In this document: positions 1-64,000 of the stretch, in pieces | Layout of the letters: each line of letters starts with the position of its first letter | How positions within the stretch are numbered: position 1 is the first letter of the stretch | Assembly: GCA_051531975.1 (NCBI GenBank) | Contig: JAOPTT010000001.1 | Location: 96,001-160,000, forward strand | Direction of reading: 5' to 3' | From: Spirochaetaceae bacterium | GTDB taxonomy: Bacteria; Spirochaetota; Spirochaetia; DSM-2461 | Length of the DNA stretch: 64,000 bases | Made by a program: the position numbers and the translations under genes | Notes under the pieces: model-generated | Databases searched by the model: none | What the model saw: the letters and a program-made list of their open reading frames with translations, nothing else | Told to the model about the DNA's origin: nothing

Positions 1-503
1 ACAGGTAACCATTCTAGGTTTAATGCAAATATAAGAATTGCGACAAGTCCAAAGAAAAACTGTGGTATAGATACACCTAACATACCTACAATAGTTAATG
101 TATTATCTGCTATGGAACCTTTATTTATAGCACTTATACAACCTAGAATACTTCCAAATATGGTTGAAAGAATCAGAGATACAAAAGCTAACTCTAACGT
201 TGCAGGTAGTCTATCAAAAACTATATTCTTAATTGGAACACCACTAGATATACTGTATCCAAAATCACCTTTAAGGATACCTTTTCCCCACTTAGCATAA
301 CGTATTAAAAATGGATCATTTAAGCCAAGAGATTCTCTTAATGCATCAAGTTTTTCCGGTGATAACTCTGCAGCTGCTTCTGGATCTATCAAAAATGATA
401 CTGCATCCCCAGGCATCAGGTCTAATCCTGTATAGATTAAGAAACTGATAATAATTAGCATAGGAATTAGAATTAAAATTCTTCTAATTGCATAGGATAA
501 CAT
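1..503 (-). CDS. ABC transporter permease, DppB/OppB family (runs off the window start)
   Basis: Not in the ORF track. Read by hand from ATG at 503 after RBS AGAGGAG: MLSYAIRRILILIPMLIIISFLIYTGLDLMPGDAV...LGLNDPFLIRYAKW...KGDFGYS...DRLPATLEL, the typical BPD_transp_1_N start. Lies downstream of a family-5 SBP. Confidence 0.9.
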   Translation of the reverse strand, partial: MLSYAIRRILILIPMLIIISFLIYTGLDLMPGDAVSFLIDPEAAAELSPEKLDALRESLGLNDPFLIRYAKWGKGILKGDFGYSISSGVPIKNIVFDRLPATLELAFVSLILSTIFGSILGCISAINKGSIADNTLTIVGMLGVSIPQFFFGLVAILIFALNLEWLP

Positions 504-533
504 AACTTTAAACTCCTCTTAATTGGATATAAC

Positions 534-557
534 CCCTGAAGTTTTTACACTTCAGGG
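534..557 (-). terminator. Stem-loop between SBP and permease genes (attenuator or mRNA stabiliser)
   Basis: Inverted repeat CCCTGAAG-N8-CTTCAGGG just after the SBP stop codon. Confidence 0.55.
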
Positions 558-578
558 AACTTAATTACTAAAAACTGA

Positions 579-2249
579 TTAGTTCTTTGGGAATTTATTT
601 ACGTAAAATAGTCTTGTATAAGGAATATCTACAGGAGTAACTCTCATGTTATCCATCTCTTCAAGTGCTATAACATCTGCAACACTTTTAGTAAAACCAT
701 AACTTAATTTTCCAGCCATAGCATTTTTAACTACGTTTCCATCATTTTCACCACTTGGGTAGATAACGATTTTATCGATACTAGTTGAACCGCCATAATA
801 ATTATCAGAAGGAACTAATACAATATAATCATTCATTTGAACTTCATCTATTTTATATGGACCATTTCCAATAGGAGACTGCCAGAAAGAACTCTGTTGG
901 AACTGTAAAGGATCAACTTTTCCTAAATGTTTTTTTGGCATTGGCGCGAATTGTGTAAATGTTAATAACATATTTGGATCAAGAGTATCAAAAGTAAAAG
1001 TAACAGTATTACCTTTAATTACTATTCCAGAAATGTCACTTGCACTTCCATCTAAAAATGCTGTTGCACCTTTTAATGATTTAAAGGTTGTAGAAAATAC
1101 AGAGTGAATTGTAGGAATCTGTAGAGCATACTCTACACTCCATTTAATATCTTCTGGAGTAAATTCTGCACCATCATGCCACATAATATTATCATTTAAA
1201 GTGAATACAACTTCTTTACCATCAGATGAAACTTTATAATCTTTTGCTAACTGTCCATCTTTTGCCATAATAGCTCCATTTGCTACTATTAAACGGTCAA
1301 AAAGAACTTTGTTATACATTTTGTGTCCAGGGTTAAACCATGGGTGCTCAAAGAATTCTACAGGAGCTGTGTTTGTATATAATACTTGCTCTCCATTTGA
1401 ATCAGCTTTTACAGTCCAGTCTGAAATACCCCAGTCATAGTTATACTGTGCATTTCCATACTCACCACCATTTCTATTTACATCTTTACTTTCGTAGATA
1501 AATAGTTGTTGGTAATAAAGAGGAATTAGTGGAAGATTTTTATTTACATATCTTTGTAACTCATAAAATGCAGCTTTTTGTTTATCAATATCAGCTGTTG
1601 CTTTAGTTGCTGCAATTAATGAATCTAACTCTGCAATTCCAGGTGTATGGGAGTTACCAGGTCCACCTGTAGGTAATTTACCATAATACTCATGCATTGC
1701 AAGAGCAGCACTTCCGGCATAAGCCATATCCCACTTAACATATGATGGGCCATTTACAGGATCAGATGGCGCTGTCCATAGTTGATCACCAATGTCACCT
1801 TCAAGTTTTCTAAAGTCCATTTTAACACCAACAGCCTGAAGATATGCTTGAGTAGCAGTCATTATATCAACTGTTAATTGATCTCCATAATAGAAAACAA
1901 CATCTAATGTATAATTTTTATCCCATCCAGCTTCTTTTAATAGTTCTTTAGCTTTTTCAGGATTGTAACTATAAGAGTTTAAACCATCTGTTTTCCATGG
2001 TCCGTTTGGAACCATACTGTTTGCAACAATTGCTTTACCCTCAAGAAGGGTATCTTTTATTGTTTCCATATCAATTGCGTATGAAATTGCCTGACGAATA
2101 CGATAATCTGAAAGTGGGTTACTATTTTGACCTTCCATAACCTCTTTAACTTCTGCTACTGCTGCAGGCTCATTTTGACCACTTGCAAAAATACCCATAC
2201 CTAAAGTTAACAATAGGCAGGAAACTACTAACAATTTGAATTTACTCAT
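579..2249 (-). CDS. Family-5 (OppA/DppA-like) ABC substrate-binding protein, circularly permuted
   Basis: Signal peptide. Motifs PLSDYRIRQAISYAID, YNPEKAKELLKEAG, LPLIPLY, LAKDYKVSSDGKEVVFTL..WHDG..FTPEDIKWS and PIGNGPYK are all present, but the two halves are in swapped order. Confidence 0.9.
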   Translation of the reverse strand: MSKFKLLVVSCLLLTLGMGIFASGQNEPAAVAEVKEVMEGQNSNPLSDYRIRQAISYAIDMETIKDTLLEGKAIVANSMVPNGPWKTDGLNSYSYNPEKAKELLKEAGWDKNYTLDVVFYYGDQLTVDIMTATQAYLQAVGVKMDFRKLEGDIGDQLWTAPSDPVNGPSYVKWDMAYAGSAALAMHEYYGKLPTGGPGNSHTPGIAELDSLIAATKATADIDKQKAAFYELQRYVNKNLPLIPLYYQQLFIYESKDVNRNGGEYGNAQYNYDWGISDWTVKADSNGEQVLYTNTAPVEFFEHPWFNPGHKMYNKVLFDRLIVANGAIMAKDGQLAKDYKVSSDGKEVVFTLNDNIMWHDGAEFTPEDIKWSVEYALQIPTIHSVFSTTFKSLKGATAFLDGSASDISGIVIKGNTVTFTFDTLDPNMLLTFTQFAPMPKKHLGKVDPLQFQQSSFWQSPIGNGPYKIDEVQMNDYIVLVPSDNYYGGSTSIDKIVIYPSGENDGNVVKNAMAGKLSYGFTKSVADVIALEEMDNMRVTPVDIPYTRLFYVNKFPKN

Positions 2250-2290
2250 AACATCTCCTTAAATTTAACTGAAATCAAAATGTATCCGAA

Positions 2291-2343
2291 TGTATACACA
2301 ATGTTTTCTTGTCTGGCTTTATTATTACATACATTTGTATACA
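2291..2343. promoter_or_regulatory. Two TGTATACA palindromes, candidate GntR-family operators
   Basis: TGTATACA at 2291-2298 and 2336-2343 in the divergent SBP/sulfatase intergenic region; the same octamer occurs at 10468 upstream of a GntR gene. Confidence 0.55.
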
Positions 2344-2356
2344 GTCAAGTCATTTC

Positions 2357-2385
2357 TTGCCAAATCTTATATTTAAATATACAAT
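2357..2385 (+). promoter_or_regulatory. Sigma70-type promoter for the sulfatase/URO-D operon
   Basis: TTGCCA-17 bp-TACAAT. Confidence 0.6.
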
Positions 2386-2430
2386 AACCTTAAATACTTA
2401 ATAAAACAGACTAAATATGAAGGAAGATAT

Positions 2431-4113
2431 ATGGAAAGCAGAGAAACATCTGGAATGAGTTCTGGAGCTAGTCATCAATTAAGGGTGGATCAACTTAAAA
2501 AAATTGAAAACCGTCCAAATATTCTATTAATAATGACTGACCAACAGAGAGCAGATACAATAAATGCCAGTGGTTCAGAGTTTATGATAACTCCAAATAT
2601 GGATCGTTTGGCTATAGATGGAAGGTTATATAAAAATGGATATTCACCAAACCCTATATGTATGCCTGCAAGACATAATATGTTAACAGGATTAACTGCC
2701 AGATATCATGGATACCCTGATAATGCATGGGGATTTGGTATGCCAGATGGTCTACCAACATTTCCAGAAATTTTATCAGATAATGGATATGAGACTAGAA
2801 CCATTGGGAAAAACCACTTTTATCCTCCAAGAAGGCACAATGGCTATCTTAATATGGAATTAATGCAGGAAGTTCCGGCCTTTAGGGAGCAAGATGAGTA
2901 CTTATTATATTTAAGAGATAATGGATTAGGAAATATACAAAACATTCATGGGGTTAGGAATTTACTCTATATGGTTCCACAGCAGTCTCAAATTCCTGAA
3001 GAGCATCATGGAACAACATGGGTAGCAAATAGAACAATAGATTTTATTGAATCAAACAATGGACGACATCCCTGGTTATTAAAAATGGGTTGGATTGCCC
3101 CACACCCTCCTTTTGATGTACCAAAAGAATTCGCAGACCTATATAAAGATGTAAAGTTTCCAGAACCACTAGTTTCTGAAACCCAGTTAAGTCCTTTAGC
3201 TGAAGAGAATAAACTTCTTGGAGATCTACCATCAAAACAATACATAAGACGGATGAAAGAGTTATATTATGGTGCTATATCCCATGTAGATCATCATCTT
3301 GGTAGAGTTCTAGATAGTTTGGAAAAAACAGATCAGCTTGATAATACCTTAATAATTTTTACTAGTGATCACGGGGAGATGTTAGGGGATTATTCTACTT
3401 ATCAGAAATGGCTACCATATAATGCCTGTTCAAAAATTCCTTTTATAATTCGTTATCCTAAAAAAATTAAACCAGGTGTTATAACTGAAGAGTTTGCAGA
3501 TCTAAACGACATTTTCCCAACAATACTTGAAGCTGCAGGCCTGAAATATCCAGGTAAGCATGAACTCCCCGGTGAGAGTTTAATAACAGATGATCCTAAA
3601 AAGGATAGAAACCAGCAGTATGTGGAGTATTCTGACGGTAATAGAAGATGGATTAGTCTAACAAACCATGATTATAAATATAACTACTACTTTGGTGGAG
3701 GTAGAGAAGAACTTTTTGATCTTAAAAATGATCCTGGTGAGTGTAGGAACCTAATGGAGTTCAAATTAAATACACGGCAACTACAGGCGAAAGATAAACT
3801 TAGAAAAGAGTTAATTAAAACTGAGGACAGATGGGGATTGATTGGCTCTATAGAGAATGGGGACTTAGTTGTAAGAGATAAATTTATACCTACTCCTTAT
3901 AGAAATAAGGCATTTCCTCTTTTCCCAGACAAACTAACAAATGCCAATGAGATTCAGTGTATGAATACACATATGGATGAAGTTATAGCTGTAACAGCCA
4001 ATGAAGATGTTGTTCATTTACAAGATTTAGACTTAAAAGTGTGGCAGTTAAACGGTAACTACAGTGATGAAGATATAGATACATTACTTAAAAAAGAGAA
4101 GGATAAAAAATGA
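2431..4113 (+). CDS. Cys-type (formylglycine-dependent) S1 sulfatase, cytoplasmic
   Basis: RPNILLIMTDQQR, CMPAR..MLTG (CxPxR), GKNH, PHPP, FTSDHGEMLG; no signal peptide. Confidence 0.93.
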   Translation: MESRETSGMSSGASHQLRVDQLKKIENRPNILLIMTDQQRADTINASGSEFMITPNMDRLAIDGRLYKNGYSPNPICMPARHNMLTGLTARYHGYPDNAWGFGMPDGLPTFPEILSDNGYETRTIGKNHFYPPRRHNGYLNMELMQEVPAFREQDEYLLYLRDNGLGNIQNIHGVRNLLYMVPQQSQIPEEHHGTTWVANRTIDFIESNNGRHPWLLKMGWIAPHPPFDVPKEFADLYKDVKFPEPLVSETQLSPLAEENKLLGDLPSKQYIRRMKELYYGAISHVDHHLGRVLDSLEKTDQLDNTLIIFTSDHGEMLGDYSTYQKWLPYNACSKIPFIIRYPKKIKPGVITEEFADLNDIFPTILEAAGLKYPGKHELPGESLITDDPKKDRNQQYVEYSDGNRRWISLTNHDYKYNYYFGGGREELFDLKNDPGECRNLMEFKLNTRQLQAKDKLRKELIKTEDRWGLIGSIENGDLVVRDKFIPTPYRNKAFPLFPDKLTNANEIQCMNTHMDEVIAVTANEDVVHLQDLDLKVWQLNGNYSDEDIDTLLKKEKDKK

Positions 4114-5177
4114 TAACATCTAAAACTAGAGTAATGGATACTCTTAACCACAAAGAAACTGATAGAACTCCCCTTATGTATCGGGATGTACCCGAAGTTA
4201 GACAGAGATTAAAAAAAGACCTAAATGTAACAACAGATGATGAGTTATATAAACTATTTGGAATAGATTTCCGATGGGTTGCTCCTGAATATATTGGTCC
4301 AGAATTAAACATATCAGAAACAGAGAAGATAGATCACTGGGGAATCGAGTGGCAATATACAAAATTTAGTGATAGTGCCGGATACTGGAATGAAAAATCA
4401 TTTCCTATGGAAAAAATAGATACAGTCATAGGTGCAGCTTCCTGGCCTATCCCGGATATTAAATCATGGAACTATTCAAACTTAAGCAGAGATTGTGATC
4501 TGTATAAAGACTATGCAATTATGACTGCGCCGGGTTTCAGCTCTCCAGGAATCCTACAATTCCCAATTCAATCTCTTCTTGGAACAGAGAAAAGCCTAAT
4601 GGATCTATATATAAATCCTGAATTTTACAAAGCTCTTATAAGCCGTGTATTAGAGTTTCAGATTCCCTTTATTGATAAGATGATGGAATCTGCAGACGGA
4701 AAGATAGATCTTTTTCGATTAGGTGATGACTTTGGAACACAGGAAGGCCTATTAATGGGATTAGACCAATGGAAAGAATTCTTTCAGCCAGCACTAAAAA
4801 AAATGGCTGATAAAGCTAAATGTTATGGGGCTAAATATTATCAACACTCCTGTGGAGCTATCCGGGAACTAATCCCATCATTTATCGAAACAGGTGTAGA
4901 TGTTATCGACCCGGTTCAGGTAAAAGCAAACGGAATGATTCCAAAGGAATTAAAAAAAGAATTTGGTAATAAAATATGTTTTTCAGGTGGTGTTGATGAG
5001 CAGGATCTCCTACCCCATGGAAGTGAAAAAGATGTTAGAGAAGCTGTTTGGAAGTTACTTGATGATATGAGTGGTAATGGAGGATTTATACTAGGGCCAA
5101 CCCACAATTTCCAGGATGATATTCCTACAAAAAATATTGTTGCCATGTATGAAGCAGTCCACAACTGGAAAGGATAA
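4110..5177 (+). CDS. Uroporphyrinogen decarboxylase-like (MtaA/CmuA methyltransferase superfamily) protein
   Basis: MTSKxRV..H.E.DR.P start, GDDFGTQ, QHSCGAI, GVD..DPVQ, FSGGVDEQ, GGFILGPTH; lacks the HemE RQAGR motif. Confidence 0.85.
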   Translation: MITSKTRVMDTLNHKETDRTPLMYRDVPEVRQRLKKDLNVTTDDELYKLFGIDFRWVAPEYIGPELNISETEKIDHWGIEWQYTKFSDSAGYWNEKSFPMEKIDTVIGAASWPIPDIKSWNYSNLSRDCDLYKDYAIMTAPGFSSPGILQFPIQSLLGTEKSLMDLYINPEFYKALISRVLEFQIPFIDKMMESADGKIDLFRLGDDFGTQEGLLMGLDQWKEFFQPALKKMADKAKCYGAKYYQHSCGAIRELIPSFIETGVDVIDPVQVKANGMIPKELKKEFGNKICFSGGVDEQDLLPHGSEKDVREAVWKLLDDMSGNGGFILGPTHNFQDDIPTKNIVAMYEAVHNWKG

Positions 5178-5210
5178 ATAGTTGGAGGAGTATTGTCCCT
5201 CCAGTTATTT
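5177..5210. terminator. Likely bidirectional terminator between the convergent URO-D-like genes
   Basis: TGGAGG-N9-CCTCCA stem with AT-rich flanks. Confidence 0.5.
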
Positions 5211-5211
5211 A

Positions 5212-6342
5212 TTACTTTATAGTTTTAAGCATCTTATTAAATTGTTCTAATGACATAGTTGGAGGTATAGAGTGATCAGTGTGACAAATCCAGCCTCCAT
5301 CTTTAAACATCTCTTTTCGTGTTGTTAATTCCTGCTGGAGTTGTTCACAATCCCCATCCAGAATATGAGCATCAATATTTCCATAAAATGCCAGTCTATT
5401 TTGATATTTATCTTTTAACTGCCTAATATCCAATCCTGCAGAGGCCTGTAGAGGATTCATAACCTTAACTCCACAATCGATAAAATCATCAAACATTATC
5501 TCAGCATTTCCACATGAGTGCATCCAGAAATCAATATCGTTTTCTTTAAGAAAAGTACCAAGTTCTTTAACCATATCTTTATATACAGATGCCCACATGG
5601 TTGGAGACATTAAAGGTCCGTTACTTCCACCTAAGTCATCAACCATAAAATATCCATCAGGTTTCATTCCTTCAGAAATAGACTTTTTTAAAACATCAAT
5701 TGTAAGATCCACATGAACTCTACCCATATCCCTCACCCATTCTGGTTCAAGGGCAACATCCATTAATAAGTTAGAGAAATCTCGATGTCTCCATGTAGCC
5801 TCCCATGGACCATAATTTTTGAATAGAATATACCTGCCATTGTTCTCCATAATATCAAACTTAATTTTTGCTTCTTTCCATGATGGATAATCATCAAAAT
5901 GTTCAAAATAGTTCTGATCATCAATTCTAGAAGATTCAGATGGATCTTCATTTAGTTTCCATCTGTGTTTTGTAGATTCCCAAGTCTCTATATCTTTAGT
6001 TTTAACAGATACGTAGTGAATTGAACCTGACTTCTTCCATGGTTTTTCTGCTGTATATCCATATCTATCCTCATAAATATAATAATCGTCTTTATGGGAT
6101 AATATTTTTTGTTCATACCTTGGAGAACAATCAAGATACATAACAGCGATATCAAAATCAAAATATTCATCAACGGCCTGGCTTTTATTATCATTTAATG
6201 ATGGAGGATATATAGTTATATTCTGTGGGAATCCCTGTTCCTTCCAAACCTCTAAAGTATCTGTCCAGAAATCCTCATGTACAGGTATTCTATCTGGTTT
6301 CTCCCAATTGATTGCCGCTTTTACTCTCTCTTTTGAAGTCAT
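5212..6342 (-). CDS. Second uroporphyrinogen decarboxylase-like protein
   Basis: MTSKERVKAAI..EKPDRIP, DDLG...GPLMSP, MHSCGN, NPLQ, FYGNID, HTDHSIP. Confidence 0.85.
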   Translation of the reverse strand: MTSKERVKAAINWEKPDRIPVHEDFWTDTLEVWKEQGFPQNITIYPPSLNDNKSQAVDEYFDFDIAVMYLDCSPRYEQKILSHKDDYYIYEDRYGYTAEKPWKKSGSIHYVSVKTKDIETWESTKHRWKLNEDPSESSRIDDQNYFEHFDDYPSWKEAKIKFDIMENNGRYILFKNYGPWEATWRHRDFSNLLMDVALEPEWVRDMGRVHVDLTIDVLKKSISEGMKPDGYFMVDDLGGSNGPLMSPTMWASVYKDMVKELGTFLKENDIDFWMHSCGNAEIMFDDFIDCGVKVMNPLQASAGLDIRQLKDKYQNRLAFYGNIDAHILDGDCEQLQQELTTRKEMFKDGGWICHTDHSIPPTMSLEQFNKMLKTIK

Positions 6343-6489
6343 GATCTTCTCCTGATAATTAGTGTGAATACTTTAATTATCTCATATCATTATCAGAATG
6401 TATTTGTTGTTTATTACCATAAACGCCTATTTTTTATCTTTAAAGAGTTTTTAAACTGTATTATAATATTTTTATTACCAGGAAGGTTT

Positions 6490-7263
6490 ATGGGATCATT
6501 TGCCACAATAATCAGTAAATATGGAAGTTTTAAAAAAAACTACAGATCAAATTTAATAAAATGGGACTACTGGGATCTGTTATTTGTACATTCAGGTGAG
6601 TTAACTATTTCTTTTAATAATATTTTAATAGTTGTAAAGCAGGGTCAATCAATTTTGATACCTCCTGGAACATATTTCACAATTACAAGTAGAAATTTTG
6701 AGACCACAGCGTCTGTTCAATATTTTAATTCTGATAATTCAGAAGTAAATAAAACACTGTGCAGATTTTCGAAACCATTATTACATAAAGATAAAGATGG
6801 TTTAGCTCTAGAATCCCACATTAAGGAATTAATTGAAGTATACGATAGTAATAAACATATATTAAAAAGACAGGAACTTCTTCTTGAATTAGTTTTAGAA
6901 AAGATATTAGCGGTAAAATATGGCAGAAAAGAATCAAATAGCCCCTGGTCTGATATTTCAATAAGATATAAAAACAGACTGTATAACCCACCATCTATTA
7001 CAGAAATTGCATCCTGGGCTGGTTATTCACCAAGCAGATTTAGGTTTATATTTAAAAGAGATACAGGTTTAAAACCAGCGGTATTCTTTTTTAACATAAA
7101 AATACAAAGTTCAGCCAAAATGTTAATAGAAACAGTTCTACCAATTAAAGAGATAAGTCAAAAACATGGATATAACGAAGTAGCTCATTTTAATCGGGCA
7201 TTTACTAGATTTTATAATATTAGCCCAGGTAAATATAGAAAAAAGAATACATTTTGCGGCTAA
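6490..7263 (+). CDS. AraC-family transcriptional regulator (cupin + HTH)
   Basis: C-terminal AraC HTH (IKEISQKHGYNEVAHFNRAFTRFYNISPGKYR). Start moved to ATG 6490 after GGAAGG. Confidence 0.88.
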   Translation: MGSFATIISKYGSFKKNYRSNLIKWDYWDLLFVHSGELTISFNNILIVVKQGQSILIPPGTYFTITSRNFETTASVQYFNSDNSEVNKTLCRFSKPLLHKDKDGLALESHIKELIEVYDSNKHILKRQELLLELVLEKILAVKYGRKESNSPWSDISIRYKNRLYNPPSITEIASWAGYSPSRFRFIFKRDTGLKPAVFFFNIKIQSSAKMLIETVLPIKEISQKHGYNEVAHFNRAFTRFYNISPGKYRKKNTFCG

Positions 7264-7274
7264 CTACATTTTTA

Positions 7275-7304
7275 TGTATAATACTGTATAATATTGTAGA
7301 ATAT
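7275..7304 (+). repeat. Three 10-bp-periodic direct repeats upstream of a GntR gene
   Basis: TGTATAATAC TGTATAATAT TGTAGAATAT at 7275, 7285 and 7295. Confidence 0.55.
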
Positions 7305-7366
7305 ACCTTCCCAATATAATAATTTTATTACTATAGTAAATAATACAGAGACAAGAGGTGGCAAAT

Positions 7367-8044
7367 ATGGCTAAAGAGAAAAAAGAGAAATCATCATATG
7401 AACTTTTAAAAGATTTAATTCTAAATTTCCATATTAAACCTAATGAGAGAATGACTGAAGTTTTTCTAGCTGAAAAAATGAATATGTCTCGAATCCCAGT
7501 CCGGGAGGCTATTCAACAACTTGTCCATGAGGGATTTATTGAACGTACCGGTAAAACTGGATATCAAATAAAAGAGTATAATGAACAGGATATTATTGAT
7601 TTATATAACTATAGAGAAGCTATGGATGGAATGTTAACTAGACTATTTACCCAGAGAGTTGATGAATCACAAATATACTTTCTTGGTATGAATGTTGAAT
7701 CAATGGGAAATAAACTTGAGGATTTTGACCATACTACGTTTTCAAAAATTGATCATGATTTTCATAGAATAATTGCCAGAGGTGCAAGAAACCGATACAT
7801 GGAGCACCAACATGAGATAATTCTTGAAAAAGTTTTGTACGTCGCTGATCTAGTTTTTAAAGTAGCAGAAGAGAAAGAAATAGAGTTATTAACTAAAGAT
7901 AGTTACCAAGAAACATATAAGCAGCACTGTGAAATATTTAAATACATAGAAGAGAAAAATCCTGATATGGCAGAAAAGACCGCTCGGGAGTCTGTTCAGA
8001 TAGGACTTAAAAAAGCACTGTTAGTCCTATCCAAACGTGGTTGA
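7367..8044 (+). CDS. GntR/FadR-family (FCD) transcriptional regulator
   Basis: wHTH LAEKMNMSRIPVREAI, FCD DHDFHRIIARGARN; ATG 7367 after GAGGTG. Confidence 0.92.
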   Translation: MAKEKKEKSSYELLKDLILNFHIKPNERMTEVFLAEKMNMSRIPVREAIQQLVHEGFIERTGKTGYQIKEYNEQDIIDLYNYREAMDGMLTRLFTQRVDESQIYFLGMNVESMGNKLEDFDHTTFSKIDHDFHRIIARGARNRYMEHQHEIILEKVLYVADLVFKVAEEKEIELLTKDSYQETYKQHCEIFKYIEEKNPDMAEKTARESVQIGLKKALLVLSKRG

Positions 8045-8088
8045 ATCAGATATAAAATACTGTAAATTACAAACATAATATTTTGATA

Positions 8089-10236
8089 TTACTTTATCAA
8101 GAATGTATAAGCACCATTCCAATTAGCAGGAGGTGGATTGTTTTTGAAATTGATGCATCTATCCAGGAATATTTGAGAAGCATAATCGAATGGAAGGATT
8201 TCAAGACATTCTCTAAATAGTTTAATTGAATCGTCCCAATTTTTAGAAAAATATTGGTCTAATGCGTTATTATATGTTTTTAGAATTTGCTGTTTACTTG
8301 TCTTTATATTTGTTTCATTTGAATTAAAAACTTCATATATGGTTTCAGGGTTGTCCTTACCTTTAACATTTACATAGTCTAATTTTCTCCAAAGTATTGA
8401 GCTATCTTCTTTAATAAGTGCCCAGGTGGCTGAGCTTATTATAATTTGAACATTATATTGCTTTGTTAAACTTTCCAAACGTGCTGCCAAATTTACAACA
8501 TCTCCTAAAACTGTAGAATCCATTCGTTCGTTAGATCCAACGGTCCCAATAATCACACGACCACTATGAATACCAATACCTGTTTTTATAGGAACAGCAC
8601 CATATTCAAGTCTTTTTTGATTATATTCGTGTAGACAATCTTGCATCTCAATAGCCGCATGAACAGCACAATTTGCCTCTTTTTCTGAACCATCCTCAGA
8701 GAGGTCGAAAAGAGCCATAATTGCATCACCAATAAATTTATCAATAAATCCTCTATTCTTATGAATTGGTCTGCTTAACCTCTCAAAATAGGCGTTTAGA
8801 AAATCTAATACATCTTTAGGTTTCATGTTTTCAGTAAAGTTTGTAAATGAACGAATATCTGAAAACAACACACTAATAAAAGCACTTTCTGCATTTCCAA
8901 GTTTTATACTCTCGATTCCTTTTTTTCCAATCCGTGCCATAAAGTTTGGAGGAACAAACTTCTGAAATGTTTCAGCATATATTTCAATTTTTGTATAAGC
9001 TTTAGAAAACCGAAGAGAAAGAAAAAATGATTGAAATAAAATAAATAGAAACGTACCTAAAGGAACTAAGCGAAATGGACTAATAGGTATTTGATAAATA
9101 AATAATATATCGTGAATAAAAGTAATAACAGGTAGTATTAATCCTAGTATTATAACAATAGCACCTTTCTCTTTTTTCATCGATGTCCCAATTAAAAGAA
9201 ACAGTATGTAAAAACATAATAAGGTAAAATATATTTGATAGAAAAAAGCAAACTTTGAATAAAAGTTAATAGTTGAAACCAGGGTTAATAATGCAAATAT
9301 TCCGCCAATAACTTTTACAGTTGGAAGGATACGGTTCCGGAGGAAAGGACGATAAAAAATTGAATCTACGAATGCTATCCATAGCGGTGGAATTAAATAT
9401 AGTGTTAGGTATTCAACCTTTCTAGCAATCTCCCAATTTAGCGTAGGATAAATAGATACTAAAAAATCTTCACCTTTAATCAATATTCTAAGGCAAATAA
9501 GCAGACAAATAAATCCAAAATATAGAGGGCTCTTGTCTTTTTTACGTAGAATATAAAGTCCAAAATGATAAAAAGCCATAATAATAATGCTACCAAAAAG
9601 TGTCATCTCGAAGGCGAGTTTTTGTCTCATGTTCTGTATTATTTGCCTTTCTTCTCCAAATTCGATATATGACCATGGGCCACCAAGCCTATGGTTATAG
9701 TTAGAAACATTCAGAGTTAGTAGTTTAATGTTTTGTGATAAATCAACAGATACGATATCAGAAGAGTGTTGTGGAACCATTAGTTTTTTTTCTTTTCCAA
9801 CAACACCACTTTGAGAAATTTTTTCCCGATCGATCCATAGTGTATAGGCAGAACTTTGCTCATCTAACTTTAGGGCATACCTTTTACTGGATTCTGGGAA
9901 AATAACCTTCAGTCTAAAGGTAGCATACCCATAACTTCCTAGTTTTTCTCCATTTATTTTATAGTTATTCCATTGTCCTGGTAAATTATAATAACCTTGA
10001 AGCATGGGTTTTGAAGTAGATTGTATCTCAAAGTCCATTGGCACTAATAATTGATCCCAATAGAACTTCCATTCTCCATTTAGTTTTACAACTCCATCAT
10101 TTATAAAATCCCAATCTGAAAGGTCGAGAACACCTTTTATGGCTATTGGCTGAGTTTTTTCTGAATATTGGTTTTGGCAGGAAAATAGAAACAGAAATAA
10201 TAAAAAAGCTATTAAATAAAATCGATGCTTCATCAC
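8089..10236 (-). CDS. Membrane adenylate cyclase (class III) with 7TM-DISM sensory region
   Basis: GVLDLSDWDF..VKLNGEWKFYW extracellular domain, about 7 TM helices, and catalytic motifs FSDIRSFT, IDKFIGDAIMA, GIGIHSG, DSTVLGDVVNLAARLE. Confidence 0.9.
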   Translation of the reverse strand: MMKHRFYLIAFLLFLFLFSCQNQYSEKTQPIAIKGVLDLSDWDFINDGVVKLNGEWKFYWDQLLVPMDFEIQSTSKPMLQGYYNLPGQWNNYKINGEKLGSYGYATFRLKVIFPESSKRYALKLDEQSSAYTLWIDREKISQSGVVGKEKKLMVPQHSSDIVSVDLSQNIKLLTLNVSNYNHRLGGPWSYIEFGEERQIIQNMRQKLAFEMTLFGSIIIMAFYHFGLYILRKKDKSPLYFGFICLLICLRILIKGEDFLVSIYPTLNWEIARKVEYLTLYLIPPLWIAFVDSIFYRPFLRNRILPTVKVIGGIFALLTLVSTINFYSKFAFFYQIYFTLLCFYILFLLIGTSMKKEKGAIVIILGLILPVITFIHDILFIYQIPISPFRLVPLGTFLFILFQSFFLSLRFSKAYTKIEIYAETFQKFVPPNFMARIGKKGIESIKLGNAESAFISVLFSDIRSFTNFTENMKPKDVLDFLNAYFERLSRPIHKNRGFIDKFIGDAIMALFDLSEDGSEKEANCAVHAAIEMQDCLHEYNQKRLEYGAVPIKTGIGIHSGRVIIGTVGSNERMDSTVLGDVVNLAARLESLTKQYNVQIIISSATWALIKEDSSILWRKLDYVNVKGKDNPETIYEVFNSNETNIKTSKQQILKTYNNALDQYFSKNWDDSIKLFRECLEILPFDYASQIFLDRCINFKNNPPPANWNGAYTFLIK

Positions 10237-10467
10237 CCTATACTTTCTCCTCGATATTATATATCAGACTTCTCATACTAATATTGTAGCTTACTTTATA
10301 CCAAATACAAGTTTTAGGTTAAAATAAAGTAAAAACATACCCTCAATATAGATATCATCGAAGAAGTATCAGAATCCTGGAAAGCCATATCTATTGTCCT
10401 TTATTCCAGCCTTAATTTTCAATATTTCTTTATTAGTAACAGATACTCCTTTCTTTAAGAATACTAT

Positions 10468-10516
10468 TGTATACAGAATTATATTTTAATTGCTTTTTTG
10501 TCTCTTTAGGTATACA
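10468..10516 (+). promoter_or_regulatory. Candidate GntR autoregulatory operators
   Basis: TGTATACA at 10468-10475 and GGTATACA at 10509-10516 upstream of the GntR gene. Confidence 0.5.
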
Positions 10517-10547
10517 CTGTCCATAATTCCAGGAAAAAGGAGATATT

Positions 10548-11222
10548 ATGAACGGAGAAAAAAATAGAACATCATATGAATATCTCAAAGATTTGATTCT
10601 CGGGTTCCACATAAAACATGGGCAGAGGATAACTGAAGTATTTCTTTCAGAGAAAATGAACTTATCTAGAATTCCTGTAAGAGAAGCTATTCAGCAAATG
10701 GTATACGAAGGATTTATTGAACGTTCAGAAAAAAATGGATATCAGATTAAAGAGTATAACGAGCAGGATATAATAGACTTATATAACTATAGAGAAGCTA
10801 TGGATGGAATGTTAGTAAAATTGTTTACTGGGAGGGTTGATGAATCCCAACTCTACTTCCTAGAGATTAATGTGGAATCTATGTCTGAGATATTACAGGA
10901 TTTTGACAGAAAAGAGTTTTCAAAGATAGATTTAGAGTTTCATAGAATAATTGCAAGAGGTGCCCGGAACCAGTATATGGAGCATCAACATGAAATTATC
11001 TTAGAAAAAGTTTTATACGTTGCCGAGCTTATGTATAAGGTTGCAGAAGAGAAAAAGATCAACTTATTAGACATAAATAGTTATAAGAATACATACTTAC
11101 AACATAAAGCTATTCTGGAATCTATTAAAAAACGTGATCCTGAAAATGCCGAAAACTTTGCTCGAGAGTCTGTTAGAGAGGGGCTTAAAAAAAGCCTATT
11201 AATACTATCTAAACATCGTTAA
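10548..11222 (+). CDS. GntR/FadR-family regulator, paralog of 7367-8044
   Basis: Shares the identical block QIKEYNEQDIIDLYNYREAMDGML and the motif FHRIIARGARNxYMEHQHEIILEKVLYVA. Confidence 0.92.
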   Translation: MNGEKNRTSYEYLKDLILGFHIKHGQRITEVFLSEKMNLSRIPVREAIQQMVYEGFIERSEKNGYQIKEYNEQDIIDLYNYREAMDGMLVKLFTGRVDESQLYFLEINVESMSEILQDFDRKEFSKIDLEFHRIIARGARNQYMEHQHEIILEKVLYVAELMYKVAEEKKINLLDINSYKNTYLQHKAILESIKKRDPENAENFARESVREGLKKSLLILSKHR

Positions 11223-11244
11223 TAAATATAGGAGAAGGATATTT

Positions 11245-12414
11245 ATGGATACCAATACTATAAAAAAACTTAAAGAATTTTATAATAACGAACTACTTAA
11301 TAATGTAGTTCCATTTTGGCAAAATAATTCTGTAGACTGGGAATATGGCGGTTTTATGGATTTTCTAGATAGAGAGGGTAAAACACTATCAACTGATAAA
11401 GGTGGTTGGGTTCAAGGACGAGCAGTTTGGATATTTTCAAACCTATATAGGGATATAGAAAAGAGAGATGAATGGCTAAAAGTTGCAGAAAATGGTGTGA
11501 AGTTCATTAGAGAACATCTAATCAGAAAATCTGACGGAAGGGTTTACTTCGAAGTTACTAGAGAGGGTAAACCCCTGTTAATGAGACGTTACCTGTTTTC
11601 TGAACTATTTGCAGCTATGGGTTTAGCAGCATACTCTGAAATATCCGGGGACAGACAGGCTCTTGATGAAGCAAGAACTCTATACTCAACTATAAATAAT
11701 CTAATGGATAAAATGCCTTCAAAAATTGATGTAAATACAAGAAAGTTCAGAGGACATTCCATGACTATGATGTTAATAAACCTCTGTCAGGTTATGCGAG
11801 ATGCGGATATGGAAAGAGCATCAATTTATACAAAACAAATAGATATCCAGATAGATGAGCTTTTTAAATACTTGGTTAAACCTGAGCTAAAATGCCTTCT
11901 AGAAACCGTTGATGAAAATGGAGACCAAACTGAGGGTCCTGAAGGTCGATGTGTAAATCCGGGGCACGCTATTGAAACAGCATGGTTTATATTAGAGGAA
12001 GCAAAGTTACGTAACGATGATGAATTAATTAAGAAGACACTGCTAATTATAGACTGGTCTTTAGAGTTAGGTTGGGACAAAGAGTATGGAGGGATTTTTT
12101 CTTTTGTTGATATAGAAGGAAAACAACCAGCACAAGTTGAGTGGGATATGAAATACTGGTGGCCTCACTGCGAAACCATATATGCACTATTACTAGCCTA
12201 TGATCTGACTAAGGATAAAAAATACGAAGATTGGTTTAATAAAGTACATGATTATACCTGGGATAAATTTCCGGATAGAGAGCATGGTGAGTGGTTTGGA
12301 TATTTAAGACGGGATGGTTCTGTTCAAGTAGATCTGAAAGGAAATCACTTTAAAGGGCCTTTTCATATACCAAGGTTTTTAACAAAAGTTTCAACTTTAT
12401 TAGACAGTATGTAA
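11245..12414 (+). CDS. AGE-family epimerase (N-acylglucosamine 2-epimerase-like)
   Basis: WVQGR, NPGHAIE, WDKEYGG, WWPHCE, GEWFGYL, KGPFHIPR. Confidence 0.9.
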   Translation: MDTNTIKKLKEFYNNELLNNVVPFWQNNSVDWEYGGFMDFLDREGKTLSTDKGGWVQGRAVWIFSNLYRDIEKRDEWLKVAENGVKFIREHLIRKSDGRVYFEVTREGKPLLMRRYLFSELFAAMGLAAYSEISGDRQALDEARTLYSTINNLMDKMPSKIDVNTRKFRGHSMTMMLINLCQVMRDADMERASIYTKQIDIQIDELFKYLVKPELKCLLETVDENGDQTEGPEGRCVNPGHAIETAWFILEEAKLRNDDELIKKTLLIIDWSLELGWDKEYGGIFSFVDIEGKQPAQVEWDMKYWWPHCETIYALLLAYDLTKDKKYEDWFNKVHDYTWDKFPDREHGEWFGYLRRDGSVQVDLKGNHFKGPFHIPRFLTKVSTLLDSM

Positions 12415-12416
12415 TA

Positions 12417-12444
12417 AAAATCCCGGATAGAAATCTGGGGTTTA
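12417..12444 (+). terminator. Rho-independent terminator candidate
   Basis: TCCCGGAT-AGAA-ATCTGGGG followed by TTTAT. Confidence 0.5.
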
Positions 12445-12526
12445 TATGGTTTACTATATCCTCTAACAAGAACTTAGTTGTGTAATATCGAAAGTGGTAT
12501 TATTATTTATTGAAGCTGAGGTATAA

Positions 12527-12889
12527 ATGTTTAGATTATCATATAAAATCATGTTACTTTTCACCATTCTTGTCACAATTGCAGGAATAATTACACTATT
12601 CCCAAGTAGCGCAGCTAATTATCCTAATTTAATAGGATATAAATCAGTATGTACATTTACACCTGCAGCAACATTTTTTTGTTTTTTTATCGCAGGTTTA
12701 AGTTGTTTTATACGTTCAACATTCATAAAAGACCAAAGTGGTAGTAAAACTGAAAGGTTTCATAGACATAAAAAAAGTCTGATCGCACTTAGTTTGGTTT
12801 TTATTGTTGCATCTCTATTTACATATAAATACATTGAAATAAAAACACCATATATAGATGGAACGGCAGCAGCTAGTTTTGAAATTTAA
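12527..12889 (+). CDS. Small membrane protein (about 3 TM) of unknown function
   Basis: RBS GAGGT, hydrophobic segments, motif NLIGYKSVCTFTPA. Confidence 0.75.
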   Translation: MFRLSYKIMLLFTILVTIAGIITLFPSSAANYPNLIGYKSVCTFTPAATFFCFFIAGLSCFIRSTFIKDQSGSKTERFHRHKKSLIALSLVFIVASLFTYKYIEIKTPYIDGTAAASFEI

Positions 12890-12903
12890 CAAAGGGAGAT
12901 AAT

Positions 12904-13368
12904 ATGAGCAACAAAAGGGAAGCTATAGATACATTCTTATCTGTAAAAAAGTTTGCAATAGCAGGGGTATCTAGGAACGAAAATAAAACAGGTTCTGCTT
13001 TTTTAAAAGAGTTAACAGGAAAAGGTTTAGATGTTGTAGGTGTTAATCCACATATGAAAGTGATACATGGTAAACCATGTTTTCCATCTGTTTCAGAACT
13101 ACCTGATGGTATTGAGTCTATACTTACAACTGTAAAACCAGAGCAGACACTTTCCATTGTAAAAGAAGCGTATAAAAAAGGTATAAATAATATATGGATG
13201 CAACAGGGTTCTGCTTCGCCAGAGGCTATTCAGTTTGCAGAAAATAACAAAATGAATGTAATCTATAAAGAGTGTATCATGATGTATTGTGATCCAGTGA
13301 AATCAGTTCATAAGTTCCACCGTGGAATTAAAAAAATATTTGGTGGTTACCATAAGGCCTTAGCCTAA
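12904..13368 (+). CDS. CoA-binding domain protein (YccU-like)
   Basis: AIAGVSR, VNP, IWMQQG, CIMM motifs. Confidence 0.9.
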   Translation: MSNKREAIDTFLSVKKFAIAGVSRNENKTGSAFLKELTGKGLDVVGVNPHMKVIHGKPCFPSVSELPDGIESILTTVKPEQTLSIVKEAYKKGINNIWMQQGSASPEAIQFAENNKMNVIYKECIMMYCDPVKSVHKFHRGIKKIFGGYHKALA

Positions 13369-13398
13369 TAAGCAGGGATTGTTGATTAGTTGAAAGGA

Positions 13399-14142
13399 TT
13401 AATTAACATTCCACGGCATGAGTTTTTTTTCTACAACATCTAATAAACCGTATAGTCCTAATCCAGTTAAACTTAACATAATAATCCCAACATACATTTG
13501 AGGATAATCGATCATTACCCAGCTATTCATAATATAATAACCAATACCATAAACTGTTGCGAAGTTTTCGCTAAAAAAAAGTACAGACAGACTGATTCCA
13601 ATACTTATACGAATTGCAGATAAAATAGCAGGCAGTATCCCAGGTAGTGTAATTTCAAAAAGTATCTGCTTTTTATTTAATAAAAATATTTTTGATAAAT
13701 AATCATATTCCTTAGGTAACTGTTTTGTTCTATCCCTAACAGCAATAGTAATAGGGAAAAATAATATTGTACTAATAAGAATAATCTTTGGTGTATTTCC
13801 CAAGCCAAATAGAACCATTAAAATAGGTAAAAAAGCGATCTTAGGAATTGGATATAATAGGTATAATATAGGAGAAAACAGGGAATTTAATTTTTTTATT
13901 TTTGCTGTTATTATTCCGATGGGAATTCCAATAGACAGGGAAATTAATAAACTACATAAAATACGCAAAATACTTACAAAAAGATGTAAAAAAAGAGTTC
14001 CTTTACGAGCCTCAAAAAGCAGCTGTTTTAAAACTACAATAGGTGAAGGTATTATTGGTTTATTGATAATAATGAAAAACAGAAACCACACAGATAATAT
14101 AACCAGTATACCAAATAAAATAGACCTTTTATTCATAAGCAT
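13399..14142 (-). CDS. ABC permease, SsuC/TauC/NitT family
   Basis: YPIPKIAFLPILMVLFGLG, LPGILP, multiple TM segments. Confidence 0.9.
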   Translation of the reverse strand: MLMNKRSILFGILVILSVWFLFFIIINKPIIPSPIVVLKQLLFEARKGTLFLHLFVSILRILCSLLISLSIGIPIGIITAKIKKLNSLFSPILYLLYPIPKIAFLPILMVLFGLGNTPKIILISTILFFPITIAVRDRTKQLPKEYDYLSKIFLLNKKQILFEITLPGILPAILSAIRISIGISLSVLFFSENFATVYGIGYYIMNSWVMIDYPQMYVGIIMLSLTGLGLYGLLDVVEKKLMPWNVN

Positions 14143-14842
14143 TAGCCTCTTTCAAAGCCTGACGAACACTGCAGCAGACATCAAAAAATGATGAATCACT
14201 CCGGGAGTTCTTAACATGGTAACTAGGGTTATCAATCTCTTTCAAGATTCTTTTTTGTTCCATTATTAAAATTCTTTTACCAAGATAAACAGCTTCTTCT
14301 ATGTTATGAGTAACAAGTATAAGTGTTAAGCCAAGGGCTTCAGCGGTCTTCTTTAGTTGATCTTGTAATTGTTCTTTAGTTATCTCATCTAAAGCGGATG
14401 TTGGCTCATCTAAGAGCAGTAGATCAGGATTGTGGATTATTGTTCTAGCTAGAGCCGCCCTCTGTCTTTGACCACCACTTAATTGTGATGGAAACTTATA
14501 GGCCTGATCCTGAATATTATACATTTTAAGTAAATTATTTGCTTTCTCTTTGTTACTTTTATTCTTTTTAAAACCTAATAAGGTATTGTTAATAATATTT
14601 TTCCAAGGAAGCAGCATATCTGTTTGGAACAGTAACCCCTTCTTCATAGATAAATCATTAGTAGTGATAATAGAGCCAGAGGTGGGTTTTAAAAGTTCAG
14701 CAAGTAGATATAAAAGAGTTGTTTTTCCACAGCCACTGGCTCCTACAATGGCTAAAGATTCACCTCTGTTTACACTAAAGTTAACGTCCTGTAGAGCTTG
14801 TTCATCGTCATACCATAAGTTAACATCTTGAAGTTTGATCAC
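14129..14842 (-). CDS. ABC ATPase, SsuB/TauB family
   Basis: GASGCGKTT, LSGGQRQR, LLLDEP, VTHNIEEA. Confidence 0.93.
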   Translation of the reverse strand: MIKLQDVNLWYDDEQALQDVNFSVNRGESLAIVGASGCGKTTLLYLLAELLKPTSGSIITTNDLSMKKGLLFQTDMLLPWKNIINNTLLGFKKNKSNKEKANNLLKMYNIQDQAYKFPSQLSGGQRQRAALARTIIHNPDLLLLDEPTSALDEITKEQLQDQLKKTAEALGLTLILVTHNIEEAVYLGKRILIMEQKRILKEIDNPSYHVKNSRSDSSFFDVCCSVRQALKEANAYE

Positions 14843-15735
14843 TATTTAATAAATCTGGTATCAAACAGATCCTTATTTGATAGTTCTATTTTTTTATTAG
14901 TAATTTTTGATGTCCACTCTATAATTTTTTTAGTGAATTCTGCACTTGGAACTGAAGGATTAGTATAAATAGGCAGTTCAATAGAGTCTTTAATTATTGG
15001 TGGTATATTTGGGATTGAACGAATTAAGACTTCCCTAGCTAAATCTGGGTTTTTCTGAAGTTCTAATACTGCCTCAGCATAAACTGAATGAAATATTTTT
15101 ATAGATTTCTTTTTATCTTTTAATGACTGGCTAGTAAAAACCAAAATATCAAGGCTTTCTTCTGGTATGCCTTGATATGTTTTTTTAATTAAGCCTTTTA
15201 ATACACCTATTGAAGCTAATGGTTCAGGGAACAGTCCCATATCAATGTGGCCTGCGGCAACAGCTTCTAACCGTGTAGGAATAGCATTAATAAATACTTT
15301 AGAATAATCTTGATCCTTCATATATTCTGAAACTAGATAATTAGAAACACTAACTTCCATCATTCCAATTTCTGGTTTAGTTTTAAGATCATATTTTGGG
15401 TTAATTAGCAGTGGAAACGATCCGTTTGTAGATAAAGTTCCTTTAATTGGAAACCCAGCTGCAACATTACTTATTAGAGCAACCATATCTGTCATTGCTG
15501 CATCTATACTATTAGTCTGGAGAGCTGTTTGTCTATTTTGGGCATTTGTAAAGATAGTGAACTCTACTTCTATCCCCGCTTTAGTAAAAAGCCCTTGTTC
15601 ATGGGCATAAAAAAACGGTGCGATATCTACAGCTGGCATTAGTCCAACTTTTAATGTCTTATTATCAGCATTGTTATTACAAGAAGTTAATACAAATACC
15701 AATGTTAAAAGTAATACTATGTTATTTTTTTTCAT
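14842..15735 (-). CDS. ABC substrate-binding lipoprotein, NMT1/SsuA-like
   Basis: Lipobox LTSC, KVGLMPAVDIAPF..A.EQGLF, FPEPLA. Confidence 0.87.
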   Translation of the reverse strand: MKKNNIVLLLTLVFVLTSCNNNADNKTLKVGLMPAVDIAPFFYAHEQGLFTKAGIEVEFTIFTNAQNRQTALQTNSIDAAMTDMVALISNVAAGFPIKGTLSTNGSFPLLINPKYDLKTKPEIGMMEVSVSNYLVSEYMKDQDYSKVFINAIPTRLEAVAAGHIDMGLFPEPLASIGVLKGLIKKTYQGIPEESLDILVFTSQSLKDKKKSIKIFHSVYAEAVLELQKNPDLAREVLIRSIPNIPPIIKDSIELPIYTNPSVPSAEFTKKIIEWTSKITNKKIELSNKDLFDTRFIK

Positions 15736-15871
15736 TTAATTTAATCCTATATATTTTTATTTATTTCTGTAAAAAAACTATAACACAATCTTATTGATAA
15801 TAGGAATAGAATGTTCAGATTGATTGCCTGAAGAACAATAATATGAAATACTTCCCATATAGGAGATTCCC

Positions 15872-16786
15872 TTGAATATAAAAAAATTACTGGTTTTTGG
15901 TAAAATGTATTTTATTGCTCTAAGACCCTTTTCATTAACCCTCGCTTTAGCTTCCACGACCTATGGAATTCTAGCTGCATTTATAAATGGTTTACTTTTT
16001 ACAGACCGTATATGGCATGATATATTATTAATTATCTTAATTACTGGTGCAGGAATCGCTTCTCAAGCCGGAGCGAATCTTATTAATGACTATTTTGAGG
16101 GAAGTTTTAAATATAACAATACTTCTACTAAAACACGAAAATTTCTTGGTAGAGAAAGAACTTATTTTGATATATTTGTATTTATGTCCGGTATAGCAGC
16201 CCTTGGTTTAGCAGGGTTAGTTGGTATCTATCTGATATATATAACGGATCTGTGGATGTTGGTAATTGGTTTAATAGGTTTAATTGGGTCATATGCTTAT
16301 ACTGGAGAGCCATTTGTATATAAAAGGAAAGCTTTAGGTGTACCTTTATCATTTATCTTAATGGGACCTCTTATGACCTTGGGAGCATATTATGCTATTA
16401 CGGGAAGTTTTTCATTAACACCGATGTTATTAAGTCTGCCTGGGTCACTACTTATTCCAGCATTAATGGTTAGTAATGAACTACGGGACTTTAAACACGA
16501 CGAAAAATTTAGCCTTGGAACCTTAACTGTTTTAATAGGAAGTTTTTGGAGTAATCGGCTATTTGAGTTCTTAATACTAACAATGTATGTTTTAACTATA
16601 ATATTTGTAATTATTGGTTATTATCCCATTTATGCACTAATTTCCCTACTAACGATTCCAGTGGCAATAATAGCTTGGAACCGTGTAAGAAAATCAAAAA
16701 ACCTGAGTATTCCATCAACAAACAGGCTTCATTTATGGTTTAATACAATAATCTTAGTTAGCTTAATAATATCTATAACAATATAG
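15872..16786 (+). CDS. menA: UbiA-family prenyltransferase, MenA-like (DHNA polyprenyltransferase)
   Basis: LRPFSL, ANLINDYFE, YAYTGEP, NELRDFKHD...TL; polytopic membrane protein; TTG start after AGGAG. Confidence 0.75.
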   Translation: MNIKKLLVFGKMYFIALRPFSLTLALASTTYGILAAFINGLLFTDRIWHDILLIILITGAGIASQAGANLINDYFEGSFKYNNTSTKTRKFLGRERTYFDIFVFMSGIAALGLAGLVGIYLIYITDLWMLVIGLIGLIGSYAYTGEPFVYKRKALGVPLSFILMGPLMTLGAYYAITGSFSLTPMLLSLPGSLLIPALMVSNELRDFKHDEKFSLGTLTVLIGSFWSNRLFEFLILTMYVLTIIFVIIGYYPIYALISLLTIPVAIIAWNRVRKSKNLSIPSTNRLHLWFNTIILVSLIISITI

Positions 16787-16808
16787 TTAATTCAAATTAT
16801 TATATAAA

Positions 16809-18326
16809 TTATTCCTCTCTCTTTTTAATCCAGATTGGGGAACTCCATGCCCACTGATTATTTTTCTGTGCGATACGGACATAATAAAAATCCTCCCTGT
16901 CCCCTTCTGAAATATCAGAGACTAAAATCTCTTTTTTATATTCACTTTCAGGTATAAACCTTCCAATCCTGTAAGAACCACTAATAAAGCCACCTAGAAA
17001 GTGCCCAACTGAACCGTCTATGATTCCTGAAATAGGGATAAGATGTTCTTTCCCATTTATATCCAGCTTAATTTTTGTATCTTTGTTTCCTTCAAGCTCA
17101 ATTGTTACTGCCTGGTTAGAGTTGGTCGTAGTTGTTGGATTACCCCAGGTAGATGTGGTAAATGAGAACTCACTATTATCATCCTTTTTAATTCTAGTAA
17201 ACTGGTATTCGTTCCCATGTTTATCATTTGGTTCCACTACATCAATACCATGGAAATGAGGTTCTGAACTTAATATAGAACCATCTTCTAATTGAAGTCT
17301 TACATTCCAGTCCTGACGTATATTTTTTTCACCCCAGCCAAGCTCCAGTCTAAATTTACCTTTAAACAGACCAACATCTGAATATGCGTCATAATTTGCA
17401 TAGTTTAATCGTTTTAAAACACGGTTATTTTTTAATAACTCAACTTTATCAATACTATGGTTACCTTTAACATTTATTTTAATATTCCTACTACTTTCAA
17501 AAGTAGAAATGGAACCCATAGGTTTGTTATTTATCAAAAAATCCAACTCTATTTTATCACCGGATATTGCGTACGTTCTTCTATTAATAATTGCATCCCA
17601 GATAGATTCCCTAGTTAAACTCTCTGACAATACAGCCATAACACCATGTCCGTAACTGCCGGGATGGGCACTATGATGGTCAGTTGAACCGATAATACCA
17701 AAATGGTGCCCTGCTTCCAAACCGGCCTGCATTGTATTTTCATAATTTCGTGGCCCCATTGTATGAAGTGAGGAGAAAGGTGCATCTTCACTCTCTGAGC
17801 AGCCATGCATGGAGATTATTTCAACAACTGGGCTTACATCTTCATTAAAAGTTTTCCAGTTTATACCCCGGAACCCCTGTTTATACCCTATATGGTGTGG
17901 AATCATAATAGATTTGACTTCACTACTATTTTTCTCTCTAATAAAACCCTGAACCTCTTCAAATGTATGTGGTTTTACCATTTTATCAATTCCATCAATA
18001 GAATAAATAACATAATCACCATGTTCAAATGAGTGCATTTCATAACTCGAAAATGTTACAAAATTACCCGGATCATTATATTGGTTTATAGATTTATTAT
18101 ACTCTGGCCACTCTTTCTCCAGCTTGTTAAAACCTTTAACATGATAATCAACAATTGGTTTCATTCTGCCAATTGGTTCAGGAATGTCCGGCCAGAAGGA
18201 GTGTCCTGTTACACTTACGATATCCAGCTGAAGTTTTGCATTATCAAGAGCCTCTTTTAGAGGACCATGTCCATAACTAATATTACAATGGTTGTGAATA
18301 TCCCCAAAATATATCTTATTTTTCAT
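16809..18326 (-). CDS. PHP-like metallohydrolase (DUF3604 / CehA-McbA-like)
   Basis: FGDIHNH, VTGH, IPHH, VEIISMHG, GSTDHH, RRTYAISG, YYVRI.Q..QWAWSSPIW. Start placed at ATG 18326 after GAGGAG (ORF track gives 18344). Confidence 0.8.
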   Translation of the reverse strand: MKNKIYFGDIHNHCNISYGHGPLKEALDNAKLQLDIVSVTGHSFWPDIPEPIGRMKPIVDYHVKGFNKLEKEWPEYNKSINQYNDPGNFVTFSSYEMHSFEHGDYVIYSIDGIDKMVKPHTFEEVQGFIREKNSSEVKSIMIPHHIGYKQGFRGINWKTFNEDVSPVVEIISMHGCSESEDAPFSSLHTMGPRNYENTMQAGLEAGHHFGIIGSTDHHSAHPGSYGHGVMAVLSESLTRESIWDAIINRRTYAISGDKIELDFLINNKPMGSISTFESSRNIKINVKGNHSIDKVELLKNNRVLKRLNYANYDAYSDVGLFKGKFRLELGWGEKNIRQDWNVRLQLEDGSILSSEPHFHGIDVVEPNDKHGNEYQFTRIKKDDNSEFSFTTSTWGNPTTTTNSNQAVTIELEGNKDTKIKLDINGKEHLIPISGIIDGSVGHFLGGFISGSYRIGRFIPESEYKKEILVSDISEGDREDFYYVRIAQKNNQWAWSSPIWIKKREE

Positions 18327-18329
18327 TAT

Positions 18330-18373
18330 AGTCTCCTCGTTCATTCTGTTATTACAGAATATACGAGGAGACT
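18330..18373 (-). promoter_or_regulatory. Long hairpin sequestering the RBS of the PHP-like gene
   Basis: AGTCTCCTCGT (18330-40) pairs with ACGAGGAGACT (18363-73); inner stem ATTCTGT/ACAGAAT. Confidence 0.7.
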
Positions 18374-18374
18374 C

Positions 18375-18466
18375 AAAACCGTAAATTGTTAATAAACAAC
18401 AGATGTGCCATATACCTACAAATTAGAAGTAATTAGAAAAATTCAGATCATCATTTCTAAACAGAT
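18375..18466 (-). repeat. 92-bp conserved non-coding element, copy A
   Basis: Ungapped alignment with 34976-35067, about 80% identical by hand count. Confidence 0.8.
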
Positions 18467-18468
18467 AT

Positions 18469-19284
18469 TCATTTAAGTAACAAAATACCCTGTAGGGATG
18501 AAATCCTGCTTGAATTTGACCAGGAACCAACATATTTTCCATTTGTATCAAACTCTACCAGCTGTCTACCTTTATTACCATTATCCTTACCATGCCCCTG
18601 CCAGTTGGCAACTAAGACTCCACCATTAGGTAGAATTTCAAAGGCAGCATAGAAAAATGGTGATACAATCTCTGGAACATCTTTTTTAGATCCAAATGTA
18701 TTTTCTAAATTACCCTGGTAATCAAAATTTGCCATAAAAGCACCATAACCAGCAGAAAGAAGGGTTGTTCCATCAGAATATCGGTGGGCTAACCACGCAT
18801 GTTCAAAGCCGGGAGCCTGAAGAGTACGGTTGTATTTAAGGTCTTTATCTACTTCAAGAAAGTGATCATCAGAACCTAATAGATATGTACCTGTATCTGT
18901 TGGCCTCATCATCCTGACATAGTCACCTGTCCTATATACTGTATTAATTATTTCATCATTAGGATCTAGAGTTATTACATTAATACCCTTTTTAATTAGA
19001 TCCTGTCCGGTAATAAGAGTATTCCCGTTTTTAAGTCTTCTAGCTGAAGTAACATTGCTCCATCTATCTACAATTTTAGTTGGTTTACCACTGTTTATAT
19101 CTATTTCAAAATATCCTCTATCAAAACCAACTAAGACAATATTACTCTCTACCAACTGTAGATCTCGGCCCATGGGGAGATCTTTTAAAGAAAAGGACCA
19201 CCCCCAATTTGTATCTGTAGTATCGTAAGTACCCAGAGTCTGATTACCTTCATCATAACCAAGAAATTTATATTTTAGTTCCAC
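18469..19284 (-). CDS. Hypothetical protein, probable beta-propeller
   Basis: Recurring blade-like motifs (RRLKNGNTLI, RYSDGTTLL, ILPNGGVLVANWQGHG, LVEFDTNGK); GTG start after AAGGAG. Confidence 0.7.
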   Translation of the reverse strand: MELKYKFLGYDEGNQTLGTYDTTDTNWGWSFSLKDLPMGRDLQLVESNIVLVGFDRGYFEIDINSGKPTKIVDRWSNVTSARRLKNGNTLITGQDLIKKGINVITLDPNDEIINTVYRTGDYVRMMRPTDTGTYLLGSDDHFLEVDKDLKYNRTLQAPGFEHAWLAHRYSDGTTLLSAGYGAFMANFDYQGNLENTFGSKKDVPEIVSPFFYAAFEILPNGGVLVANWQGHGKDNGNKGRQLVEFDTNGKYVGSWSNSSRISSLQGILLLK

Positions 19285-19299
19285 TTTATCTCCTTTATT

Positions 19300-20478
19300 T
19301 TACCAGTACATTTTCCAGTCCCGATCGAGTCTCATTAATGCTTCAAAATAATAATAATCACCCCATATATTACACTCATCAATACCATTTTTCTGGGGCA
19401 TAGCATATACAGCATGTAGTAATATACCATTAGATTTTGGTTCCGTCACCGTTGTATAGTTTTCTGATAAGGACTTAATCATTTTAATAGCCGCATTTTT
19501 ATAGATGTCTTTTTTAGGATCAGCATCTTTTATATTTTTATCATACTCTAATAATCCACAAGCTGTTATAGCGGCAGAAGATGAGTCCCTCTCTACATCG
19601 CCTTCTGTAAAGATAAGGTCCCAGTAACAAACTTCATCGACTGGAAGTCTGTTTAGATAATAATTTGTAACATTGTCTGTTAATCCTAAAATCTTTTCAT
19701 CTTTAATATAACCATAACTCAGTGGAAATCCATATATTGCCCATGCCTGTCCTCTAGCCCAACAGGAATCGTCAGAAAATCCCTGACAGGTTCTACCAAA
19801 TTTTGGTTCTCCTGTTTCTACATCCATATAGAAAGTATGGTAAGTAGAAGAGTCTTCTCTAATGATGTATTTAGCGGCCTGTCTAACGTGGGATGTTGCA
19901 GCATCTCTGTATTTTGGGTCTCCTGTCATCTCTGTTGCCCAAAATAGAAGTGGAAGATTCATACAACAATCAATTATCATTCGCCCCTGTTGTTCTGGAT
20001 CGTTAATATCACCCCAGGCCTGGATAATTCCAGCTATTGGTAAATATCTATCCATTAATCTGTCAGCTGCCATTAAAGCAGTCTCTTTAGCAAACTCATC
20101 ACCTGTAATTTTATATGCCGCAACACAGGATAATGAATATAAAAAACCAAGGTCATGATGATTTGTCAACTTCTCAGACTTCAGTCTCTCTCTAAAACTC
20201 CGAACCTGTATCATAGCAATATTTTTATATTTTTCATCATTTGTATACTCATAGGCAAGCCATAACATACCGGTCCAAAATGATGAAGTCCAACATGTAT
20301 TATCTATAGCTGGATATACAAGATCTATACTTGCTGCCCTAGGGAATTTATCTGTAAAAACATCTAAGTTTTCATCCATCTTTTTTAATATAAAATTAAT
20401 TGAGTCTTTTATATCCTGTTTCGAAAAATCCGGTTTATTAATATACCGATCCCTATTCTTTATTTCTTCTTTTATCAT
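19300..20478 (-). CDS. GH88 unsaturated glucuronyl hydrolase
   Basis: WTSSFWTG, HHDLGFLY, IIDCCMNLPLL, WARGQAW, DSSSAAI, WGDYYYFEAL. Confidence 0.93.
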   Translation of the reverse strand: MIKEEIKNRDRYINKPDFSKQDIKDSINFILKKMDENLDVFTDKFPRAASIDLVYPAIDNTCWTSSFWTGMLWLAYEYTNDEKYKNIAMIQVRSFRERLKSEKLTNHHDLGFLYSLSCVAAYKITGDEFAKETALMAADRLMDRYLPIAGIIQAWGDINDPEQQGRMIIDCCMNLPLLFWATEMTGDPKYRDAATSHVRQAAKYIIREDSSTYHTFYMDVETGEPKFGRTCQGFSDDSCWARGQAWAIYGFPLSYGYIKDEKILGLTDNVTNYYLNRLPVDEVCYWDLIFTEGDVERDSSSAAITACGLLEYDKNIKDADPKKDIYKNAAIKMIKSLSENYTTVTEPKSNGILLHAVYAMPQKNGIDECNIWGDYYYFEALMRLDRDWKMYW

Positions 20479-20561
20479 ATGATTTCCTTTATCAACAATT
20501 GATATTAAATTTGTTTACGACAATTATAATATTGCACCCTAGGTTGGTATGTGAATTCAGT

Positions 20562-22775
20562 TTAGTAATTTTCCCCCAGAGCATATGCTCCTGGGGATAA
20601 CCCTACATACTTTTTAAATACTCTGATAAATGTATTTGAACTATTAAATCCAACTCTACCTGCCAATTCTTGAATCTGTATATTACTGTTTTTTTCAAGT
20701 AACTGTTTTGCTTTTGTTATTCTGTGTTTATTAAGCACATCCTTAAAATTTGAGCCTGTTACCCGTTTAAAAAGTATACTGCTGTATTTCTCTGTTATAT
20801 CTAAATGTTGTGAAATATCATATAGACTGATATCCCTGCTATAATTTTTATGGATATATGCCATAATCTCTTGAGCCATAAGATTGTTACTATTATTCTT
20901 GTCAGATGAAACAGTACCAATTATCTGTTCAAATAGTTCATGAACTTTACTTCTAATCTGTTTATTATCCTCTAATGATAAAATTTCAAGAACATACCGC
21001 ATCTCATTATCAAATAGTTCACCTTCAATTTTTTTCTCTTGCTGAATTCTATTAATAGTGGACATAAGTGAGAAAAGGAAATTACGTTTTCTATCATAAC
21101 TTAACCTTCTAACAAGTAGGTTTTCGTCAAGTAGAAGTTCCACGACCTTTTTAGTTTCAGATCTATTGCCATTTAAAATCCCGCTTATAAGTCTGTTTTC
21201 CACATTTAATGGAAAAAAGTAGTGATAATCTCTAAATGACTTTAAGTCATCTATGGTCAAGATCTGTTTTATTCCTACAGAGTTTTTATACTCCATAATC
21301 CTGTTTGCCTCATTAAATGATATTTTAACCTTTTTCATATCATCTACTTTTCTACCTACAGAGGCAATAACTACAACATCATACTCCTCTTCTATATTGA
21401 TTATCAGACTTTTAACTGTGTCTTCAATATCTACTGAATCAACTTTAAGAATTAATACAAAACTATTATAATCAATATTTACAAATTGTATTTTTTCACT
21501 ATTTAAAGTTGCGGCTCTAATTATGTTTTTTGCTAAAAAAACTGTATCGTTTTCAAGAGTATTATCCCACTCTTCAATATTAAACAGAATAACCTGAAAA
21601 TCACCCTTTTCTATTCTGAAATCTTTATATGAATCAAACTTAGCGGTATTTATTCCATAAAGTAGATCTTTGTGGAATTTCTCCAGTAATAAATTTGAAT
21701 TTTTTAGAATAAGACTTTTTAATTGTAAATTATCATTTTGAATCTCTTCAGCTTTTAAATTAATAAATTCAAACTCATTAAAACCTTTATCACCTATACT
21801 TTCACCAGAGAAAGTATCAATAACAGTTGATACAGGCTTATACAAAAAGGATGTAATAAATTTTGCAATACCTAAACAGAGAATACATAGAAGGACATAC
21901 GGTATTAAAATTAGTAGTAGAGTTTTTAATATAAAAGATTTATCTTCCTGGTATAGGTAGATATAATTCATATTCTGATTAGTTGAAGGTAAAACATATC
22001 CATCCAACTCTCCATAGCTAAAATATCTATTATCATTTTTTACAGGCAGTGAAGAGTCTATAATATTGTCAAAATCTGTAGTCTGCAGATATGATAGAGA
22101 GTTTGAGATATATTTACTTATAAGATTACTGTTATATGTTATTAACCACCCATCATTTAGGTCCAGTATAGATGAATAATAGTTCTCCTCATCTATTGTA
22201 AGATAAAAAAAGACTTCTCTATCTCCATATTTCTGAAGAGTAATATAGTTGATCTTTTTTTTGCCCTTCACAATCCCATTTTTAATTAGATATTTATTAT
22301 ATCCTCTTAAATTTTTTAATTCTGTATGTAACTCATTACGTTTTTTATCATTTAAACCTAAAACATTTTTATAATATTCATCTTTTGACAAACTACTGGA
22401 TTGAGTAATCACAGAGTAGTTTTCATCCTGAATTGTGACTCCTATCTGAAAATCAAGGGCTCCTAGACTAAGTTGCTGCTTTGCAATGTCATCCTGAACT
22501 TTTAACAGGTAGTAGTAATACTCATCCTCACTGGAGTATGCCCATGTCTCAATAAGTGAGGAAGTCCTAAAGTTAATAAGGGATGTGAACGCTATATTTA
22601 TCTGGAGATCAAGCTGCTGTTTCTTAGATGAAATCAGTTGTTCCCTATTATGTTTTTTTTCTTTCTGGGATATTTTTAAACCATAAAAAACAACTCCACC
22701 TGTAATAATAGTTGTTAAAAAAAGGAGGAGTGTTAAGTAGATTACAAATATCTTTTTTTCATAAGTTCCGTGCAT
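20562..22775 (-). CDS. Membrane-anchored AraC regulator with extracytoplasmic sensor domain
   Basis: Two TM segments flank a large loop; C-terminal AraC HTH (VGFNSSNTFIRVFKKYVGLSPG). Confidence 0.9.
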   Translation of the reverse strand: MHGTYEKKIFVIYLTLLLFLTTIITGGVVFYGLKISQKEKKHNREQLISSKKQQLDLQINIAFTSLINFRTSSLIETWAYSSEDEYYYYLLKVQDDIAKQQLSLGALDFQIGVTIQDENYSVITQSSSLSKDEYYKNVLGLNDKKRNELHTELKNLRGYNKYLIKNGIVKGKKKINYITLQKYGDREVFFYLTIDEENYYSSILDLNDGWLITYNSNLISKYISNSLSYLQTTDFDNIIDSSLPVKNDNRYFSYGELDGYVLPSTNQNMNYIYLYQEDKSFILKTLLLILIPYVLLCILCLGIAKFITSFLYKPVSTVIDTFSGESIGDKGFNEFEFINLKAEEIQNDNLQLKSLILKNSNLLLEKFHKDLLYGINTAKFDSYKDFRIEKGDFQVILFNIEEWDNTLENDTVFLAKNIIRAATLNSEKIQFVNIDYNSFVLILKVDSVDIEDTVKSLIINIEEEYDVVVIASVGRKVDDMKKVKISFNEANRIMEYKNSVGIKQILTIDDLKSFRDYHYFFPLNVENRLISGILNGNRSETKKVVELLLDENLLVRRLSYDRKRNFLFSLMSTINRIQQEKKIEGELFDNEMRYVLEILSLEDNKQIRSKVHELFEQIIGTVSSDKNNSNNLMAQEIMAYIHKNYSRDISLYDISQHLDITEKYSSILFKRVTGSNFKDVLNKHRITKAKQLLEKNSNIQIQELAGRVGFNSSNTFIRVFKKYVGLSPGAYALGENY

Positions 22776-22829
22776 TATTTAATCCTTAAAACATGATAAC
22801 AAAGGTTGTAGTATTCAACAAGTTTTTTG

Positions 22830-24197
22830 TTAATTCTCTCCACCCATCAGAGTCCTCTTTTTCCTATAAACCCCTCTCATATACTCCAGTTGTAGTTTAT
22901 ACTCTTTATTATATATAAGATTATTTTGTTCAAGAGGATCCTCTTCCAAGTGAAATAACTCCTCGATATCATTTGGGGTATATATATATTTATATCCTTT
23001 GTAAACAACTGCTCTTCGAATCTGTCCATACCATGAAATACCTGAGAATTGCAAAAAAATCGGACTGTGATCTATAGGTTCAGTCCCAGTAATTGTCCCA
23101 AGGAGAGATCTTCCTTCAAGGGGTTGCCCAGTAGTAGAAGTTGATATTAGATCCAATATTGTTGGAACTACATCCAGATGGGATACTGGAATATCTGATT
23201 TTCCACTAGGATATCCTGGAATCTTCAAAATAAATGGTACTCTGACAGCCTGTTCATATAACTCCATCTTTTGATACATTTTATGTTGACCAAGATGATC
23301 CCCATGATCGGAAGTAAACAAGATAGCTGTACTGTCCCATAAACCTCTATCTTTTAAACTCTGAATAACCCTTCCTATTGCTTTATCCGCCATGTGTACA
23401 AGTCCAAGATGGGCAGACCATGCCTCTCGCCAATCTTCTTCCGATCTATTTTCCGCCAGAATAGCAGGGACTGCTTCCCGTCTTTTTGGCGGTTCATTGG
23501 AAGCTGGTATTCCCACATTAGCTGGGAGAGTTATATCAGCCGGTGGAAACATTGAAAAATAAGGTTCTGGAACAATCAAAGGTGGATGAGGTGCCCACAA
23601 ATTAAGAAACATAGCAAAAGGATTTTCTTTCTCAGAATCAATATAATCAATTGCCCTGTCGACAAACCAGTTATCCATAAAACAGTTTTCATTATATGGG
23701 AAAAGGGATTTTCTGGAATTTGAATACTTACGCTCAACTATCTCACCCTCTTTCTCCAGTATTAAACATTTGGTTTTATTCCTTTCATCCGGTGTCATAT
23801 CAATACCATTAACCTGTGCCCACTGCTCATATTCAGAATTCCCAATCCAATAGTCAAATTTAACATCCTCTACAAGAGGGGGTAAAACACGAATATGATG
23901 AACACCAATGTGGGCTACATCATAATTTGCTTCTTTAAGATATTTGTGTATGGTTTTCTGCTCAGATGCGGTATCCCCTGCCCAGTCATTATATACAACA
24001 CCACTATCCAACGGGGCAACTCCCGTAGCTAACGCTGTTCTTGCTGGTACACAGAGAGGGGAAGCGTTGTAGCAGGTTGAAAACTGGTAAGATTCCTCCA
24101 TTAATCTGTTTAAATTAGGAGTTACTTCTATTCCACACTGAACCATACCTAAACTATCAGCTCTCTGATGGTCAGTCATAATATGTATTATATTCAT
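22830..24197 (-). CDS. Cys-type S1 sulfatase, cytoplasmic
   Basis: MTDHQR, CVPARTALATG, APHPP, FTSDHGDHLG. Confidence 0.92.
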   Translation of the reverse strand: MNIIHIMTDHQRADSLGMVQCGIEVTPNLNRLMEESYQFSTCYNASPLCVPARTALATGVAPLDSGVVYNDWAGDTASEQKTIHKYLKEANYDVAHIGVHHIRVLPPLVEDVKFDYWIGNSEYEQWAQVNGIDMTPDERNKTKCLILEKEGEIVERKYSNSRKSLFPYNENCFMDNWFVDRAIDYIDSEKENPFAMFLNLWAPHPPLIVPEPYFSMFPPADITLPANVGIPASNEPPKRREAVPAILAENRSEEDWREAWSAHLGLVHMADKAIGRVIQSLKDRGLWDSTAILFTSDHGDHLGQHKMYQKMELYEQAVRVPFILKIPGYPSGKSDIPVSHLDVVPTILDLISTSTTGQPLEGRSLLGTITGTEPIDHSPIFLQFSGISWYGQIRRAVVYKGYKYIYTPNDIEELFHLEEDPLEQNNLIYNKEYKLQLEYMRGVYRKKRTLMGGEN

Positions 24198-25618
24198 TGT
24201 TCTCCTCCAAATGGATCGTTAATCTCTTTAAGTTTTTTATAGAGTTTCTCTTCAAGCTGCCGGGATACAGGGTGATCAAAACAATTTTTTAATTCAATTG
24301 GAGATAGTTGATATGGGTCTACAATCAGATCGTATAAATACCTTTTAGTATCTTCACCGGGGACATAACCACGATGAATAACATAACAGTACTGTTTAGT
24401 TCTAAGTCCTCGCCAGCCATATTCAAGACTGTTCAGGTTCTGTTTTTCAAACTCTTTAATAGCAGTGGCACGGCCAGGATAAGCTGTAATTAATGCACTC
24501 TCAGGAATGTTTAGACACTGCTCTCCAATCATATATGGACCAAGATTGCTTCCCTCTACATCTGCTCCATACTCTATTCCCATTATTGAGAGGATTGATG
24601 GTAGATGATCGGGACTGTTTAAAAGGATATCTGTCTGTTTTGCCTCTATTTTTTCTGGCCAGCGTATAATAAACGGAATACCAATAGACTCTTCGTACCA
24701 TACATGTTTATGAAGTAAATTATGGGAACCAAGCATCTCTCCGTGATCAGCCGACAGAACAACTATTGTATTATCCCTCTGATTTGACTTTTCAAGATAA
24801 TCCAGAATACGCCCTACATTATCATCAATTCCTGATACTGCTGCATAGTAGTCTTTTGTATTGGTAAAAAGTTCAGCTTCCGTTAAAGACTCCCACTGAC
24901 CTGTATGGTCTTTTACTTTTCCATGGTGGGCATTTTTCCTAAACTCTTTTGGAAGATCTTTATAAAGCTCTTTATACTTCTGGGGAACCTCATCAAATGG
25001 TGTATGTGGTGGATTATAGGAGATAAACATTGCAAATGGTTTGTTATCAGTCTGCTTAGTTTTCATAAAATTAAGGGCAATATCTGTTTCATGACTTACA
25101 GACCACTCACCTGGTTCTATTTTTTTACTAGTGTCCATCCAGTAGTGGGGATTATTGTGTCTGTTCATAGCTCCATAGGAGTACCAGAAATCAAAACCTT
25201 GCCGTCCCTCCCCAGGGGGAGTAAAAGCATCCCATTCTACAGCTTCTGATTCGGGGTTATCTGAATTGTTTAATTCAGGATCATCCAGATGCCATTTACC
25301 AAGATATGCAGTAGAATATCCACTATTTTTAAGACAATTCCCAAATGAACCAGGATCTGGCTTTAGAAAAACTGAGTTTTTTAATCCCGTTTTACAGTTT
25401 GTCCAGACTCCAGTGCTTATAGGATACTTCCCTGTAATAAGTGAAGCTCTGTGAGGGGAGCAGAGAGGACATGTTGATATTGCATTTTCAAACACCATAG
25501 ACTCAGAAGCAAATTTATCTATATGTGGTGTTATTACAGGATCTTCGTTCATGAATCCAATTGCGTTTCGCCGCCACTGGTCGGCAAATATATATATGAG
25601 GTTTGGTTGAGTTTTCAA
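24194..25618 (-). CDS. Cys-type S1 sulfatase, cytoplasmic
   Basis: PNLIYIFADQWR, CSPHRASLITG, GKWHLD, NPPHTP, SADHGEMLG; TTG start. Confidence 0.93.
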   Translation of the reverse strand: MKTQPNLIYIFADQWRRNAIGFMNEDPVITPHIDKFASESMVFENAISTCPLCSPHRASLITGKYPISTGVWTNCKTGLKNSVFLKPDPGSFGNCLKNSGYSTAYLGKWHLDDPELNNSDNPESEAVEWDAFTPPGEGRQGFDFWYSYGAMNRHNNPHYWMDTSKKIEPGEWSVSHETDIALNFMKTKQTDNKPFAMFISYNPPHTPFDEVPQKYKELYKDLPKEFRKNAHHGKVKDHTGQWESLTEAELFTNTKDYYAAVSGIDDNVGRILDYLEKSNQRDNTIVVLSADHGEMLGSHNLLHKHVWYEESIGIPFIIRWPEKIEAKQTDILLNSPDHLPSILSIMGIEYGADVEGSNLGPYMIGEQCLNIPESALITAYPGRATAIKEFEKQNLNSLEYGWRGLRTKQYCYVIHRGYVPGEDTKRYLYDLIVDPYQLSPIELKNCFDHPVSRQLEEKLYKKLKEINDPFGGEQ

Positions 25619-25636
25619 ATTATATCTCCATTTTAT

Positions 25637-27214
25637 TTAAGGAACATATCTATTTATATAAATATTGTAGGCGAGTTGATTTATCTCTATAGCTCTATTA
25701 ATCCCTTTTTTTTCTAGACTCTTTATATATGTAGGATACTCTTTTTCAAAATCTGAGCTTCCTACTAACATCCATTTTTGTATCATTTCTAGTGTATAGG
25801 TTGTAATTTGTGACATAATTTTTATATACTCTTTTTCCTGTTCAGGAGTATATTTAAGCAGTAGTATTCCAGAGTTTGAAGGGATTTCCCTTTTAACGTA
25901 TCCACCATCTATATACATTTGCATCCCATTAAGTGCAATCTGGTTCAACCAACCTTTTTCATATGCAAAATCCTGTAACATACCTATTCTAAACTGCACA
26001 CCATTACTCCTTAAACTTGTTAAGGCTGTTTCATCAGATTTCATAATTTTATCTGTATAAACAGGTTCTCCATTTTCAAGATAGTATGTGTCACCTTCTA
26101 TTCCATAGTTAATCAGCTTATGACCATCTGGTGTAAAAAAGAAATTAAAATACTTTATAAGGGTTACTGGATCTTTACAGGCTGTTGATATACCCCATCC
26201 TGGAACGTGGTGTCTTGCAGATTTCTCTAATCTCTCACCATTTTGATTAATTACTGGTATCATGGGTTTAAATTCAAAACCATCTATTTTATCAGTCAGT
26301 TTGTTATAGTTTGCAGTACTACCAAACCAGTCATGTGTAAATCCACCAACATTCTGACCTAGTAGAGTATCCCTTGCAGTATATCCCCTTGTAAAAATCT
26401 CGGGATCTATTAATTCCTCTCTGTACCACTTTATAAGAGTTTCCATCGCAATTTTAAACTCTTCCTCAATGGGTCCATAAACTATTTTACCATCCTTAAG
26501 GTCAAATTCACTGGCTGCACCCCATATTCCAAAAAGATCCCAGATATTAGCATTTCCATTCCTTTTAAACATTGGGATTTCATCTTTTAAACCATTCCCA
26601 TTAGGATCCATGTTTCTAAAAGCCTTTAAAACATTATAGAGTTCTGGGATAGTTTGAGGGACCATAAGATTTAACTTTTTTAGCCAGTCAGTTCTTATGT
26701 AATAACCCATAGCAACTTCCGCTTCCATAAACTTGGGGATAAAATATATGTTCCCATCTAGAGCTGTTGCAGCTGCTTTATAGTCAGAATGTTCATCTAA
26801 AAGTCTCTGTAAATCTGGGGCGTGCTCCTTTATAAGACTGTTTAGAGGGGTAAGTCCTCCATCCCGACCAAGAGCATCTAGTTTAGATGCCTGTGAATGG
26901 CCAATAATATCTGGAAGGTTCCCAGTAGAAATCATAAGATTAAAAGCTGAACTTTCATCGGAAGAACTTTGGGATGCGATACCTATTAAAGATACATTTG
27001 TCAGCTCTGAAGCTCTTTTAAAAACAGGCCATTCAGAGTTAAAAGGCATGTTATTAAATATATTAAAATAGGTAAAACTCACTGGTTCTTCACTAACAAA
27101 ACTGTCTAGTAATGGTCTATCCATAACTGTTTTGGTCTCTTTATCCGCATTTGAAAATAGAGAAAAAATTACAATGTTGAGAGATAAAATAGCAAAAAAC
27201 CTTTTAATATACAT
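25637..27214 (-). CDS. Family-1 sugar-binding protein (AlgQ/LplA-like), paralog of 31482-33044
   Basis: Signal peptide, YIRTDWLKKLNL, DPNGNG..DEIP, GFTHDWFGST, NYGIEG. Confidence 0.9.
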   Translation of the reverse strand: MYIKRFFAILSLNIVIFSLFSNADKETKTVMDRPLLDSFVSEEPVSFTYFNIFNNMPFNSEWPVFKRASELTNVSLIGIASQSSSDESSAFNLMISTGNLPDIIGHSQASKLDALGRDGGLTPLNSLIKEHAPDLQRLLDEHSDYKAAATALDGNIYFIPKFMEAEVAMGYYIRTDWLKKLNLMVPQTIPELYNVLKAFRNMDPNGNGLKDEIPMFKRNGNANIWDLFGIWGAASEFDLKDGKIVYGPIEEEFKIAMETLIKWYREELIDPEIFTRGYTARDTLLGQNVGGFTHDWFGSTANYNKLTDKIDGFEFKPMIPVINQNGERLEKSARHHVPGWGISTACKDPVTLIKYFNFFFTPDGHKLINYGIEGDTYYLENGEPVYTDKIMKSDETALTSLRSNGVQFRIGMLQDFAYEKGWLNQIALNGMQMYIDGGYVKREIPSNSGILLLKYTPEQEKEYIKIMSQITTYTLEMIQKWMLVGSSDFEKEYPTYIKSLEKKGINRAIEINQLAYNIYINRYVP

Positions 27215-27317
27215 TATTCCTCCAGACCATCAATACAAATACCATATCTTTTATTACTTTATATTTTAAACAGTTTTCTTTACAAAATCTATAAAGAACT
27301 AATTATTACACCTATAT

Positions 27318-28826
27318 CTATTTTTTTGCCCAGCCTTGCAAAAAATAGGGATCATTAGGGTTATACTGGGGCCATTTCCGCTTCTCATAACAACTCTTTT
27401 TGGTTCTTTCAACAGATCCAAGATATGAAGATACAGCTCTCCATTCCAGATATTCAAGTTTTAGTGTTTTGATCTCTTCTTCATAAGATTTATTATCATA
27501 TAAGTTATTAAACTCGTTTGGGTCTTTCTCTATATCATAATATTCCCCGTATTCTTGTCCAGCATAATGTATCATACGTCTAGTCTCTGTTCTAACCATT
27601 GTCAGATAATTATCCTGGCAGTAGACTTTATCTGGAGCTAAAGTTTGATCCCCACATGTTAGACGCTTAAGGTTTGATTTCCCATCAAAATAGTCAGGAA
27701 CTTCTATCTGGGCAAAGTCGAGAATTGTCGGCCCAATATCCATCTGAGTAAATAGCTTATCATCAATACAACCCCCACGGTGTTTTTCAGGTAGGCGGAT
27801 AACCATTGGTACTCGAGTTGTCTGTTCAGTCATAAGCCATTTATATATTAGTTGATGATCCCCAAGATTTTCCCCATGATCACTTGTTAATACAATAATC
27901 GTATTATTTAACATATTTCTCTCTTTTAGTGATTCCATGATCTTGCCTATTTGTTCATCAATAAACGTTATTTTTGCATAATAATGTTTTCTCCATCGTT
28001 TTATATCATCATCTGTTTTGTCCCCTAAATACATGTTTCCAACACCGTATTGAGGTGCAACAGAGTAATCACTATTGTTTTTGTAAAAACGTTCCATAAA
28101 ACGCTTATACTGTTTAGGTTTATCGTCTAATCCGTTTTTCTTGTATACAGGACCTGGAACTTCAATACTGTTGTACATATCGAGTACTCGCCCAGGAGGA
28201 TCAAATGGATCATGGGGACCATGAAATCCTACATGAAGGAAAAATGGTTTATCTTCTTTATAGTCCTGAATCCATCTTGTAGCCATTTGTCCAATAAAGT
28301 GGTCAACATGATACTTTTCTTCTAACTTAAATGTATCACTGGCACACTTCGTAGACCATAAACCATCCTTTGTAAGCTCCTTAAAAGGGTGAGGTTGCCC
28401 TTCAGCTTTCAGATAGTTTGAATAGTCATCCCAATCTGTCATCATTGGAAAATTCTCTGCATTAATTTTGTCATGAAAAGCCATTTTTGCTGATTCATCA
28501 GGGTGATGATGTGTCTTACCAATTCCTGCCAAGTGGTAATTATTATCTTTTAAATTATCTAACCATGTTCTAATATGGGTCCATTGGTCAAAATGATAAA
28601 CACCAGTGTTATGTGCAAACAGACCGGTATAAAAAGCAGCTCTGGAAGCGACACATGTGGCTCCACAGCAAAATGCTTTTGTAAAAGATACACCTTCATT
28701 AACAATCTTATCCATATTAGGGGTTATTACATAGGAATAACCAAGAGCATTAATTGTATCATGTCTCTGCTGGTCAGTTTTTATTATTACGATATTTGGT
28801 CTATTCACTGCTCCTGTACTTACCAA
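27318..28826 (-). CDS. Cys-type S1 sulfatase with CxAxR variant motif
   Basis: RPNIVIIKTDQQR, TCVASRAAFYTG, GKTH, GPHDP, TSDHGENLG. Confidence 0.9.
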   Translation of the reverse strand: MVSTGAVNRPNIVIIKTDQQRHDTINALGYSYVITPNMDKIVNEGVSFTKAFCCGATCVASRAAFYTGLFAHNTGVYHFDQWTHIRTWLDNLKDNNYHLAGIGKTHHHPDESAKMAFHDKINAENFPMMTDWDDYSNYLKAEGQPHPFKELTKDGLWSTKCASDTFKLEEKYHVDHFIGQMATRWIQDYKEDKPFFLHVGFHGPHDPFDPPGRVLDMYNSIEVPGPVYKKNGLDDKPKQYKRFMERFYKNNSDYSVAPQYGVGNMYLGDKTDDDIKRWRKHYYAKITFIDEQIGKIMESLKERNMLNNTIIVLTSDHGENLGDHQLIYKWLMTEQTTRVPMVIRLPEKHRGGCIDDKLFTQMDIGPTILDFAQIEVPDYFDGKSNLKRLTCGDQTLAPDKVYCQDNYLTMVRTETRRMIHYAGQEYGEYYDIEKDPNEFNNLYDNKSYEEEIKTLKLEYLEWRAVSSYLGSVERTKKSCYEKRKWPQYNPNDPYFLQGWAKK

Positions 28827-29962
28827 AACAGTTCCTGCTGACCTTTTAGTCGCATTATTGCTTCCACAAAAAAGTAATCACCATAAATAATTGGAGTGTC
28901 ATTTGGATAAAAAGTTGATTTATGATGATAAGACTGTGTTCCGTGCAATAACAATCCCTCTTCATTATCTCCCCATGAACCAACTTCCTGGTCTAGAGCT
29001 TTAAGGATTTTGATCGCTGAACTGCTGTAAAGGACTTTTTCATCTTCTGGTACACTAGCTGCTATCTCCAGTAATCCTGCAGCAATTATAGCTCCGGCAC
29101 TACTATCTTTGTCATTCCCAGCGAGTATAGGGGATCTAAAATCAACTCTTGGAATCCAATCATCACAGATACTGGCAATTACATAATGAGCTGATCGTTT
29201 AGCAGCATCTAGATACCGAACTTCACCTGTGTATCGATAACTAAGGGCAAACCCATAAACAGCCCAAGCCTGTCCTCTAGACCAAGATGAACTAGGAGAA
29301 AAACCCTGGCCATTTTCAACTTTAACAAACTCTCCTGTTTCTTGGTTAAATGAAATTATATGGTTTACTGAACCATCTGGACGCTGAACATAATTTATTG
29401 CAGTATCTGCGTGTGCCATAGCAATATCTCTAAACCTGGAATCTTTAGATTGTTCAGATGCCCAATAGAGTAGAGGTAAGTTCATTAAACAATCGACTAT
29501 TACCCATCCATTATGATCCCCATTCCAGGCTCTAATATAGTTACCCTTTAAATGGAACCGTGAAGCCAATACACTTGCTGCGAGCATACCTCTTCGCCTT
29601 GACTGTTCATTTCCTCTGATTTTATAGGATGCAATACTGGAAAGTGACCATAAAAAGCCTACATCATGGTGTAACCCATCATACTCTGCAAATGCAGCAT
29701 CTAACTGCTCCTCACAAGATTCTGCAGTCTCACGGTAGTACTCATTATCTGTATTCCTGTACATTTGCCATAAAATACCTGACCAAAAAGAATTCGTCCA
29801 CCATGCTGGAGTGAACTCTCTGGCATTATAGCCTTGGTACTTCCCATTTACTGAAACAAAGGGAAAAGTATTTCCAATAGACCGACTTGTCCATTCAATT
29901 TTTTTTTCTATACGGCTGCAGACATCATCTAGCCAGTTATTATCTCCATGATTTAATTTCAT
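28820..29962 (-). CDS. GH88 unsaturated glucuronyl hydrolase (second, divergent copy)
   Basis: WWTNSFWSG, HHDVGFLW, IVDCLMNLPLL, WSRGQAW, DSSAGAI, YGDYFFVEA. Confidence 0.93.
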   Translation of the reverse strand: MKLNHGDNNWLDDVCSRIEKKIEWTSRSIGNTFPFVSVNGKYQGYNAREFTPAWWTNSFWSGILWQMYRNTDNEYYRETAESCEEQLDAAFAEYDGLHHDVGFLWSLSSIASYKIRGNEQSRRRGMLAASVLASRFHLKGNYIRAWNGDHNGWVIVDCLMNLPLLYWASEQSKDSRFRDIAMAHADTAINYVQRPDGSVNHIISFNQETGEFVKVENGQGFSPSSSWSRGQAWAVYGFALSYRYTGEVRYLDAAKRSAHYVIASICDDWIPRVDFRSPILAGNDKDSSAGAIIAAGLLEIAASVPEDEKVLYSSSAIKILKALDQEVGSWGDNEEGLLLHGTQSYHHKSTFYPNDTPIIYGDYFFVEAIMRLKGQQELFW

Positions 29963-30007
29963 TTTAATTCTCCTTGATTTATATAATGATTAAAATCATT
30001 TATCTAT

Positions 30008-31414
30008 TTATTGGTAACCTGCATTAACATAATTGGAATTACAATTGTCACCAAATCCCAATTCTGCTCTTCGTTGTCTGAACTGTTTAACATACTTAAT
30101 ATAATTTTTATCACTTATATAATTAATTAACTCATCAGGATCATTATGCAAATCAAATAGAACCTCTTCACCATCTTCACCATAAAATTGATATTTTAAG
30201 TTATCTCTCTTAATCATTAGATGTTTATTGTTCATGGTTGATATAGACTCGTTATTCCAATCTTTATTATTCCCATTCATAAGAGGTACCAAACTTCTAC
30301 TATCCAAACCTTCTGGTATTGGAATTTCACATAAATCACAAATCGTTGCATATAGATCACATAAATTCACATTCTCGTTTACTACACGTTTGGAAAAATT
30401 TTTAGGCCAAGAAATAATTAATGGAACTTTTACACTACCTTCAAAAAAGCGAGCTTTTTCCCAAATAGAGTGTTCACCTAACATCTCTCCATGATCAGTA
30501 GTTAAAATAATTATCCAATCATCAAGATTCTCTCCCACATGTTCTATTGTTTCCATAATATCGCCAAATCTTATATCACATTGTTCAATATTTGCATAAT
30601 AAGCTGCTGTTGCTCTTTGCATTTCTCGGTTTGTAACATCATCTCCAACTAAGACCGGTTTGTTATTCCGAGAGCATGTACCAAGAACAGGGTGATCAAA
30701 TGGCTTTTGATTCAGGTAAACTGGAACCCTGTTAAGATAGTATTCAAATTTTTCCTTGTCAGCAAAATATGGGTAGTGAGGGGCATTAAAACCCACATAT
30801 AAAACATGGGGTAAAAAGGACTCATCTTTGTCATACTCTGAACCAAGAAAATACTCGTTGACCATATTTTTTGCGCCTATTGTCGTATAATCATCCCATA
30901 CATTAGTAAATGGACCATCTCCGATACCAGCACGTTTAATCTCTTTTATTGGATCCCAAGCTGGATCTCTAAATTTATGGGGAATATATTTATCTAGCTC
31001 TTCCTGAATCAACCCAGGGATATGCTGTTTCCCCCTTATTGGAGATTGCATATGATCTGAACCAATTCTTCTAAGCCATCCCTGCCTATCATCTATACCC
31101 ATATGGTGTAATTTACCACACGCAGTTGTCATATATGCATATTGTGATAAAAGTGATGCCCAGGTAGGATATCCGGGTGTTAAATCATCGCCATACTTAT
31201 GAACTTTACAAGTTTTTGTTAGTTGACCTGCAGCCAAACATTGTCTAGCCGGAATACAAGCAGGGGATGGGGAATAAACATTTGTAAAAACAACACCATT
31301 TTCTGCGATTCTATCCATAACTGGAGTTCTGATTATTTCATTCCCACTAAAACCATTAACATCAAATCTCTGTTCATCGGTCATTAAAAACAGAATATTC
31401 GGTTTTTTCTTCAT
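30008..31414 (-). CDS. Cys-type S1 sulfatase (choline-sulfatase-like clade)
   Basis: KPNILFLMTDEQR, CIPARQCLAAG, GKLH, APHYPY, TTDHGEMLGEH. Confidence 0.92.
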   Translation of the reverse strand: MKKKPNILFLMTDEQRFDVNGFSGNEIIRTPVMDRIAENGVVFTNVYSPSPACIPARQCLAAGQLTKTCKVHKYGDDLTPGYPTWASLLSQYAYMTTACGKLHHMGIDDRQGWLRRIGSDHMQSPIRGKQHIPGLIQEELDKYIPHKFRDPAWDPIKEIKRAGIGDGPFTNVWDDYTTIGAKNMVNEYFLGSEYDKDESFLPHVLYVGFNAPHYPYFADKEKFEYYLNRVPVYLNQKPFDHPVLGTCSRNNKPVLVGDDVTNREMQRATAAYYANIEQCDIRFGDIMETIEHVGENLDDWIIILTTDHGEMLGEHSIWEKARFFEGSVKVPLIISWPKNFSKRVVNENVNLCDLYATICDLCEIPIPEGLDSRSLVPLMNGNNKDWNNESISTMNNKHLMIKRDNLKYQFYGEDGEEVLFDLHNDPDELINYISDKNYIKYVKQFRQRRAELGFGDNCNSNYVNAGYQ

Positions 31415-31442
31415 AATAATTACAGCCTTTTTATATCCCTAA

Positions 31443-31470
31443 CTAATAAGGAGCCAATGCTCCTTATTAG
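31443..31470 (-). terminator. Perfect 12-bp stem-loop after the SBP gene (terminator or stabiliser)
   Basis: CTAATAAGGAGC-CAAT-GCTCCTTATTAG. Confidence 0.7.
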
Positions 31471-31481
31471 ATAATTAATTT

Positions 31482-33044
31482 TTATTTACCAATAAAAGCT
31501 TGATATGCTTCTTGGTTAATTTCAGTCGCCTTATCAATATTTTTCGATCTGATGTTTTTAACATACTCAGGATATTCAGCATCGAATGTTTCTAGTCCTT
31601 TTAACATCCATGTCTGTATTTTCTCTAAAGTATAGTTTGAAACTTGTGACATGATCTTAGTATATTCCTTCTCTTGTTCAGGTGTATATTTTAATAATAG
31701 TGCACCCTCACCACCAAGAGGAACTTCTCTTTTAACATATCCACCATCGATATACATCTTCATACCTTCTCCGGCAATGTCAGTTAACCATGCTTTCTCG
31801 TATGCAAAATCCTGTACCATACCGATTCTATATTGAACTCCGTAACCTCTTAATGAAGCTATTGCAGTTTTATCAGACTTCATAATTTTATCAGTATAAA
31901 CAGGTGCACCATTTTCTAAAGTATATGTTTCACCTTCGATACCATAGTTTATTAATTTATGTCCCTCTGGAGTAAAGTAAAAATTGAAGTATTTAATTAA
32001 AGTTTCTGGATCTTTACAAGATGTAGAGATACCCCAACCTGGTACATGACTTCTAGCTGATTTTTCAACTCTATCCCCATTTTGATTTATTACAGGAATC
32101 ATTGGCATAAACTCAAAGCCATCTATTTTATCTGCTAATTTAGTATTGTAATTTGCTGTACTTCCAAACCAGTCATGGGTAAATCCACCAAGATCTTGGC
32201 CTAATAGTACGTCTCTTGCTGCACCACCTCTTGTAAATATCTCAGGATCGATAAGTCCTTCTTCATACCATTTAACAAGTGTTCTTATTGCAAACTCAAA
32301 CTCTTCTTCTAATGGACCATAAACTATTTTACCATTTTTAAGTGTAAAATCAGTTGATGCGTCAAACATTCCTACAAGATCCCATATTTGTCCGTTTCTT
32401 TTAAAGAATGGAACTTCATCTGCTAACCCATTACCATTAGGATCTTTGGTTTTAAATGCTGTTAAAGCTTCATACAGATCATCTAAGGTTTGTGGAACCT
32501 CAAGGTTCAATTTTTTTAACCAGTCAGTTCTTATGTAATGCCCTCTAGCAACTTCAACTTCCATAAATTTAGGAATAAAGTAGATATTACCATCTAAAGC
32601 AGTAGCTGCAGCTTTATAGTCAGCATGTTCATCTAATAATTTCTGAAGATCAGGAGCATGCTCTTTAATCAGATCATTTAATGGTATTAAACCACCATCT
32701 CTTCCAAGAGATTCAAGTTTTGATGCATCAAGGTAACCAATTGCATCAGGTAGATCCCCAGATGTTAACATTAGGTTAAAAGCAGAAGCTTCATCTGATG
32801 AACTTTGAGATGCGACACCTTTTAGGCTAACATTTGTTATTTTGGCTGCTTCTTGGAATACTGGCCACTCGGAATTATACGGCATGTTGTTAAAAATGTT
32901 AAAATAAGTAAACTCTACAGGTTTTGCACTTAACATATTACCTGTTAATGGGGTCTCATTCACTTCTTTAACTTCTTTGTTACCATTTGCAAATAGACTA
33001 AAACTTATTGCAAACATAGATAAGATTACTAAAATCTTCTTCAT
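31482..33044 (-). CDS. Family-1 sugar-binding protein (AlgQ/LplA-like)
   Basis: Signal peptide FANGNKE; FTYFNIFNNMPYNSEWPVF; same motifs as 25637-27214. Confidence 0.92.
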   Translation of the reverse strand: MKKILVILSMFAISFSLFANGNKEVKEVNETPLTGNMLSAKPVEFTYFNIFNNMPYNSEWPVFQEAAKITNVSLKGVASQSSSDEASAFNLMLTSGDLPDAIGYLDASKLESLGRDGGLIPLNDLIKEHAPDLQKLLDEHADYKAAATALDGNIYFIPKFMEVEVARGHYIRTDWLKKLNLEVPQTLDDLYEALTAFKTKDPNGNGLADEVPFFKRNGQIWDLVGMFDASTDFTLKNGKIVYGPLEEEFEFAIRTLVKWYEEGLIDPEIFTRGGAARDVLLGQDLGGFTHDWFGSTANYNTKLADKIDGFEFMPMIPVINQNGDRVEKSARSHVPGWGISTSCKDPETLIKYFNFYFTPEGHKLINYGIEGETYTLENGAPVYTDKIMKSDKTAIASLRGYGVQYRIGMVQDFAYEKAWLTDIAGEGMKMYIDGGYVKREVPLGGEGALLLKYTPEQEKEYTKIMSQVSNYTLEKIQTWMLKGLETFDAEYPEYVKNIRSKNIDKATEINQEAYQAFIGK

Positions 33045-33095
33045 TAATTTCTCCTTTTCTTCCGGACTCCCGGAAATTACTATTTATATAATTGT

Positions 33096-33983
33096 TTACC
33101 CTTTAATAGACCCAATCATAGCTCCCTTTTTAAAGAACTTTTGGATATATGGATAAATAATTAACATTGGAAGTACAGCAATTATTATTACTGCATATAT
33201 AACCGTAAGTGGTGAACTTAATGAGTCTGCTGTTATTAAAGAAGCCTCATTTGCACCTGCTACCCTATCTACAATTAGCTTTTTAAGAAGAACCTGTAGA
33301 GGGATTTTAGAATCATCCTGTAACAATATCATTGACCAGAAGTACCCATTCCATCTTGATACAGCATAAAACATACCCACTGTAGCAAGTGCTGGTTTAG
33401 ACAATGGCAGATAAATCCTGTAAAATATCTGAAAACTATTTGCTCCATCAATTATTGAAGCCTCTTCTAAAGATCTTGGTACTGATTCAAAGAAAGTCTT
33501 CATAATTAGTAGGTTGTATGTATTTATTGCAAATACAAGTAGGACACCTGATCTTGAATTCATAAGATGAAGGTTTGCGACATTAAGATAAAATGGAATT
33601 GTTCCAGCTTTAAACCATAAAGTAACAACAACCATAATCATAAAAAACTTTTTAAATACAAGTCTCTCTTTAGATAATACATAGGCACCTGTTGTGGTAA
33701 AAAACATATTTACAAGTGTTCCAACAAATGTGTAATAAAACGTATTACCATAAGCTACCCACAGACCATCTATAGCCAATGCCTTTTTAAAAGATTCTAG
33801 GTTAAATCCTACAGGAAATATTGTTAGTTCTCCTGAAATTAAGGCATAAGGTTTACTAACTGCTGCAATAATAATGTAATAAAGTGGATACAGAACTATT
33901 AGAGTAATTAAGATGCATAATATAGCATTTAAAATATTAAATGTTCTCTCTCCAGCTGATTCTCTAACTAATTTTTTCTTCAT
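33096..33983 (-). CDS. Carbohydrate ABC permease (LplC/YcjP-like)
   Basis: EAA loop SLEEASIIDGAN; YPYIQKFFKKGAMIGSIKG. Confidence 0.93.
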   Translation of the reverse strand: MKKKLVRESAGERTFNILNAILCILITLIVLYPLYYIIIAAVSKPYALISGELTIFPVGFNLESFKKALAIDGLWVAYGNTFYYTFVGTLVNMFFTTTGAYVLSKERLVFKKFFMIMVVVTLWFKAGTIPFYLNVANLHLMNSRSGVLLVFAINTYNLLIMKTFFESVPRSLEEASIIDGANSFQIFYRIYLPLSKPALATVGMFYAVSRWNGYFWSMILLQDDSKIPLQVLLKKLIVDRVAGANEASLITADSLSSPLTVIYAVIIIAVLPMLIIYPYIQKFFKKGAMIGSIKG

Positions 33984-33992
33984 TTCTCCCCC

Positions 33993-34925
33993 TTACAGTA
34001 GACTGCTATCAGTCAATTTTTTACTGATCTTATTTGAGAATAGAACTAGAGCCAGAGCTATAAATGCCTCAAAAAGTCCTGCGGCAGTTGCAACGCCAAA
34101 CTGTTGTTGTTGAATACCCATTCTATAAACGAAAGTACTTATTACGTCTGATGTTTCAAAAGTTGCAGGTTGGTAGAGAAGAATAATTGATTCAAAACCG
34201 ATATTTATCATTTTCCCAATATTAAGCACAAACATTATTACGATAGTTGGCATAATTGAAGGAATAGTAATATGTACCATCTGACTCCATTTACCAGCAC
34301 CATCAACTTTAGCTGCTTCATATAACTGCTGATCGATTCCTGCTAGGGCAGCAATATAGACTATTGCATTAAAACCTGTCTCTCTCCATACAATCATACT
34401 TGTATATATCTGACGAAAATATTCTGCCTTAACCATGAAATAAACAGACTCTCCACCAAGTTTTTTTATTAAAGTATTTACTATTCCAGAACTTGGGGAT
34501 AAAAAGTTTATAACCATTCCACATACAACAACAATGGATATAAAGTAGGGTAAAAATGATACTGTTTGAACTGTATTTTTAAGCCACTTATATTTTAATT
34601 CGTTTATCATAAGGGCTAATATTATTGATGCCGGGAAGGCAAAAACAATACGGTACCCTGTGATAAACAAAGTATTTTTTACAGTTCTAAAAAAATCATC
34701 GCTACCCATAAATTGTCTAAAATTTTCTAATCCTACCCATGTACTGCCACTCATCCCTTTAAAAACACTGTAATCCTGAAAAGCTATTAATAAGCCCCCC
34801 ATAGGTTTGTATGCAAAAAGGCAATACCATATAAGCATAGGCAGTAATAAAATATATAACGTCCAATCCTGCCTTATTGTTTTACCGTGAATTTGAAGAG
34901 ATTTTATAATCCCTTTTGTTTCCAT
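33993..34925 (-). CDS. Carbohydrate ABC permease (LplB-like)
   Basis: WVGLENF, FLPYFISIVV, LYEAAKVDGA, DVISTFVYR. Confidence 0.93.
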   Translation of the reverse strand: METKGIIKSLQIHGKTIRQDWTLYILLLPMLIWYCLFAYKPMGGLLIAFQDYSVFKGMSGSTWVGLENFRQFMGSDDFFRTVKNTLFITGYRIVFAFPASIILALMINELKYKWLKNTVQTVSFLPYFISIVVVCGMVINFLSPSSGIVNTLIKKLGGESVYFMVKAEYFRQIYTSMIVWRETGFNAIVYIAALAGIDQQLYEAAKVDGAGKWSQMVHITIPSIMPTIVIMFVLNIGKMINIGFESIILLYQPATFETSDVISTFVYRMGIQQQQFGVATAAGLFEAFIALALVLFSNKISKKLTDSSLL

Positions 34926-34975
34926 TCAATCCTCCATTTGTCTTTTCAACATTTGTAGATTAAACCCGGTACATC

Positions 34976-35067
34976 AAATCCGTATATTGTTAAGAAACAA
35001 CAGATGTGCAGTATTCATACAAAAAAGAGATCATTAAAAAATTTGCTATCATCATTTTTAAACAGAT
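34976..35067 (-). repeat. 92-bp conserved non-coding element, copy B
   Basis: Matches 18375-18466; lies upstream of the first gene of the GH88/sulfatase operon. Confidence 0.8.
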
Positions 35068-35352
35068 CATCAAATTTACTTTTTTACCTTTTTGAATATC
35101 ATTTTCATGTTAAAACCAACCTATATAATAGTTTCAGCATTTAAATATTTGTATAAGAGTTACTAAAGTGAGTATTCAATTGGGGAGCATAGAGTGATAA
35201 GAAGGTATAATTAAGTTTTGTAGAAAAAAATAAAGCTTTATTGTTTTTTAGAATATCAAAACCTATTAGGCTTCAATATCCTAAAATATTGAGATCAAAG
35301 ATACCTTCATTGGTTATTAGAGTTTCATCTTTAACGCAGGGAAAGCCAATAA

Positions 35353-36492
35353 CTATAACAAAGCATTATAAATCGACATAGTCAGTTCTTCTAGATTATC
35401 ACGCTCTTCTACGAGCTGTTTTACAAGAGTCAGCTGGGTTCTACTTCTAATAAGATTGTGTTTTGGATAGTGTGATTTAAAATATATATTACCCTCTAGA
35501 TAATCAGTTAAAAACCTTAATCCTACTTCATAGGTCATTAAAATTCCTCCAAAAACTAAAGATTTAACTTCCTCTACAGTTAAAAAGTTAACAGCTGTAG
35601 ACAGATAACCTCTAACTAGGGCTTCAAAAATATTCATTTGAAACTTAACCTTAGAAAGATCATTTTCATCTTCAGCACTAAAACAAGTAGAGGTTCTAAC
35701 TAGATCTCCAAAATCGTAGGCAGCAAGCCCAGGCATAGATGTATCTAAATCTATGATACATACACTTTCTCCACTTTTTACATCCAGGAGAACATTATTT
35801 AATTTAGTATCGTTATGGGTTACCCTTTCAGGTAGAATCCCACTTTCCACCCGTTTTGTAAAATATGTCACCCCAGATTCAAATGATAAAAAGAAATCTA
35901 TCTCATCTTTTACACTAGAGGCCAAAGATAGTGAATCTTCCTTCAATACTTTTTTAAAATGCTCAAAACGTTTTGGTGTATTGTGAAAGTCAGGTATAGT
36001 TTCAAATAACCTCTGCCCAGGTAGATCACTTAGAAGACTTTGATATGATCCAAAGGCTCTAGCAGCTTCAAAAGCCTGTATTTCAGTCTCAATAATATCG
36101 TACCCCAGAGCATCTTCTATAAAAAAATAACAACGCCAATAACCAGAATCATTTTTAACATAAGCCTTACCATCCCTGGATTGAACTAATGTTAATGCTT
36201 TTCTGCTAGCATCATCTACTAAAGATTCTTTTAGCTTCTTATTTTGATGTTTACAGATTCTTTCTATGTTAAACATTAACTCTTCAGGATTTTTGAATAC
36301 ATTATGATTTATCCATTGAAGCAGATAATTAATCTTGGTTCCTCCCTGGGAAACAGTAAGTTTATATGTATCATTTATATGACCTGTTCCATAGGGTTTT
36401 GCTGATATAAAATCACCATATATATTAAACTGATTGAAAACGGATCTTAATCCTAGCACAGTCTTTTCTTCTTTAGATTTTAATAATTCCAT
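35353..36492 (-). CDS. APH-fold sugar kinase, N-acetylhexosamine 1-kinase (NahK/MdsC)-like
   Basis: YGTGHINDTY, ETIPDFHNT, RVTHNDTKLNN, IDLDT.MPG, YDFGD, RFLTDYL. Confidence 0.82.
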   Translation of the reverse strand: MELLKSKEEKTVLGLRSVFNQFNIYGDFISAKPYGTGHINDTYKLTVSQGGTKINYLLQWINHNVFKNPEELMFNIERICKHQNKKLKESLVDDASRKALTLVQSRDGKAYVKNDSGYWRCYFFIEDALGYDIIETEIQAFEAARAFGSYQSLLSDLPGQRLFETIPDFHNTPKRFEHFKKVLKEDSLSLASSVKDEIDFFLSFESGVTYFTKRVESGILPERVTHNDTKLNNVLLDVKSGESVCIIDLDTSMPGLAAYDFGDLVRTSTCFSAEDENDLSKVKFQMNIFEALVRGYLSTAVNFLTVEEVKSLVFGGILMTYEVGLRFLTDYLEGNIYFKSHYPKHNLIRSRTQLTLVKQLVEERDNLEELTMSIYNALL

Positions 36493-36506
36493 CTCTTATT
36501 CCTTTT

Positions 36507-37079
36507 TTATATTTCCCTTAAAACTGCATTATCCAGGTGAGGCAGTGTTCTATGTTCTGAAGGGTTTAGATCTTTTCTTATTGCCTGAAGAATTTGCAGG
36601 CTATCTCCATGGGAAACCAGTATGATTGTTTTTCCATTATACATACTATCAAGTTCTCTAAAAAGATTTTTGAGTCTTTCTGCTACATGAGCCGGAGACT
36701 CTATAGCTAACTTTGTATAATCTCCATGCAATTTATCAATATCCCAGATTATTTGATACTTGTCATCCCCCAAACCTTCTAATTCACCAAAAAATCTTTC
36801 ACGTAGATTATGTTTATATAAAACGTCATCACAATTCCATGTGTCTTTAAGAATCTCTGCTGTTTCACTGGCTCTAAGAAAATCTGAAGAGCAGATGATG
36901 GTCTCCGAATTCCCAGGAAAAGAGGCACCTGCAATCTCAACCTGTTTTTTCCCTTTTTCTGTGAGTCCATATTTAACTAATCCAATATCAGGATTACTTA
37001 CAATTTTTCCAATTTCATTAGCTATACTATGGCCATGGCGAATAATAAAGTATCTATTAACCAACTGTTTCTCCCTCAC
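36507..37079 (-). CDS. Histidine phosphatase (phosphoglycerate mutase family)
   Basis: IRHG, SSDFLRA.ETA, LRERFFG, LVSHGD. Confidence 0.9.
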   Translation of the reverse strand: MREKQLVNRYFIIRHGHSIANEIGKIVSNPDIGLVKYGLTEKGKKQVEIAGASFPGNSETIICSSDFLRASETAEILKDTWNCDDVLYKHNLRERFFGELEGLGDDKYQIIWDIDKLHGDYTKLAIESPAHVAERLKNLFRELDSMYNGKTIILVSHGDSLQILQAIRKDLNPSEHRTLPHLDNAVLREI

Positions 37080-38343
37080 TTAAAAATCTTATTACAAATT
37101 CACTAAAAATAGAGTTAGCCCATGCAAACCACGGTCTTGTAAACTCTTTTGGGTTATTAACATTAACACCTTCGTGGATAAATCCTGTTCCAGCATGAGT
37201 GTTTAATAGAATATCTAATATTTCTTTTTGTTCTTTTTTATCTGTTGAAGTTAACCCCTGTATTGATAATCCTATAGGCCAGAAATAGTCCTCTGGTGTG
37301 TGTGGGCTTCCTACTCCTTTGGCAAAGTTTCCATGGAAATAATATGGGTTACTTTTGCTTAATATAAACCGCCTAGTATTTTTGTATATTGGGTTATTGG
37401 CATCGACATAACCTAGGTATGGAATTGATAATAAACTTGGAACATTTGCATCGTCCATAAGATTATAATTACCTAACCCATCCGTCTCATAGGCGAAGAT
37501 TTCTCCAAATTCTGGGTGATTGTAAATACCATACTTCATGATTCCACTGTCTATCTCTTCTTGTAGTTTCTTTGCTCTATTCGCTAGATCTTCATCTTTA
37601 TAAATCTTTAAACAGATCTCCTGAATATAACCTAAATTTACAGATGCCATCATATTAGCAGGAATAAGGTACCCATATTTGCAAGCATCGTCACTTGGTC
37701 TAAAACCTGACCATGTCATACCTGTATAAGTTACTTCAGTTCCACGCCCACCACAAGGTATAGTATCCGATTCAGGGCAGTTAAATCTCTGAAAAGAGTA
37801 TTTAGAGTCCCTACCATGGTTTTGTTCTGTCTCGAAAGTAATTAAAATGTTTTTTATTGCTTCTAAAAACTCATTTTTAAAGATTGTTGTAGAACCACTC
37901 TCTTTAAAATAGAGATAAGATAACCATATAGGGTAACAGAGGGAGTCGATTTCATATTTCCTCTCCCATACCAGTGGACTTAGTTCTGTTTCATCTTTAT
38001 GACCTTTCCCATTAGGCTCACTGTTAAAAGCGTTGGCATATGGGTCATGGTTTATAAAACCTATCTGCCTAGTTATTAACTTTTCTACTAGCTCCCCAAG
38101 TCCATCTATTTTATTTACATAAGGGATATAGTGCTTAACCTGAGCAGTAGAATCCCTTAGCCACATAGCAGGAATATCCCCTGTTATAATAAACAGTTCA
38201 TCATCCCACTTTACTGTAGTCTCAAGTGTATTTCTAAAACACTGTTTAAGCATTTTTTTTAACTGCTCACTCTCTATCTTGGCACTATGTTCATCTGTGA
38301 CTTTATCAATATTTTTAAGTATGGATTCTAATTTTTTATTCAT
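37057..38343 (-). CDS. GH125 exo-alpha-1,6-mannosidase-like glycosidase
   Basis: ITGDIPAMWLRDS, DPYANAF, WERKYEIDSL, SGFRPSDDAC, MDDANVPSLL, FTRPWFAWAN. Confidence 0.93.
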   Translation of the reverse strand: MNKKLESILKNIDKVTDEHSAKIESEQLKKMLKQCFRNTLETTVKWDDELFIITGDIPAMWLRDSTAQVKHYIPYVNKIDGLGELVEKLITRQIGFINHDPYANAFNSEPNGKGHKDETELSPLVWERKYEIDSLCYPIWLSYLYFKESGSTTIFKNEFLEAIKNILITFETEQNHGRDSKYSFQRFNCPESDTIPCGGRGTEVTYTGMTWSGFRPSDDACKYGYLIPANMMASVNLGYIQEICLKIYKDEDLANRAKKLQEEIDSGIMKYGIYNHPEFGEIFAYETDGLGNYNLMDDANVPSLLSIPYLGYVDANNPIYKNTRRFILSKSNPYYFHGNFAKGVGSPHTPEDYFWPIGLSIQGLTSTDKKEQKEILDILLNTHAGTGFIHEGVNVNNPKEFTRPWFAWANSIFSEFVIRFLSEGETVG

Positions 38344-40231
38344 CAGAGTAAGTTCTCTCTCCTGTATTATAATCTAGATTCAGAAACATATTATCAGCCC
38401 GGAAGTTGATTTTCTCTGCTGGATATTTAGCTTTTGAAAACTTATTGTTATATCTATAATTCCCTTTAAGTTCAACCTTTTTACCATTATATTTCAGATC
38501 ACCTTTCCACTTATAATTAAGCTCTCCATTTCCTGGTGAATCGAAGGTTACATTTAACCTATTAACTGTTAGTTTTGCCTGCTGTATTTTCTGTATAAAG
38601 TTCTGGAATGTTCCCCACTCATCTTTATCACCAGCCTGGCTTATCCATATGTTCTTTTTACCCTGGGCAATTAAATCACAACGTCCATCACCCTCTTCTC
38701 CCCACTGTGTCTCATTTCTAGACCAAAGAGCTAAATAACTATCATCTTTTTGTGTAAATTTCCAATGCCCATCTTCTACTACTTGGTCAAACTCTTTTAA
38801 GGGTAACCATGCGTGGGTATATAGTTCTCGGTTTGTTATATAAAGCCCTGGAGTTGTATTTGTATTATAAATCATTAAAGCACAATTTTTATACTGAACT
38901 ACCCCTGGCTGAGTTCCGGCCCCTGTCCAATAGTTTGGAGTATCATTCTCTACTAATGTTTTAGCCTTACCCGGGTGGGTAACAAAACAAGTTGCATTTC
39001 CACCTAATGTTACCTGCCAAGGACTCTGCTGATCTCCACCATAACCTACTCTGTAGTTTTGGGTTGCTCCCATCTGATAATAAGGTGTTCTGTATGTATA
39101 AATATGAGCAGCACCTCTATAACCCCGGGTAGTATCTTTTTCTACTAATTTAGCAAACGCAGCTAAAAGCCCTGTTGCTTTTAAAAACTTCAAGAAGCCT
39201 CTAAAAGGTTTAAATGGGCTAAAAAATTTATTATCCCACCAGTTATATGCATCTAACAGTTTTAAAAATTTAGCAAAAAATTTAGGGTGCATATAAGCTT
39301 CCCCTGCAACAAACATCATTCCATCTTCAATTCTTTTTATGTCCAGTCCAACATCTTTTGCATCTTCTATATTAAAACCACAAATTTGATTGTTTTCATC
39401 TACCTCTTTTTTATGGTTATGTGCCATTAACTTAATTACCCCTGGCATTTTATAGGTTGAAAAAATTAATGATACTGCACTAAAATTCCCATCTGCAAAT
39501 GTCTCTCCACCAAAAAGAAGTCTGGCAACTGGAGCTGTAGATTCGGTTAAACCGTCCTTTTTTCCACCTTCGTAGGCTCTACCATGGGAACATGCCATTA
39601 TACTATCGTAACTATTTAATGCGATATCAGCTAAAAGCAGGTCCAATACCATTGTAGCTTTTGTTTTTATCTCTTCATCCCCTGCAAAATCTATAAGGTT
39701 TGCTATAGCTGGGAAGTCCTCGTTGTAATAGACATTAGAAAGCCACTCTGAAAACCCTGTTGCAAACCTAATATCTAACCACTTCTTAACCCTAGGAAGA
39801 AACTTTTTTGCCATCTGTGTTCCAGTTAACCCAGAGTTTAAAAATATCCTATCTGGAAACTTCAGGCCTGCTAAATATGCAGCAGATGAAAATAGAATAG
39901 TATGGTTTTCTGACCAGGTACACATATCATCATCCCCAGGTTCATCTGGCCAGTACTTAAAAGCGAGGATAGTATCTACTATCTTCTCTTTCATATATTC
40001 TGGAGTAGAGTCTGAACCAAAAAACTGATAGATCATTCGTATAAATCCAGCAGCATGGAAGTCAGCACAATCTACTCTATCTTCCATCATCTTTAGTCTC
40101 TGATCTAAAGGTTCAATTTTTACAGGTAAACCCATATGTATCCGAACTATTTCGGAAAACGGTCCATCCCCTTTTGCTTCTAAAGACTTTTTTATCCACG
40201 CCTCTTTTCTCTGTTCAAACTCTATATCCAT
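38336..40231 (-). CDS. Uncharacterised 631-aa cytoplasmic protein, candidate carbohydrate-active enzyme
   Basis: Long ORF translationally coupled between SBP and GH125; helical N-half and beta-rich C-half; Trp/His/Tyr motifs. Confidence 0.8.
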   Translation of the reverse strand: MDIEFEQRKEAWIKKSLEAKGDGPFSEIVRIHMGLPVKIEPLDQRLKMMEDRVDCADFHAAGFIRMIYQFFGSDSTPEYMKEKIVDTILAFKYWPDEPGDDDMCTWSENHTILFSSAAYLAGLKFPDRIFLNSGLTGTQMAKKFLPRVKKWLDIRFATGFSEWLSNVYYNEDFPAIANLIDFAGDEEIKTKATMVLDLLLADIALNSYDSIMACSHGRAYEGGKKDGLTESTAPVARLLFGGETFADGNFSAVSLIFSTYKMPGVIKLMAHNHKKEVDENNQICGFNIEDAKDVGLDIKRIEDGMMFVAGEAYMHPKFFAKFLKLLDAYNWWDNKFFSPFKPFRGFLKFLKATGLLAAFAKLVEKDTTRGYRGAAHIYTYRTPYYQMGATQNYRVGYGGDQQSPWQVTLGGNATCFVTHPGKAKTLVENDTPNYWTGAGTQPGVVQYKNCALMIYNTNTTPGLYITNRELYTHAWLPLKEFDQVVEDGHWKFTQKDDSYLALWSRNETQWGEEGDGRCDLIAQGKKNIWISQAGDKDEWGTFQNFIQKIQQAKLTVNRLNVTFDSPGNGELNYKWKGDLKYNGKKVELKGNYRYNNKFSKAKYPAEKINFRADNMFLNLDYNTGERTYSDE

Positions 40232-41754
40232 TAGTTATGCCTTTTGTAGTATGCTGCTTTTTCCTGATCGATAAGGTCGATATTTCGATCTTTTAACTTA
40301 TCCATAAACTCCCCGTAATTATCTTCGAAGTTATCCTCAGTTAATAGTTTAACCCAGTACTTTTCGCAAATTTTAATAAGTCCAGTTCCATGTTTAGCCA
40401 TCATGTCCATTCGTTCCTGATATAGAACCCCAGTGAAACTATCATTAACATGAATCTCTCTTGCTAATTCCTCCATTCCGTTAAAGTCTACCTCTCGACT
40501 TAAAGCACTATAATTAGTATAGGCATCTACATCTTGTGGATAAAAACCTAATAGTCTGAACCAATGATCAAAGTAGGTAAATGTTTTTATGTTATGGTCT
40601 AAATCTATAACTTTAGGTTTACCATCAATTATTTCGTAATGCTCACTCTCTATACCATAGTGCATAATTCTTCTAGTCTCATCTTCCATCATCCAGTTTA
40701 GATATATAACTGCGGCCTCTGGTACTTTAGAGTTGCTAGGAATAAAGTTATATCGATACGCAGGGTCTCCTAAAATTTTTCGGTAGTCACCCTCATCATT
40801 TTGAAAAACCTCAATTGGAAGGTATTCAATTTTTGAACCATTTTTGCCAATAACATAGAGCGCTTCACTACTACTTTGTTTAAAAAGTCGATCAGTCATA
40901 TAATGTACAAAACCAACCTGCCCATTTACGATCTTTTTATTATTTTCTGCTTCGTTCATAGTAGCAAACTCTATATCTAATAATTCCATATCATTTAAGT
41001 CTCTCATCCATAACATAAACTCTTTAAAACCTTCACGATGTGGATATGTAAGGGACATATTTTGTTCTGGGTCGTGTTTAAAAAATGAGTACATAACATC
41101 AAACTGTTTAAAATCCGTATCAAATACAGTTCCTGGATCTGGAGCTAAATGCCCCCAAGGAATAACATTTTCTGAACCTATTCCACCTGGATCTTTTTGT
41201 TTAAAAGCGAGTAAAACTTCTAAAAGCTCATCTCTATTTGTTGGAACATCCATACCTAAAATATCTAGCCAATCCTTTCTAATAAGGGACGTGTTTTTAG
41301 CTCTGCTTTTTGTTTTAGCTGGAATAGCGTAAAGATTACCATCTAAAACACCATAAGAGAAAAGTTCTTTATCTATATTCTGTTTTAATAAGGGGCCATA
41401 CTCATCTATATAGGGATTAATATTGTAAAGCCCTCCATCCGCAGCATATTTGGAAAATAGAAGTCTACTATGGGTATTAACAACATCTGGAGCAGTTCCT
41501 GTAGCCATCATTATAGTTGCATTAACTAAAGACCCACCTTTTGAAACATACTCTAACTTAATACCCTTTTTTAACATCTCAGCTTGTGCGTATCTAGTCC
41601 ATCTGTTATCAGTTAAAGTACCCTCTGATTCAGGGACTGCTGCGACATTGTTAACCATAACCCTTAAAATGGTATTTCCATCGGCATCTGTAGCCTCTTT
41701 ACATGAACTTAAAGTCACAAGTAAAACAATAATAAACAGTAATAACTTCTTCAT
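40231..41754 (-). CDS. Family-1 sugar-binding lipoprotein
   Basis: Lipobox LSSC, LIRKDWLDILG, KDPGG, HYGIE. Confidence 0.9.
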   Translation of the reverse strand: MKKLLLFIIVLLVTLSSCKEATDADGNTILRVMVNNVAAVPESEGTLTDNRWTRYAQAEMLKKGIKLEYVSKGGSLVNATIMMATGTAPDVVNTHSRLLFSKYAADGGLYNINPYIDEYGPLLKQNIDKELFSYGVLDGNLYAIPAKTKSRAKNTSLIRKDWLDILGMDVPTNRDELLEVLLAFKQKDPGGIGSENVIPWGHLAPDPGTVFDTDFKQFDVMYSFFKHDPEQNMSLTYPHREGFKEFMLWMRDLNDMELLDIEFATMNEAENNKKIVNGQVGFVHYMTDRLFKQSSSEALYVIGKNGSKIEYLPIEVFQNDEGDYRKILGDPAYRYNFIPSNSKVPEAAVIYLNWMMEDETRRIMHYGIESEHYEIIDGKPKVIDLDHNIKTFTYFDHWFRLLGFYPQDVDAYTNYSALSREVDFNGMEELAREIHVNDSFTGVLYQERMDMMAKHGTGLIKICEKYWVKLLTEDNFEDNYGEFMDKLKDRNIDLIDQEKAAYYKRHN

Positions 41755-41757
41755 AAT

Positions 41758-42621
41758 CTACTCCTTAACAGACCCTAGTAGGGCACCCTGTGTAAAATAT
41801 TTTTGTAAAAATGGAAATATAATTAGAACTGGCAGTATAACAAAAAATACCGATGCCGATTTAATTGATTCTACAGGAGGATTCGTCCCCATTGATGCAA
41901 AAATACCTGTATCTTGTCCATCAAGTAATCTATATAACATAAGTTGTAGAGGAAACTTTTCAGGGGTACTCATATATATAAGTGCGGGCATATATACATT
42001 CCAGTTTCCCATACCATAAAATAGTCCAAGTGTTGCGATCATAGGTGCAGCTAGTGGTAAAATAATCTTGAATAGGATAAGTATTTCCGGACACCCATCC
42101 ATTCTAGCAGACTCAATCAGACTAGGAGGCAGTCCCTGAAAGTATGTTTTCATTAAAATAAGATTAAAAGTACTTACAGTTCCAGGTAAAACCAGAGCCC
42201 AGACTGTATCTAAAATACCTAACGACCGGACAACAAGGAAAAGAGGAATAAGCCCACCACTAAAAAACATTGTGACTATAATTAATAACCAGATGAATTT
42301 TTTACCTACTAAGTCTTTTTGAGCCAGTGGATATGCACCCATAGCTGTAATAACAACGTTAATAATAGTACCTAAAACAGTTAGAAATATAGTATACATT
42401 AAGGAATTCATCATGGTCTGACTTTTAAAAACAGCGTCGTAACCTGCTAGCTGAAAGTCCACAGGTAGAAGTTTTATTTTTCCAGCTACAATAGCAGTTT
42501 CACTACTAAAAGATCGGGCTAAAACATGAACCATTGGAACCAGGCAAACTATAGTTGTTAAAATTAAAACCACTACGACTACAAAATCTAATACTGGTGC
42601 TTCTTTTTTTTCTAAACTCAC
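41758..42621 (-). CDS. Carbohydrate ABC permease (LplC-like)
   Basis: MFFSGGLIP, SLIESARMDG, FPFLQKYFTQGALLGSVKE. Confidence 0.93.
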   Translation of the reverse strand: MSLEKKEAPVLDFVVVVVLILTTIVCLVPMVHVLARSFSSETAIVAGKIKLLPVDFQLAGYDAVFKSQTMMNSLMYTIFLTVLGTIINVVITAMGAYPLAQKDLVGKKFIWLLIIVTMFFSGGLIPLFLVVRSLGILDTVWALVLPGTVSTFNLILMKTYFQGLPPSLIESARMDGCPEILILFKIILPLAAPMIATLGLFYGMGNWNVYMPALIYMSTPEKFPLQLMLYRLLDGQDTGIFASMGTNPPVESIKSASVFFVILPVLIIFPFLQKYFTQGALLGSVKE

Positions 42622-43580
42622 AGTATCCCCTCCCCTTTTACTCTAACACTCATCCAGTTAGAGAATAGTAGAAATAGTAGATTAACAATTGATTGGAACA
42701 GGCCAACCGCGGCAGCATAGGAGTAGTCTATATTCAGAAGTCCAACCCTATAAACATATGTACTAATAACATCTGAAACATCCATAACCATTGGATTACC
42801 TAAAAGAAAGGGTCGATCAAAACCAATAGCAATTAAACTACCTAAGGATAGAAGCATTACTACAATAATTGTAGATGTAATACCAGGCAGGGTTATATGA
42901 ACTATTCTCTGCCATCTAGATGCCCCATCAATTTTAGCTGCAGCATACAAGTCAGGATTAATAGCACTTAGGGCTGCTAAGAATATAATTGTTCCCCAAC
43001 CTACATCTTTCCAAACACCTGAGAACTGATAGATTATTACCCACCAGGCTTTATTACTCATAAAGTAGATAGGATCTCCACCAAACATGGTTATTATACT
43101 ATTTATAAGCCCTGTAGACGGTGAAAACAGGATATTAATTAAACCTGCAACAATTACCCAGGATAGGAAATGAGGCAAAAATATAATACCTTGAACAGTC
43201 CGTTTAAAAACTACAGACCGTAATTCGTTTAACAGAAGAGCCACAATAATTGGGGCTGGAAAAGCAATTATAAAACCAAGAATATTTAGGAATAGAGTAT
43301 TCCTAAGTACTATTAAAAACTCATCGTTTAAAAACATAAGTTTAAAATTTTCAAGACCTACCCAGGGGGAAGCCATTAAACCTGCAAAGATATTATAATC
43401 TTTAAAAGCCATTGTAATTCCATACATGGGAATGTAGTGAAAAACTATGTAGTACAGAACTAACGGTAGAAGCAAAAGGTACAGTGCCCTATCTCTACGA
43501 ATCTGTTTCAGCCTGTTTTTTTTAGCCAATTGAAACTCCTTTTTATATTGTTGATAATCCACAATATTACGGGTTTTCAT
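42618..43580 (-). CDS. Carbohydrate ABC permease (LplB-like)
   Basis: SPWVGLENF, FLPHFLSWV, LYAAAKIDGASRW, DVISTYVYRVG. Confidence 0.93.
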   Translation of the reverse strand: MKTRNIVDYQQYKKEFQLAKKNRLKQIRRDRALYLLLLPLVLYYIVFHYIPMYGITMAFKDYNIFAGLMASPWVGLENFKLMFLNDEFLIVLRNTLFLNILGFIIAFPAPIIVALLLNELRSVVFKRTVQGIIFLPHFLSWVIVAGLINILFSPSTGLINSIITMFGGDPIYFMSNKAWWVIIYQFSGVWKDVGWGTIIFLAALSAINPDLYAAAKIDGASRWQRIVHITLPGITSTIIVVMLLSLGSLIAIGFDRPFLLGNPMVMDVSDVISTYVYRVGLLNIDYSYAAAVGLFQSIVNLLFLLFSNWMSVRVKGEGIL

Positions 43581-43629
43581 AAATCAACAAGCTTCATTTT
43601 GTTCTATTTAGTTCAGTTTGTTCCTAATA

Positions 43630-45825
43630 TCACTCTATTAGAGATTTTCTAACACGAATTCGATACTCAGATGGATTACAACCAATAATTTTATTAAAAT
43701 TCCTATTTAACCGGGATGTATTTAAATATCCAACAGCCTTAGACACTTCGCTAATGCCCATATTACTATCCCTTAACAGGTCTCTAGCTTTTTCTATCCG
43801 TATAGAGTGTATATATTCAAGAAATGTAAAACCAAATAGGGTACTGAATATTTTTCTTAGATATGAATAACTAATACCCATCCAATCTGCTATATGCTCT
43901 AAAGATATATCTTTATGGTAGTTCTCACTAATATATTCCTGGATCATCATTCTATACTTGGTCTCTTTTGGATCTTTTTTAGCTTCGGTGTTTAATAAAT
44001 TAATTACAAATGAATTTAACCAGTTCTCCGCCTCTTTAAGGCTTCTATCATGGATTAAGAAGTCTCGGTAGCAGTTACTGCTTACATCTATATTGTCACT
44101 ACCTAATGCTCTTACTATACCTGATATAAGGGAGAGAATGGACATCTCAACATACTCTCGCTCGGATATACCATCTATAGATATCTCCTCTATAAATTCA
44201 GAAATTAGTTTAGGAACCCTAGATCTATCCCCCTGCTTAAGAACCTGAACAAGCCCAGTCTCTATTGCCCACGGATAATTTCTACGGCCCTGTTCATGGG
44301 TGAGAACTTCCTTATGAAATATTATTTCCTCACTTTTATCTGGAATTGTTTTATCCAGTAAATTCATGGCTTCTGAAAATGAGTCTTTAACGTCCTCTAT
44401 AGAGTCATAAAGTCCACCAACAACAACCAACGGCTCCATAGAAAGTGATGATTCAAGAAATTTTCTGGTTTTTAATAAGGACTCTTCTATCTGCCCTATA
44501 CTGTTACCACAAATTAGTAGTGTTATACGTTCCAAGTCCAATGGAGCACCTAGAATTCGAACATCTTTTACCTTTGTTGATTCATAAGCTCCTACAGCAA
44601 TAGCCTGTGCAGGTCCTGTGTCTAATACAGAGATATTTGAACCCTTAGGCAAAAGAAGGACAACAGCACTACAGTATAGACAACTATTTAATGGATCTTT
44701 ATCTCTGTTTAATCTATTTATAATCTCAGAATGTTCTACATGGTCTCCAAGGATAAGCTTTTTAAGAAGACTCTCTTTTATAGCCAAACTATTTTGCTCT
44801 AATACACCCTTTAAACCCATCTGTTCCTGGGTTATTTTTAAGAACATATCCCCAATAAATGAGATTTCACTACCGTTATCAGGTACAGTTCCAGCTCCAT
44901 CTTCTATAATTTCGATAATATTTTCTATAGGTGTATATAACCTATTAGATACATAAACCGAAAAGAATAGACCTAGAAAGATAAGTACTCCAGTCATTAA
45001 TATTACTATAAAAATAGTCCTATATATAAAAGAGTTATAGAGTGAGGAAGGAACTCTTAAAACATACTCCCAGCCAGCTTCTGATTTCTGCCTAAAATAG
45101 ATATAACCACTTTCCGATAATGGGGTCTGCTTAAGATATGTCCCTGCGATATAAGTTCCTTCATCGTTATAAACAAAAAACTCTATCTGCTGACTTAAAC
45201 TAATAGTTTTTATCCACTCGTTTAAAGTTCCAATGTCTATATTTATGACAAAGTATCCATCCACTTCGGTTAAAAAACCACTAGTACTAATTATTCTAGT
45301 TAAAACGTTGAAGCCTGAAACAGATCTTGGGGAGAGCTCCATAACACCTACATCCACAACCATATTATCCGCCCATAAACGATCAGAATAAGTCTCAAAT
45401 GAGGAAGCTTCCTTCTCTGATGTTAGAATAAATTCTTTTTGGGAATTTAGAAAATATATAGAATTAATAAATTTAGATGTCTGTTTTATTGTGCTAAAAA
45501 GATCCCATGTAGTGTAAATAAGTTCAATTGATTCAAAGTCTGAAATATTATCCTTTTTTATACCATCTAGTTCAAAATTAGCTGATGCCAATACAAGTGT
45601 ATTTAAAGCCTCGTTTATATCCTCTAGGTGTAGTTCAAAGTCTGTTTCAAGTTGTAGTAGTCTAGCATTGTAGGTTTCATTTAACTGATTCCCTATATAG
45701 TTATTAAAATAGTTAATTGATAAGGCACCAATAACAAGAACAGGTAAAATACTTAGACCTAATAAAATTAATAATAGGTAGAAGTTATTTTTACGAAGTT
45801 TACGTGGATTTTTAATAATACTCAT
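43630..45825 (-). CDS. Membrane-anchored AraC regulator with sensor domain
   Basis: Two TM segments; C-terminal AraC HTH (ARDLLRDSNMGISEVSKAVGY...PSEYR). Confidence 0.9.
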   Translation of the reverse strand: MSIIKNPRKLRKNNFYLLLILLGLSILPVLVIGALSINYFNNYIGNQLNETYNARLLQLETDFELHLEDINEALNTLVLASANFELDGIKKDNISDFESIELIYTTWDLFSTIKQTSKFINSIYFLNSQKEFILTSEKEASSFETYSDRLWADNMVVDVGVMELSPRSVSGFNVLTRIISTSGFLTEVDGYFVINIDIGTLNEWIKTISLSQQIEFFVYNDEGTYIAGTYLKQTPLSESGYIYFRQKSEAGWEYVLRVPSSLYNSFIYRTIFIVILMTGVLIFLGLFFSVYVSNRLYTPIENIIEIIEDGAGTVPDNGSEISFIGDMFLKITQEQMGLKGVLEQNSLAIKESLLKKLILGDHVEHSEIINRLNRDKDPLNSCLYCSAVVLLLPKGSNISVLDTGPAQAIAVGAYESTKVKDVRILGAPLDLERITLLICGNSIGQIEESLLKTRKFLESSLSMEPLVVVGGLYDSIEDVKDSFSEAMNLLDKTIPDKSEEIIFHKEVLTHEQGRRNYPWAIETGLVQVLKQGDRSRVPKLISEFIEEISIDGISEREYVEMSILSLISGIVRALGSDNIDVSSNCYRDFLIHDRSLKEAENWLNSFVINLLNTEAKKDPKETKYRMMIQEYISENYHKDISLEHIADWMGISYSYLRKIFSTLFGFTFLEYIHSIRIEKARDLLRDSNMGISEVSKAVGYLNTSRLNRNFNKIIGCNPSEYRIRVRKSLIE

Positions 45826-46664
45826 CTATAGTCCTTATTTAAACTCAGTGTTTGTTGTCTGTATTTTTTTGGAGAAACACCATAAAGATTCGTGAATCCC
45901 CTGCTAAAGGAGTATACAGATGAAAACCCACACAAATCTGCTATTTCTGTAATAGACAGTTCAGATAGTCTAAGTTTAATAGCGGCGCTATTCATCTTTA
46001 TCTCCCTTACATAAACACCTATGGAGGTCCCCATATTATCTCTAAAAATAGTTCTAATTCTACTATTAGAATAGGAACAGAAAGTTGCTATTTTAGAGAC
46101 AGATATATCCTCACCTTTATGCTCATGAATATATTTTTGGATTTTTAATATCAGGTTCATCTGCTCATCTTTAACAGTAACAGATTGAATATTACTATCC
46201 AGTAGAAGTGGGTACTCTTCTAATAGTATCATTAAATAAGGTACAATCCAGGAACCTGTTCCTACTTTATTGTAACGATTAATTATAGAATCGATATAAG
46301 CCAAAATTGACTTCGATGCCATTTTTACACTGTTATGTTTAAAATTATTTTTTATATTATTCCAATCAAAACTTAAAAAGATCCATTTAATAGGTCTATT
46401 TTCATCGTATAAAAAACGAAATGTTTGCCAAGGGTGAATTAGCAAAACACAGTGTGCTGGAATATAAAAGATTTGGTCATCCAGTAAAATACGACAACTT
46501 CCCTCTAGGCTCATAATTATATTATATCTACTATGATGATGAATGTTTTTATTATCCAGAGCAATACGTTCTAACCGAGTATATAGTAGGACGTTTTCTG
46601 GAAGAGTTCCCTGCCAGGATTCTCCTGAGAAATAATCAATTGGATCTATTAAAGGTATCTCCAT
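45822..46664 (-). CDS. AraC-family regulator (cupin + HTH)
   Basis: HHHSRY cupin; ITEIADLCGFSSVYSFSRGF..GVSPKKYR. Confidence 0.92.
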   Translation of the reverse strand: MEIPLIDPIDYFSGESWQGTLPENVLLYTRLERIALDNKNIHHHSRYNIIMSLEGSCRILLDDQIFYIPAHCVLLIHPWQTFRFLYDENRPIKWIFLSFDWNNIKNNFKHNSVKMASKSILAYIDSIINRYNKVGTGSWIVPYLMILLEEYPLLLDSNIQSVTVKDEQMNLILKIQKYIHEHKGEDISVSKIATFCSYSNSRIRTIFRDNMGTSIGVYVREIKMNSAAIKLRLSELSITEIADLCGFSSVYSFSRGFTNLYGVSPKKYRQQTLSLNKDYR

Positions 46665-46745
46665 ATATTCATTTTAGTCGAAATTGATAAAAACTCAAGC
46701 AAAAGTGCTATTGTTTTATCAAAATAACAGATTTAAACTTTTATC
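46665..46745. promoter_or_regulatory. Divergent promoters, both apparently leaderless
   Basis: Plus strand: TTGTTT-17-TAAACT-6-ATG(46746). Minus strand: TTGAGT-16-TAAAAT-6-ATG(46664). No Shine-Dalgarno before either start. Confidence 0.55.
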
Positions 46746-48011
46746 ATGAAAAACAATACTAATCAAAAAATAAAGGTTGCAGTTATTGGAGCAGGTGGTC
46801 GAGGCACTTATGCATATGCTCCATATGTCTTAGACAATCCAGATAAGATGTTAATAAGTGCAGTTGCAGAACCTAATGAATTCCGAAGAAAAAAGTTTGC
46901 CCAGATGTATAACATACCAAAAGAGAACCAGTTTGAATCCTGGGAACCACTTCTAGAATCCCATAAGTGTGATGCAGTTATAATTGCAAACCAAGATGCT
47001 GGGCACTTTGGTCCTTTAATAAAAGCCATGGATTTGCAATTAGCCATTCTTTTGGAAAAACCTGTTTCAAACAACCGTGGGGAAGTCAAAGAACTATTAG
47101 AAAAAATAGGAACATATGATAAACCTCTACTTATTTGCCATGTACTACGGTATACATCGTTTTTTATGGAAATTAAAAAACTCCTAACAAATGGTGTCAT
47201 AGGAGAATTAATCAGCATTCAGCATAACGAAAATGTTGGGCATTTTCATCAGGCACATAGTTTTGTCCGAGGGCATTGGAGAAAAAAACAGGGATCTTCT
47301 CCTATGATTTTAGCAAAATGTTGTCATGATCTGGATATTTTAAACTGGTTGAACGAAGGTGAGTGTAAAAAAATTAGCTCATTTGGTTCTTTAACTCATT
47401 TTAAAAAAGAGATGGCACCCCAGGGAGCACCACATAGATGTCTAGATGGTTGCCCTATCCAGGAAACTTGCCCTTATTCAGCATATAGATATATGGAGGA
47501 ACCAGAAAATAGTCCAGTTACCATGAACTTTGCACAGATAGCCAAAGATCATGCAGAGACAGATGATTTAGAATATGCTCTGAAAAATGGCCCTTATGGT
47601 CGGTGTGTTTATTATTGTGATAACGATGTTGTTGATAATCAGACTGTAATAATGGAGTACGAAGGTGGTAAAACAGTATCCCTTATAATGAGTGCTTTTA
47701 ATAATGTCATGACTAGAACCATGAAACTCATGGGTGTTAACGGAGAGATCCGTGGTAATATGGAAAAGAATGAGATTGAAATTACAGATTTCAGAACTGG
47801 TAAAATCGAGACAATATTACTGGACTCTACTAGTGCTGGGCATGGTGGTGGAGACATGGGGATAATGGAAGAATTCAGATCACAGATTATTAACCCAGAT
47901 ATTAAATCTATGCAAAAAAGTAATAGAGAGGGGCTACTTGGGCACCTTATGGCCTTTGCAGCAGAGGAATCTAGATTAACCAACAGAGTTATTACAGATT
48001 CAGAATTTTAG
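46746..48011 (+). CDS. Gfo/Idh/MocA NAD(P)-dependent oxidoreductase
   Basis: IGAGGRG, LLEKP, CHVLRY, HSFVRG.W, LAKCCHDLD, GHGGGD. Confidence 0.93.
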   Translation: MKNNTNQKIKVAVIGAGGRGTYAYAPYVLDNPDKMLISAVAEPNEFRRKKFAQMYNIPKENQFESWEPLLESHKCDAVIIANQDAGHFGPLIKAMDLQLAILLEKPVSNNRGEVKELLEKIGTYDKPLLICHVLRYTSFFMEIKKLLTNGVIGELISIQHNENVGHFHQAHSFVRGHWRKKQGSSPMILAKCCHDLDILNWLNEGECKKISSFGSLTHFKKEMAPQGAPHRCLDGCPIQETCPYSAYRYMEEPENSPVTMNFAQIAKDHAETDDLEYALKNGPYGRCVYYCDNDVVDNQTVIMEYEGGKTVSLIMSAFNNVMTRTMKLMGVNGEIRGNMEKNEIEITDFRTGKIETILLDSTSAGHGGGDMGIMEEFRSQIINPDIKSMQKSNREGLLGHLMAFAAEESRLTNRVITDSEF

Positions 48012-48034
48012 TAAATAATTAAGGAGAGATATTA

Positions 48035-49558
48035 ATGAGAAAGATTTTATTTTTTATGACCGTAGTACTAATACTACTAAGTTCATGTAAAAAGAGTACC
48101 TACGATGAAAATGGAAACACAATACTTACTGTTATGATTGACGACACTGTTATTGTTCCAGAATCTGAGGGAACTATAAAAGATAATAGATGGACTAGAT
48201 ATATAAAAGAAGAGATGTTAAAAAAAGACATAAGTGTAGAGTTTATACCTAAAAGTACAGGTCTTGTAAACCAGGTTATAATGATGGCTACAGGCTCTGC
48301 ACCAGATATCTCTTTTACAGATGGACGTCTACTTTTTACTAAGTATTCAATGGAAGGTGGATTATATAATTTAGGACCATTTATAGATGAGCACGGACCT
48401 AAATTAAAAGAAGAAACAGAAGATATTCTACCCTATGGAGTTTTAGACGGCACACAGTATGCTATTCCATCTAGAAGAGGAAGTTTAGGAAGAACTACAT
48501 CTCTGATTAGAAAAGATTGGTTAGATATACTCGGTATGGATATTCCTACTAATAGAGATGAACTTGTTACAGTATTAAAGGCTTTTAAAGAGCAAGATCC
48601 AGGTGGTATTGGTTCAGAAAATGTAATCCCCTGGGGGTTTGTACCTCCAGATCCTGGTACTTTTTTTGAACCAGATTTTATTCTATTTGATATAATGTAC
48701 AGCTTTATGGAACACGATCTAGCAAAAAATATGTCTATCAGTTGGCCAAATAGAGAGGGTGTCAAAGAGTTCCTAATCTGGATGAGAGATCTATACTCCC
48801 AGGGAATAATAGATAGAGAGTTTGCAACTCTGAATGAAACTGAAAACAATAAAAAATTAGTTAATGGTCAGGTTGGATTTATACAATATTATACAGATGT
48901 ACTGTTTAGCCAACAAAAAAATCAGGCTCTGTATAATGTATATAAAAGTGGTGATGATATAGAGTATGTAGCTATCGAGGTTTTCCAAAATAGTGATGGG
49001 GATTATAAAAAAGTTCAACACGATCCTATTCATAACTACCTGTTTATTCCTAAAAAATCTAAAGTTCCAGAGGCTGCTATTACATATCTTAACTGGCTTT
49101 TAGAAGATGAACCTAGAAAGATTTTACACTATGGAATCGAGGGAGAACACTACAATTTAGTAGATGGAATACCTGTTATCATAGATTTAGACCATAACGT
49201 TAAAACTTATAACTATATTAATCATGCACTAAGGCTTCCTGGGGAATATCCTAAGGATTCTGAAATTCTAAACAGGTATAATTCACAAAACCGTGATGTA
49301 GACTTTAATGGTCTAGAAGATATATCAAAGCAGATAAATGTTAAAGATGGGTTTGCTGGACCTCTATACCAAGAAAGTATGCCACTGTGGGCAAAACATG
49401 GTATGGGTCTAATAAAAATTTGTGAAAAATACTGGGTTAAGTTATTAACTGAGGATAATTTTGAAGAAAACTATTCCGAGTTCATGAATAAGTTACAAGA
49501 TAGAAATATCGATCTGATTGATAAGGAACATGCCGATTATTACAATAAATATAATTAA
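48035..49558 (+). CDS. Family-1 sugar-binding lipoprotein, paralog of 40231-41754
   Basis: Shared blocks DPGGIGSENVIPWG and GLIKICEKYWVKLLTEDNFE. Confidence 0.9.
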   Translation: MRKILFFMTVVLILLSSCKKSTYDENGNTILTVMIDDTVIVPESEGTIKDNRWTRYIKEEMLKKDISVEFIPKSTGLVNQVIMMATGSAPDISFTDGRLLFTKYSMEGGLYNLGPFIDEHGPKLKEETEDILPYGVLDGTQYAIPSRRGSLGRTTSLIRKDWLDILGMDIPTNRDELVTVLKAFKEQDPGGIGSENVIPWGFVPPDPGTFFEPDFILFDIMYSFMEHDLAKNMSISWPNREGVKEFLIWMRDLYSQGIIDREFATLNETENNKKLVNGQVGFIQYYTDVLFSQQKNQALYNVYKSGDDIEYVAIEVFQNSDGDYKKVQHDPIHNYLFIPKKSKVPEAAITYLNWLLEDEPRKILHYGIEGEHYNLVDGIPVIIDLDHNVKTYNYINHALRLPGEYPKDSEILNRYNSQNRDVDFNGLEDISKQINVKDGFAGPLYQESMPLWAKHGMGLIKICEKYWVKLLTEDNFEENYSEFMNKLQDRNIDLIDKEHADYYNKYN

Positions 49559-49571
49559 AACAACTTAAAAA

Positions 49572-51821
49572 TTAAGTTGTTTTCCCAATAAATTCCCAAC
49601 TTCCTGGATTAACAGAAAACAAATTATATCTTTCTGTTTTTTCCAGGAACTTCACACCTGAATTTTCATCTGATACCGATACTCCATTAACCTTAATGTC
49701 TGAAATATTACGAACTTTATCTATAGGTATTCCAACTTTTGCAATAGTGTCCAGAGGAGAAACTAAAAATAGACTAAACTCACCTTTTTTATCTTCTATC
49801 CGGACCCTAATATCACCTTTTACAGATGGTATAACCCCTTTGAGTTTTTTTAAAGAACCAATTTGGGGTAAAACATCATAGCTGGTATACCCTGGGGAAC
49901 TAGGAGCAACTCCTAAACCATACTGGGATAGAAGGGTCAAAAAACCACCACTCCAGCCGTGATTAGTAGTTCCACCTCCAGAGCCACCAATCTTCCAATC
50001 TTCCCAAAGGGTAGTAAGTTTATGATCAACCATAAAAGAAAATCGCTTTTTTAATCTAATAATTGCTTCGGCCTCATACCCCATAACATATTGGGCTTCT
50101 GCTACATATTTTTCCATATAAGCACTACTATGATAAGAAGTTTCAAAAACATTCTGAATATCTCTGTATTTATCTGGTTCTGCCAACTCTGCTAATACAG
50201 CAAGAGCATGAACACGATCGTCAGTTTTACCTTTATAATCTTTTGATCTATAACATGTACCAGTCCAGAAAGTTGTATTAAAAGATTTTTTAATACCATC
50301 CATAATTAGTTTAATATTAATAACATCATCCTGGTGGCCTAAAACTTTTGCCATATTGTACTGTCCCTTAAGAGCCAAATAGTACCAGAGATTAAATAAC
50401 AGGTTCATATCTTTATGATTTCCCCAATCACCCCAGAGCCATCCACCTTTTCTGGGAATAACAAGTCCATTAGAGTCTGTTTCCCACAGAGAAAGATATG
50501 TTTTAATACCAGGATATACCTCGGTTAAGGTCTCTAGGTCTCCACTATGCTGATAATAGGTCCATATACCATAAAATCCAACTGAGTTAAGCATCTGCAT
50601 TGGTAGTTCATCACTGTAATTTCCAGCAGGAACCGGGGAGAATATTGAGCCATCCTCTTTCTGCCAACCAAATAGTTCCTTTATTCCTTTTTTAGCCAGC
50701 AGACTACTTTTAAAATCCAGTGCATAAAAAGCTTCACCTAACTCATTAACAGCATCTCCCCACCACTGGGCTCTCTCCCGATCTGGGCAGTCCATATAGG
50801 TGTCTCTCATTGTTATATAGAGTGTACGCAGTGCCTTCTCTCTGTATCTATTAACAAAATCATCATCACATTCAAAAGTTCCCCTAAATTCACAGTTGTA
50901 GCCAGTTTCCCGATACTGTAGTGATAGAACCTCTACCCCTTTAGGTATTTTATAAATAACATTGTGACCATTCATCCAACCTAGACACTCAAATTCCTGA
51001 ATACCATTTTTAGTAATATATTCAGCCCGAACATTAAAGGCTCCACCACCTTTATAATTATCTGTGGATATAGCAATTTTTTTACCTTTTGTTGCCTTAA
51101 CCTTTAAATATGGAGTTATTTGGGCATTGTATTCTAGGGCGCAGGTAAAAACTGATTCCCCTAATAATAAATTCTTCCTTATAGATGTCTGGGTATACTC
51201 TTTTAGACCAAAATCTTTCCACTGGGGAATAGGTCTAGGGATAAGTTTGTTCCAAGGGGCACAGGTCGGTTTACCAAATTCTGTAGCAGTACTCCAACTA
51301 GAATCATCGTAACTATTACTCTGCCAACCCTGGATATCTTTTCTTGAATCAAAAAGAATATTGGATTCAGGTAACCTATAATTAGGATGTGGTTTTTTAG
51401 TATTAAAAAAAGCAGGATGTCTAAGAACTTTCCAATCGGCACCACTTGAAAGGGTATAATCCCCTAAATTTGCTTCAAATATTAATCCAGCCTGTCCACT
51501 ACTATTATGACTAAATCCATGTTTACCAAAATGCCATAAAAGAACAGCTATACAGTTATCCCCCTCCTGGAGGTAAGCTGTTAAATCTATATTGTCATAA
51601 TATGTATTTTCCGGATCAGGACCACGTTTAAGCTGCCCTTCAAAAACTACTAACTTACCATTAATCCATAACCAATACTTGGAATCTGCAGCAATTTTGG
51701 CAGTTACCAATTTTGGAACACTATCCAGTTGAATATTTTTCCTAAAACAGATCCACTGATTGGCATCTTTTTTATTATCAACACCAATCCAATTGGCATT
51801 CCATGTTAATATATTATTCAT
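49572..51821 (-). CDS. GH78-like alpha-L-rhamnosidase family glycosidase
   Basis: IAADSKYWLWING, YMDCPDRERAQWWGD, TTLWEDW, NHGWSGG. Confidence 0.88.
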   Translation of the reverse strand: MNNILTWNANWIGVDNKKDANQWICFRKNIQLDSVPKLVTAKIAADSKYWLWINGKLVVFEGQLKRGPDPENTYYDNIDLTAYLQEGDNCIAVLLWHFGKHGFSHNSSGQAGLIFEANLGDYTLSSGADWKVLRHPAFFNTKKPHPNYRLPESNILFDSRKDIQGWQSNSYDDSSWSTATEFGKPTCAPWNKLIPRPIPQWKDFGLKEYTQTSIRKNLLLGESVFTCALEYNAQITPYLKVKATKGKKIAISTDNYKGGGAFNVRAEYITKNGIQEFECLGWMNGHNVIYKIPKGVEVLSLQYRETGYNCEFRGTFECDDDFVNRYREKALRTLYITMRDTYMDCPDRERAQWWGDAVNELGEAFYALDFKSSLLAKKGIKELFGWQKEDGSIFSPVPAGNYSDELPMQMLNSVGFYGIWTYYQHSGDLETLTEVYPGIKTYLSLWETDSNGLVIPRKGGWLWGDWGNHKDMNLLFNLWYYLALKGQYNMAKVLGHQDDVINIKLIMDGIKKSFNTTFWTGTCYRSKDYKGKTDDRVHALAVLAELAEPDKYRDIQNVFETSYHSSAYMEKYVAEAQYVMGYEAEAIIRLKKRFSFMVDHKLTTLWEDWKIGGSGGGTTNHGWSGGFLTLLSQYGLGVAPSSPGYTSYDVLPQIGSLKKLKGVIPSVKGDIRVRIEDKKGEFSLFLVSPLDTIAKVGIPIDKVRNISDIKVNGVSVSDENSGVKFLEKTERYNLFSVNPGSWEFIGKTT

Positions 51822-51841
51822 TATAACTTCCTAATTGTTCA

Positions 51842-51870
51842 ATAGTATATAAGTCCACAGATCTTTACAA
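51842..51870 (-). promoter_or_regulatory. Sigma70-like promoter of the GH78 gene
   Basis: TTGTAA-17-TACTAT on the minus strand; the -35 box coincides with the last codons of the relic acyltransferase gene. Confidence 0.45.
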
Positions 51871-51980
51871 TTTGACAATTCCATATCCCTATTCTCTTTC
51901 ATAAAAAGAGTCATAAAATCTATATCTCTCTTATTTAGAGATATCTGTTTGGCCATTTTAACAAATTCCACACTACTCAT
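51865..51980 (-). pseudogene. Relic of the 59219-60067 acyltransferase: 5' end joined to 3' end by a ~733-bp deletion
   Basis: Begins MSSVEFVKMAKQISLNKR like the intact gene, then jumps out of frame at ATCCC (51885-89) to the last codons. Confidence 0.85.
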
Positions 51981-52084
51981 AATAATTACACCTCTATGAC
52001 ATACTAATGTCTTTGATAATATGATGATACTCTTACTATTATGATAAAGAAATGGCTTATTTGTCTATGTTTTTAACAATATCG
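51925..52084 (+). repeat. 160-bp exact direct repeat, copy 1
   Basis: Identical by eye to 60012-60171. Confidence 0.9.
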
Positions 52085-52131
52085 GCTGAAAGTACTACTT
52101 AAATGTTCTGGGAGCTTGTTCAACATCTATC

Positions 52132-52150
52132 ACCCCGTCTTACAACGGGG
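52132..52150 (-). terminator. Stem-loop after the TIM-barrel relic
   Basis: CCCCGT-N6-ACGGGG; the same stem is kept at about 60234-60251. Confidence 0.55.
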
Positions 52151-52186
52151 CTTAATGAATAATAATACAGCTTCAGGTGTAAAATT

Positions 52187-52716
52187 CTATAAAGTTATCC
52201 CGTCAATCATTTTCATAAATCTCTTACCATACTCTATATAGTTACTGTATTGTAAATCAGCTTCTGTTTGCGCAGCTTTATCATGAAATACTACAGACAT
52301 ATGCGGCTCCATGGAAAATCCTCCATCATAACCTGATTTTAGCAGATCAGTAACAATCTCTTTTACATGACCCTCACCTTCACCAGGGAAAGTCCATTTT
52401 GCATCGGGAAATACACCATCGGTTTCATTAAGATAAATACCATCTTTAATGTGTACATAATGAATAAACTCCCGCACCTCTTTATAAAACTCAAAGGCAT
52501 TTTGTTTTTTATACGGTTTAGTTCCACTTCTGTCATATGTTATAACAGGGTTTCCGGTATCGAATACAAGTTTGAAGTTAAGAGAATTTATCTTTTCTAT
52601 TAACCTTAAAGTATGCTCGGAGGACATTCCACCATAGTTCATATAGTTTTCATGCTGATATAGTATTCCCGCATCTTCACAAATATTTACAAGCTGTTTA
52701 ACTTTAGAAAATACAT
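52187..52716 (-). pseudogene. Relic of the 60288-61187 sugar-phosphate isomerase/epimerase (~370-bp deletion just after the start codon)
   Basis: C-terminal half nearly identical in protein to 60288-61187; RBS and ATG are fused out of frame at AATACAT (52710-16). Confidence 0.88.
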
Positions 52717-52729
52717 ATTAATTCCTCGT

Positions 52730-53360
52730 CTACTCTATTCCCATTAATTTCATATTATCAAACGAGATTTTTATTGATTCAAAAATGCCTCTATCACTAC
52801 AGGTGCTGTCCTGTTCAACAACATACCACCGGACATCTGTCTCTACACACGCCTTAATTATCTCTTCCCAATTTAGATTCCCTTCGCCTATTTCAGCAAA
52901 CTCTGGAATCCGTCTGTTTTCATAATCCACCTGCCCTAATGCAAAGTCCTCTACTTCAATTTTAGGAAGTGATCTATTTTCAACTTTTCCGGATAAGGAC
53001 TCAGGTTTCCCTAAAAAGAGATTGGCAAGATCTATAGTATGTATGGCCTGATTAATTAAAGTACCACCACCTTCACTCTCCCATCTTCCTCGCCAAAAAT
53101 CTGTGTGATAATAATCCATAGCACGCTCACAACTGAAGTTAAGATCTCCACTAAGGATTTCACCAAATACTCCCTGGTTTACAAGTTCTTTTAATTTAAT
53201 GATGAGAGGAGATTGTCTATGCTGGAATGCAATTGTTGTTTTATGCTACCTGTTTTCCGATAGTTCCACCATTTTATATAAATCATCCAGTGTAGTTGCC
53301 AGAGGCTTTTCACATAAAACATGTTTACCACTAAGCAGTGCTTTTTCAAAAAGTTCAGGA
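52730..53360 (-). pseudogene. Chimeric relic: central part of a Gfo/Idh/MocA gene fused in frame to the C-terminus of a TIM-barrel gene
   Basis: GKHVLCEKPLA...GGGTLINQAIHTIDL (as in 63192-64000) joined to PEFAEIGEGNLNWEEII (as in 61190-61978); in-frame TAG near 53247; no N-terminus. Confidence 0.85.
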
Positions 53361-53609
53361 GTAATGAAATTTACATTGTATTATCGTTATAGAGTCATCA
53401 TCATATGTGTATACTAACACATCTTTCTTAGTTATATGCTTGGAATAATATCCTGATAGATTACCCTTAAGAGGTTCAGCCCTTTCTTCAGGGGTTCGTT
53501 GTGACGTTTTAATTAGACTATTCAACTTCTTTAATAGTTTACGATCTTCAGATTGAAGAGATACATAATCTTCCCATGCATTATCATGAAACTTAACGTA
53601 CCTACTCAC
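53355..53609 (-). CDS. yoeB: Txe/YoeB-family toxin
   Basis: AWEDY, EPLKGNLSGYYS, C-terminal CKFHY; overlaps the antitoxin stop codon. Confidence 0.85.
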   Translation of the reverse strand: MSRYVKFHDNAWEDYVSLQSEDRKLLKKLNSLIKTSQRTPEERAEPLKGNLSGYYSKHITKKDVLVYTYDDDSITIIQCKFHYS

Positions 53610-53856
53610 CGATAAGTTCTCGCTCCGTTACTTTTCCTTGCTTTACATCCTCTACTGCATCTAACAACCTCTTAGCATTAGCAGGGGTACTGAGTAAATA
53701 ATTGGTGGTAGTCCACCCCTTGTAATCTTCTAGTGACATAACGACTACATCTTTGCCTTCTTTACTGGTTATTATAGTCTCTGTAGAAGTATCAACGACA
53801 TTATCTATCAATTCTCTTAAATTATTACGGGCAGATGTGTAACTCATGATATTCAT
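53602..53856 (-). CDS. yefM: Phd/YefM-family antitoxin
   Basis: SYTSARNNL, VVVMSLEDY, YLLSTPANAKRL. Confidence 0.92.
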   Translation of the reverse strand: MNIMSYTSARNNLRELIDNVVDTSTETIITSKEGKDVVVMSLEDYKGWTTTNYLLSTPANAKRLLDAVEDVKQGKVTERELIGE

Positions 53857-54272
53857 ATTAAGCTCCTATAATTAAATTAAGGAAGTCATTACTCTTATAA
53901 TAAATCACTCCTATAAGTACATACTACTATCTTGTCAGAATCCTGTACAAAACAGAAGCTTTGCTTTGCTAAATAAAAGTTAATTAAACCAGCACCTGTA
54001 AACCAGCCAACAGCAGAACAAAGTCTTGAAAACCGTCCTCCAGATATCACTTTCGATGGTATAAATTTCTTATTCTCTTTAGCTAACTTTTCCTGCATAT
54101 TTATAGAAGTCACCCATATATGCTGTAATGAGTTCATCTTGTCTGCTTCGAATTTGATTAAAAGATGTCAGTATTTACAAATATTCCTATGAATTTTTAC
54201 AAAAAGTATCAAAAAACACTTAGAACAAAGCATATCTATGTAACAGATTGTATTCAGGAGACAATATATGAT

Positions 54273-54686
54273 TCACGAATATAGACTATCTATCTCTTTA
54301 ATAAACAGTTTAAAGTTCGATAGATGATTATGAATAATGTCAAATACTAGTTCCCAATCTATATCATTGTACTCATGTACAGATATATTTCTAAAACCAA
54401 CAGATTTTTGAAGCTTAATTGATAACTCTCCAGGGAGAATACGGTTATCAGAAAGAGCCTTAAATGTACCAGCCATAGTATTTGAAGGTTTGATATCTCT
54501 CTCGGAAATTATAATAGCAGATATATCCACCGATATTTGAACAGCTCTTTCCAAGTTCACGGATATTATATCCTGAAGATCATAATCGCTTTTAAGAATA
54601 GATATTTCATCCGGTCTTTTACTCTCTATACGTTTTATACACCTAATTAAAGACTCTATTTTTTTAATTATAGCTTCATTCATCAT
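54273..54686 (-). CDS. hepT: HEPN (DUF86) toxin, HepT-like RNase
   Basis: NLERAVQ..VD; RxxxxH motif in GFRNISVHEY. Confidence 0.88.
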   Translation of the reverse strand: MMNEAIIKKIESLIRCIKRIESKRPDEISILKSDYDLQDIISVNLERAVQISVDISAIIISERDIKPSNTMAGTFKALSDNRILPGELSIKLQKSVGFRNISVHEYNDIDWELVFDIIHNHLSNFKLFIKEIDSLYS

Positions 54687-55080
54687 TTAAAAAATCCTTA
54701 ATTCTATTTTTATAAGACAGAATGTGATATGGAAGAATATCCTCTGTAAATGTAATCATCTTTGTAATATATAAAGCCTTTAAGATTGGATCTGAATTCT
54801 TAACAGTAAGACCTTTTTGAAGAACCTCTTTAAGTATTACTCCCTCCATCTTGGAGATATCAATTACAGAGACTTCCCTATTTAAAAGGTGGGTTAATTT
54901 CAGTGACAACTCCAGAGATTTATCATTTGATATACGCTTATTACTGCCAATAGCAATATCTATATCACTTCTGTCTGTTAACCTGTTTGAAGCAGCTGAA
55001 CCATACAAAATTGTAAGCTCTATATCACTATCAATTAGAGGTTTAATCTTTTCTACAATTTCATTACCAGTTTCTGCCAT
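54676..55080 (-). CDS. mntA: Minimal nucleotidyltransferase (MNT) antitoxin
   Basis: LYGSAA......SDIDIAI (GSx10DxD); overlaps the HEPN gene. Confidence 0.88.
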   Translation of the reverse strand: MAETGNEIVEKIKPLIDSDIELTILYGSAASNRLTDRSDIDIAIGSNKRISNDKSLELSLKLTHLLNREVSVIDISKMEGVILKEVLQKGLTVKNSDPILKALYITKMITFTEDILPYHILSYKNRIKDFLNDE

Positions 55081-55280
55081 ATAGATAAAAATACCTTATG
55101 ATTAATAGTTATATCCACTATATAAACCTAATTATACTTTTTTGTTAGAAAATTACCGATCTCGTGTTATATATTATATGGGTTTAATAAATAGTTGCAG
55201 ACCTATGGTCAGATCCATACCAACCATGGTGGTCAGATTGAAATTACCAAAAAACAATCAGAACGTATCAAGGAGAAAAT

Positions 55281-56066
55281 ATGTTAAAAAAAATAGTGTT
55301 TAGCCTAATATTCATAATTGCAGTCTTCCAATTAAGTTCACAAACAAAGCCCTTACAACAGGGGCATGCCCATAATGATTATGAGCATAAAAGACCATTG
55401 TTGGATGCTCTTGAAATGGGATTTTGCAGTATAGAAGTCGATGTTTGGCTTGTAAAAGGTGAACTATTAGTAGCTCATGACCGTAAAGATGTCTCTGAAA
55501 GTAAAACTTTAACAAGTCTATACCTGGAGCCACTCCGAAAAATGTTAAATAGTAACCAGGGGAAAATATATGATGATGGTACAGGAATTACCCTACTGGT
55601 GGATTTTAAATCCAGTGCCGGAAGAACCTACTCTGCATTAAAAAAGGCTATTTCAGAATACAGTGATATTCTTACCAGTTTTAGTGATAATGAGACACAA
55701 CCTGGTCCGGTTACTATTATTATTTCAGGAAAGAGACCTATACGGCAAGTAAAGAAAGAGAAGCTAAGGTATGCAGGAATTGATGGAAGGTTAAGTGATC
55801 TGAAAAAACCGATAAATCCAAACCTGTACCCGCTAATTAGCGATAACTGGAATAATGCCATTAAAGGTGGGGATATTTTTACCAGTAGCGCTACCCGGGA
55901 TAAAGTTTCTGAATATATTCAAACCGTCCATAAAGCAGGATCTACAATACGTTTCTGGAATACTCCGGAAGAGGAAGATCTCTGGGGTATGTTATTAGAT
56001 CTTGGAGTCGATTTAATTAGCACTGATGATCTGGTTGGATTTAAAGATTTCATGTTATCTCCTTAA
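55281..56066 (+). CDS. Secreted PI-PLC/GDPD-like phosphodiesterase domain protein
   Basis: Signal peptide; HAHNDY, SIEVDVW, LLVAHD, LLVDFK, GVDLISTDDL. Confidence 0.85.
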   Translation: MLKKIVFSLIFIIAVFQLSSQTKPLQQGHAHNDYEHKRPLLDALEMGFCSIEVDVWLVKGELLVAHDRKDVSESKTLTSLYLEPLRKMLNSNQGKIYDDGTGITLLVDFKSSAGRTYSALKKAISEYSDILTSFSDNETQPGPVTIIISGKRPIRQVKKEKLRYAGIDGRLSDLKKPINPNLYPLISDNWNNAIKGGDIFTSSATRDKVSEYIQTVHKAGSTIRFWNTPEEEDLWGMLLDLGVDLISTDDLVGFKDFMLSP

Positions 56067-56153
56067 TAAACGAAAATGTTAAAAGGACAAACATTATTGC
56101 TATTGATTTGCCATGTTCAGAGGTGCAATACTATATTTAAATGAGGAAAAGTT

Positions 56154-58343
56154 ATGAGTATTAGTTACGATAGTATAAAAAAGCAGTTTCATCTACATAC
56201 AAAAGAGACCAGTTATCTGATGGAGATAATTAACGATAAACACCTAGCTCATGCCTATTGGGGAAAAAGAGTACATAGTGAAAATATAGACAGGTTAGTG
56301 GATCTTTATGCTGTTAGTAGCTTCTCTCCACTACCTGACTCAGGGCGAAAAGACATATCTTTTGATACTATACCAAGGGAATTCCCAGACTATGGACGTT
56401 CAGATTATGAGAGTCCAGCAATAGAGATAACAACTGATTTAAGTTCTCATATAATTGAACCAAACTACCACTCTCATAAAATAGTTAAGGGTAAACCAGA
56501 AATAGAAGGGTTACCATCCACATATTTAAATCAAGACGATTCTACTGACACACTTATAATTAAGTTAGAAGACAAACTTCTAAACCTAGTAATAAAACTA
56601 TATTATTCAGTATCAGAAGAGTACAATGTTATTACTAGACATGTTGTTGTGGAAAACATTGGAAAACAATCTGTAGTACTAAATAAGATTATGAGTTCCA
56701 ATGTGGACTTTATTCAGGACAGTAATTTTGAACTAATAAATTTATTTGGATCATGGACTGGAGAGAGACAAGTTTCCAGAATCCCTGTAGGAAGAAGTGG
56801 ACATATTGTTGATAGTAAAAGAGGATCAAGCTCCCATGAACAAAACCCTTTTATTGCTATATCCCGTCCTGAAACAACTGATTTTAATGGAGAAGTATAT
56901 AGTATGAACCTAGTTTATAGTGGTTCATTTTCTTCTGAAGTTTCTGTTAATGCTTATGGCAAAACAAGAATGATGATGGGTATAAATCCTATCGATTTTG
57001 AGTGGAATCTAGAAACTGGAAAGAGATTTACGTCCCCGGAAGCTGTTTTAGTCTATTCAGACAAAGGTCTAAATGGAATGTCTTCCCTCTATCACCGGCT
57101 CTACCGTGAAAGATTATGTCGAGGGACTTGGCAATACAAAGAGCGACCAATCCTTATTAATAACTGGGAAGCCACCTACTTTAATTTTAATGAAGACAAA
57201 ATTAAGAACCTAATCGATGAAAGTTGCAAACTAGGTTTAGAGCTTTTTGTTCTAGATGATGGTTGGTTTGGAAAAAGAGATTCTGATACCTGTAGTCTTG
57301 GTGACTGGTTTGTACACAAAGAGAAACTACCAGGTGGATTAGAAACACTATCTGATTATGCTCATAAAAAAGGAATGATGTTTGGACTTTGGTTTGAACC
57401 AGAGATGATATCCCCAATAAGTGAACTCTATGAGGCCCATGAAGACTGGTGCCTTCATATAAAAAATAGATCAAGATCAGAGAGTAGGGATCAACTTATT
57501 TTAGATCTTGGTAGAGAAGATGTAAGAGATTATCTATTTGAATCTATATCAAAAATACTAAAGAGTACGCAAATTGATTATGTGAAATGGGATATGAATA
57601 GAAATATGACAGAGGTAGGTTCAGCTATTCTTCCAGCTAATAGACAAAAAGAGACAACTCATCGATACATTTTAGGTCTATATGAGTTAATGGAAAAAAT
57701 AACATCTAGTTTCCCTAATATTCTATTTGAAAGCTGTTCTGGTGGTGGAGGAAGATTTGATCCGGGAATGTTGCATTATATGCCACAAACATGGACAAGT
57801 GATAACTCCGATAGTTACGACAGGCTTAAAATACAGTGGGGAACATCCTATGTTTATCCTCCAATCTCTATGGGTTCCCACGTTTCAGAGATACCAAACC
57901 ACCAAGTACAGAGAAATACTCCATTCCATACTAGGGGCAATGTAGCCATGTCTGCAAACCTAGGATATGAACTGGATATTACAAAATCATCACAGGAAGA
58001 TAAGCAGTTGGTTAAAGAGCAGATAGAGGTTTATAAATCCATTAGACATACTGTTCAGTTTGGAGATTTTTATCGTCTACAATCCCCATATAAAGCCGAC
58101 TCAACAGCGTGGATGATTGTCTCTACAGATAAAAAACAGGTTGTTGTTTACTATTTTAATCATCTAGCGAAATACCACATAACTGTCGGAAAACTTAAAC
58201 TAACAGAGTTAGATCCAGAGGCTGAATATGTTTTAGATAGTGGACAAAAAATGTATGGGGATGCACTGATGCACTTTGGACTCAGAATTCCAGAAATGAA
58301 GGGTGACTTTGACTCTGCTATGATCATTTTAAATAGAAGTTAA
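56154..58343 (+). CDS. GH36 alpha-galactosidase
   Basis: INNWEATYF, LFVLDDGWFG, FGLWFEPEM, YVKWDMNR, ESCSGGGGRFD, WTSDNSD. Confidence 0.95.
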   Translation: MSISYDSIKKQFHLHTKETSYLMEIINDKHLAHAYWGKRVHSENIDRLVDLYAVSSFSPLPDSGRKDISFDTIPREFPDYGRSDYESPAIEITTDLSSHIIEPNYHSHKIVKGKPEIEGLPSTYLNQDDSTDTLIIKLEDKLLNLVIKLYYSVSEEYNVITRHVVVENIGKQSVVLNKIMSSNVDFIQDSNFELINLFGSWTGERQVSRIPVGRSGHIVDSKRGSSSHEQNPFIAISRPETTDFNGEVYSMNLVYSGSFSSEVSVNAYGKTRMMMGINPIDFEWNLETGKRFTSPEAVLVYSDKGLNGMSSLYHRLYRERLCRGTWQYKERPILINNWEATYFNFNEDKIKNLIDESCKLGLELFVLDDGWFGKRDSDTCSLGDWFVHKEKLPGGLETLSDYAHKKGMMFGLWFEPEMISPISELYEAHEDWCLHIKNRSRSESRDQLILDLGREDVRDYLFESISKILKSTQIDYVKWDMNRNMTEVGSAILPANRQKETTHRYILGLYELMEKITSSFPNILFESCSGGGGRFDPGMLHYMPQTWTSDNSDSYDRLKIQWGTSYVYPPISMGSHVSEIPNHQVQRNTPFHTRGNVAMSANLGYELDITKSSQEDKQLVKEQIEVYKSIRHTVQFGDFYRLQSPYKADSTAWMIVSTDKKQVVVYYFNHLAKYHITVGKLKLTELDPEAEYVLDSGQKMYGDALMHFGLRIPEMKGDFDSAMIILNRS

Positions 58344-58363
58344 TACTAGGAGTTTTATAAAAA

Positions 58364-59188
58364 ATGAAGATAAAAATACTTGGAACCGCTGCTGCGGAGG
58401 GCTGGCCAGCACTATTTTGTAACTGTAAAGCCTGTAATATAGCCAGAGAATTAGGTGGTAAAAATATTAGAACAAGGGCCTCTATTTTAATTGATGATCT
58501 ATTAAAAATAGACCTTCCTCCAGATACACTTATGCACAGTCATAACTATAACCTGGAACTACACAAACTAAAATATCTATTAATTACCCACTCACATGCA
58601 GATCACCTAAATGCCGATGACCTAGAGTTAATTATTGAACCCTTTGCTTATCCTGGAATTATAGATAGGTTAAAAATATACTCAAACAGAACAAGTAACA
58701 AAATCATAAAAAAAAGTATGAAAAGGCATGGCACAAACTTTAATAAAAATAAAGATCTGTTAAACAAACTTAGCGCATTTCAGGAGTTGTCTATACCACC
58801 TTATAATGTAACAACTCTAAAGGCCAACCATAGTCCAAAAGAAGAAGCTCTGAACTACATTATAGAAAAGCAAGGGAAAAGTTTACTCTATACCTGCGAT
58901 ACAGGATATTATCAGAAACATACATGGGATTTTCTTAAAGGTAAAAAAGTAGATATGGTAATAAGTGAGTGTACTATGGGCTGTGGAAAATCAGACTATA
59001 AATACCATATGGGTATGCTGGATGTAGTAAATTTCAAACAAAAGTCTGAAGAGATTGGTTTAACAGATATCAATACAAAATGGATATTAACACACTTCTC
59101 CCACGGAGGAGCTAAAACCCACAAAGAGCTGGAGGAATTAGCTTGTCCACATGGATTTATTATTGCCTGGGATGGAATGGAAATATAG
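58364..59188 (+). CDS. Metallo-beta-lactamase-fold hydrolase, PhnP-like
   Basis: LGTAAAEGWP..FCNC..C, THSHADH, LTHFSH, AWDGM. Confidence 0.88.
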   Translation: MKIKILGTAAAEGWPALFCNCKACNIARELGGKNIRTRASILIDDLLKIDLPPDTLMHSHNYNLELHKLKYLLITHSHADHLNADDLELIIEPFAYPGIIDRLKIYSNRTSNKIIKKSMKRHGTNFNKNKDLLNKLSAFQELSIPPYNVTTLKANHSPKEEALNYIIEKQGKSLLYTCDTGYYQKHTWDFLKGKKVDMVISECTMGCGKSDYKYHMGMLDVVNFKQKSEEIGLTDINTKWILTHFSHGGAKTHKELEELACPHGFIIAWDGMEI

Positions 59189-59218
59189 AGCAGACCCAGG
59201 AGACCACTTTACCATACC

Positions 59219-60067
59219 TTATAATTCGACAATTCCATATCCCAGACCTATAGTGTTCCCACTTAATAAAAAGCTTTTCATTTTTTTCTGTAACGATGAG
59301 TTCTCAGGCATATCCACTGATGGTTTAGAATAGTTCCCAAAAACCCTTTCCATGGCCTGTGTACCCTTTTCTTCATTCTTAATAAAATTAAACAATTCAG
59401 AAAACTTAATAATATTAGAATCCTTGTCCAAGATTCTTTTTAGGTTTTCATTTAATAACCATGAGTGGCATGCAGCTACGTTGTACTCTTTTTTGTAATG
59501 TGTTTTATAAAAACCTTTTGCCATATCCAGGGATGCCTGACATGATGTGATATCCAGTTTCTCCCCCTCTGGAATATGTATATATAGACAGCGGGTTAAT
59601 ACTGGGTATCCACCAATATTTTTATCCAAACGTCCAACTTCAAACTGCAGTCGCCCTAGTTTAAAAAGCTCTAACATTAGACTTTTTCTAACCCATCCGG
59701 TTCCTGTTAGTCCAACTTTACCACTACTTTTAAAATAACCATTTGACCAGACATTAATATCACTCATTGAGTCAGTAAATACTTTTAGGTCTATACCTCT
59801 ATCCACATACCTATCTCTACATCTACCTGAAAATATTACAACAAAATATAGATTTAATATGGGATGTATATCTTTTTTAAATTTTCTAGAGAGATAAAAA
59901 TCAAATACCTTTTTACTCATAATAAAAATCTTATATATTAAAGCCTCATTTTTATCGATTAATTCAAAAAGATCCCTATTCTCTTTTATATAAAGGGTCA
60001 TAAAATCGATTTCTCTCTTATTTAGAGATATCTGTTTGGCCATTTTAACAAATTCCACACTACTCAT
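59219..60067 (-). CDS. Acyltransferase-like protein (DUF5596 / GNAT-like C-terminal domain)
   Basis: LFKLGRLQFE, IHIPEG..L, CHSWLL, SNIIKF, SSLQK. Confidence 0.78.
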   Translation of the reverse strand: MSSVEFVKMAKQISLNKREIDFMTLYIKENRDLFELIDKNEALIYKIFIMSKKVFDFYLSRKFKKDIHPILNLYFVVIFSGRCRDRYVDRGIDLKVFTDSMSDINVWSNGYFKSSGKVGLTGTGWVRKSLMLELFKLGRLQFEVGRLDKNIGGYPVLTRCLYIHIPEGEKLDITSCQASLDMAKGFYKTHYKKEYNVAACHSWLLNENLKRILDKDSNIIKFSELFNFIKNEEKGTQAMERVFGNYSKPSVDMPENSSLQKKMKSFLLSGNTIGLGYGIVEL

Positions 60068-60171
60068 AATAATTACACCTCTATGACATACTAATGTCTT
60101 TGATAATATGATGATACTCTTACTATTATGATAAAGAAATGGCTTATTTGTCTATGTTTTTAACAATATCG
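60012..60171 (+). repeat. 160-bp exact direct repeat, copy 2
   Basis: Identical by eye to 51925-52084; covers the 5' end and upstream region of the acyltransferase gene. Confidence 0.9.
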
Positions 60172-60287
60172 TCTGAAAGTAGTGTTAAAATGTCCTGAGT
60201 AACTGTTCAACAAATCATTATTATATTCTTACACCCCGTCCTACAACGGGGCTTAATGAATAATAATATAGTTTCAGGTGTAAAGTT

Positions 60288-61187
60288 CTATAAAGTTATC
60301 CCGTCAATCATTTTCATAAATCTCCGTCCATATTCTATATAGTTATTATACTTAACTTCATTTTCTGTATTTACTAATTTATCATGAAATACAACAGACA
60401 TATGGGGCTCCATAGAAAACCCACCATCATAACCAAATTTTAGCAGATCAGTAACTATTTCTTTTACATGGCCCTCACCTTCTCCTGGGAAAGTCCATTT
60501 TGCATCGGGGAATACACCATCTGTCTCATTAAGATAAATTCCATCTTTAATATGAACATAATGAATAAATTCCCGAACCTGTTTATAAAACTCAAAGGCA
60601 TTCTGCTTTTTATATGGCTTAGCTCCCCTACTATCATAAGTCATTACAGGATTCCCTGTATCAAAAACCAGTTTGAAGTTAGGAGAATTTATCTGCTCCA
60701 GCAACTTTAAGGTATGCTGGGAGGACATTCCACCATAGTTCATACAGTTTTCATGCAGATAGAGGATTCCGGCGTCTTCACAAATATTTACTAGGTGTTT
60801 TACTTTAGAAAATACATGTTTTGTTATTTCAGGACTGTCTGGATCAGTATCCTTTACTAAAGCAAAACTCATTCCACGGAGCATTGTGGTTCCTAGTTTT
60901 TTCATTCTTGGAATAACATCTTTTAACTCTTTTATACTCTGCTCAAAAGCCTCTTCGCTTCTAGGGTCTTTCCCCCAGTTGGCTATAGCGGAACCATAAC
61001 AATTGATCTTTACATCATTAATCTTTAGTTTATCTGAAATCACTTCAAACTCTTCTTCAGTTAGAGTTGAAAGATTTTTAGAACCTATAGCTCGGGACTC
61101 AATATTTTCCCAACCTAGTTCATTTGTAACTTCTATCTGTTTATCAAAATCTTCAGATGCCTCGTCGGCAAAACCGGAATAATACAT
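60288..61187 (-). CDS. Sugar phosphate isomerase/epimerase (AP_endonuc_2 TIM barrel)
   Basis: SGFADEA, HENC, VFDTGN, YVHIKD, FSMEPH. Confidence 0.9.
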   Translation of the reverse strand: MYYSGFADEASEDFDKQIEVTNELGWENIESRAIGSKNLSTLTEEEFEVISDKLKINDVKINCYGSAIANWGKDPRSEEAFEQSIKELKDVIPRMKKLGTTMLRGMSFALVKDTDPDSPEITKHVFSKVKHLVNICEDAGILYLHENCMNYGGMSSQHTLKLLEQINSPNFKLVFDTGNPVMTYDSRGAKPYKKQNAFEFYKQVREFIHYVHIKDGIYLNETDGVFPDAKWTFPGEGEGHVKEIVTDLLKFGYDGGFSMEPHMSVVFHDKLVNTENEVKYNNYIEYGRRFMKMIDGITL

Positions 61188-61189
61188 AT

Positions 61190-61978
61190 CTACTCTATCC
61201 CCATAGCTTTCATATTATTATATGAGATTTTTAAAGATTCAAAAATATCCCGATCTCCCCTTGGTTGGTCCTGTTCAACAACATACCATCGGACATCTGT
61301 CTCAATACACGCCTTAATTATCTCTTCCCAATTAAGATTTCCTTCGCCTATTTCGGCAAATTCTGGAACAAAACTTTTTCTATCTTCATATTTAAGAGTA
61401 AAATCTTTGAAATGTAAAACAGATGTACGTCCTTTCATCTTCTTTATCCATCCCACAGGATCAGCTCCACCTCTCTGAATCCAGTGAAAATCTAGTTCTG
61501 CAAATAAGTCGGTACTTGTATTATCATATATCTCATCAAGAAATGTTTTATCTGTAAATTTTACAAACTCTTTTTCGTGGTTATGATATGCAAATATTAT
61601 ACCTTCTTGTTTGAATTTTTTCCCTATAACTTCTAAACGTGATGCCAATTCAAGGTTACCTGTAGCAGACCAAAAACCGTCTCCAGGGTATCCAAGAGCT
61701 GTAAAATCGCACTCTAGAGTTTTCATTTTTTTTACTATATTTTCAAAATTATTTTCATATGAATCCAGACCTTCATGGGTTGCACAGCAGTATAATTTAT
61801 GTTTATCCAAAAGGCCCTTTATTACTTCCGGTTTTATAGGACCGATCCCAGATACTTGAACAGCTTGGTAACCAATATCTTTGACTTTACCTAGAGTTTC
61901 ATCTAGGTCTTTCTCTGTTTTACAATAATCCCGAAGGTTAAATAGTGTAACTGCAATTTTACTGTTTGGTGCTTTCAT
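61190..61978 (-). CDS. Sugar phosphate isomerase/epimerase (AP_endonuc_2 TIM barrel)
   Basis: YHNHEKEF, ELDFHW...G.DP, LHFKD, WYVVEQD; start moved to ATG 61978 after AAGGA. Confidence 0.9.
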   Translation of the reverse strand: MKAPNSKIAVTLFNLRDYCKTEKDLDETLGKVKDIGYQAVQVSGIGPIKPEVIKGLLDKHKLYCCATHEGLDSYENNFENIVKKMKTLECDFTALGYPGDGFWSATGNLELASRLEVIGKKFKQEGIIFAYHNHEKEFVKFTDKTFLDEIYDNTSTDLFAELDFHWIQRGGADPVGWIKKMKGRTSVLHFKDFTLKYEDRKSFVPEFAEIGEGNLNWEEIIKACIETDVRWYVVEQDQPRGDRDIFESLKISYNNMKAMGIE

Positions 61979-61991
61979 TATATTTTTCCTT

Positions 61992-63173
61992 TTAAAATGA
62001 TGCCGACATATCAGCGACTTCAGTTGTATCTTCAACTTTCTTTTTTTCGAAAGTAGAAGAGTTTATTAAATCCATAAGTTTTTTCTCAAAAACATCCCCA
62101 TCTATTGGCATATCTATAGTGTTTCCTTCAAACTGGGATAACATTATTGCATTTCCAAGTGAGACTGAGTTTATACCCTCGGTTGCTGGTGCTATTAAAC
62201 TCTTACCATCTAAAATAGCATCTGCAAAGTTTTCTATAATTATTCTATGAGCCGAAGCTTCATTTTTAGGACATGGAATCTTAATCTCCCAATTCTCAAC
62301 TTTAGAAAAACCACTTTTTGCCTCTTTTAGATGTGTTAACATAGATTTTCGGTTTCTAAAAAATGTCAGTTCATCATTTTCGAAAACAATTTTCCCCATT
62401 TCACCAACTATCTCCAACCTGTTTGTACCTGGAGACTCCCCTGTTGAAGTGATAAAATGTCCAACCATACCGTTGTTATACTGAAAATACCCTGTAACTT
62501 CATCTTCCACTTCAATATCATGATACTTTCCAATAGACATGAATCCGGTAACTCTGTCAGGCATTCCAACAAACCACTGATATAGATCCAGTTGATGGGG
62601 ACACTGGTTTAATAGAACCCCTCCACCTTCACCTTTCCATGTAGCTCTCCAACCACCTTTATCATAGTAGTTCTGGGTTCTGAACCAATCTGTAATAATC
62701 CAACTAGTCCTAACAAGTTTTCCCAGCTCTCCTGAATCGATCAGATCCTTTATTTTTTTAAACTGTTCCAAAGTTCTCTGCTGGAACATAGCAGCAAATA
62801 GAACACTGGGATTTTTCTGTTTTGCTTCTTCCCAGGCTTTTACCATCTTTTTTATATCGTTACTGTGTACTCCAACAGGTTTTTCAGTAAGTACATGGAA
62901 TCCCTTCTCAAATGCATCGATAGCTATTACGGTGTGGTCATAGTGTGGAGTTGCAATAATAATTCCATCAAACTCCCCCCAGTTTAGGAGATCTTTATGA
63001 TTATAAAAAACTTCCACACCATACTCTTTGGCAAACTTATCTGCTTTGTACTTGTTAATATCACAAACAGCAACCAGTTTTGTATTTTTGGTATCTGTTA
63101 AACTTTTTAGATGGCTGGTTCCCATATTCCCCAGACCTACAACAGCTATTTTTGCTTGTAGTTTATCACTCAT
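61992..63173 (-). CDS. Gfo/Idh/MocA oxidoreductase
   Basis: VGLGNMG, TPHYDH, HVLTEKP, WRATWKGEGGGVLLNQCPHQLD. Confidence 0.93.
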   Translation of the reverse strand: MSDKLQAKIAVVGLGNMGTSHLKSLTDTKNTKLVAVCDINKYKADKFAKEYGVEVFYNHKDLLNWGEFDGIIIATPHYDHTVIAIDAFEKGFHVLTEKPVGVHSNDIKKMVKAWEEAKQKNPSVLFAAMFQQRTLEQFKKIKDLIDSGELGKLVRTSWIITDWFRTQNYYDKGGWRATWKGEGGGVLLNQCPHQLDLYQWFVGMPDRVTGFMSIGKYHDIEVEDEVTGYFQYNNGMVGHFITSTGESPGTNRLEIVGEMGKIVFENDELTFFRNRKSMLTHLKEAKSGFSKVENWEIKIPCPKNEASAHRIIIENFADAILDGKSLIAPATEGINSVSLGNAIMLSQFEGNTIDMPIDGDVFEKKLMDLINSSTFEKKKVEDTTEVADMSASF

Positions 63174-63191
63174 TTATTTACCTCTTTTAAT

Positions 63192-64000
63192 TTATATTAA
63201 TGTTAAATTTGGTTGTTCATACTCTTTAATTGGAAAAACTGTACCCTCTGCCTTTGAAGTTGAATTGTAGAAACCTAAGACTATTTCGTTGGCCAATGAA
63301 GCCTCTTTTATAGATAACAATGGTTTCCTGTTCTCTATTATTGCCTCAGAGAAATCTGAGAACAGAATATTATGAAGGTTTCCATAACATGTTTTTCCTG
63401 GAAGAGGTTTGTCATCTTTCATCATCAATTCAATTTCAGTTAGTTCTTTATGTATATGTTCTGATTCAATATTTAATTCTACAATTGAATCACTGCCATT
63501 TATGGTAAAACTTCCTAAACTCCCTGTAATTGTAAGGAATGGTTTCCATGACTCACCTTTGCTATTTTTTACATCTAATAATAAAGTACGGTTTTTTTCA
63601 TAACTGATTGACCCTAGAGCATAGTCTTCAACCTCAATTTCTGGAAGAGATCTATTTTCTACTTTACCAGTAAGGGATTGTGGTTTCCCTAGAAACAGAT
63701 TAGCTAGATCTATAGTATGAATGGCTTGATTAATTAGTGTGCCTCCACCTTCTGAGTCCCATCTTCCACGCCAAAAACCGGTATTATAATAATCCATTGA
63801 TCGATCACAACTAAAGTTGAGGTCTCCACTTAGTATGTCTCCAAAGATACCTCTATCTACAAGTTCTTTTAATTTAATAATAAGAGCTGAATGTCTATGC
63901 TGGAAAGCAGCAGTTGTTTTTAGATCTATTTGTTCAGTTAGTTCAACCATCTTATATATATCAGTAGGTGTCGTAGCCAACGGCTTTTCACATAAAACAT
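63192..64000 (-). CDS. Gfo/Idh/MocA oxidoreductase (5' part beyond the window end)
   Basis: VLCEKPLA at the window edge; WRGRWDSEGGGTLINQAIHTID. Confidence 0.9.
   Translation of the reverse strand, partial: VLCEKPLATTPTDIYKMVELTEQIDLKTTAAFQHRHSALIIKLKELVDRGIFGDILSGDLNFSCDRSMDYYNTGFWRGRWDSEGGGTLINQAIHTIDLANLFLGKPQSLTGKVENRSLPEIEVEDYALGSISYEKNRTLLLDVKNSKGESWKPFLTITGSLGSFTINGSDSIVELNIESEHIHKELTEIELMMKDDKPLPGKTCYGNLHNILFSDFSEAIIENRKPLLSIKEASLANEIVLGFYNSTSKAEGTVFPIKEYEQPNLTLI

Follow-up and report, generated by a model that had tools for sequence, protein, structure and literature searches.

The solute-binding protein (SBP) gene described here encodes the two halves of a family-5 SBP in swapped order, and this permuted order, which differs from that of all studied relatives, is conserved across many bacteria. 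The gene lies near the start of the window, by which we mean the whole stretch of 64,000 nucleotides analysed from a Spirochaetaceae bacterium (contig JAOPTT010000001.1, positions 96,001 to 160,000). Our overall explanation, to which we assign a probability of about 0.7, is that the product is the permuted SBP of a conserved importer, the likely ligand of which is a sialic acid, possibly sulfated in some loci. The gene is read as one unbroken frame with a signal peptide, an ATG start, a ribosome binding site (AAGGAG, 7 nt upstream) and a stop codon. Its parts, and the features directly downstream, are the following (P0122 is a canonical sister protein).

579..2249, minus strand: circularly permuted family-5 SBP gene (556 aa), matching PF00496 with 210 bits in two stretches of swapped order
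2181..2249, minus strand: signal peptide, approximately residues 1-23 (MSKFKLLVVSCLLLTLGMGIFAS), from the sequence and a model helix at 2-18
2124..2180, minus strand: variable, disordered tether, residues 24-42, directly before Domain III (pLDDT below 50 at residues 18-37)
1410..2123, minus strand: Segment A, residues 43-280, the canonical second half (PF00496 positions 211-328; P0122 333-566 at 52%)
1386..1409, minus strand: new linker KADSNGEQ, residues 281-288 (8 residues), placed by the ends of the sister P0122 (pLDDT 97 for 281-290)
582..1385, minus strand: Segment B, residues 289-556, the canonical first half (lobe 1; PF00496 positions 5-203; P0122 52-324 at 51%)
534..557, minus strand: stem-loop CCCTGAAG-loop-CTTCAGGG between the SBP and permease genes (-16.1 kcal/mol, z -3.86)
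3..503, minus strand: 5' part of a DppB-type permease gene, running off the window start (PF19300, PF00528)

The signal peptide cleavage site, placed by eye, is putative; a lipobox is absent at the right place, and Firmicute homologues carry a lipoprotein-type cysteine in place of the signal-peptide type of the window protein. The tether differs in both length and sequence between homologues. None of 200 shuffles folded as well as the stem-loop at 534..557, which has no T-run downstream, and a terminator scan after the SBP gene found none.

The swapped order is apparent at the level of both profile and sequence. The window protein belongs to PF00496 (cluster C; gathering cut-off 32.4 bits), and when its two parts were scanned separately against this profile of 368 positions, residues 43-281 matched positions 211-328 and residues 284-556 matched positions 5-203, in departure from the colinear order of SBP_bac_5 and cluster C, whereas the canonical controls P0122 and P0125 each gave one colinear stretch (5-347 and 3-321, respectively). 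Likewise, BLASTP aligned residues 284-554 with P0122 52-324 and residues 46-280 with P0122 333-566 (E 3e-91 and 2e-81), with near-equal identity for the two halves (51% and 52%); as aligned, two such segments in reversed order to one canonical protein lie far beyond chance. The same reversal was found against P0125, DppA and 8upi. In a PDB sequence search both stretches were reversed in all three matches aligned residue by residue, Segment A matching DppA 301-376 and 8upi 281-494 (for DppA, 8z1y_F, residues 278-496 aligned with 20-244 and residues 43-117 with 301-376), and the best-stretch coordinates fitted the swapped order in the best 60 of 82 PDB matches, none being colinear over the full length.

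The two segments together cover P0122 once. The linker joins the old C-terminus (..DWTV; ..DWVIG in P0122) to the old mature N-terminus (VLYTN..; ..AEGEKVLYTN in P0122), and the new ends fall at a site which is continuous in P0122 (...YTRLFFLNKFP-NADGTPAA-LADYRVRQAI...), so that, on the alignments, the break coincides exactly with the junction of the first hinge strand with Domain III. Conservation extends up to the break, at least 90% of 126 sequences sharing L46, D48 and R50-R52 as well as Y544, T545, R546, N551 and F553. The preliminary description had proposed a clean natural circular permutation near an inter-lobe connection and had predicted two partial PF00496 matches in reversed order; in view of the profile halves and the P0122 alignment this core reading holds, the new termini mapping precisely to the loop that connects strand YTRLF.VN with helix L.D.R.RQA. 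The motifs that it quoted are likewise all present in the translation in the order given, namely NPLSDYRIRQAISYAID (residues 44-60), YNPEKAKELLKEAG (95-108), LPLIPLY (239-245) and the linker KADSNGEQ (281-288), followed by LFDRL, WHDG, PIGNGPYK and the end YTRLFYVNKFPKN. Neither of the two outcomes that it had named as speaking against a permutation, a single colinear HMM match and a misassembly, occurred when checked.

The permuted order was found in 120 of 120 best database matches, and all 80 genome loci kept for analysis match the query in the query's own order. These loci represent at least five phyla (Pseudomonadota 41, Spirochaetota 22, Bacillota 7, Thermotogota 1, Deltaproteobacteria- or SAR324-titled 4, unassigned 5); among them are Breznakiella homolactica and Devosia rhodophyticola, both with complete chromosomes. 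That the swapped order is an artefact, either a misassembly or two adjoining partial SBP genes taken as one, is hardly conceivable: the frame is unbroken from signal peptide to stop, order and termini are identical in all best matches and in independent assemblies including finished chromosomes, the halves are equally close to one canonical protein, and the chain is modelled with confidence as a single unit. Misassembly was accordingly rejected. A tblastn search of plasmids matched 1956 records, all below 60% identity, with no family member among them, and the ESM Atlas yielded generic family-5 clusters only, with no structure for the window protein. No description of a natural permuted SBP or periplasmic binding protein was found in a search of the openly accessible literature.

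The AF2 model built from 126 sequences (pLDDT 92.0, pTM 0.86, disorder at residues 18-37 only) replaced a first model of moderate quality built from 16 sequences (pLDDT 72.5). All 50 listed PDB matches found by Foldseek are family-5 SBPs, aligned over 212-299 columns with TMq of at most 0.37. Segment A comprises Domain III, the hinge strand that returns from it and, at its end, the C-terminal piece of lobe 1; Segment B ends, according to the secondary structure of the model, with hinge strand 1 (YTRLFYV, strand 544-550) followed by the tail NKFPKN. Cluster-C binding proteins are two-hinge Venus-flytraps. In the canonical family a two-strand hinge flanks Domain III, as stated in the available part of the EppA paper, and the same canonical hinge is reported for HdSatA (IUCrJ 2024, available part). 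In the window protein the chain runs from the signal peptide and tether through Domain III and hinge strand 2 to the old C-terminal piece of lobe 1, and thence through the 8-residue linker to the old N-terminus, the rest of lobe 1 and hinge strand 1, where it stops. Since both old termini lie in lobe 1, the linker would add no link between the lobes, and homology and secondary structure together point to a single covalent crossing instead of two, the chain ending after hinge strand 1 (544-550) and restarting in Domain III. The C-terminal strand, now free, presumably remains paired with hinge strand 2 by non-covalent contacts, and the permutation may alter the behaviour of the hinge.

In the phylogenetic tree the ingroup (SH-aLRT 100) separates all 26 permuted rows, forming one clade (96), from a canonical clade of 13 rows (99). 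The sister proteins come, by their source names, from Anaerotruncus, Hungatella, Pseudoflavonifractor, Catonella and Anaerorhabdus and are uncharacterised. The permuted form presumably arose from a canonical ancestor held in common with this Clostridial sister group, the simplest route being a tandem duplication, a fusion of the copies in frame and the loss of the outer half at each end; a search for longer homologues, as tandem or fused intermediates, gave one unrelated 1660-aa protein, which is weak evidence of absence. A single origin is nonetheless not secure on these sequences. The canonical protein P0126, which has a lipoprotein signal of its own, branches within the permuted clade (support 92), and if it belongs there the order may have changed at least twice, either through several permutations at one hinge loop or through a permutation followed by reversal in the P0126 lineage. 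We give this reading somewhat less than an even chance. It gains from the cost of forcing a permuted-only clade (15.2 lnL units, p-AU 0.073 in the denser data set) and from a rare insertion and motif such as YWDEGTGNI, which P0126 has in common with a permuted subclade and which occurs in 11 of 126 permuted sequences, in 3 of 53 fragments and, among 212 canonical sequences, in P0126 only. Yet the P0126 branch is long (1.17), the signal comes from one 50%-identity representative, and one origin passes the AU test in both data sets (0.073 in the denser, 0.505 in the first).

The permuted SBP is spread across phyla within a conserved operon of SBP, two permeases and two ATPases. A homologue of the DppB-type permease, noted downstream of the SBP in the preliminary description and present at 3..503 in the window, directly follows the SBP gene in 77 of the 80 loci; ATPase genes were found in 71, permB in 65 and permC in 62. 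The partners carry BPD_transp_1_N, OppC_N and oligo_HPY domains, as in DppBCDF/OppBCDF-type systems, and the product would be the periplasmic binding protein of an ABC importer of this type.

Around this operon genes of the nan type recur. Clustering placed a NanA-family gene in 53 loci, and with L001 and L025, found later, the count is 53-55; these neighbours span Bacillota, Spirochaetota, Pseudomonadota and Thermotogota and are often accompanied by RpiR or GntR-FCD regulators. N-acetylneuraminate lyase was the best NCBIfam model for 11 of 12 NanA-like neighbours tested, two of them above the curated cut-off and most just under it, while the copy of L006 looks DapA-like. Other nan-type genes include ROK (16 loci), NanE (14), AGE (11) and NanE-ROK (5), and 28 loci combine NanA with at least one of NanE, ROK or AGE. 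Individual loci add a BNR/sialidase-like gene (L007), NagB-type and Amidohydro_1 (NagA-type) genes (L004), a GDSL esterase gene (L009), and YhcH/NanQ-like and GDSL genes (L003). A NanA-family gene is absent from about 25 loci, and another enzyme set is present in six loci of SAR324 type (PhyH, HpcH, AKR, SDR, amidohydrolase-aminotransferase). Among the three loci closest to the window, only L001 has a DHDPS gene behind the ATPases; the sequence of L002 stops before that point, and 10 kb of L003 contain no such gene. The nan context is family-wide; in the window the operon runs off the start, a NanA gene is not visible, and AGE and GntR-FCD genes are the only visible members of the set. The features of the window on the other side of the SBP gene are these.

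2250..2430, unstranded: divergent intergenic region, with the ribosome binding site AAGGAG at 2255-2260
2348..2321, minus strand: promoter-like TTGACT-16-TG-AATAAT from a promoter scan, at chance level (14 sites against 13.3 expected)
2291-2298 and 2336-2343: two TGTATACA palindromes within the divergent intergenic region
2431..4113, plus strand: Cys-type (CMPAR) sulfatase, no hydrophobic leader, predicted cytoplasmic (PF00884, E 1.4e-50)
4110..5177, plus strand: URO-D / MtaA-CmuA-like protein, its gene sharing 4 nt with that of the sulfatase (PF01208; NCBIfam MtaA/CmuA-type below cut-off)
5212..6342, minus strand: second URO-D-like protein (PF01208; an orthologue of 72% identity lies beside the SBP gene in L003)
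7358..8044, plus strand: GntR/FCD regulator (Pfam; 67-72% identity in L001-L003)
10548-11222, plus strand: second GntR/FCD regulator (Pfam)
11245-12414, plus strand: AGE-type N-acylglucosamine 2-epimerase (NCBIfam AGE 379.7 bits, cut-off 600; listed with the preceding gene as 10548..12414)

Orthologues of the first GntR/FCD regulator stand immediately upstream of the SBP gene, and divergent from it, in L001-L003. A third placed TGTATACA site, at 10468-10475, lies upstream of the second GntR/FCD and AGE genes; across the window as a whole the palindrome shows no enrichment (4 sites where 1.85 are expected, a count reached in 11 of 100 shuffles), and its placement alone is suggestive. The divergent sulfatase operon of the preliminary description corresponds to the sulfatase/URO-D-like pair at 2431..5177 on the plus strand, opposite the SBP gene. 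Orthologues of this sulfatase adjoin the SBP gene in L002 (75% identity) and lie inside the operon of L008 (50%). Of the 80 loci, 20 contain sulfatases predicted to be cytoplasmic, and 17 of these 20 also have NanA; 41 of 42 sulfatase frames lack a hydrophobic leader and 39 of 42 contain C-x-[PA]-x-R. The window itself is rich in sulfatases, with five more in 22830-31414, so that the one beside the SBP could be incidental here.

The family-wide NanA, NanE, NanK and AGE genes, together with the sulfatases, predicted to be cytoplasmic, of every fourth locus, lead to the reading of a sialic acid, possibly sulfated. Of the two ligand proposals in the preliminary description, the exclusion of peptides is borne out by the family-wide gene context, while the sulfated sugar is sharpened by that context to a sialic acid, possibly sulfated. 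On this context the ligand would most likely be a sialic (nonulosonic) acid, which once imported would be cleaved by a NanA-type lyase; in the window, and in one locus out of four, import might be of a sulfated form that a cytoplasmic sulfatase then desulfates.

Databases name the protein otherwise, as a generic peptide/nickel transport system substrate-binding protein. A peptide-, nickel- or opine-type ligand with merely coincidental nan-type neighbours would accord with the Opp/Dpp-type permeases and ATPases (OppC_N, oligo_HPY) and with the best partial NCBIfam matches (Opp4A, NikA, CntA, DppA), but every NCBIfam model falls far under its cut-off (best 169.6 against 650), NanA-type lyase genes flank the same operon in four phyla, often with NanE, NanK or AGE, and peptidase families (M81, M55) appear in the Pfam-scanned neighbourhoods only at L007 and L073. 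We consider this very improbable, and hundreds of genomes probably carry a mistaken generic annotation of these genes. A drift of specificity between lineages, with another sulfated or acidic sugar such as a sulfated-glycan breakdown product as the ligand here, is less easily set aside and still unlikely. The window contains, beside the five further sulfatases, four family-1 SBPs, two GH88 enzymes and enzymes of GH125, GH36 and GH78, and shows no NanA; the closest loci carry URO-D-like genes, which are not known from nan clusters, and the SAR324-type loci place the family in other pathways. Against this, SBPs encoded in loci with the classical nan set share 54-73% identity with the window protein, among its nearest relatives L001 (73%) has the DHDPS gene and L003 (68%) YhcH/NanQ-like, GDSL and AGE genes, GntR-FCD and AGE genes lie 8 kb away in the window, and the remaining sulfatase and GH88 genes are served by family-1 ABC systems of their own.

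Should the sialic-acid reading hold, the operon would add one sialic-acid transporter family to the eight, three of them ABC systems, listed in the available parts of Severi 2021 and the JBC 2023 review, and would do so mostly in free-living marine or anaerobic bacteria which are not host-associated. According to the accessible part of the JBC 2023 review, no sulfatase from microbes has been reported to act on sulfated sialic acid, and our literature search for sulfated sialic acid together with sulfatase found none; the sulfatase-bearing loci are concrete candidates for such enzymes, and the import and desulfation proposed for these loci would, if true, be the first route of this kind in microbes. 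The fullest version of these proposals, an unrecognised family (the fourth ABC, the ninth overall) widespread among marine and anaerobic bacteria, with a single-hinge flytrap, a permutation possibly undone within the clade and O-sulfated sialic acids imported and desulfated in the cytoplasm at the sulfatase loci, is possible but doubtful. As to the protein itself, here is a natural, widely conserved SBP cut at one hinge strand and with canonical sisters of about 50% identity, a pair which forms a ready-made test of hinge connectivity against opening and closing, affinity and transporter docking, and the permuted member of which could serve as a template for biosensor design.

The transporter was absent from our literature search and from the available parts of surveys of 2009, 2021, 2023 and 2026. 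Among the closest known systems is that of HdSatA, the SBP of the Haemophilus ducreyi ST3 system SatABCD (5Z99, 5ZA4, 5YYB), which like the window SBP belongs to PF00496 and serves an ABC importer. HdSatA is described as a three-domain family-5 SBP of a nan-cluster importer (Severi 2021), and the family-5 fold is thereby known to be able to bind Neu5Ac (Severi 2021; IUCrJ 2024), as far as these sources were available. HdSatA has the canonical order and a two-strand hinge, whereas the window SBP is permuted. The two are also remote in sequence (E 1.5e-9, against 8.9e-23 for DppA, and weaker than many peptide/nickel SBPs) and in structure, HdSatA ranking 48 among the 50 listed Foldseek matches with 236 columns. 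In ST3, described from Actinobacteria and Pasteurellaceae, SatC is a permease-ATPase fusion (Severi 2021, table 1), whereas permB, permC and the two ATPases are separate genes here. Membership in ST3 was rejected because the SBP is not an HdSatA orthologue and the fused SatC is absent.

Escherichia coli DppA, OppA, NikA and other cluster-C SBPs have the Pfam family, the secondary-structure elements and the permease/ATPase type in common with the window system, but are colinear, each aligning to one half of the window SBP at a time, and bind peptides or metal chelates as ligands. The canonical sisters (P0122 and 119 relatives) stand much closer, with a median identity of 52% and 48% to the two halves, a common clade (SH-aLRT 100) and conserved junction and termini motifs, but have the normal order and an unbroken hinge loop (NKFP-x5-8-L.D.RVRQA). 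That periplasmic binding protein folds tolerate new termini is indicated by circularly permuted members engineered as biosensors, in those parts of the reports that were available; those permutants are man-made, whereas the window SBP is a natural one.

The solute-binding protein (SBP) gene and several of its neighbours are as follows.

579..2249, minus strand: ORF of 556 aa, the SBP, with a hydrophobic N-terminal leader and a ribosome-binding site (AAGGAG) 7 nt before the ATG
2431-4113, divergent from the SBP gene: Cys-type (CMPAR) sulfatase without a hydrophobic leader
7358-8044 and 10548-11222: GntR-FCD regulators
11245-12414: AGE-type epimerase

The motifs quoted in the preliminary description were all found in the translation, and in the order given there. 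The Pfam profile PF00496 (SBP_bac_5) matches the protein with 210 bits split into two stretches. Separate scans of the segments place residues 43-281 on positions 211-328 of the 368 in the profile and residues 284-556 on positions 5-203, the two partial matches in reversed order that had been predicted. P0122 and P0125, database representatives with canonical order, show a single colinear stretch each. The same inversion is seen with the NCBIfam models for GsiB (residues 44-257 on 278-493) and Opp4A (314-496 on 64-244), and in the PDB sequence search with DppA (8z1y_F; 278-496 on 20-244, 43-117 on 301-376) and 8upi (314-496 on 41-220, 44-254 on 281-494). Both stretches are reversed in each of the three PDB matches with residue-level alignments; among the best 60 of 82 matches the best-stretch coordinates are all consistent with reversed order, without a single colinear match over the full length. 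The NCBIfam scan revealed no model for a permuted SBP, and the source names of the permuted proteins in the databases are generic.

An exhaustive search of 1.84 billion representatives showed that close relatives in normal order exist, and these define the breakpoints. Residues 52-324 of P0122 (567 aa) align with 284-554 of the window protein (140/275 identical, E 3e-91) and residues 333-566 with 46-280 (123/235, E 2e-81); P0125 likewise aligns as two swapped segments (37% and 43%). P0122 reads continuously across the break site (...YTRLFFLNKFP-NADGTPAA-LADYRVRQAI...), where the window protein has its end (...YTRLFYVNKFPKN) and its beginning (...NSNPLSDYRIRQAI). Conversely, the window protein connects the counterparts of the P0122 C-terminus (...DWVIG) and of the mature P0122 N-terminus (...AEGEKVLYTN), reading ...DWTV-KADSNGEQ-VLYTN.... 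Judged from these alignments the window protein is a clean circular permutation of the canonical order, as originally proposed, with the old termini joined by a linker and the new ones at a site that is continuous in the sister.

The best 120 matches to the window protein in a collection of 5.8 billion proteins (54-91% identical over 92-100% of its length) all have the permuted order. When one genome for each GTDB species was scanned, 136 relatives were found, of which 80 were kept, and all 80 of these loci, finished chromosomes among them, match the query in its own order. By record title they comprise Pseudomonadota (41), Spirochaetota (22), Bacillota (7), Thermotogota (1) and unassigned (5), together with four titled Deltaproteobacteria/SAR324, which the tool maps to Myxococcota. 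In the 126-sequence alignment conservation of at least 90% extends up to the new N-terminal end (L46, D48, R50-R52) and up to the new C-terminal end (Y544, T545, R546, N551, F553). Since order and termini are conserved in independent relatives, a misassembly or a tandem gene pair is excluded.

An AF2 model built on 16 sequences had a pLDDT of 72.5; with 126 sequences this rose to 92.0 (pTM 0.86), values below 50 being confined to the tether that follows the signal peptide (residues 18-37), with 97 for the linker block 281-290. Foldseek returned 172 PDB matches at E <=1e-3, the first model behaving similarly, and the best 50 of these are all family-5 binding proteins aligned over 212-299 columns with TMq <=0.37. 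Such half-length matches suggest that each half of the modelled protein resembles the canonical fold and that none of the solved chains among the best 50 of 172 runs colinear with the entire model. According to the available text of PMC7312458, the lobes of the cluster C protein EppA are joined by a two-strand hinge, the strands lying directly before and after Domain III, and two hinge β-strands are likewise described in the accessible part of PMC11364026 for HdSatA, the SBP of the Haemophilus ducreyi sialic-acid transporter SatABCD. By alignment, the first hinge strand would correspond to the window protein's last strand (YTRLFYV, 544-550 in the model), Domain III would be opened by its first helix (YRIRQAISYA, 49-58) and the returning hinge strand would be LIPLYYQQLFIYES (residues 241-254). 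The break thus appears to fall where the first hinge strand meets Domain III, in agreement with the proposed cut near an inter-lobe connection. In DppA, domain I consists of residues 1-33, 183-262 and 479-507. Both ancestral termini of the window protein are part of lobe 1, so that the new linker would lie inside lobe 1 and, by homology, a single covalent crossing would be left to join the lobes. In the Firmicute members the lipid-anchored N-terminus tethers Domain III, not lobe 1.

For the trees each protein was cut at the junction, the two blocks being aligned separately and then concatenated. P0133 and P0144 were left out; in both, part of the canonical sister protein is attached to an unrelated N- or C-terminal portion, and they are probably chimeras produced by assembly or gene calling. 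The first tree comprised 26 permuted and 45 canonical rows (501 columns). In it the permuted rows all fall into one clade with the canonical P0122, P0125 and P0126 (SH-aLRT 100, stem 0.57), and a permuted-only clade is not rejected by an AU test of these data (p 0.505). Canonical order is also found in each of the 119 further P0122 relatives; those named are anaerobic Clostridia, for instance Anaerotruncus, Hungatella and Pseudoflavonifractor, and an Anaerorhabdus. In a denser tree, rooted by an outgroup, the 13 canonical Clostridial rows form a clade (support 99) that stands apart from the clade with the permuted rows, which unites all 26 of these with the canonical P0126 (support 96). The ancestor of the permuted SBPs is of canonical order, and the permutation is most simply read as having arisen once. 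P0126, a 50%-identity database representative, has canonical order, yet is placed inside the permuted clade by the denser tree, where it has a long branch (1.17) and groups with P0040, P0056, P0066, P0124, P0127 and P0142 (support 92); it may reflect a flip back to canonical order, or several independent flips. Forcing a permuted-only clade on the denser data costs 15.2 lnL units (p-AU 0.073). Independently of the trees, an insertion with the motif YW.EGTGNI (such as YWDEGTGNI) occurs in 11/126 permuted proteins, 3/53 fragments and, among 212 canonical proteins, in P0126 only. A flip back could proceed by tandem duplication of the permuted gene and subsequent trimming, the mechanism that would also have created the permutant; a homologue search found no fused tandem intermediate, which is weak evidence.

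The genomic context was assessed by calling ORFs of at least 110 aa in the 80 loci, clustering them and naming the clusters with Pfam. The core operon, encoding an ABC importer, is SBP-permB-permC-ATPase-ATPase, permB and permC being DppB/OppC-type permease genes (SBP in 76, ATPase in 71, permB in 65 and permC in 62 loci). In the window only the first 167 codons of permB are present before the window ends.

Neighbours of the core operon in the 80 loci
DHDPS/NanA family (sialic-acid-lyase type): 53/80 by clustering, plus L001 and L025, recognised later
GntR-FCD: at least 43/80
PhyH: 26/80
Sulfatase: 20/80
SDR: 17/80
ROK: 16/80
NanE: 14/80
HpcH: 14/80
AGE-type epimerase: 11/80
NanE-ROK fusion: 5/80

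NanA-family genes occur together with NanE, ROK or AGE in 28/80 loci, and in the closest locus (L001, 73% identity) a DHDPS gene lies right behind the ATPases. N-acetylneuraminate lyase is the best NCBIfam model for 11 of 12 DHDPS-family neighbours scanned, with scores above the cut-off in L019 and L028 and below it in nine (175-271 vs 281); the twelfth, in L006, is DapA-like. Individual loci additionally carry a BNR/sialidase-like gene directly after NanA (L007), a NagB-type and an Amidohydro_1 (NagA-type) gene (L004), GDSL esterase genes (L003, L009) and a YhcH/N-acetylneuraminate-anomerase-like gene (L003). This synteny argues that the permuted family imports sialic or nonulosonic acid, to which we would assign a probability of about three in four. 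The earlier suggestion of a sulfated sugar rather than peptides is thereby refined to a sialic acid, possibly sulfated.

A block of genes conserved in Alphaproteobacteria (including Planktomarina, Devosia and Maritalea; L015-L017, L022, L023, L026, L031, L052, L058, L059) lies upstream of the operon and encodes an RraA-like aldolase, two GFO/IDH/MocA oxidoreductases, two to three SDRs, an HpcH aldolase, a D-serine-dehydratase-like protein and RidA; downstream are genes for aminotransferases of classes III and IV and a second DHDPS-like gene. This gene content points to the breakdown of a nonulosonic acid that carries more substituents. The Deltaproteobacteria/SAR324-titled and related loci (L067-L069, L071, L072, L076; SBP 56-59% identical) are without NanA and carry two PhyH dioxygenases, an SDR and an amidohydrolase-aminotransferase fusion, some also an HpcH aldolase, AKR or RraA; here the downstream pathway differs. 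URO-D/MtaA-CmuA-like proteins, encoded in the window at 4110-5177 (+) and 5212-6342 (-), recur beside the transporter in spirochaete loci and one Firmicute locus (L002, L003, L006, L021 and L074 by clustering, plus L009) and, speculatively, could remove O-methyl groups from a modified sialic acid.

The sulfatase divergent from the SBP gene in the window has an orthologue adjoining the SBP gene in L002 (75% identity) and another within the operon of Clostridium sediminicola (L008, 50%). In 17 Pseudomonadota loci the operon is flanked by unrelated sulfatase subfamilies (~28% identity), often three per locus, which accompany PhyH, NanA, NanE and ROK. The C-x-[PA]-x-R motif is present in 39/42 sulfatase ORFs, and 41/42 have no hydrophobic N-terminal window, the exception (L055) scoring high only inside the fold; this leader test is a heuristic, not SignalP, and among six SBP controls it detected clear leaders in four, the other two having mis-called starts. 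If the sulfatases are cytoplasmic, as predicted, the substrate would enter still sulfated, and therefore sulfated sialic acid is a reasonable candidate ligand at these loci, with the caveat that the window is sulfatase-rich in general. Rhodobacteraceae/Hyphomicrobiales-type loci (L028, L033, L035-L037, L041, L044-L046, L048-L050, L053, L080) have one to three predicted cytoplasmic sulfatases each, mostly with NanA and in many cases with PhyH, an AraC regulator, a fatty-acid-hydroxylase-like gene and NanE/ROK, and are candidates for sulfated-sialic-acid use.

Several further elements of the window deserve mention. Four TGTATACA palindromes occur in the 64 kb (2291-2298, 2336-2343, 10468-10475, 28142-28149), three of them in two promoter regions: two between the SBP and sulfatase genes and one upstream of the GntR-FCD/AGE genes, with GGTATACA nearby at ~10510; TGTATACA is a candidate operator of GntR type that would connect the two loci, its total count being not above chance. 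Between the SBP and permease genes lies a stable stem-loop (534-557, minus strand; -16.1 kcal/mol, z -3.86) that lacks a following T-run and could increase SBP mRNA over that of the permease genes. A 7TMR-DISM membrane sensor with a fused adenylate/guanylate cyclase domain is encoded between the GntR-FCD regulators (8089-10236, minus strand); none of the 80 loci contains a homologue. The stretch 19300-34925 (minus strand) is a large region for the use of sulfated glycans, with four of the five additional sulfatases of the window, two unsaturated glucuronyl hydrolases (GH88), two family-1 SBPs accompanied by permeases, and an AraC-type regulator of 737 aa; beyond it are GH125, GH36 and GH78 enzymes and more family-1 SBPs. 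Two short ORFs with partial family matches (52187-53119, minus strand; AP_endonuc_2 134-244, and a GFO/IDH/MocA C-terminal domain only) may be gene remnants, and a HepT-like RNase and an MNT-type nucleotidyltransferase (54273-55080, minus strand) form a toxin-antitoxin-like pair.

Literature searches on naturally permuted solute- or periplasmic-binding proteins yielded engineered cases only. Searches for the transporter itself yielded no description, and the available text of the 2009 and 2026 surveys has none. The swapped order is confirmed, and the analysis supports the structural interpretation first given; the family would provide a natural hinge-cut Venus-flytrap with canonical sisters available for comparison. 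The accessible sections of a JBC 2023 review (PMC10017367) count three ABC families of sialic-acid transporters and state that none of the microbial sulfatases reported acts on sulfated sialic acid, for the catabolism of which the sulfatase-bearing loci supply candidate genes. Of the eight sialic-acid transporter families of Severi et al. 2021 (PMC8461474), only ST3 SatABCD uses a family-5 SBP in the text available; this system, of Actinobacteria and Pasteurellaceae, comprises HdSatA (5ZA4, 5Z99, 5YYB) and SatC, a fused permease-ATPase. Membership of ST3 is rejected: the window SBP is not orthologous to HdSatA (E 1.5e-9 vs 8.9e-23 for DppA), which is at rank 48 of the best 50 Foldseek matches (5z99), and permease and ATPases are separate genes, whereas they are fused in SatC. 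The permuted SBP belongs to what is probably one more family of sialic-acid transporters, found in environmental bacteria, which would work like the ST3 system but is an independent recruitment of the family-5 fold.
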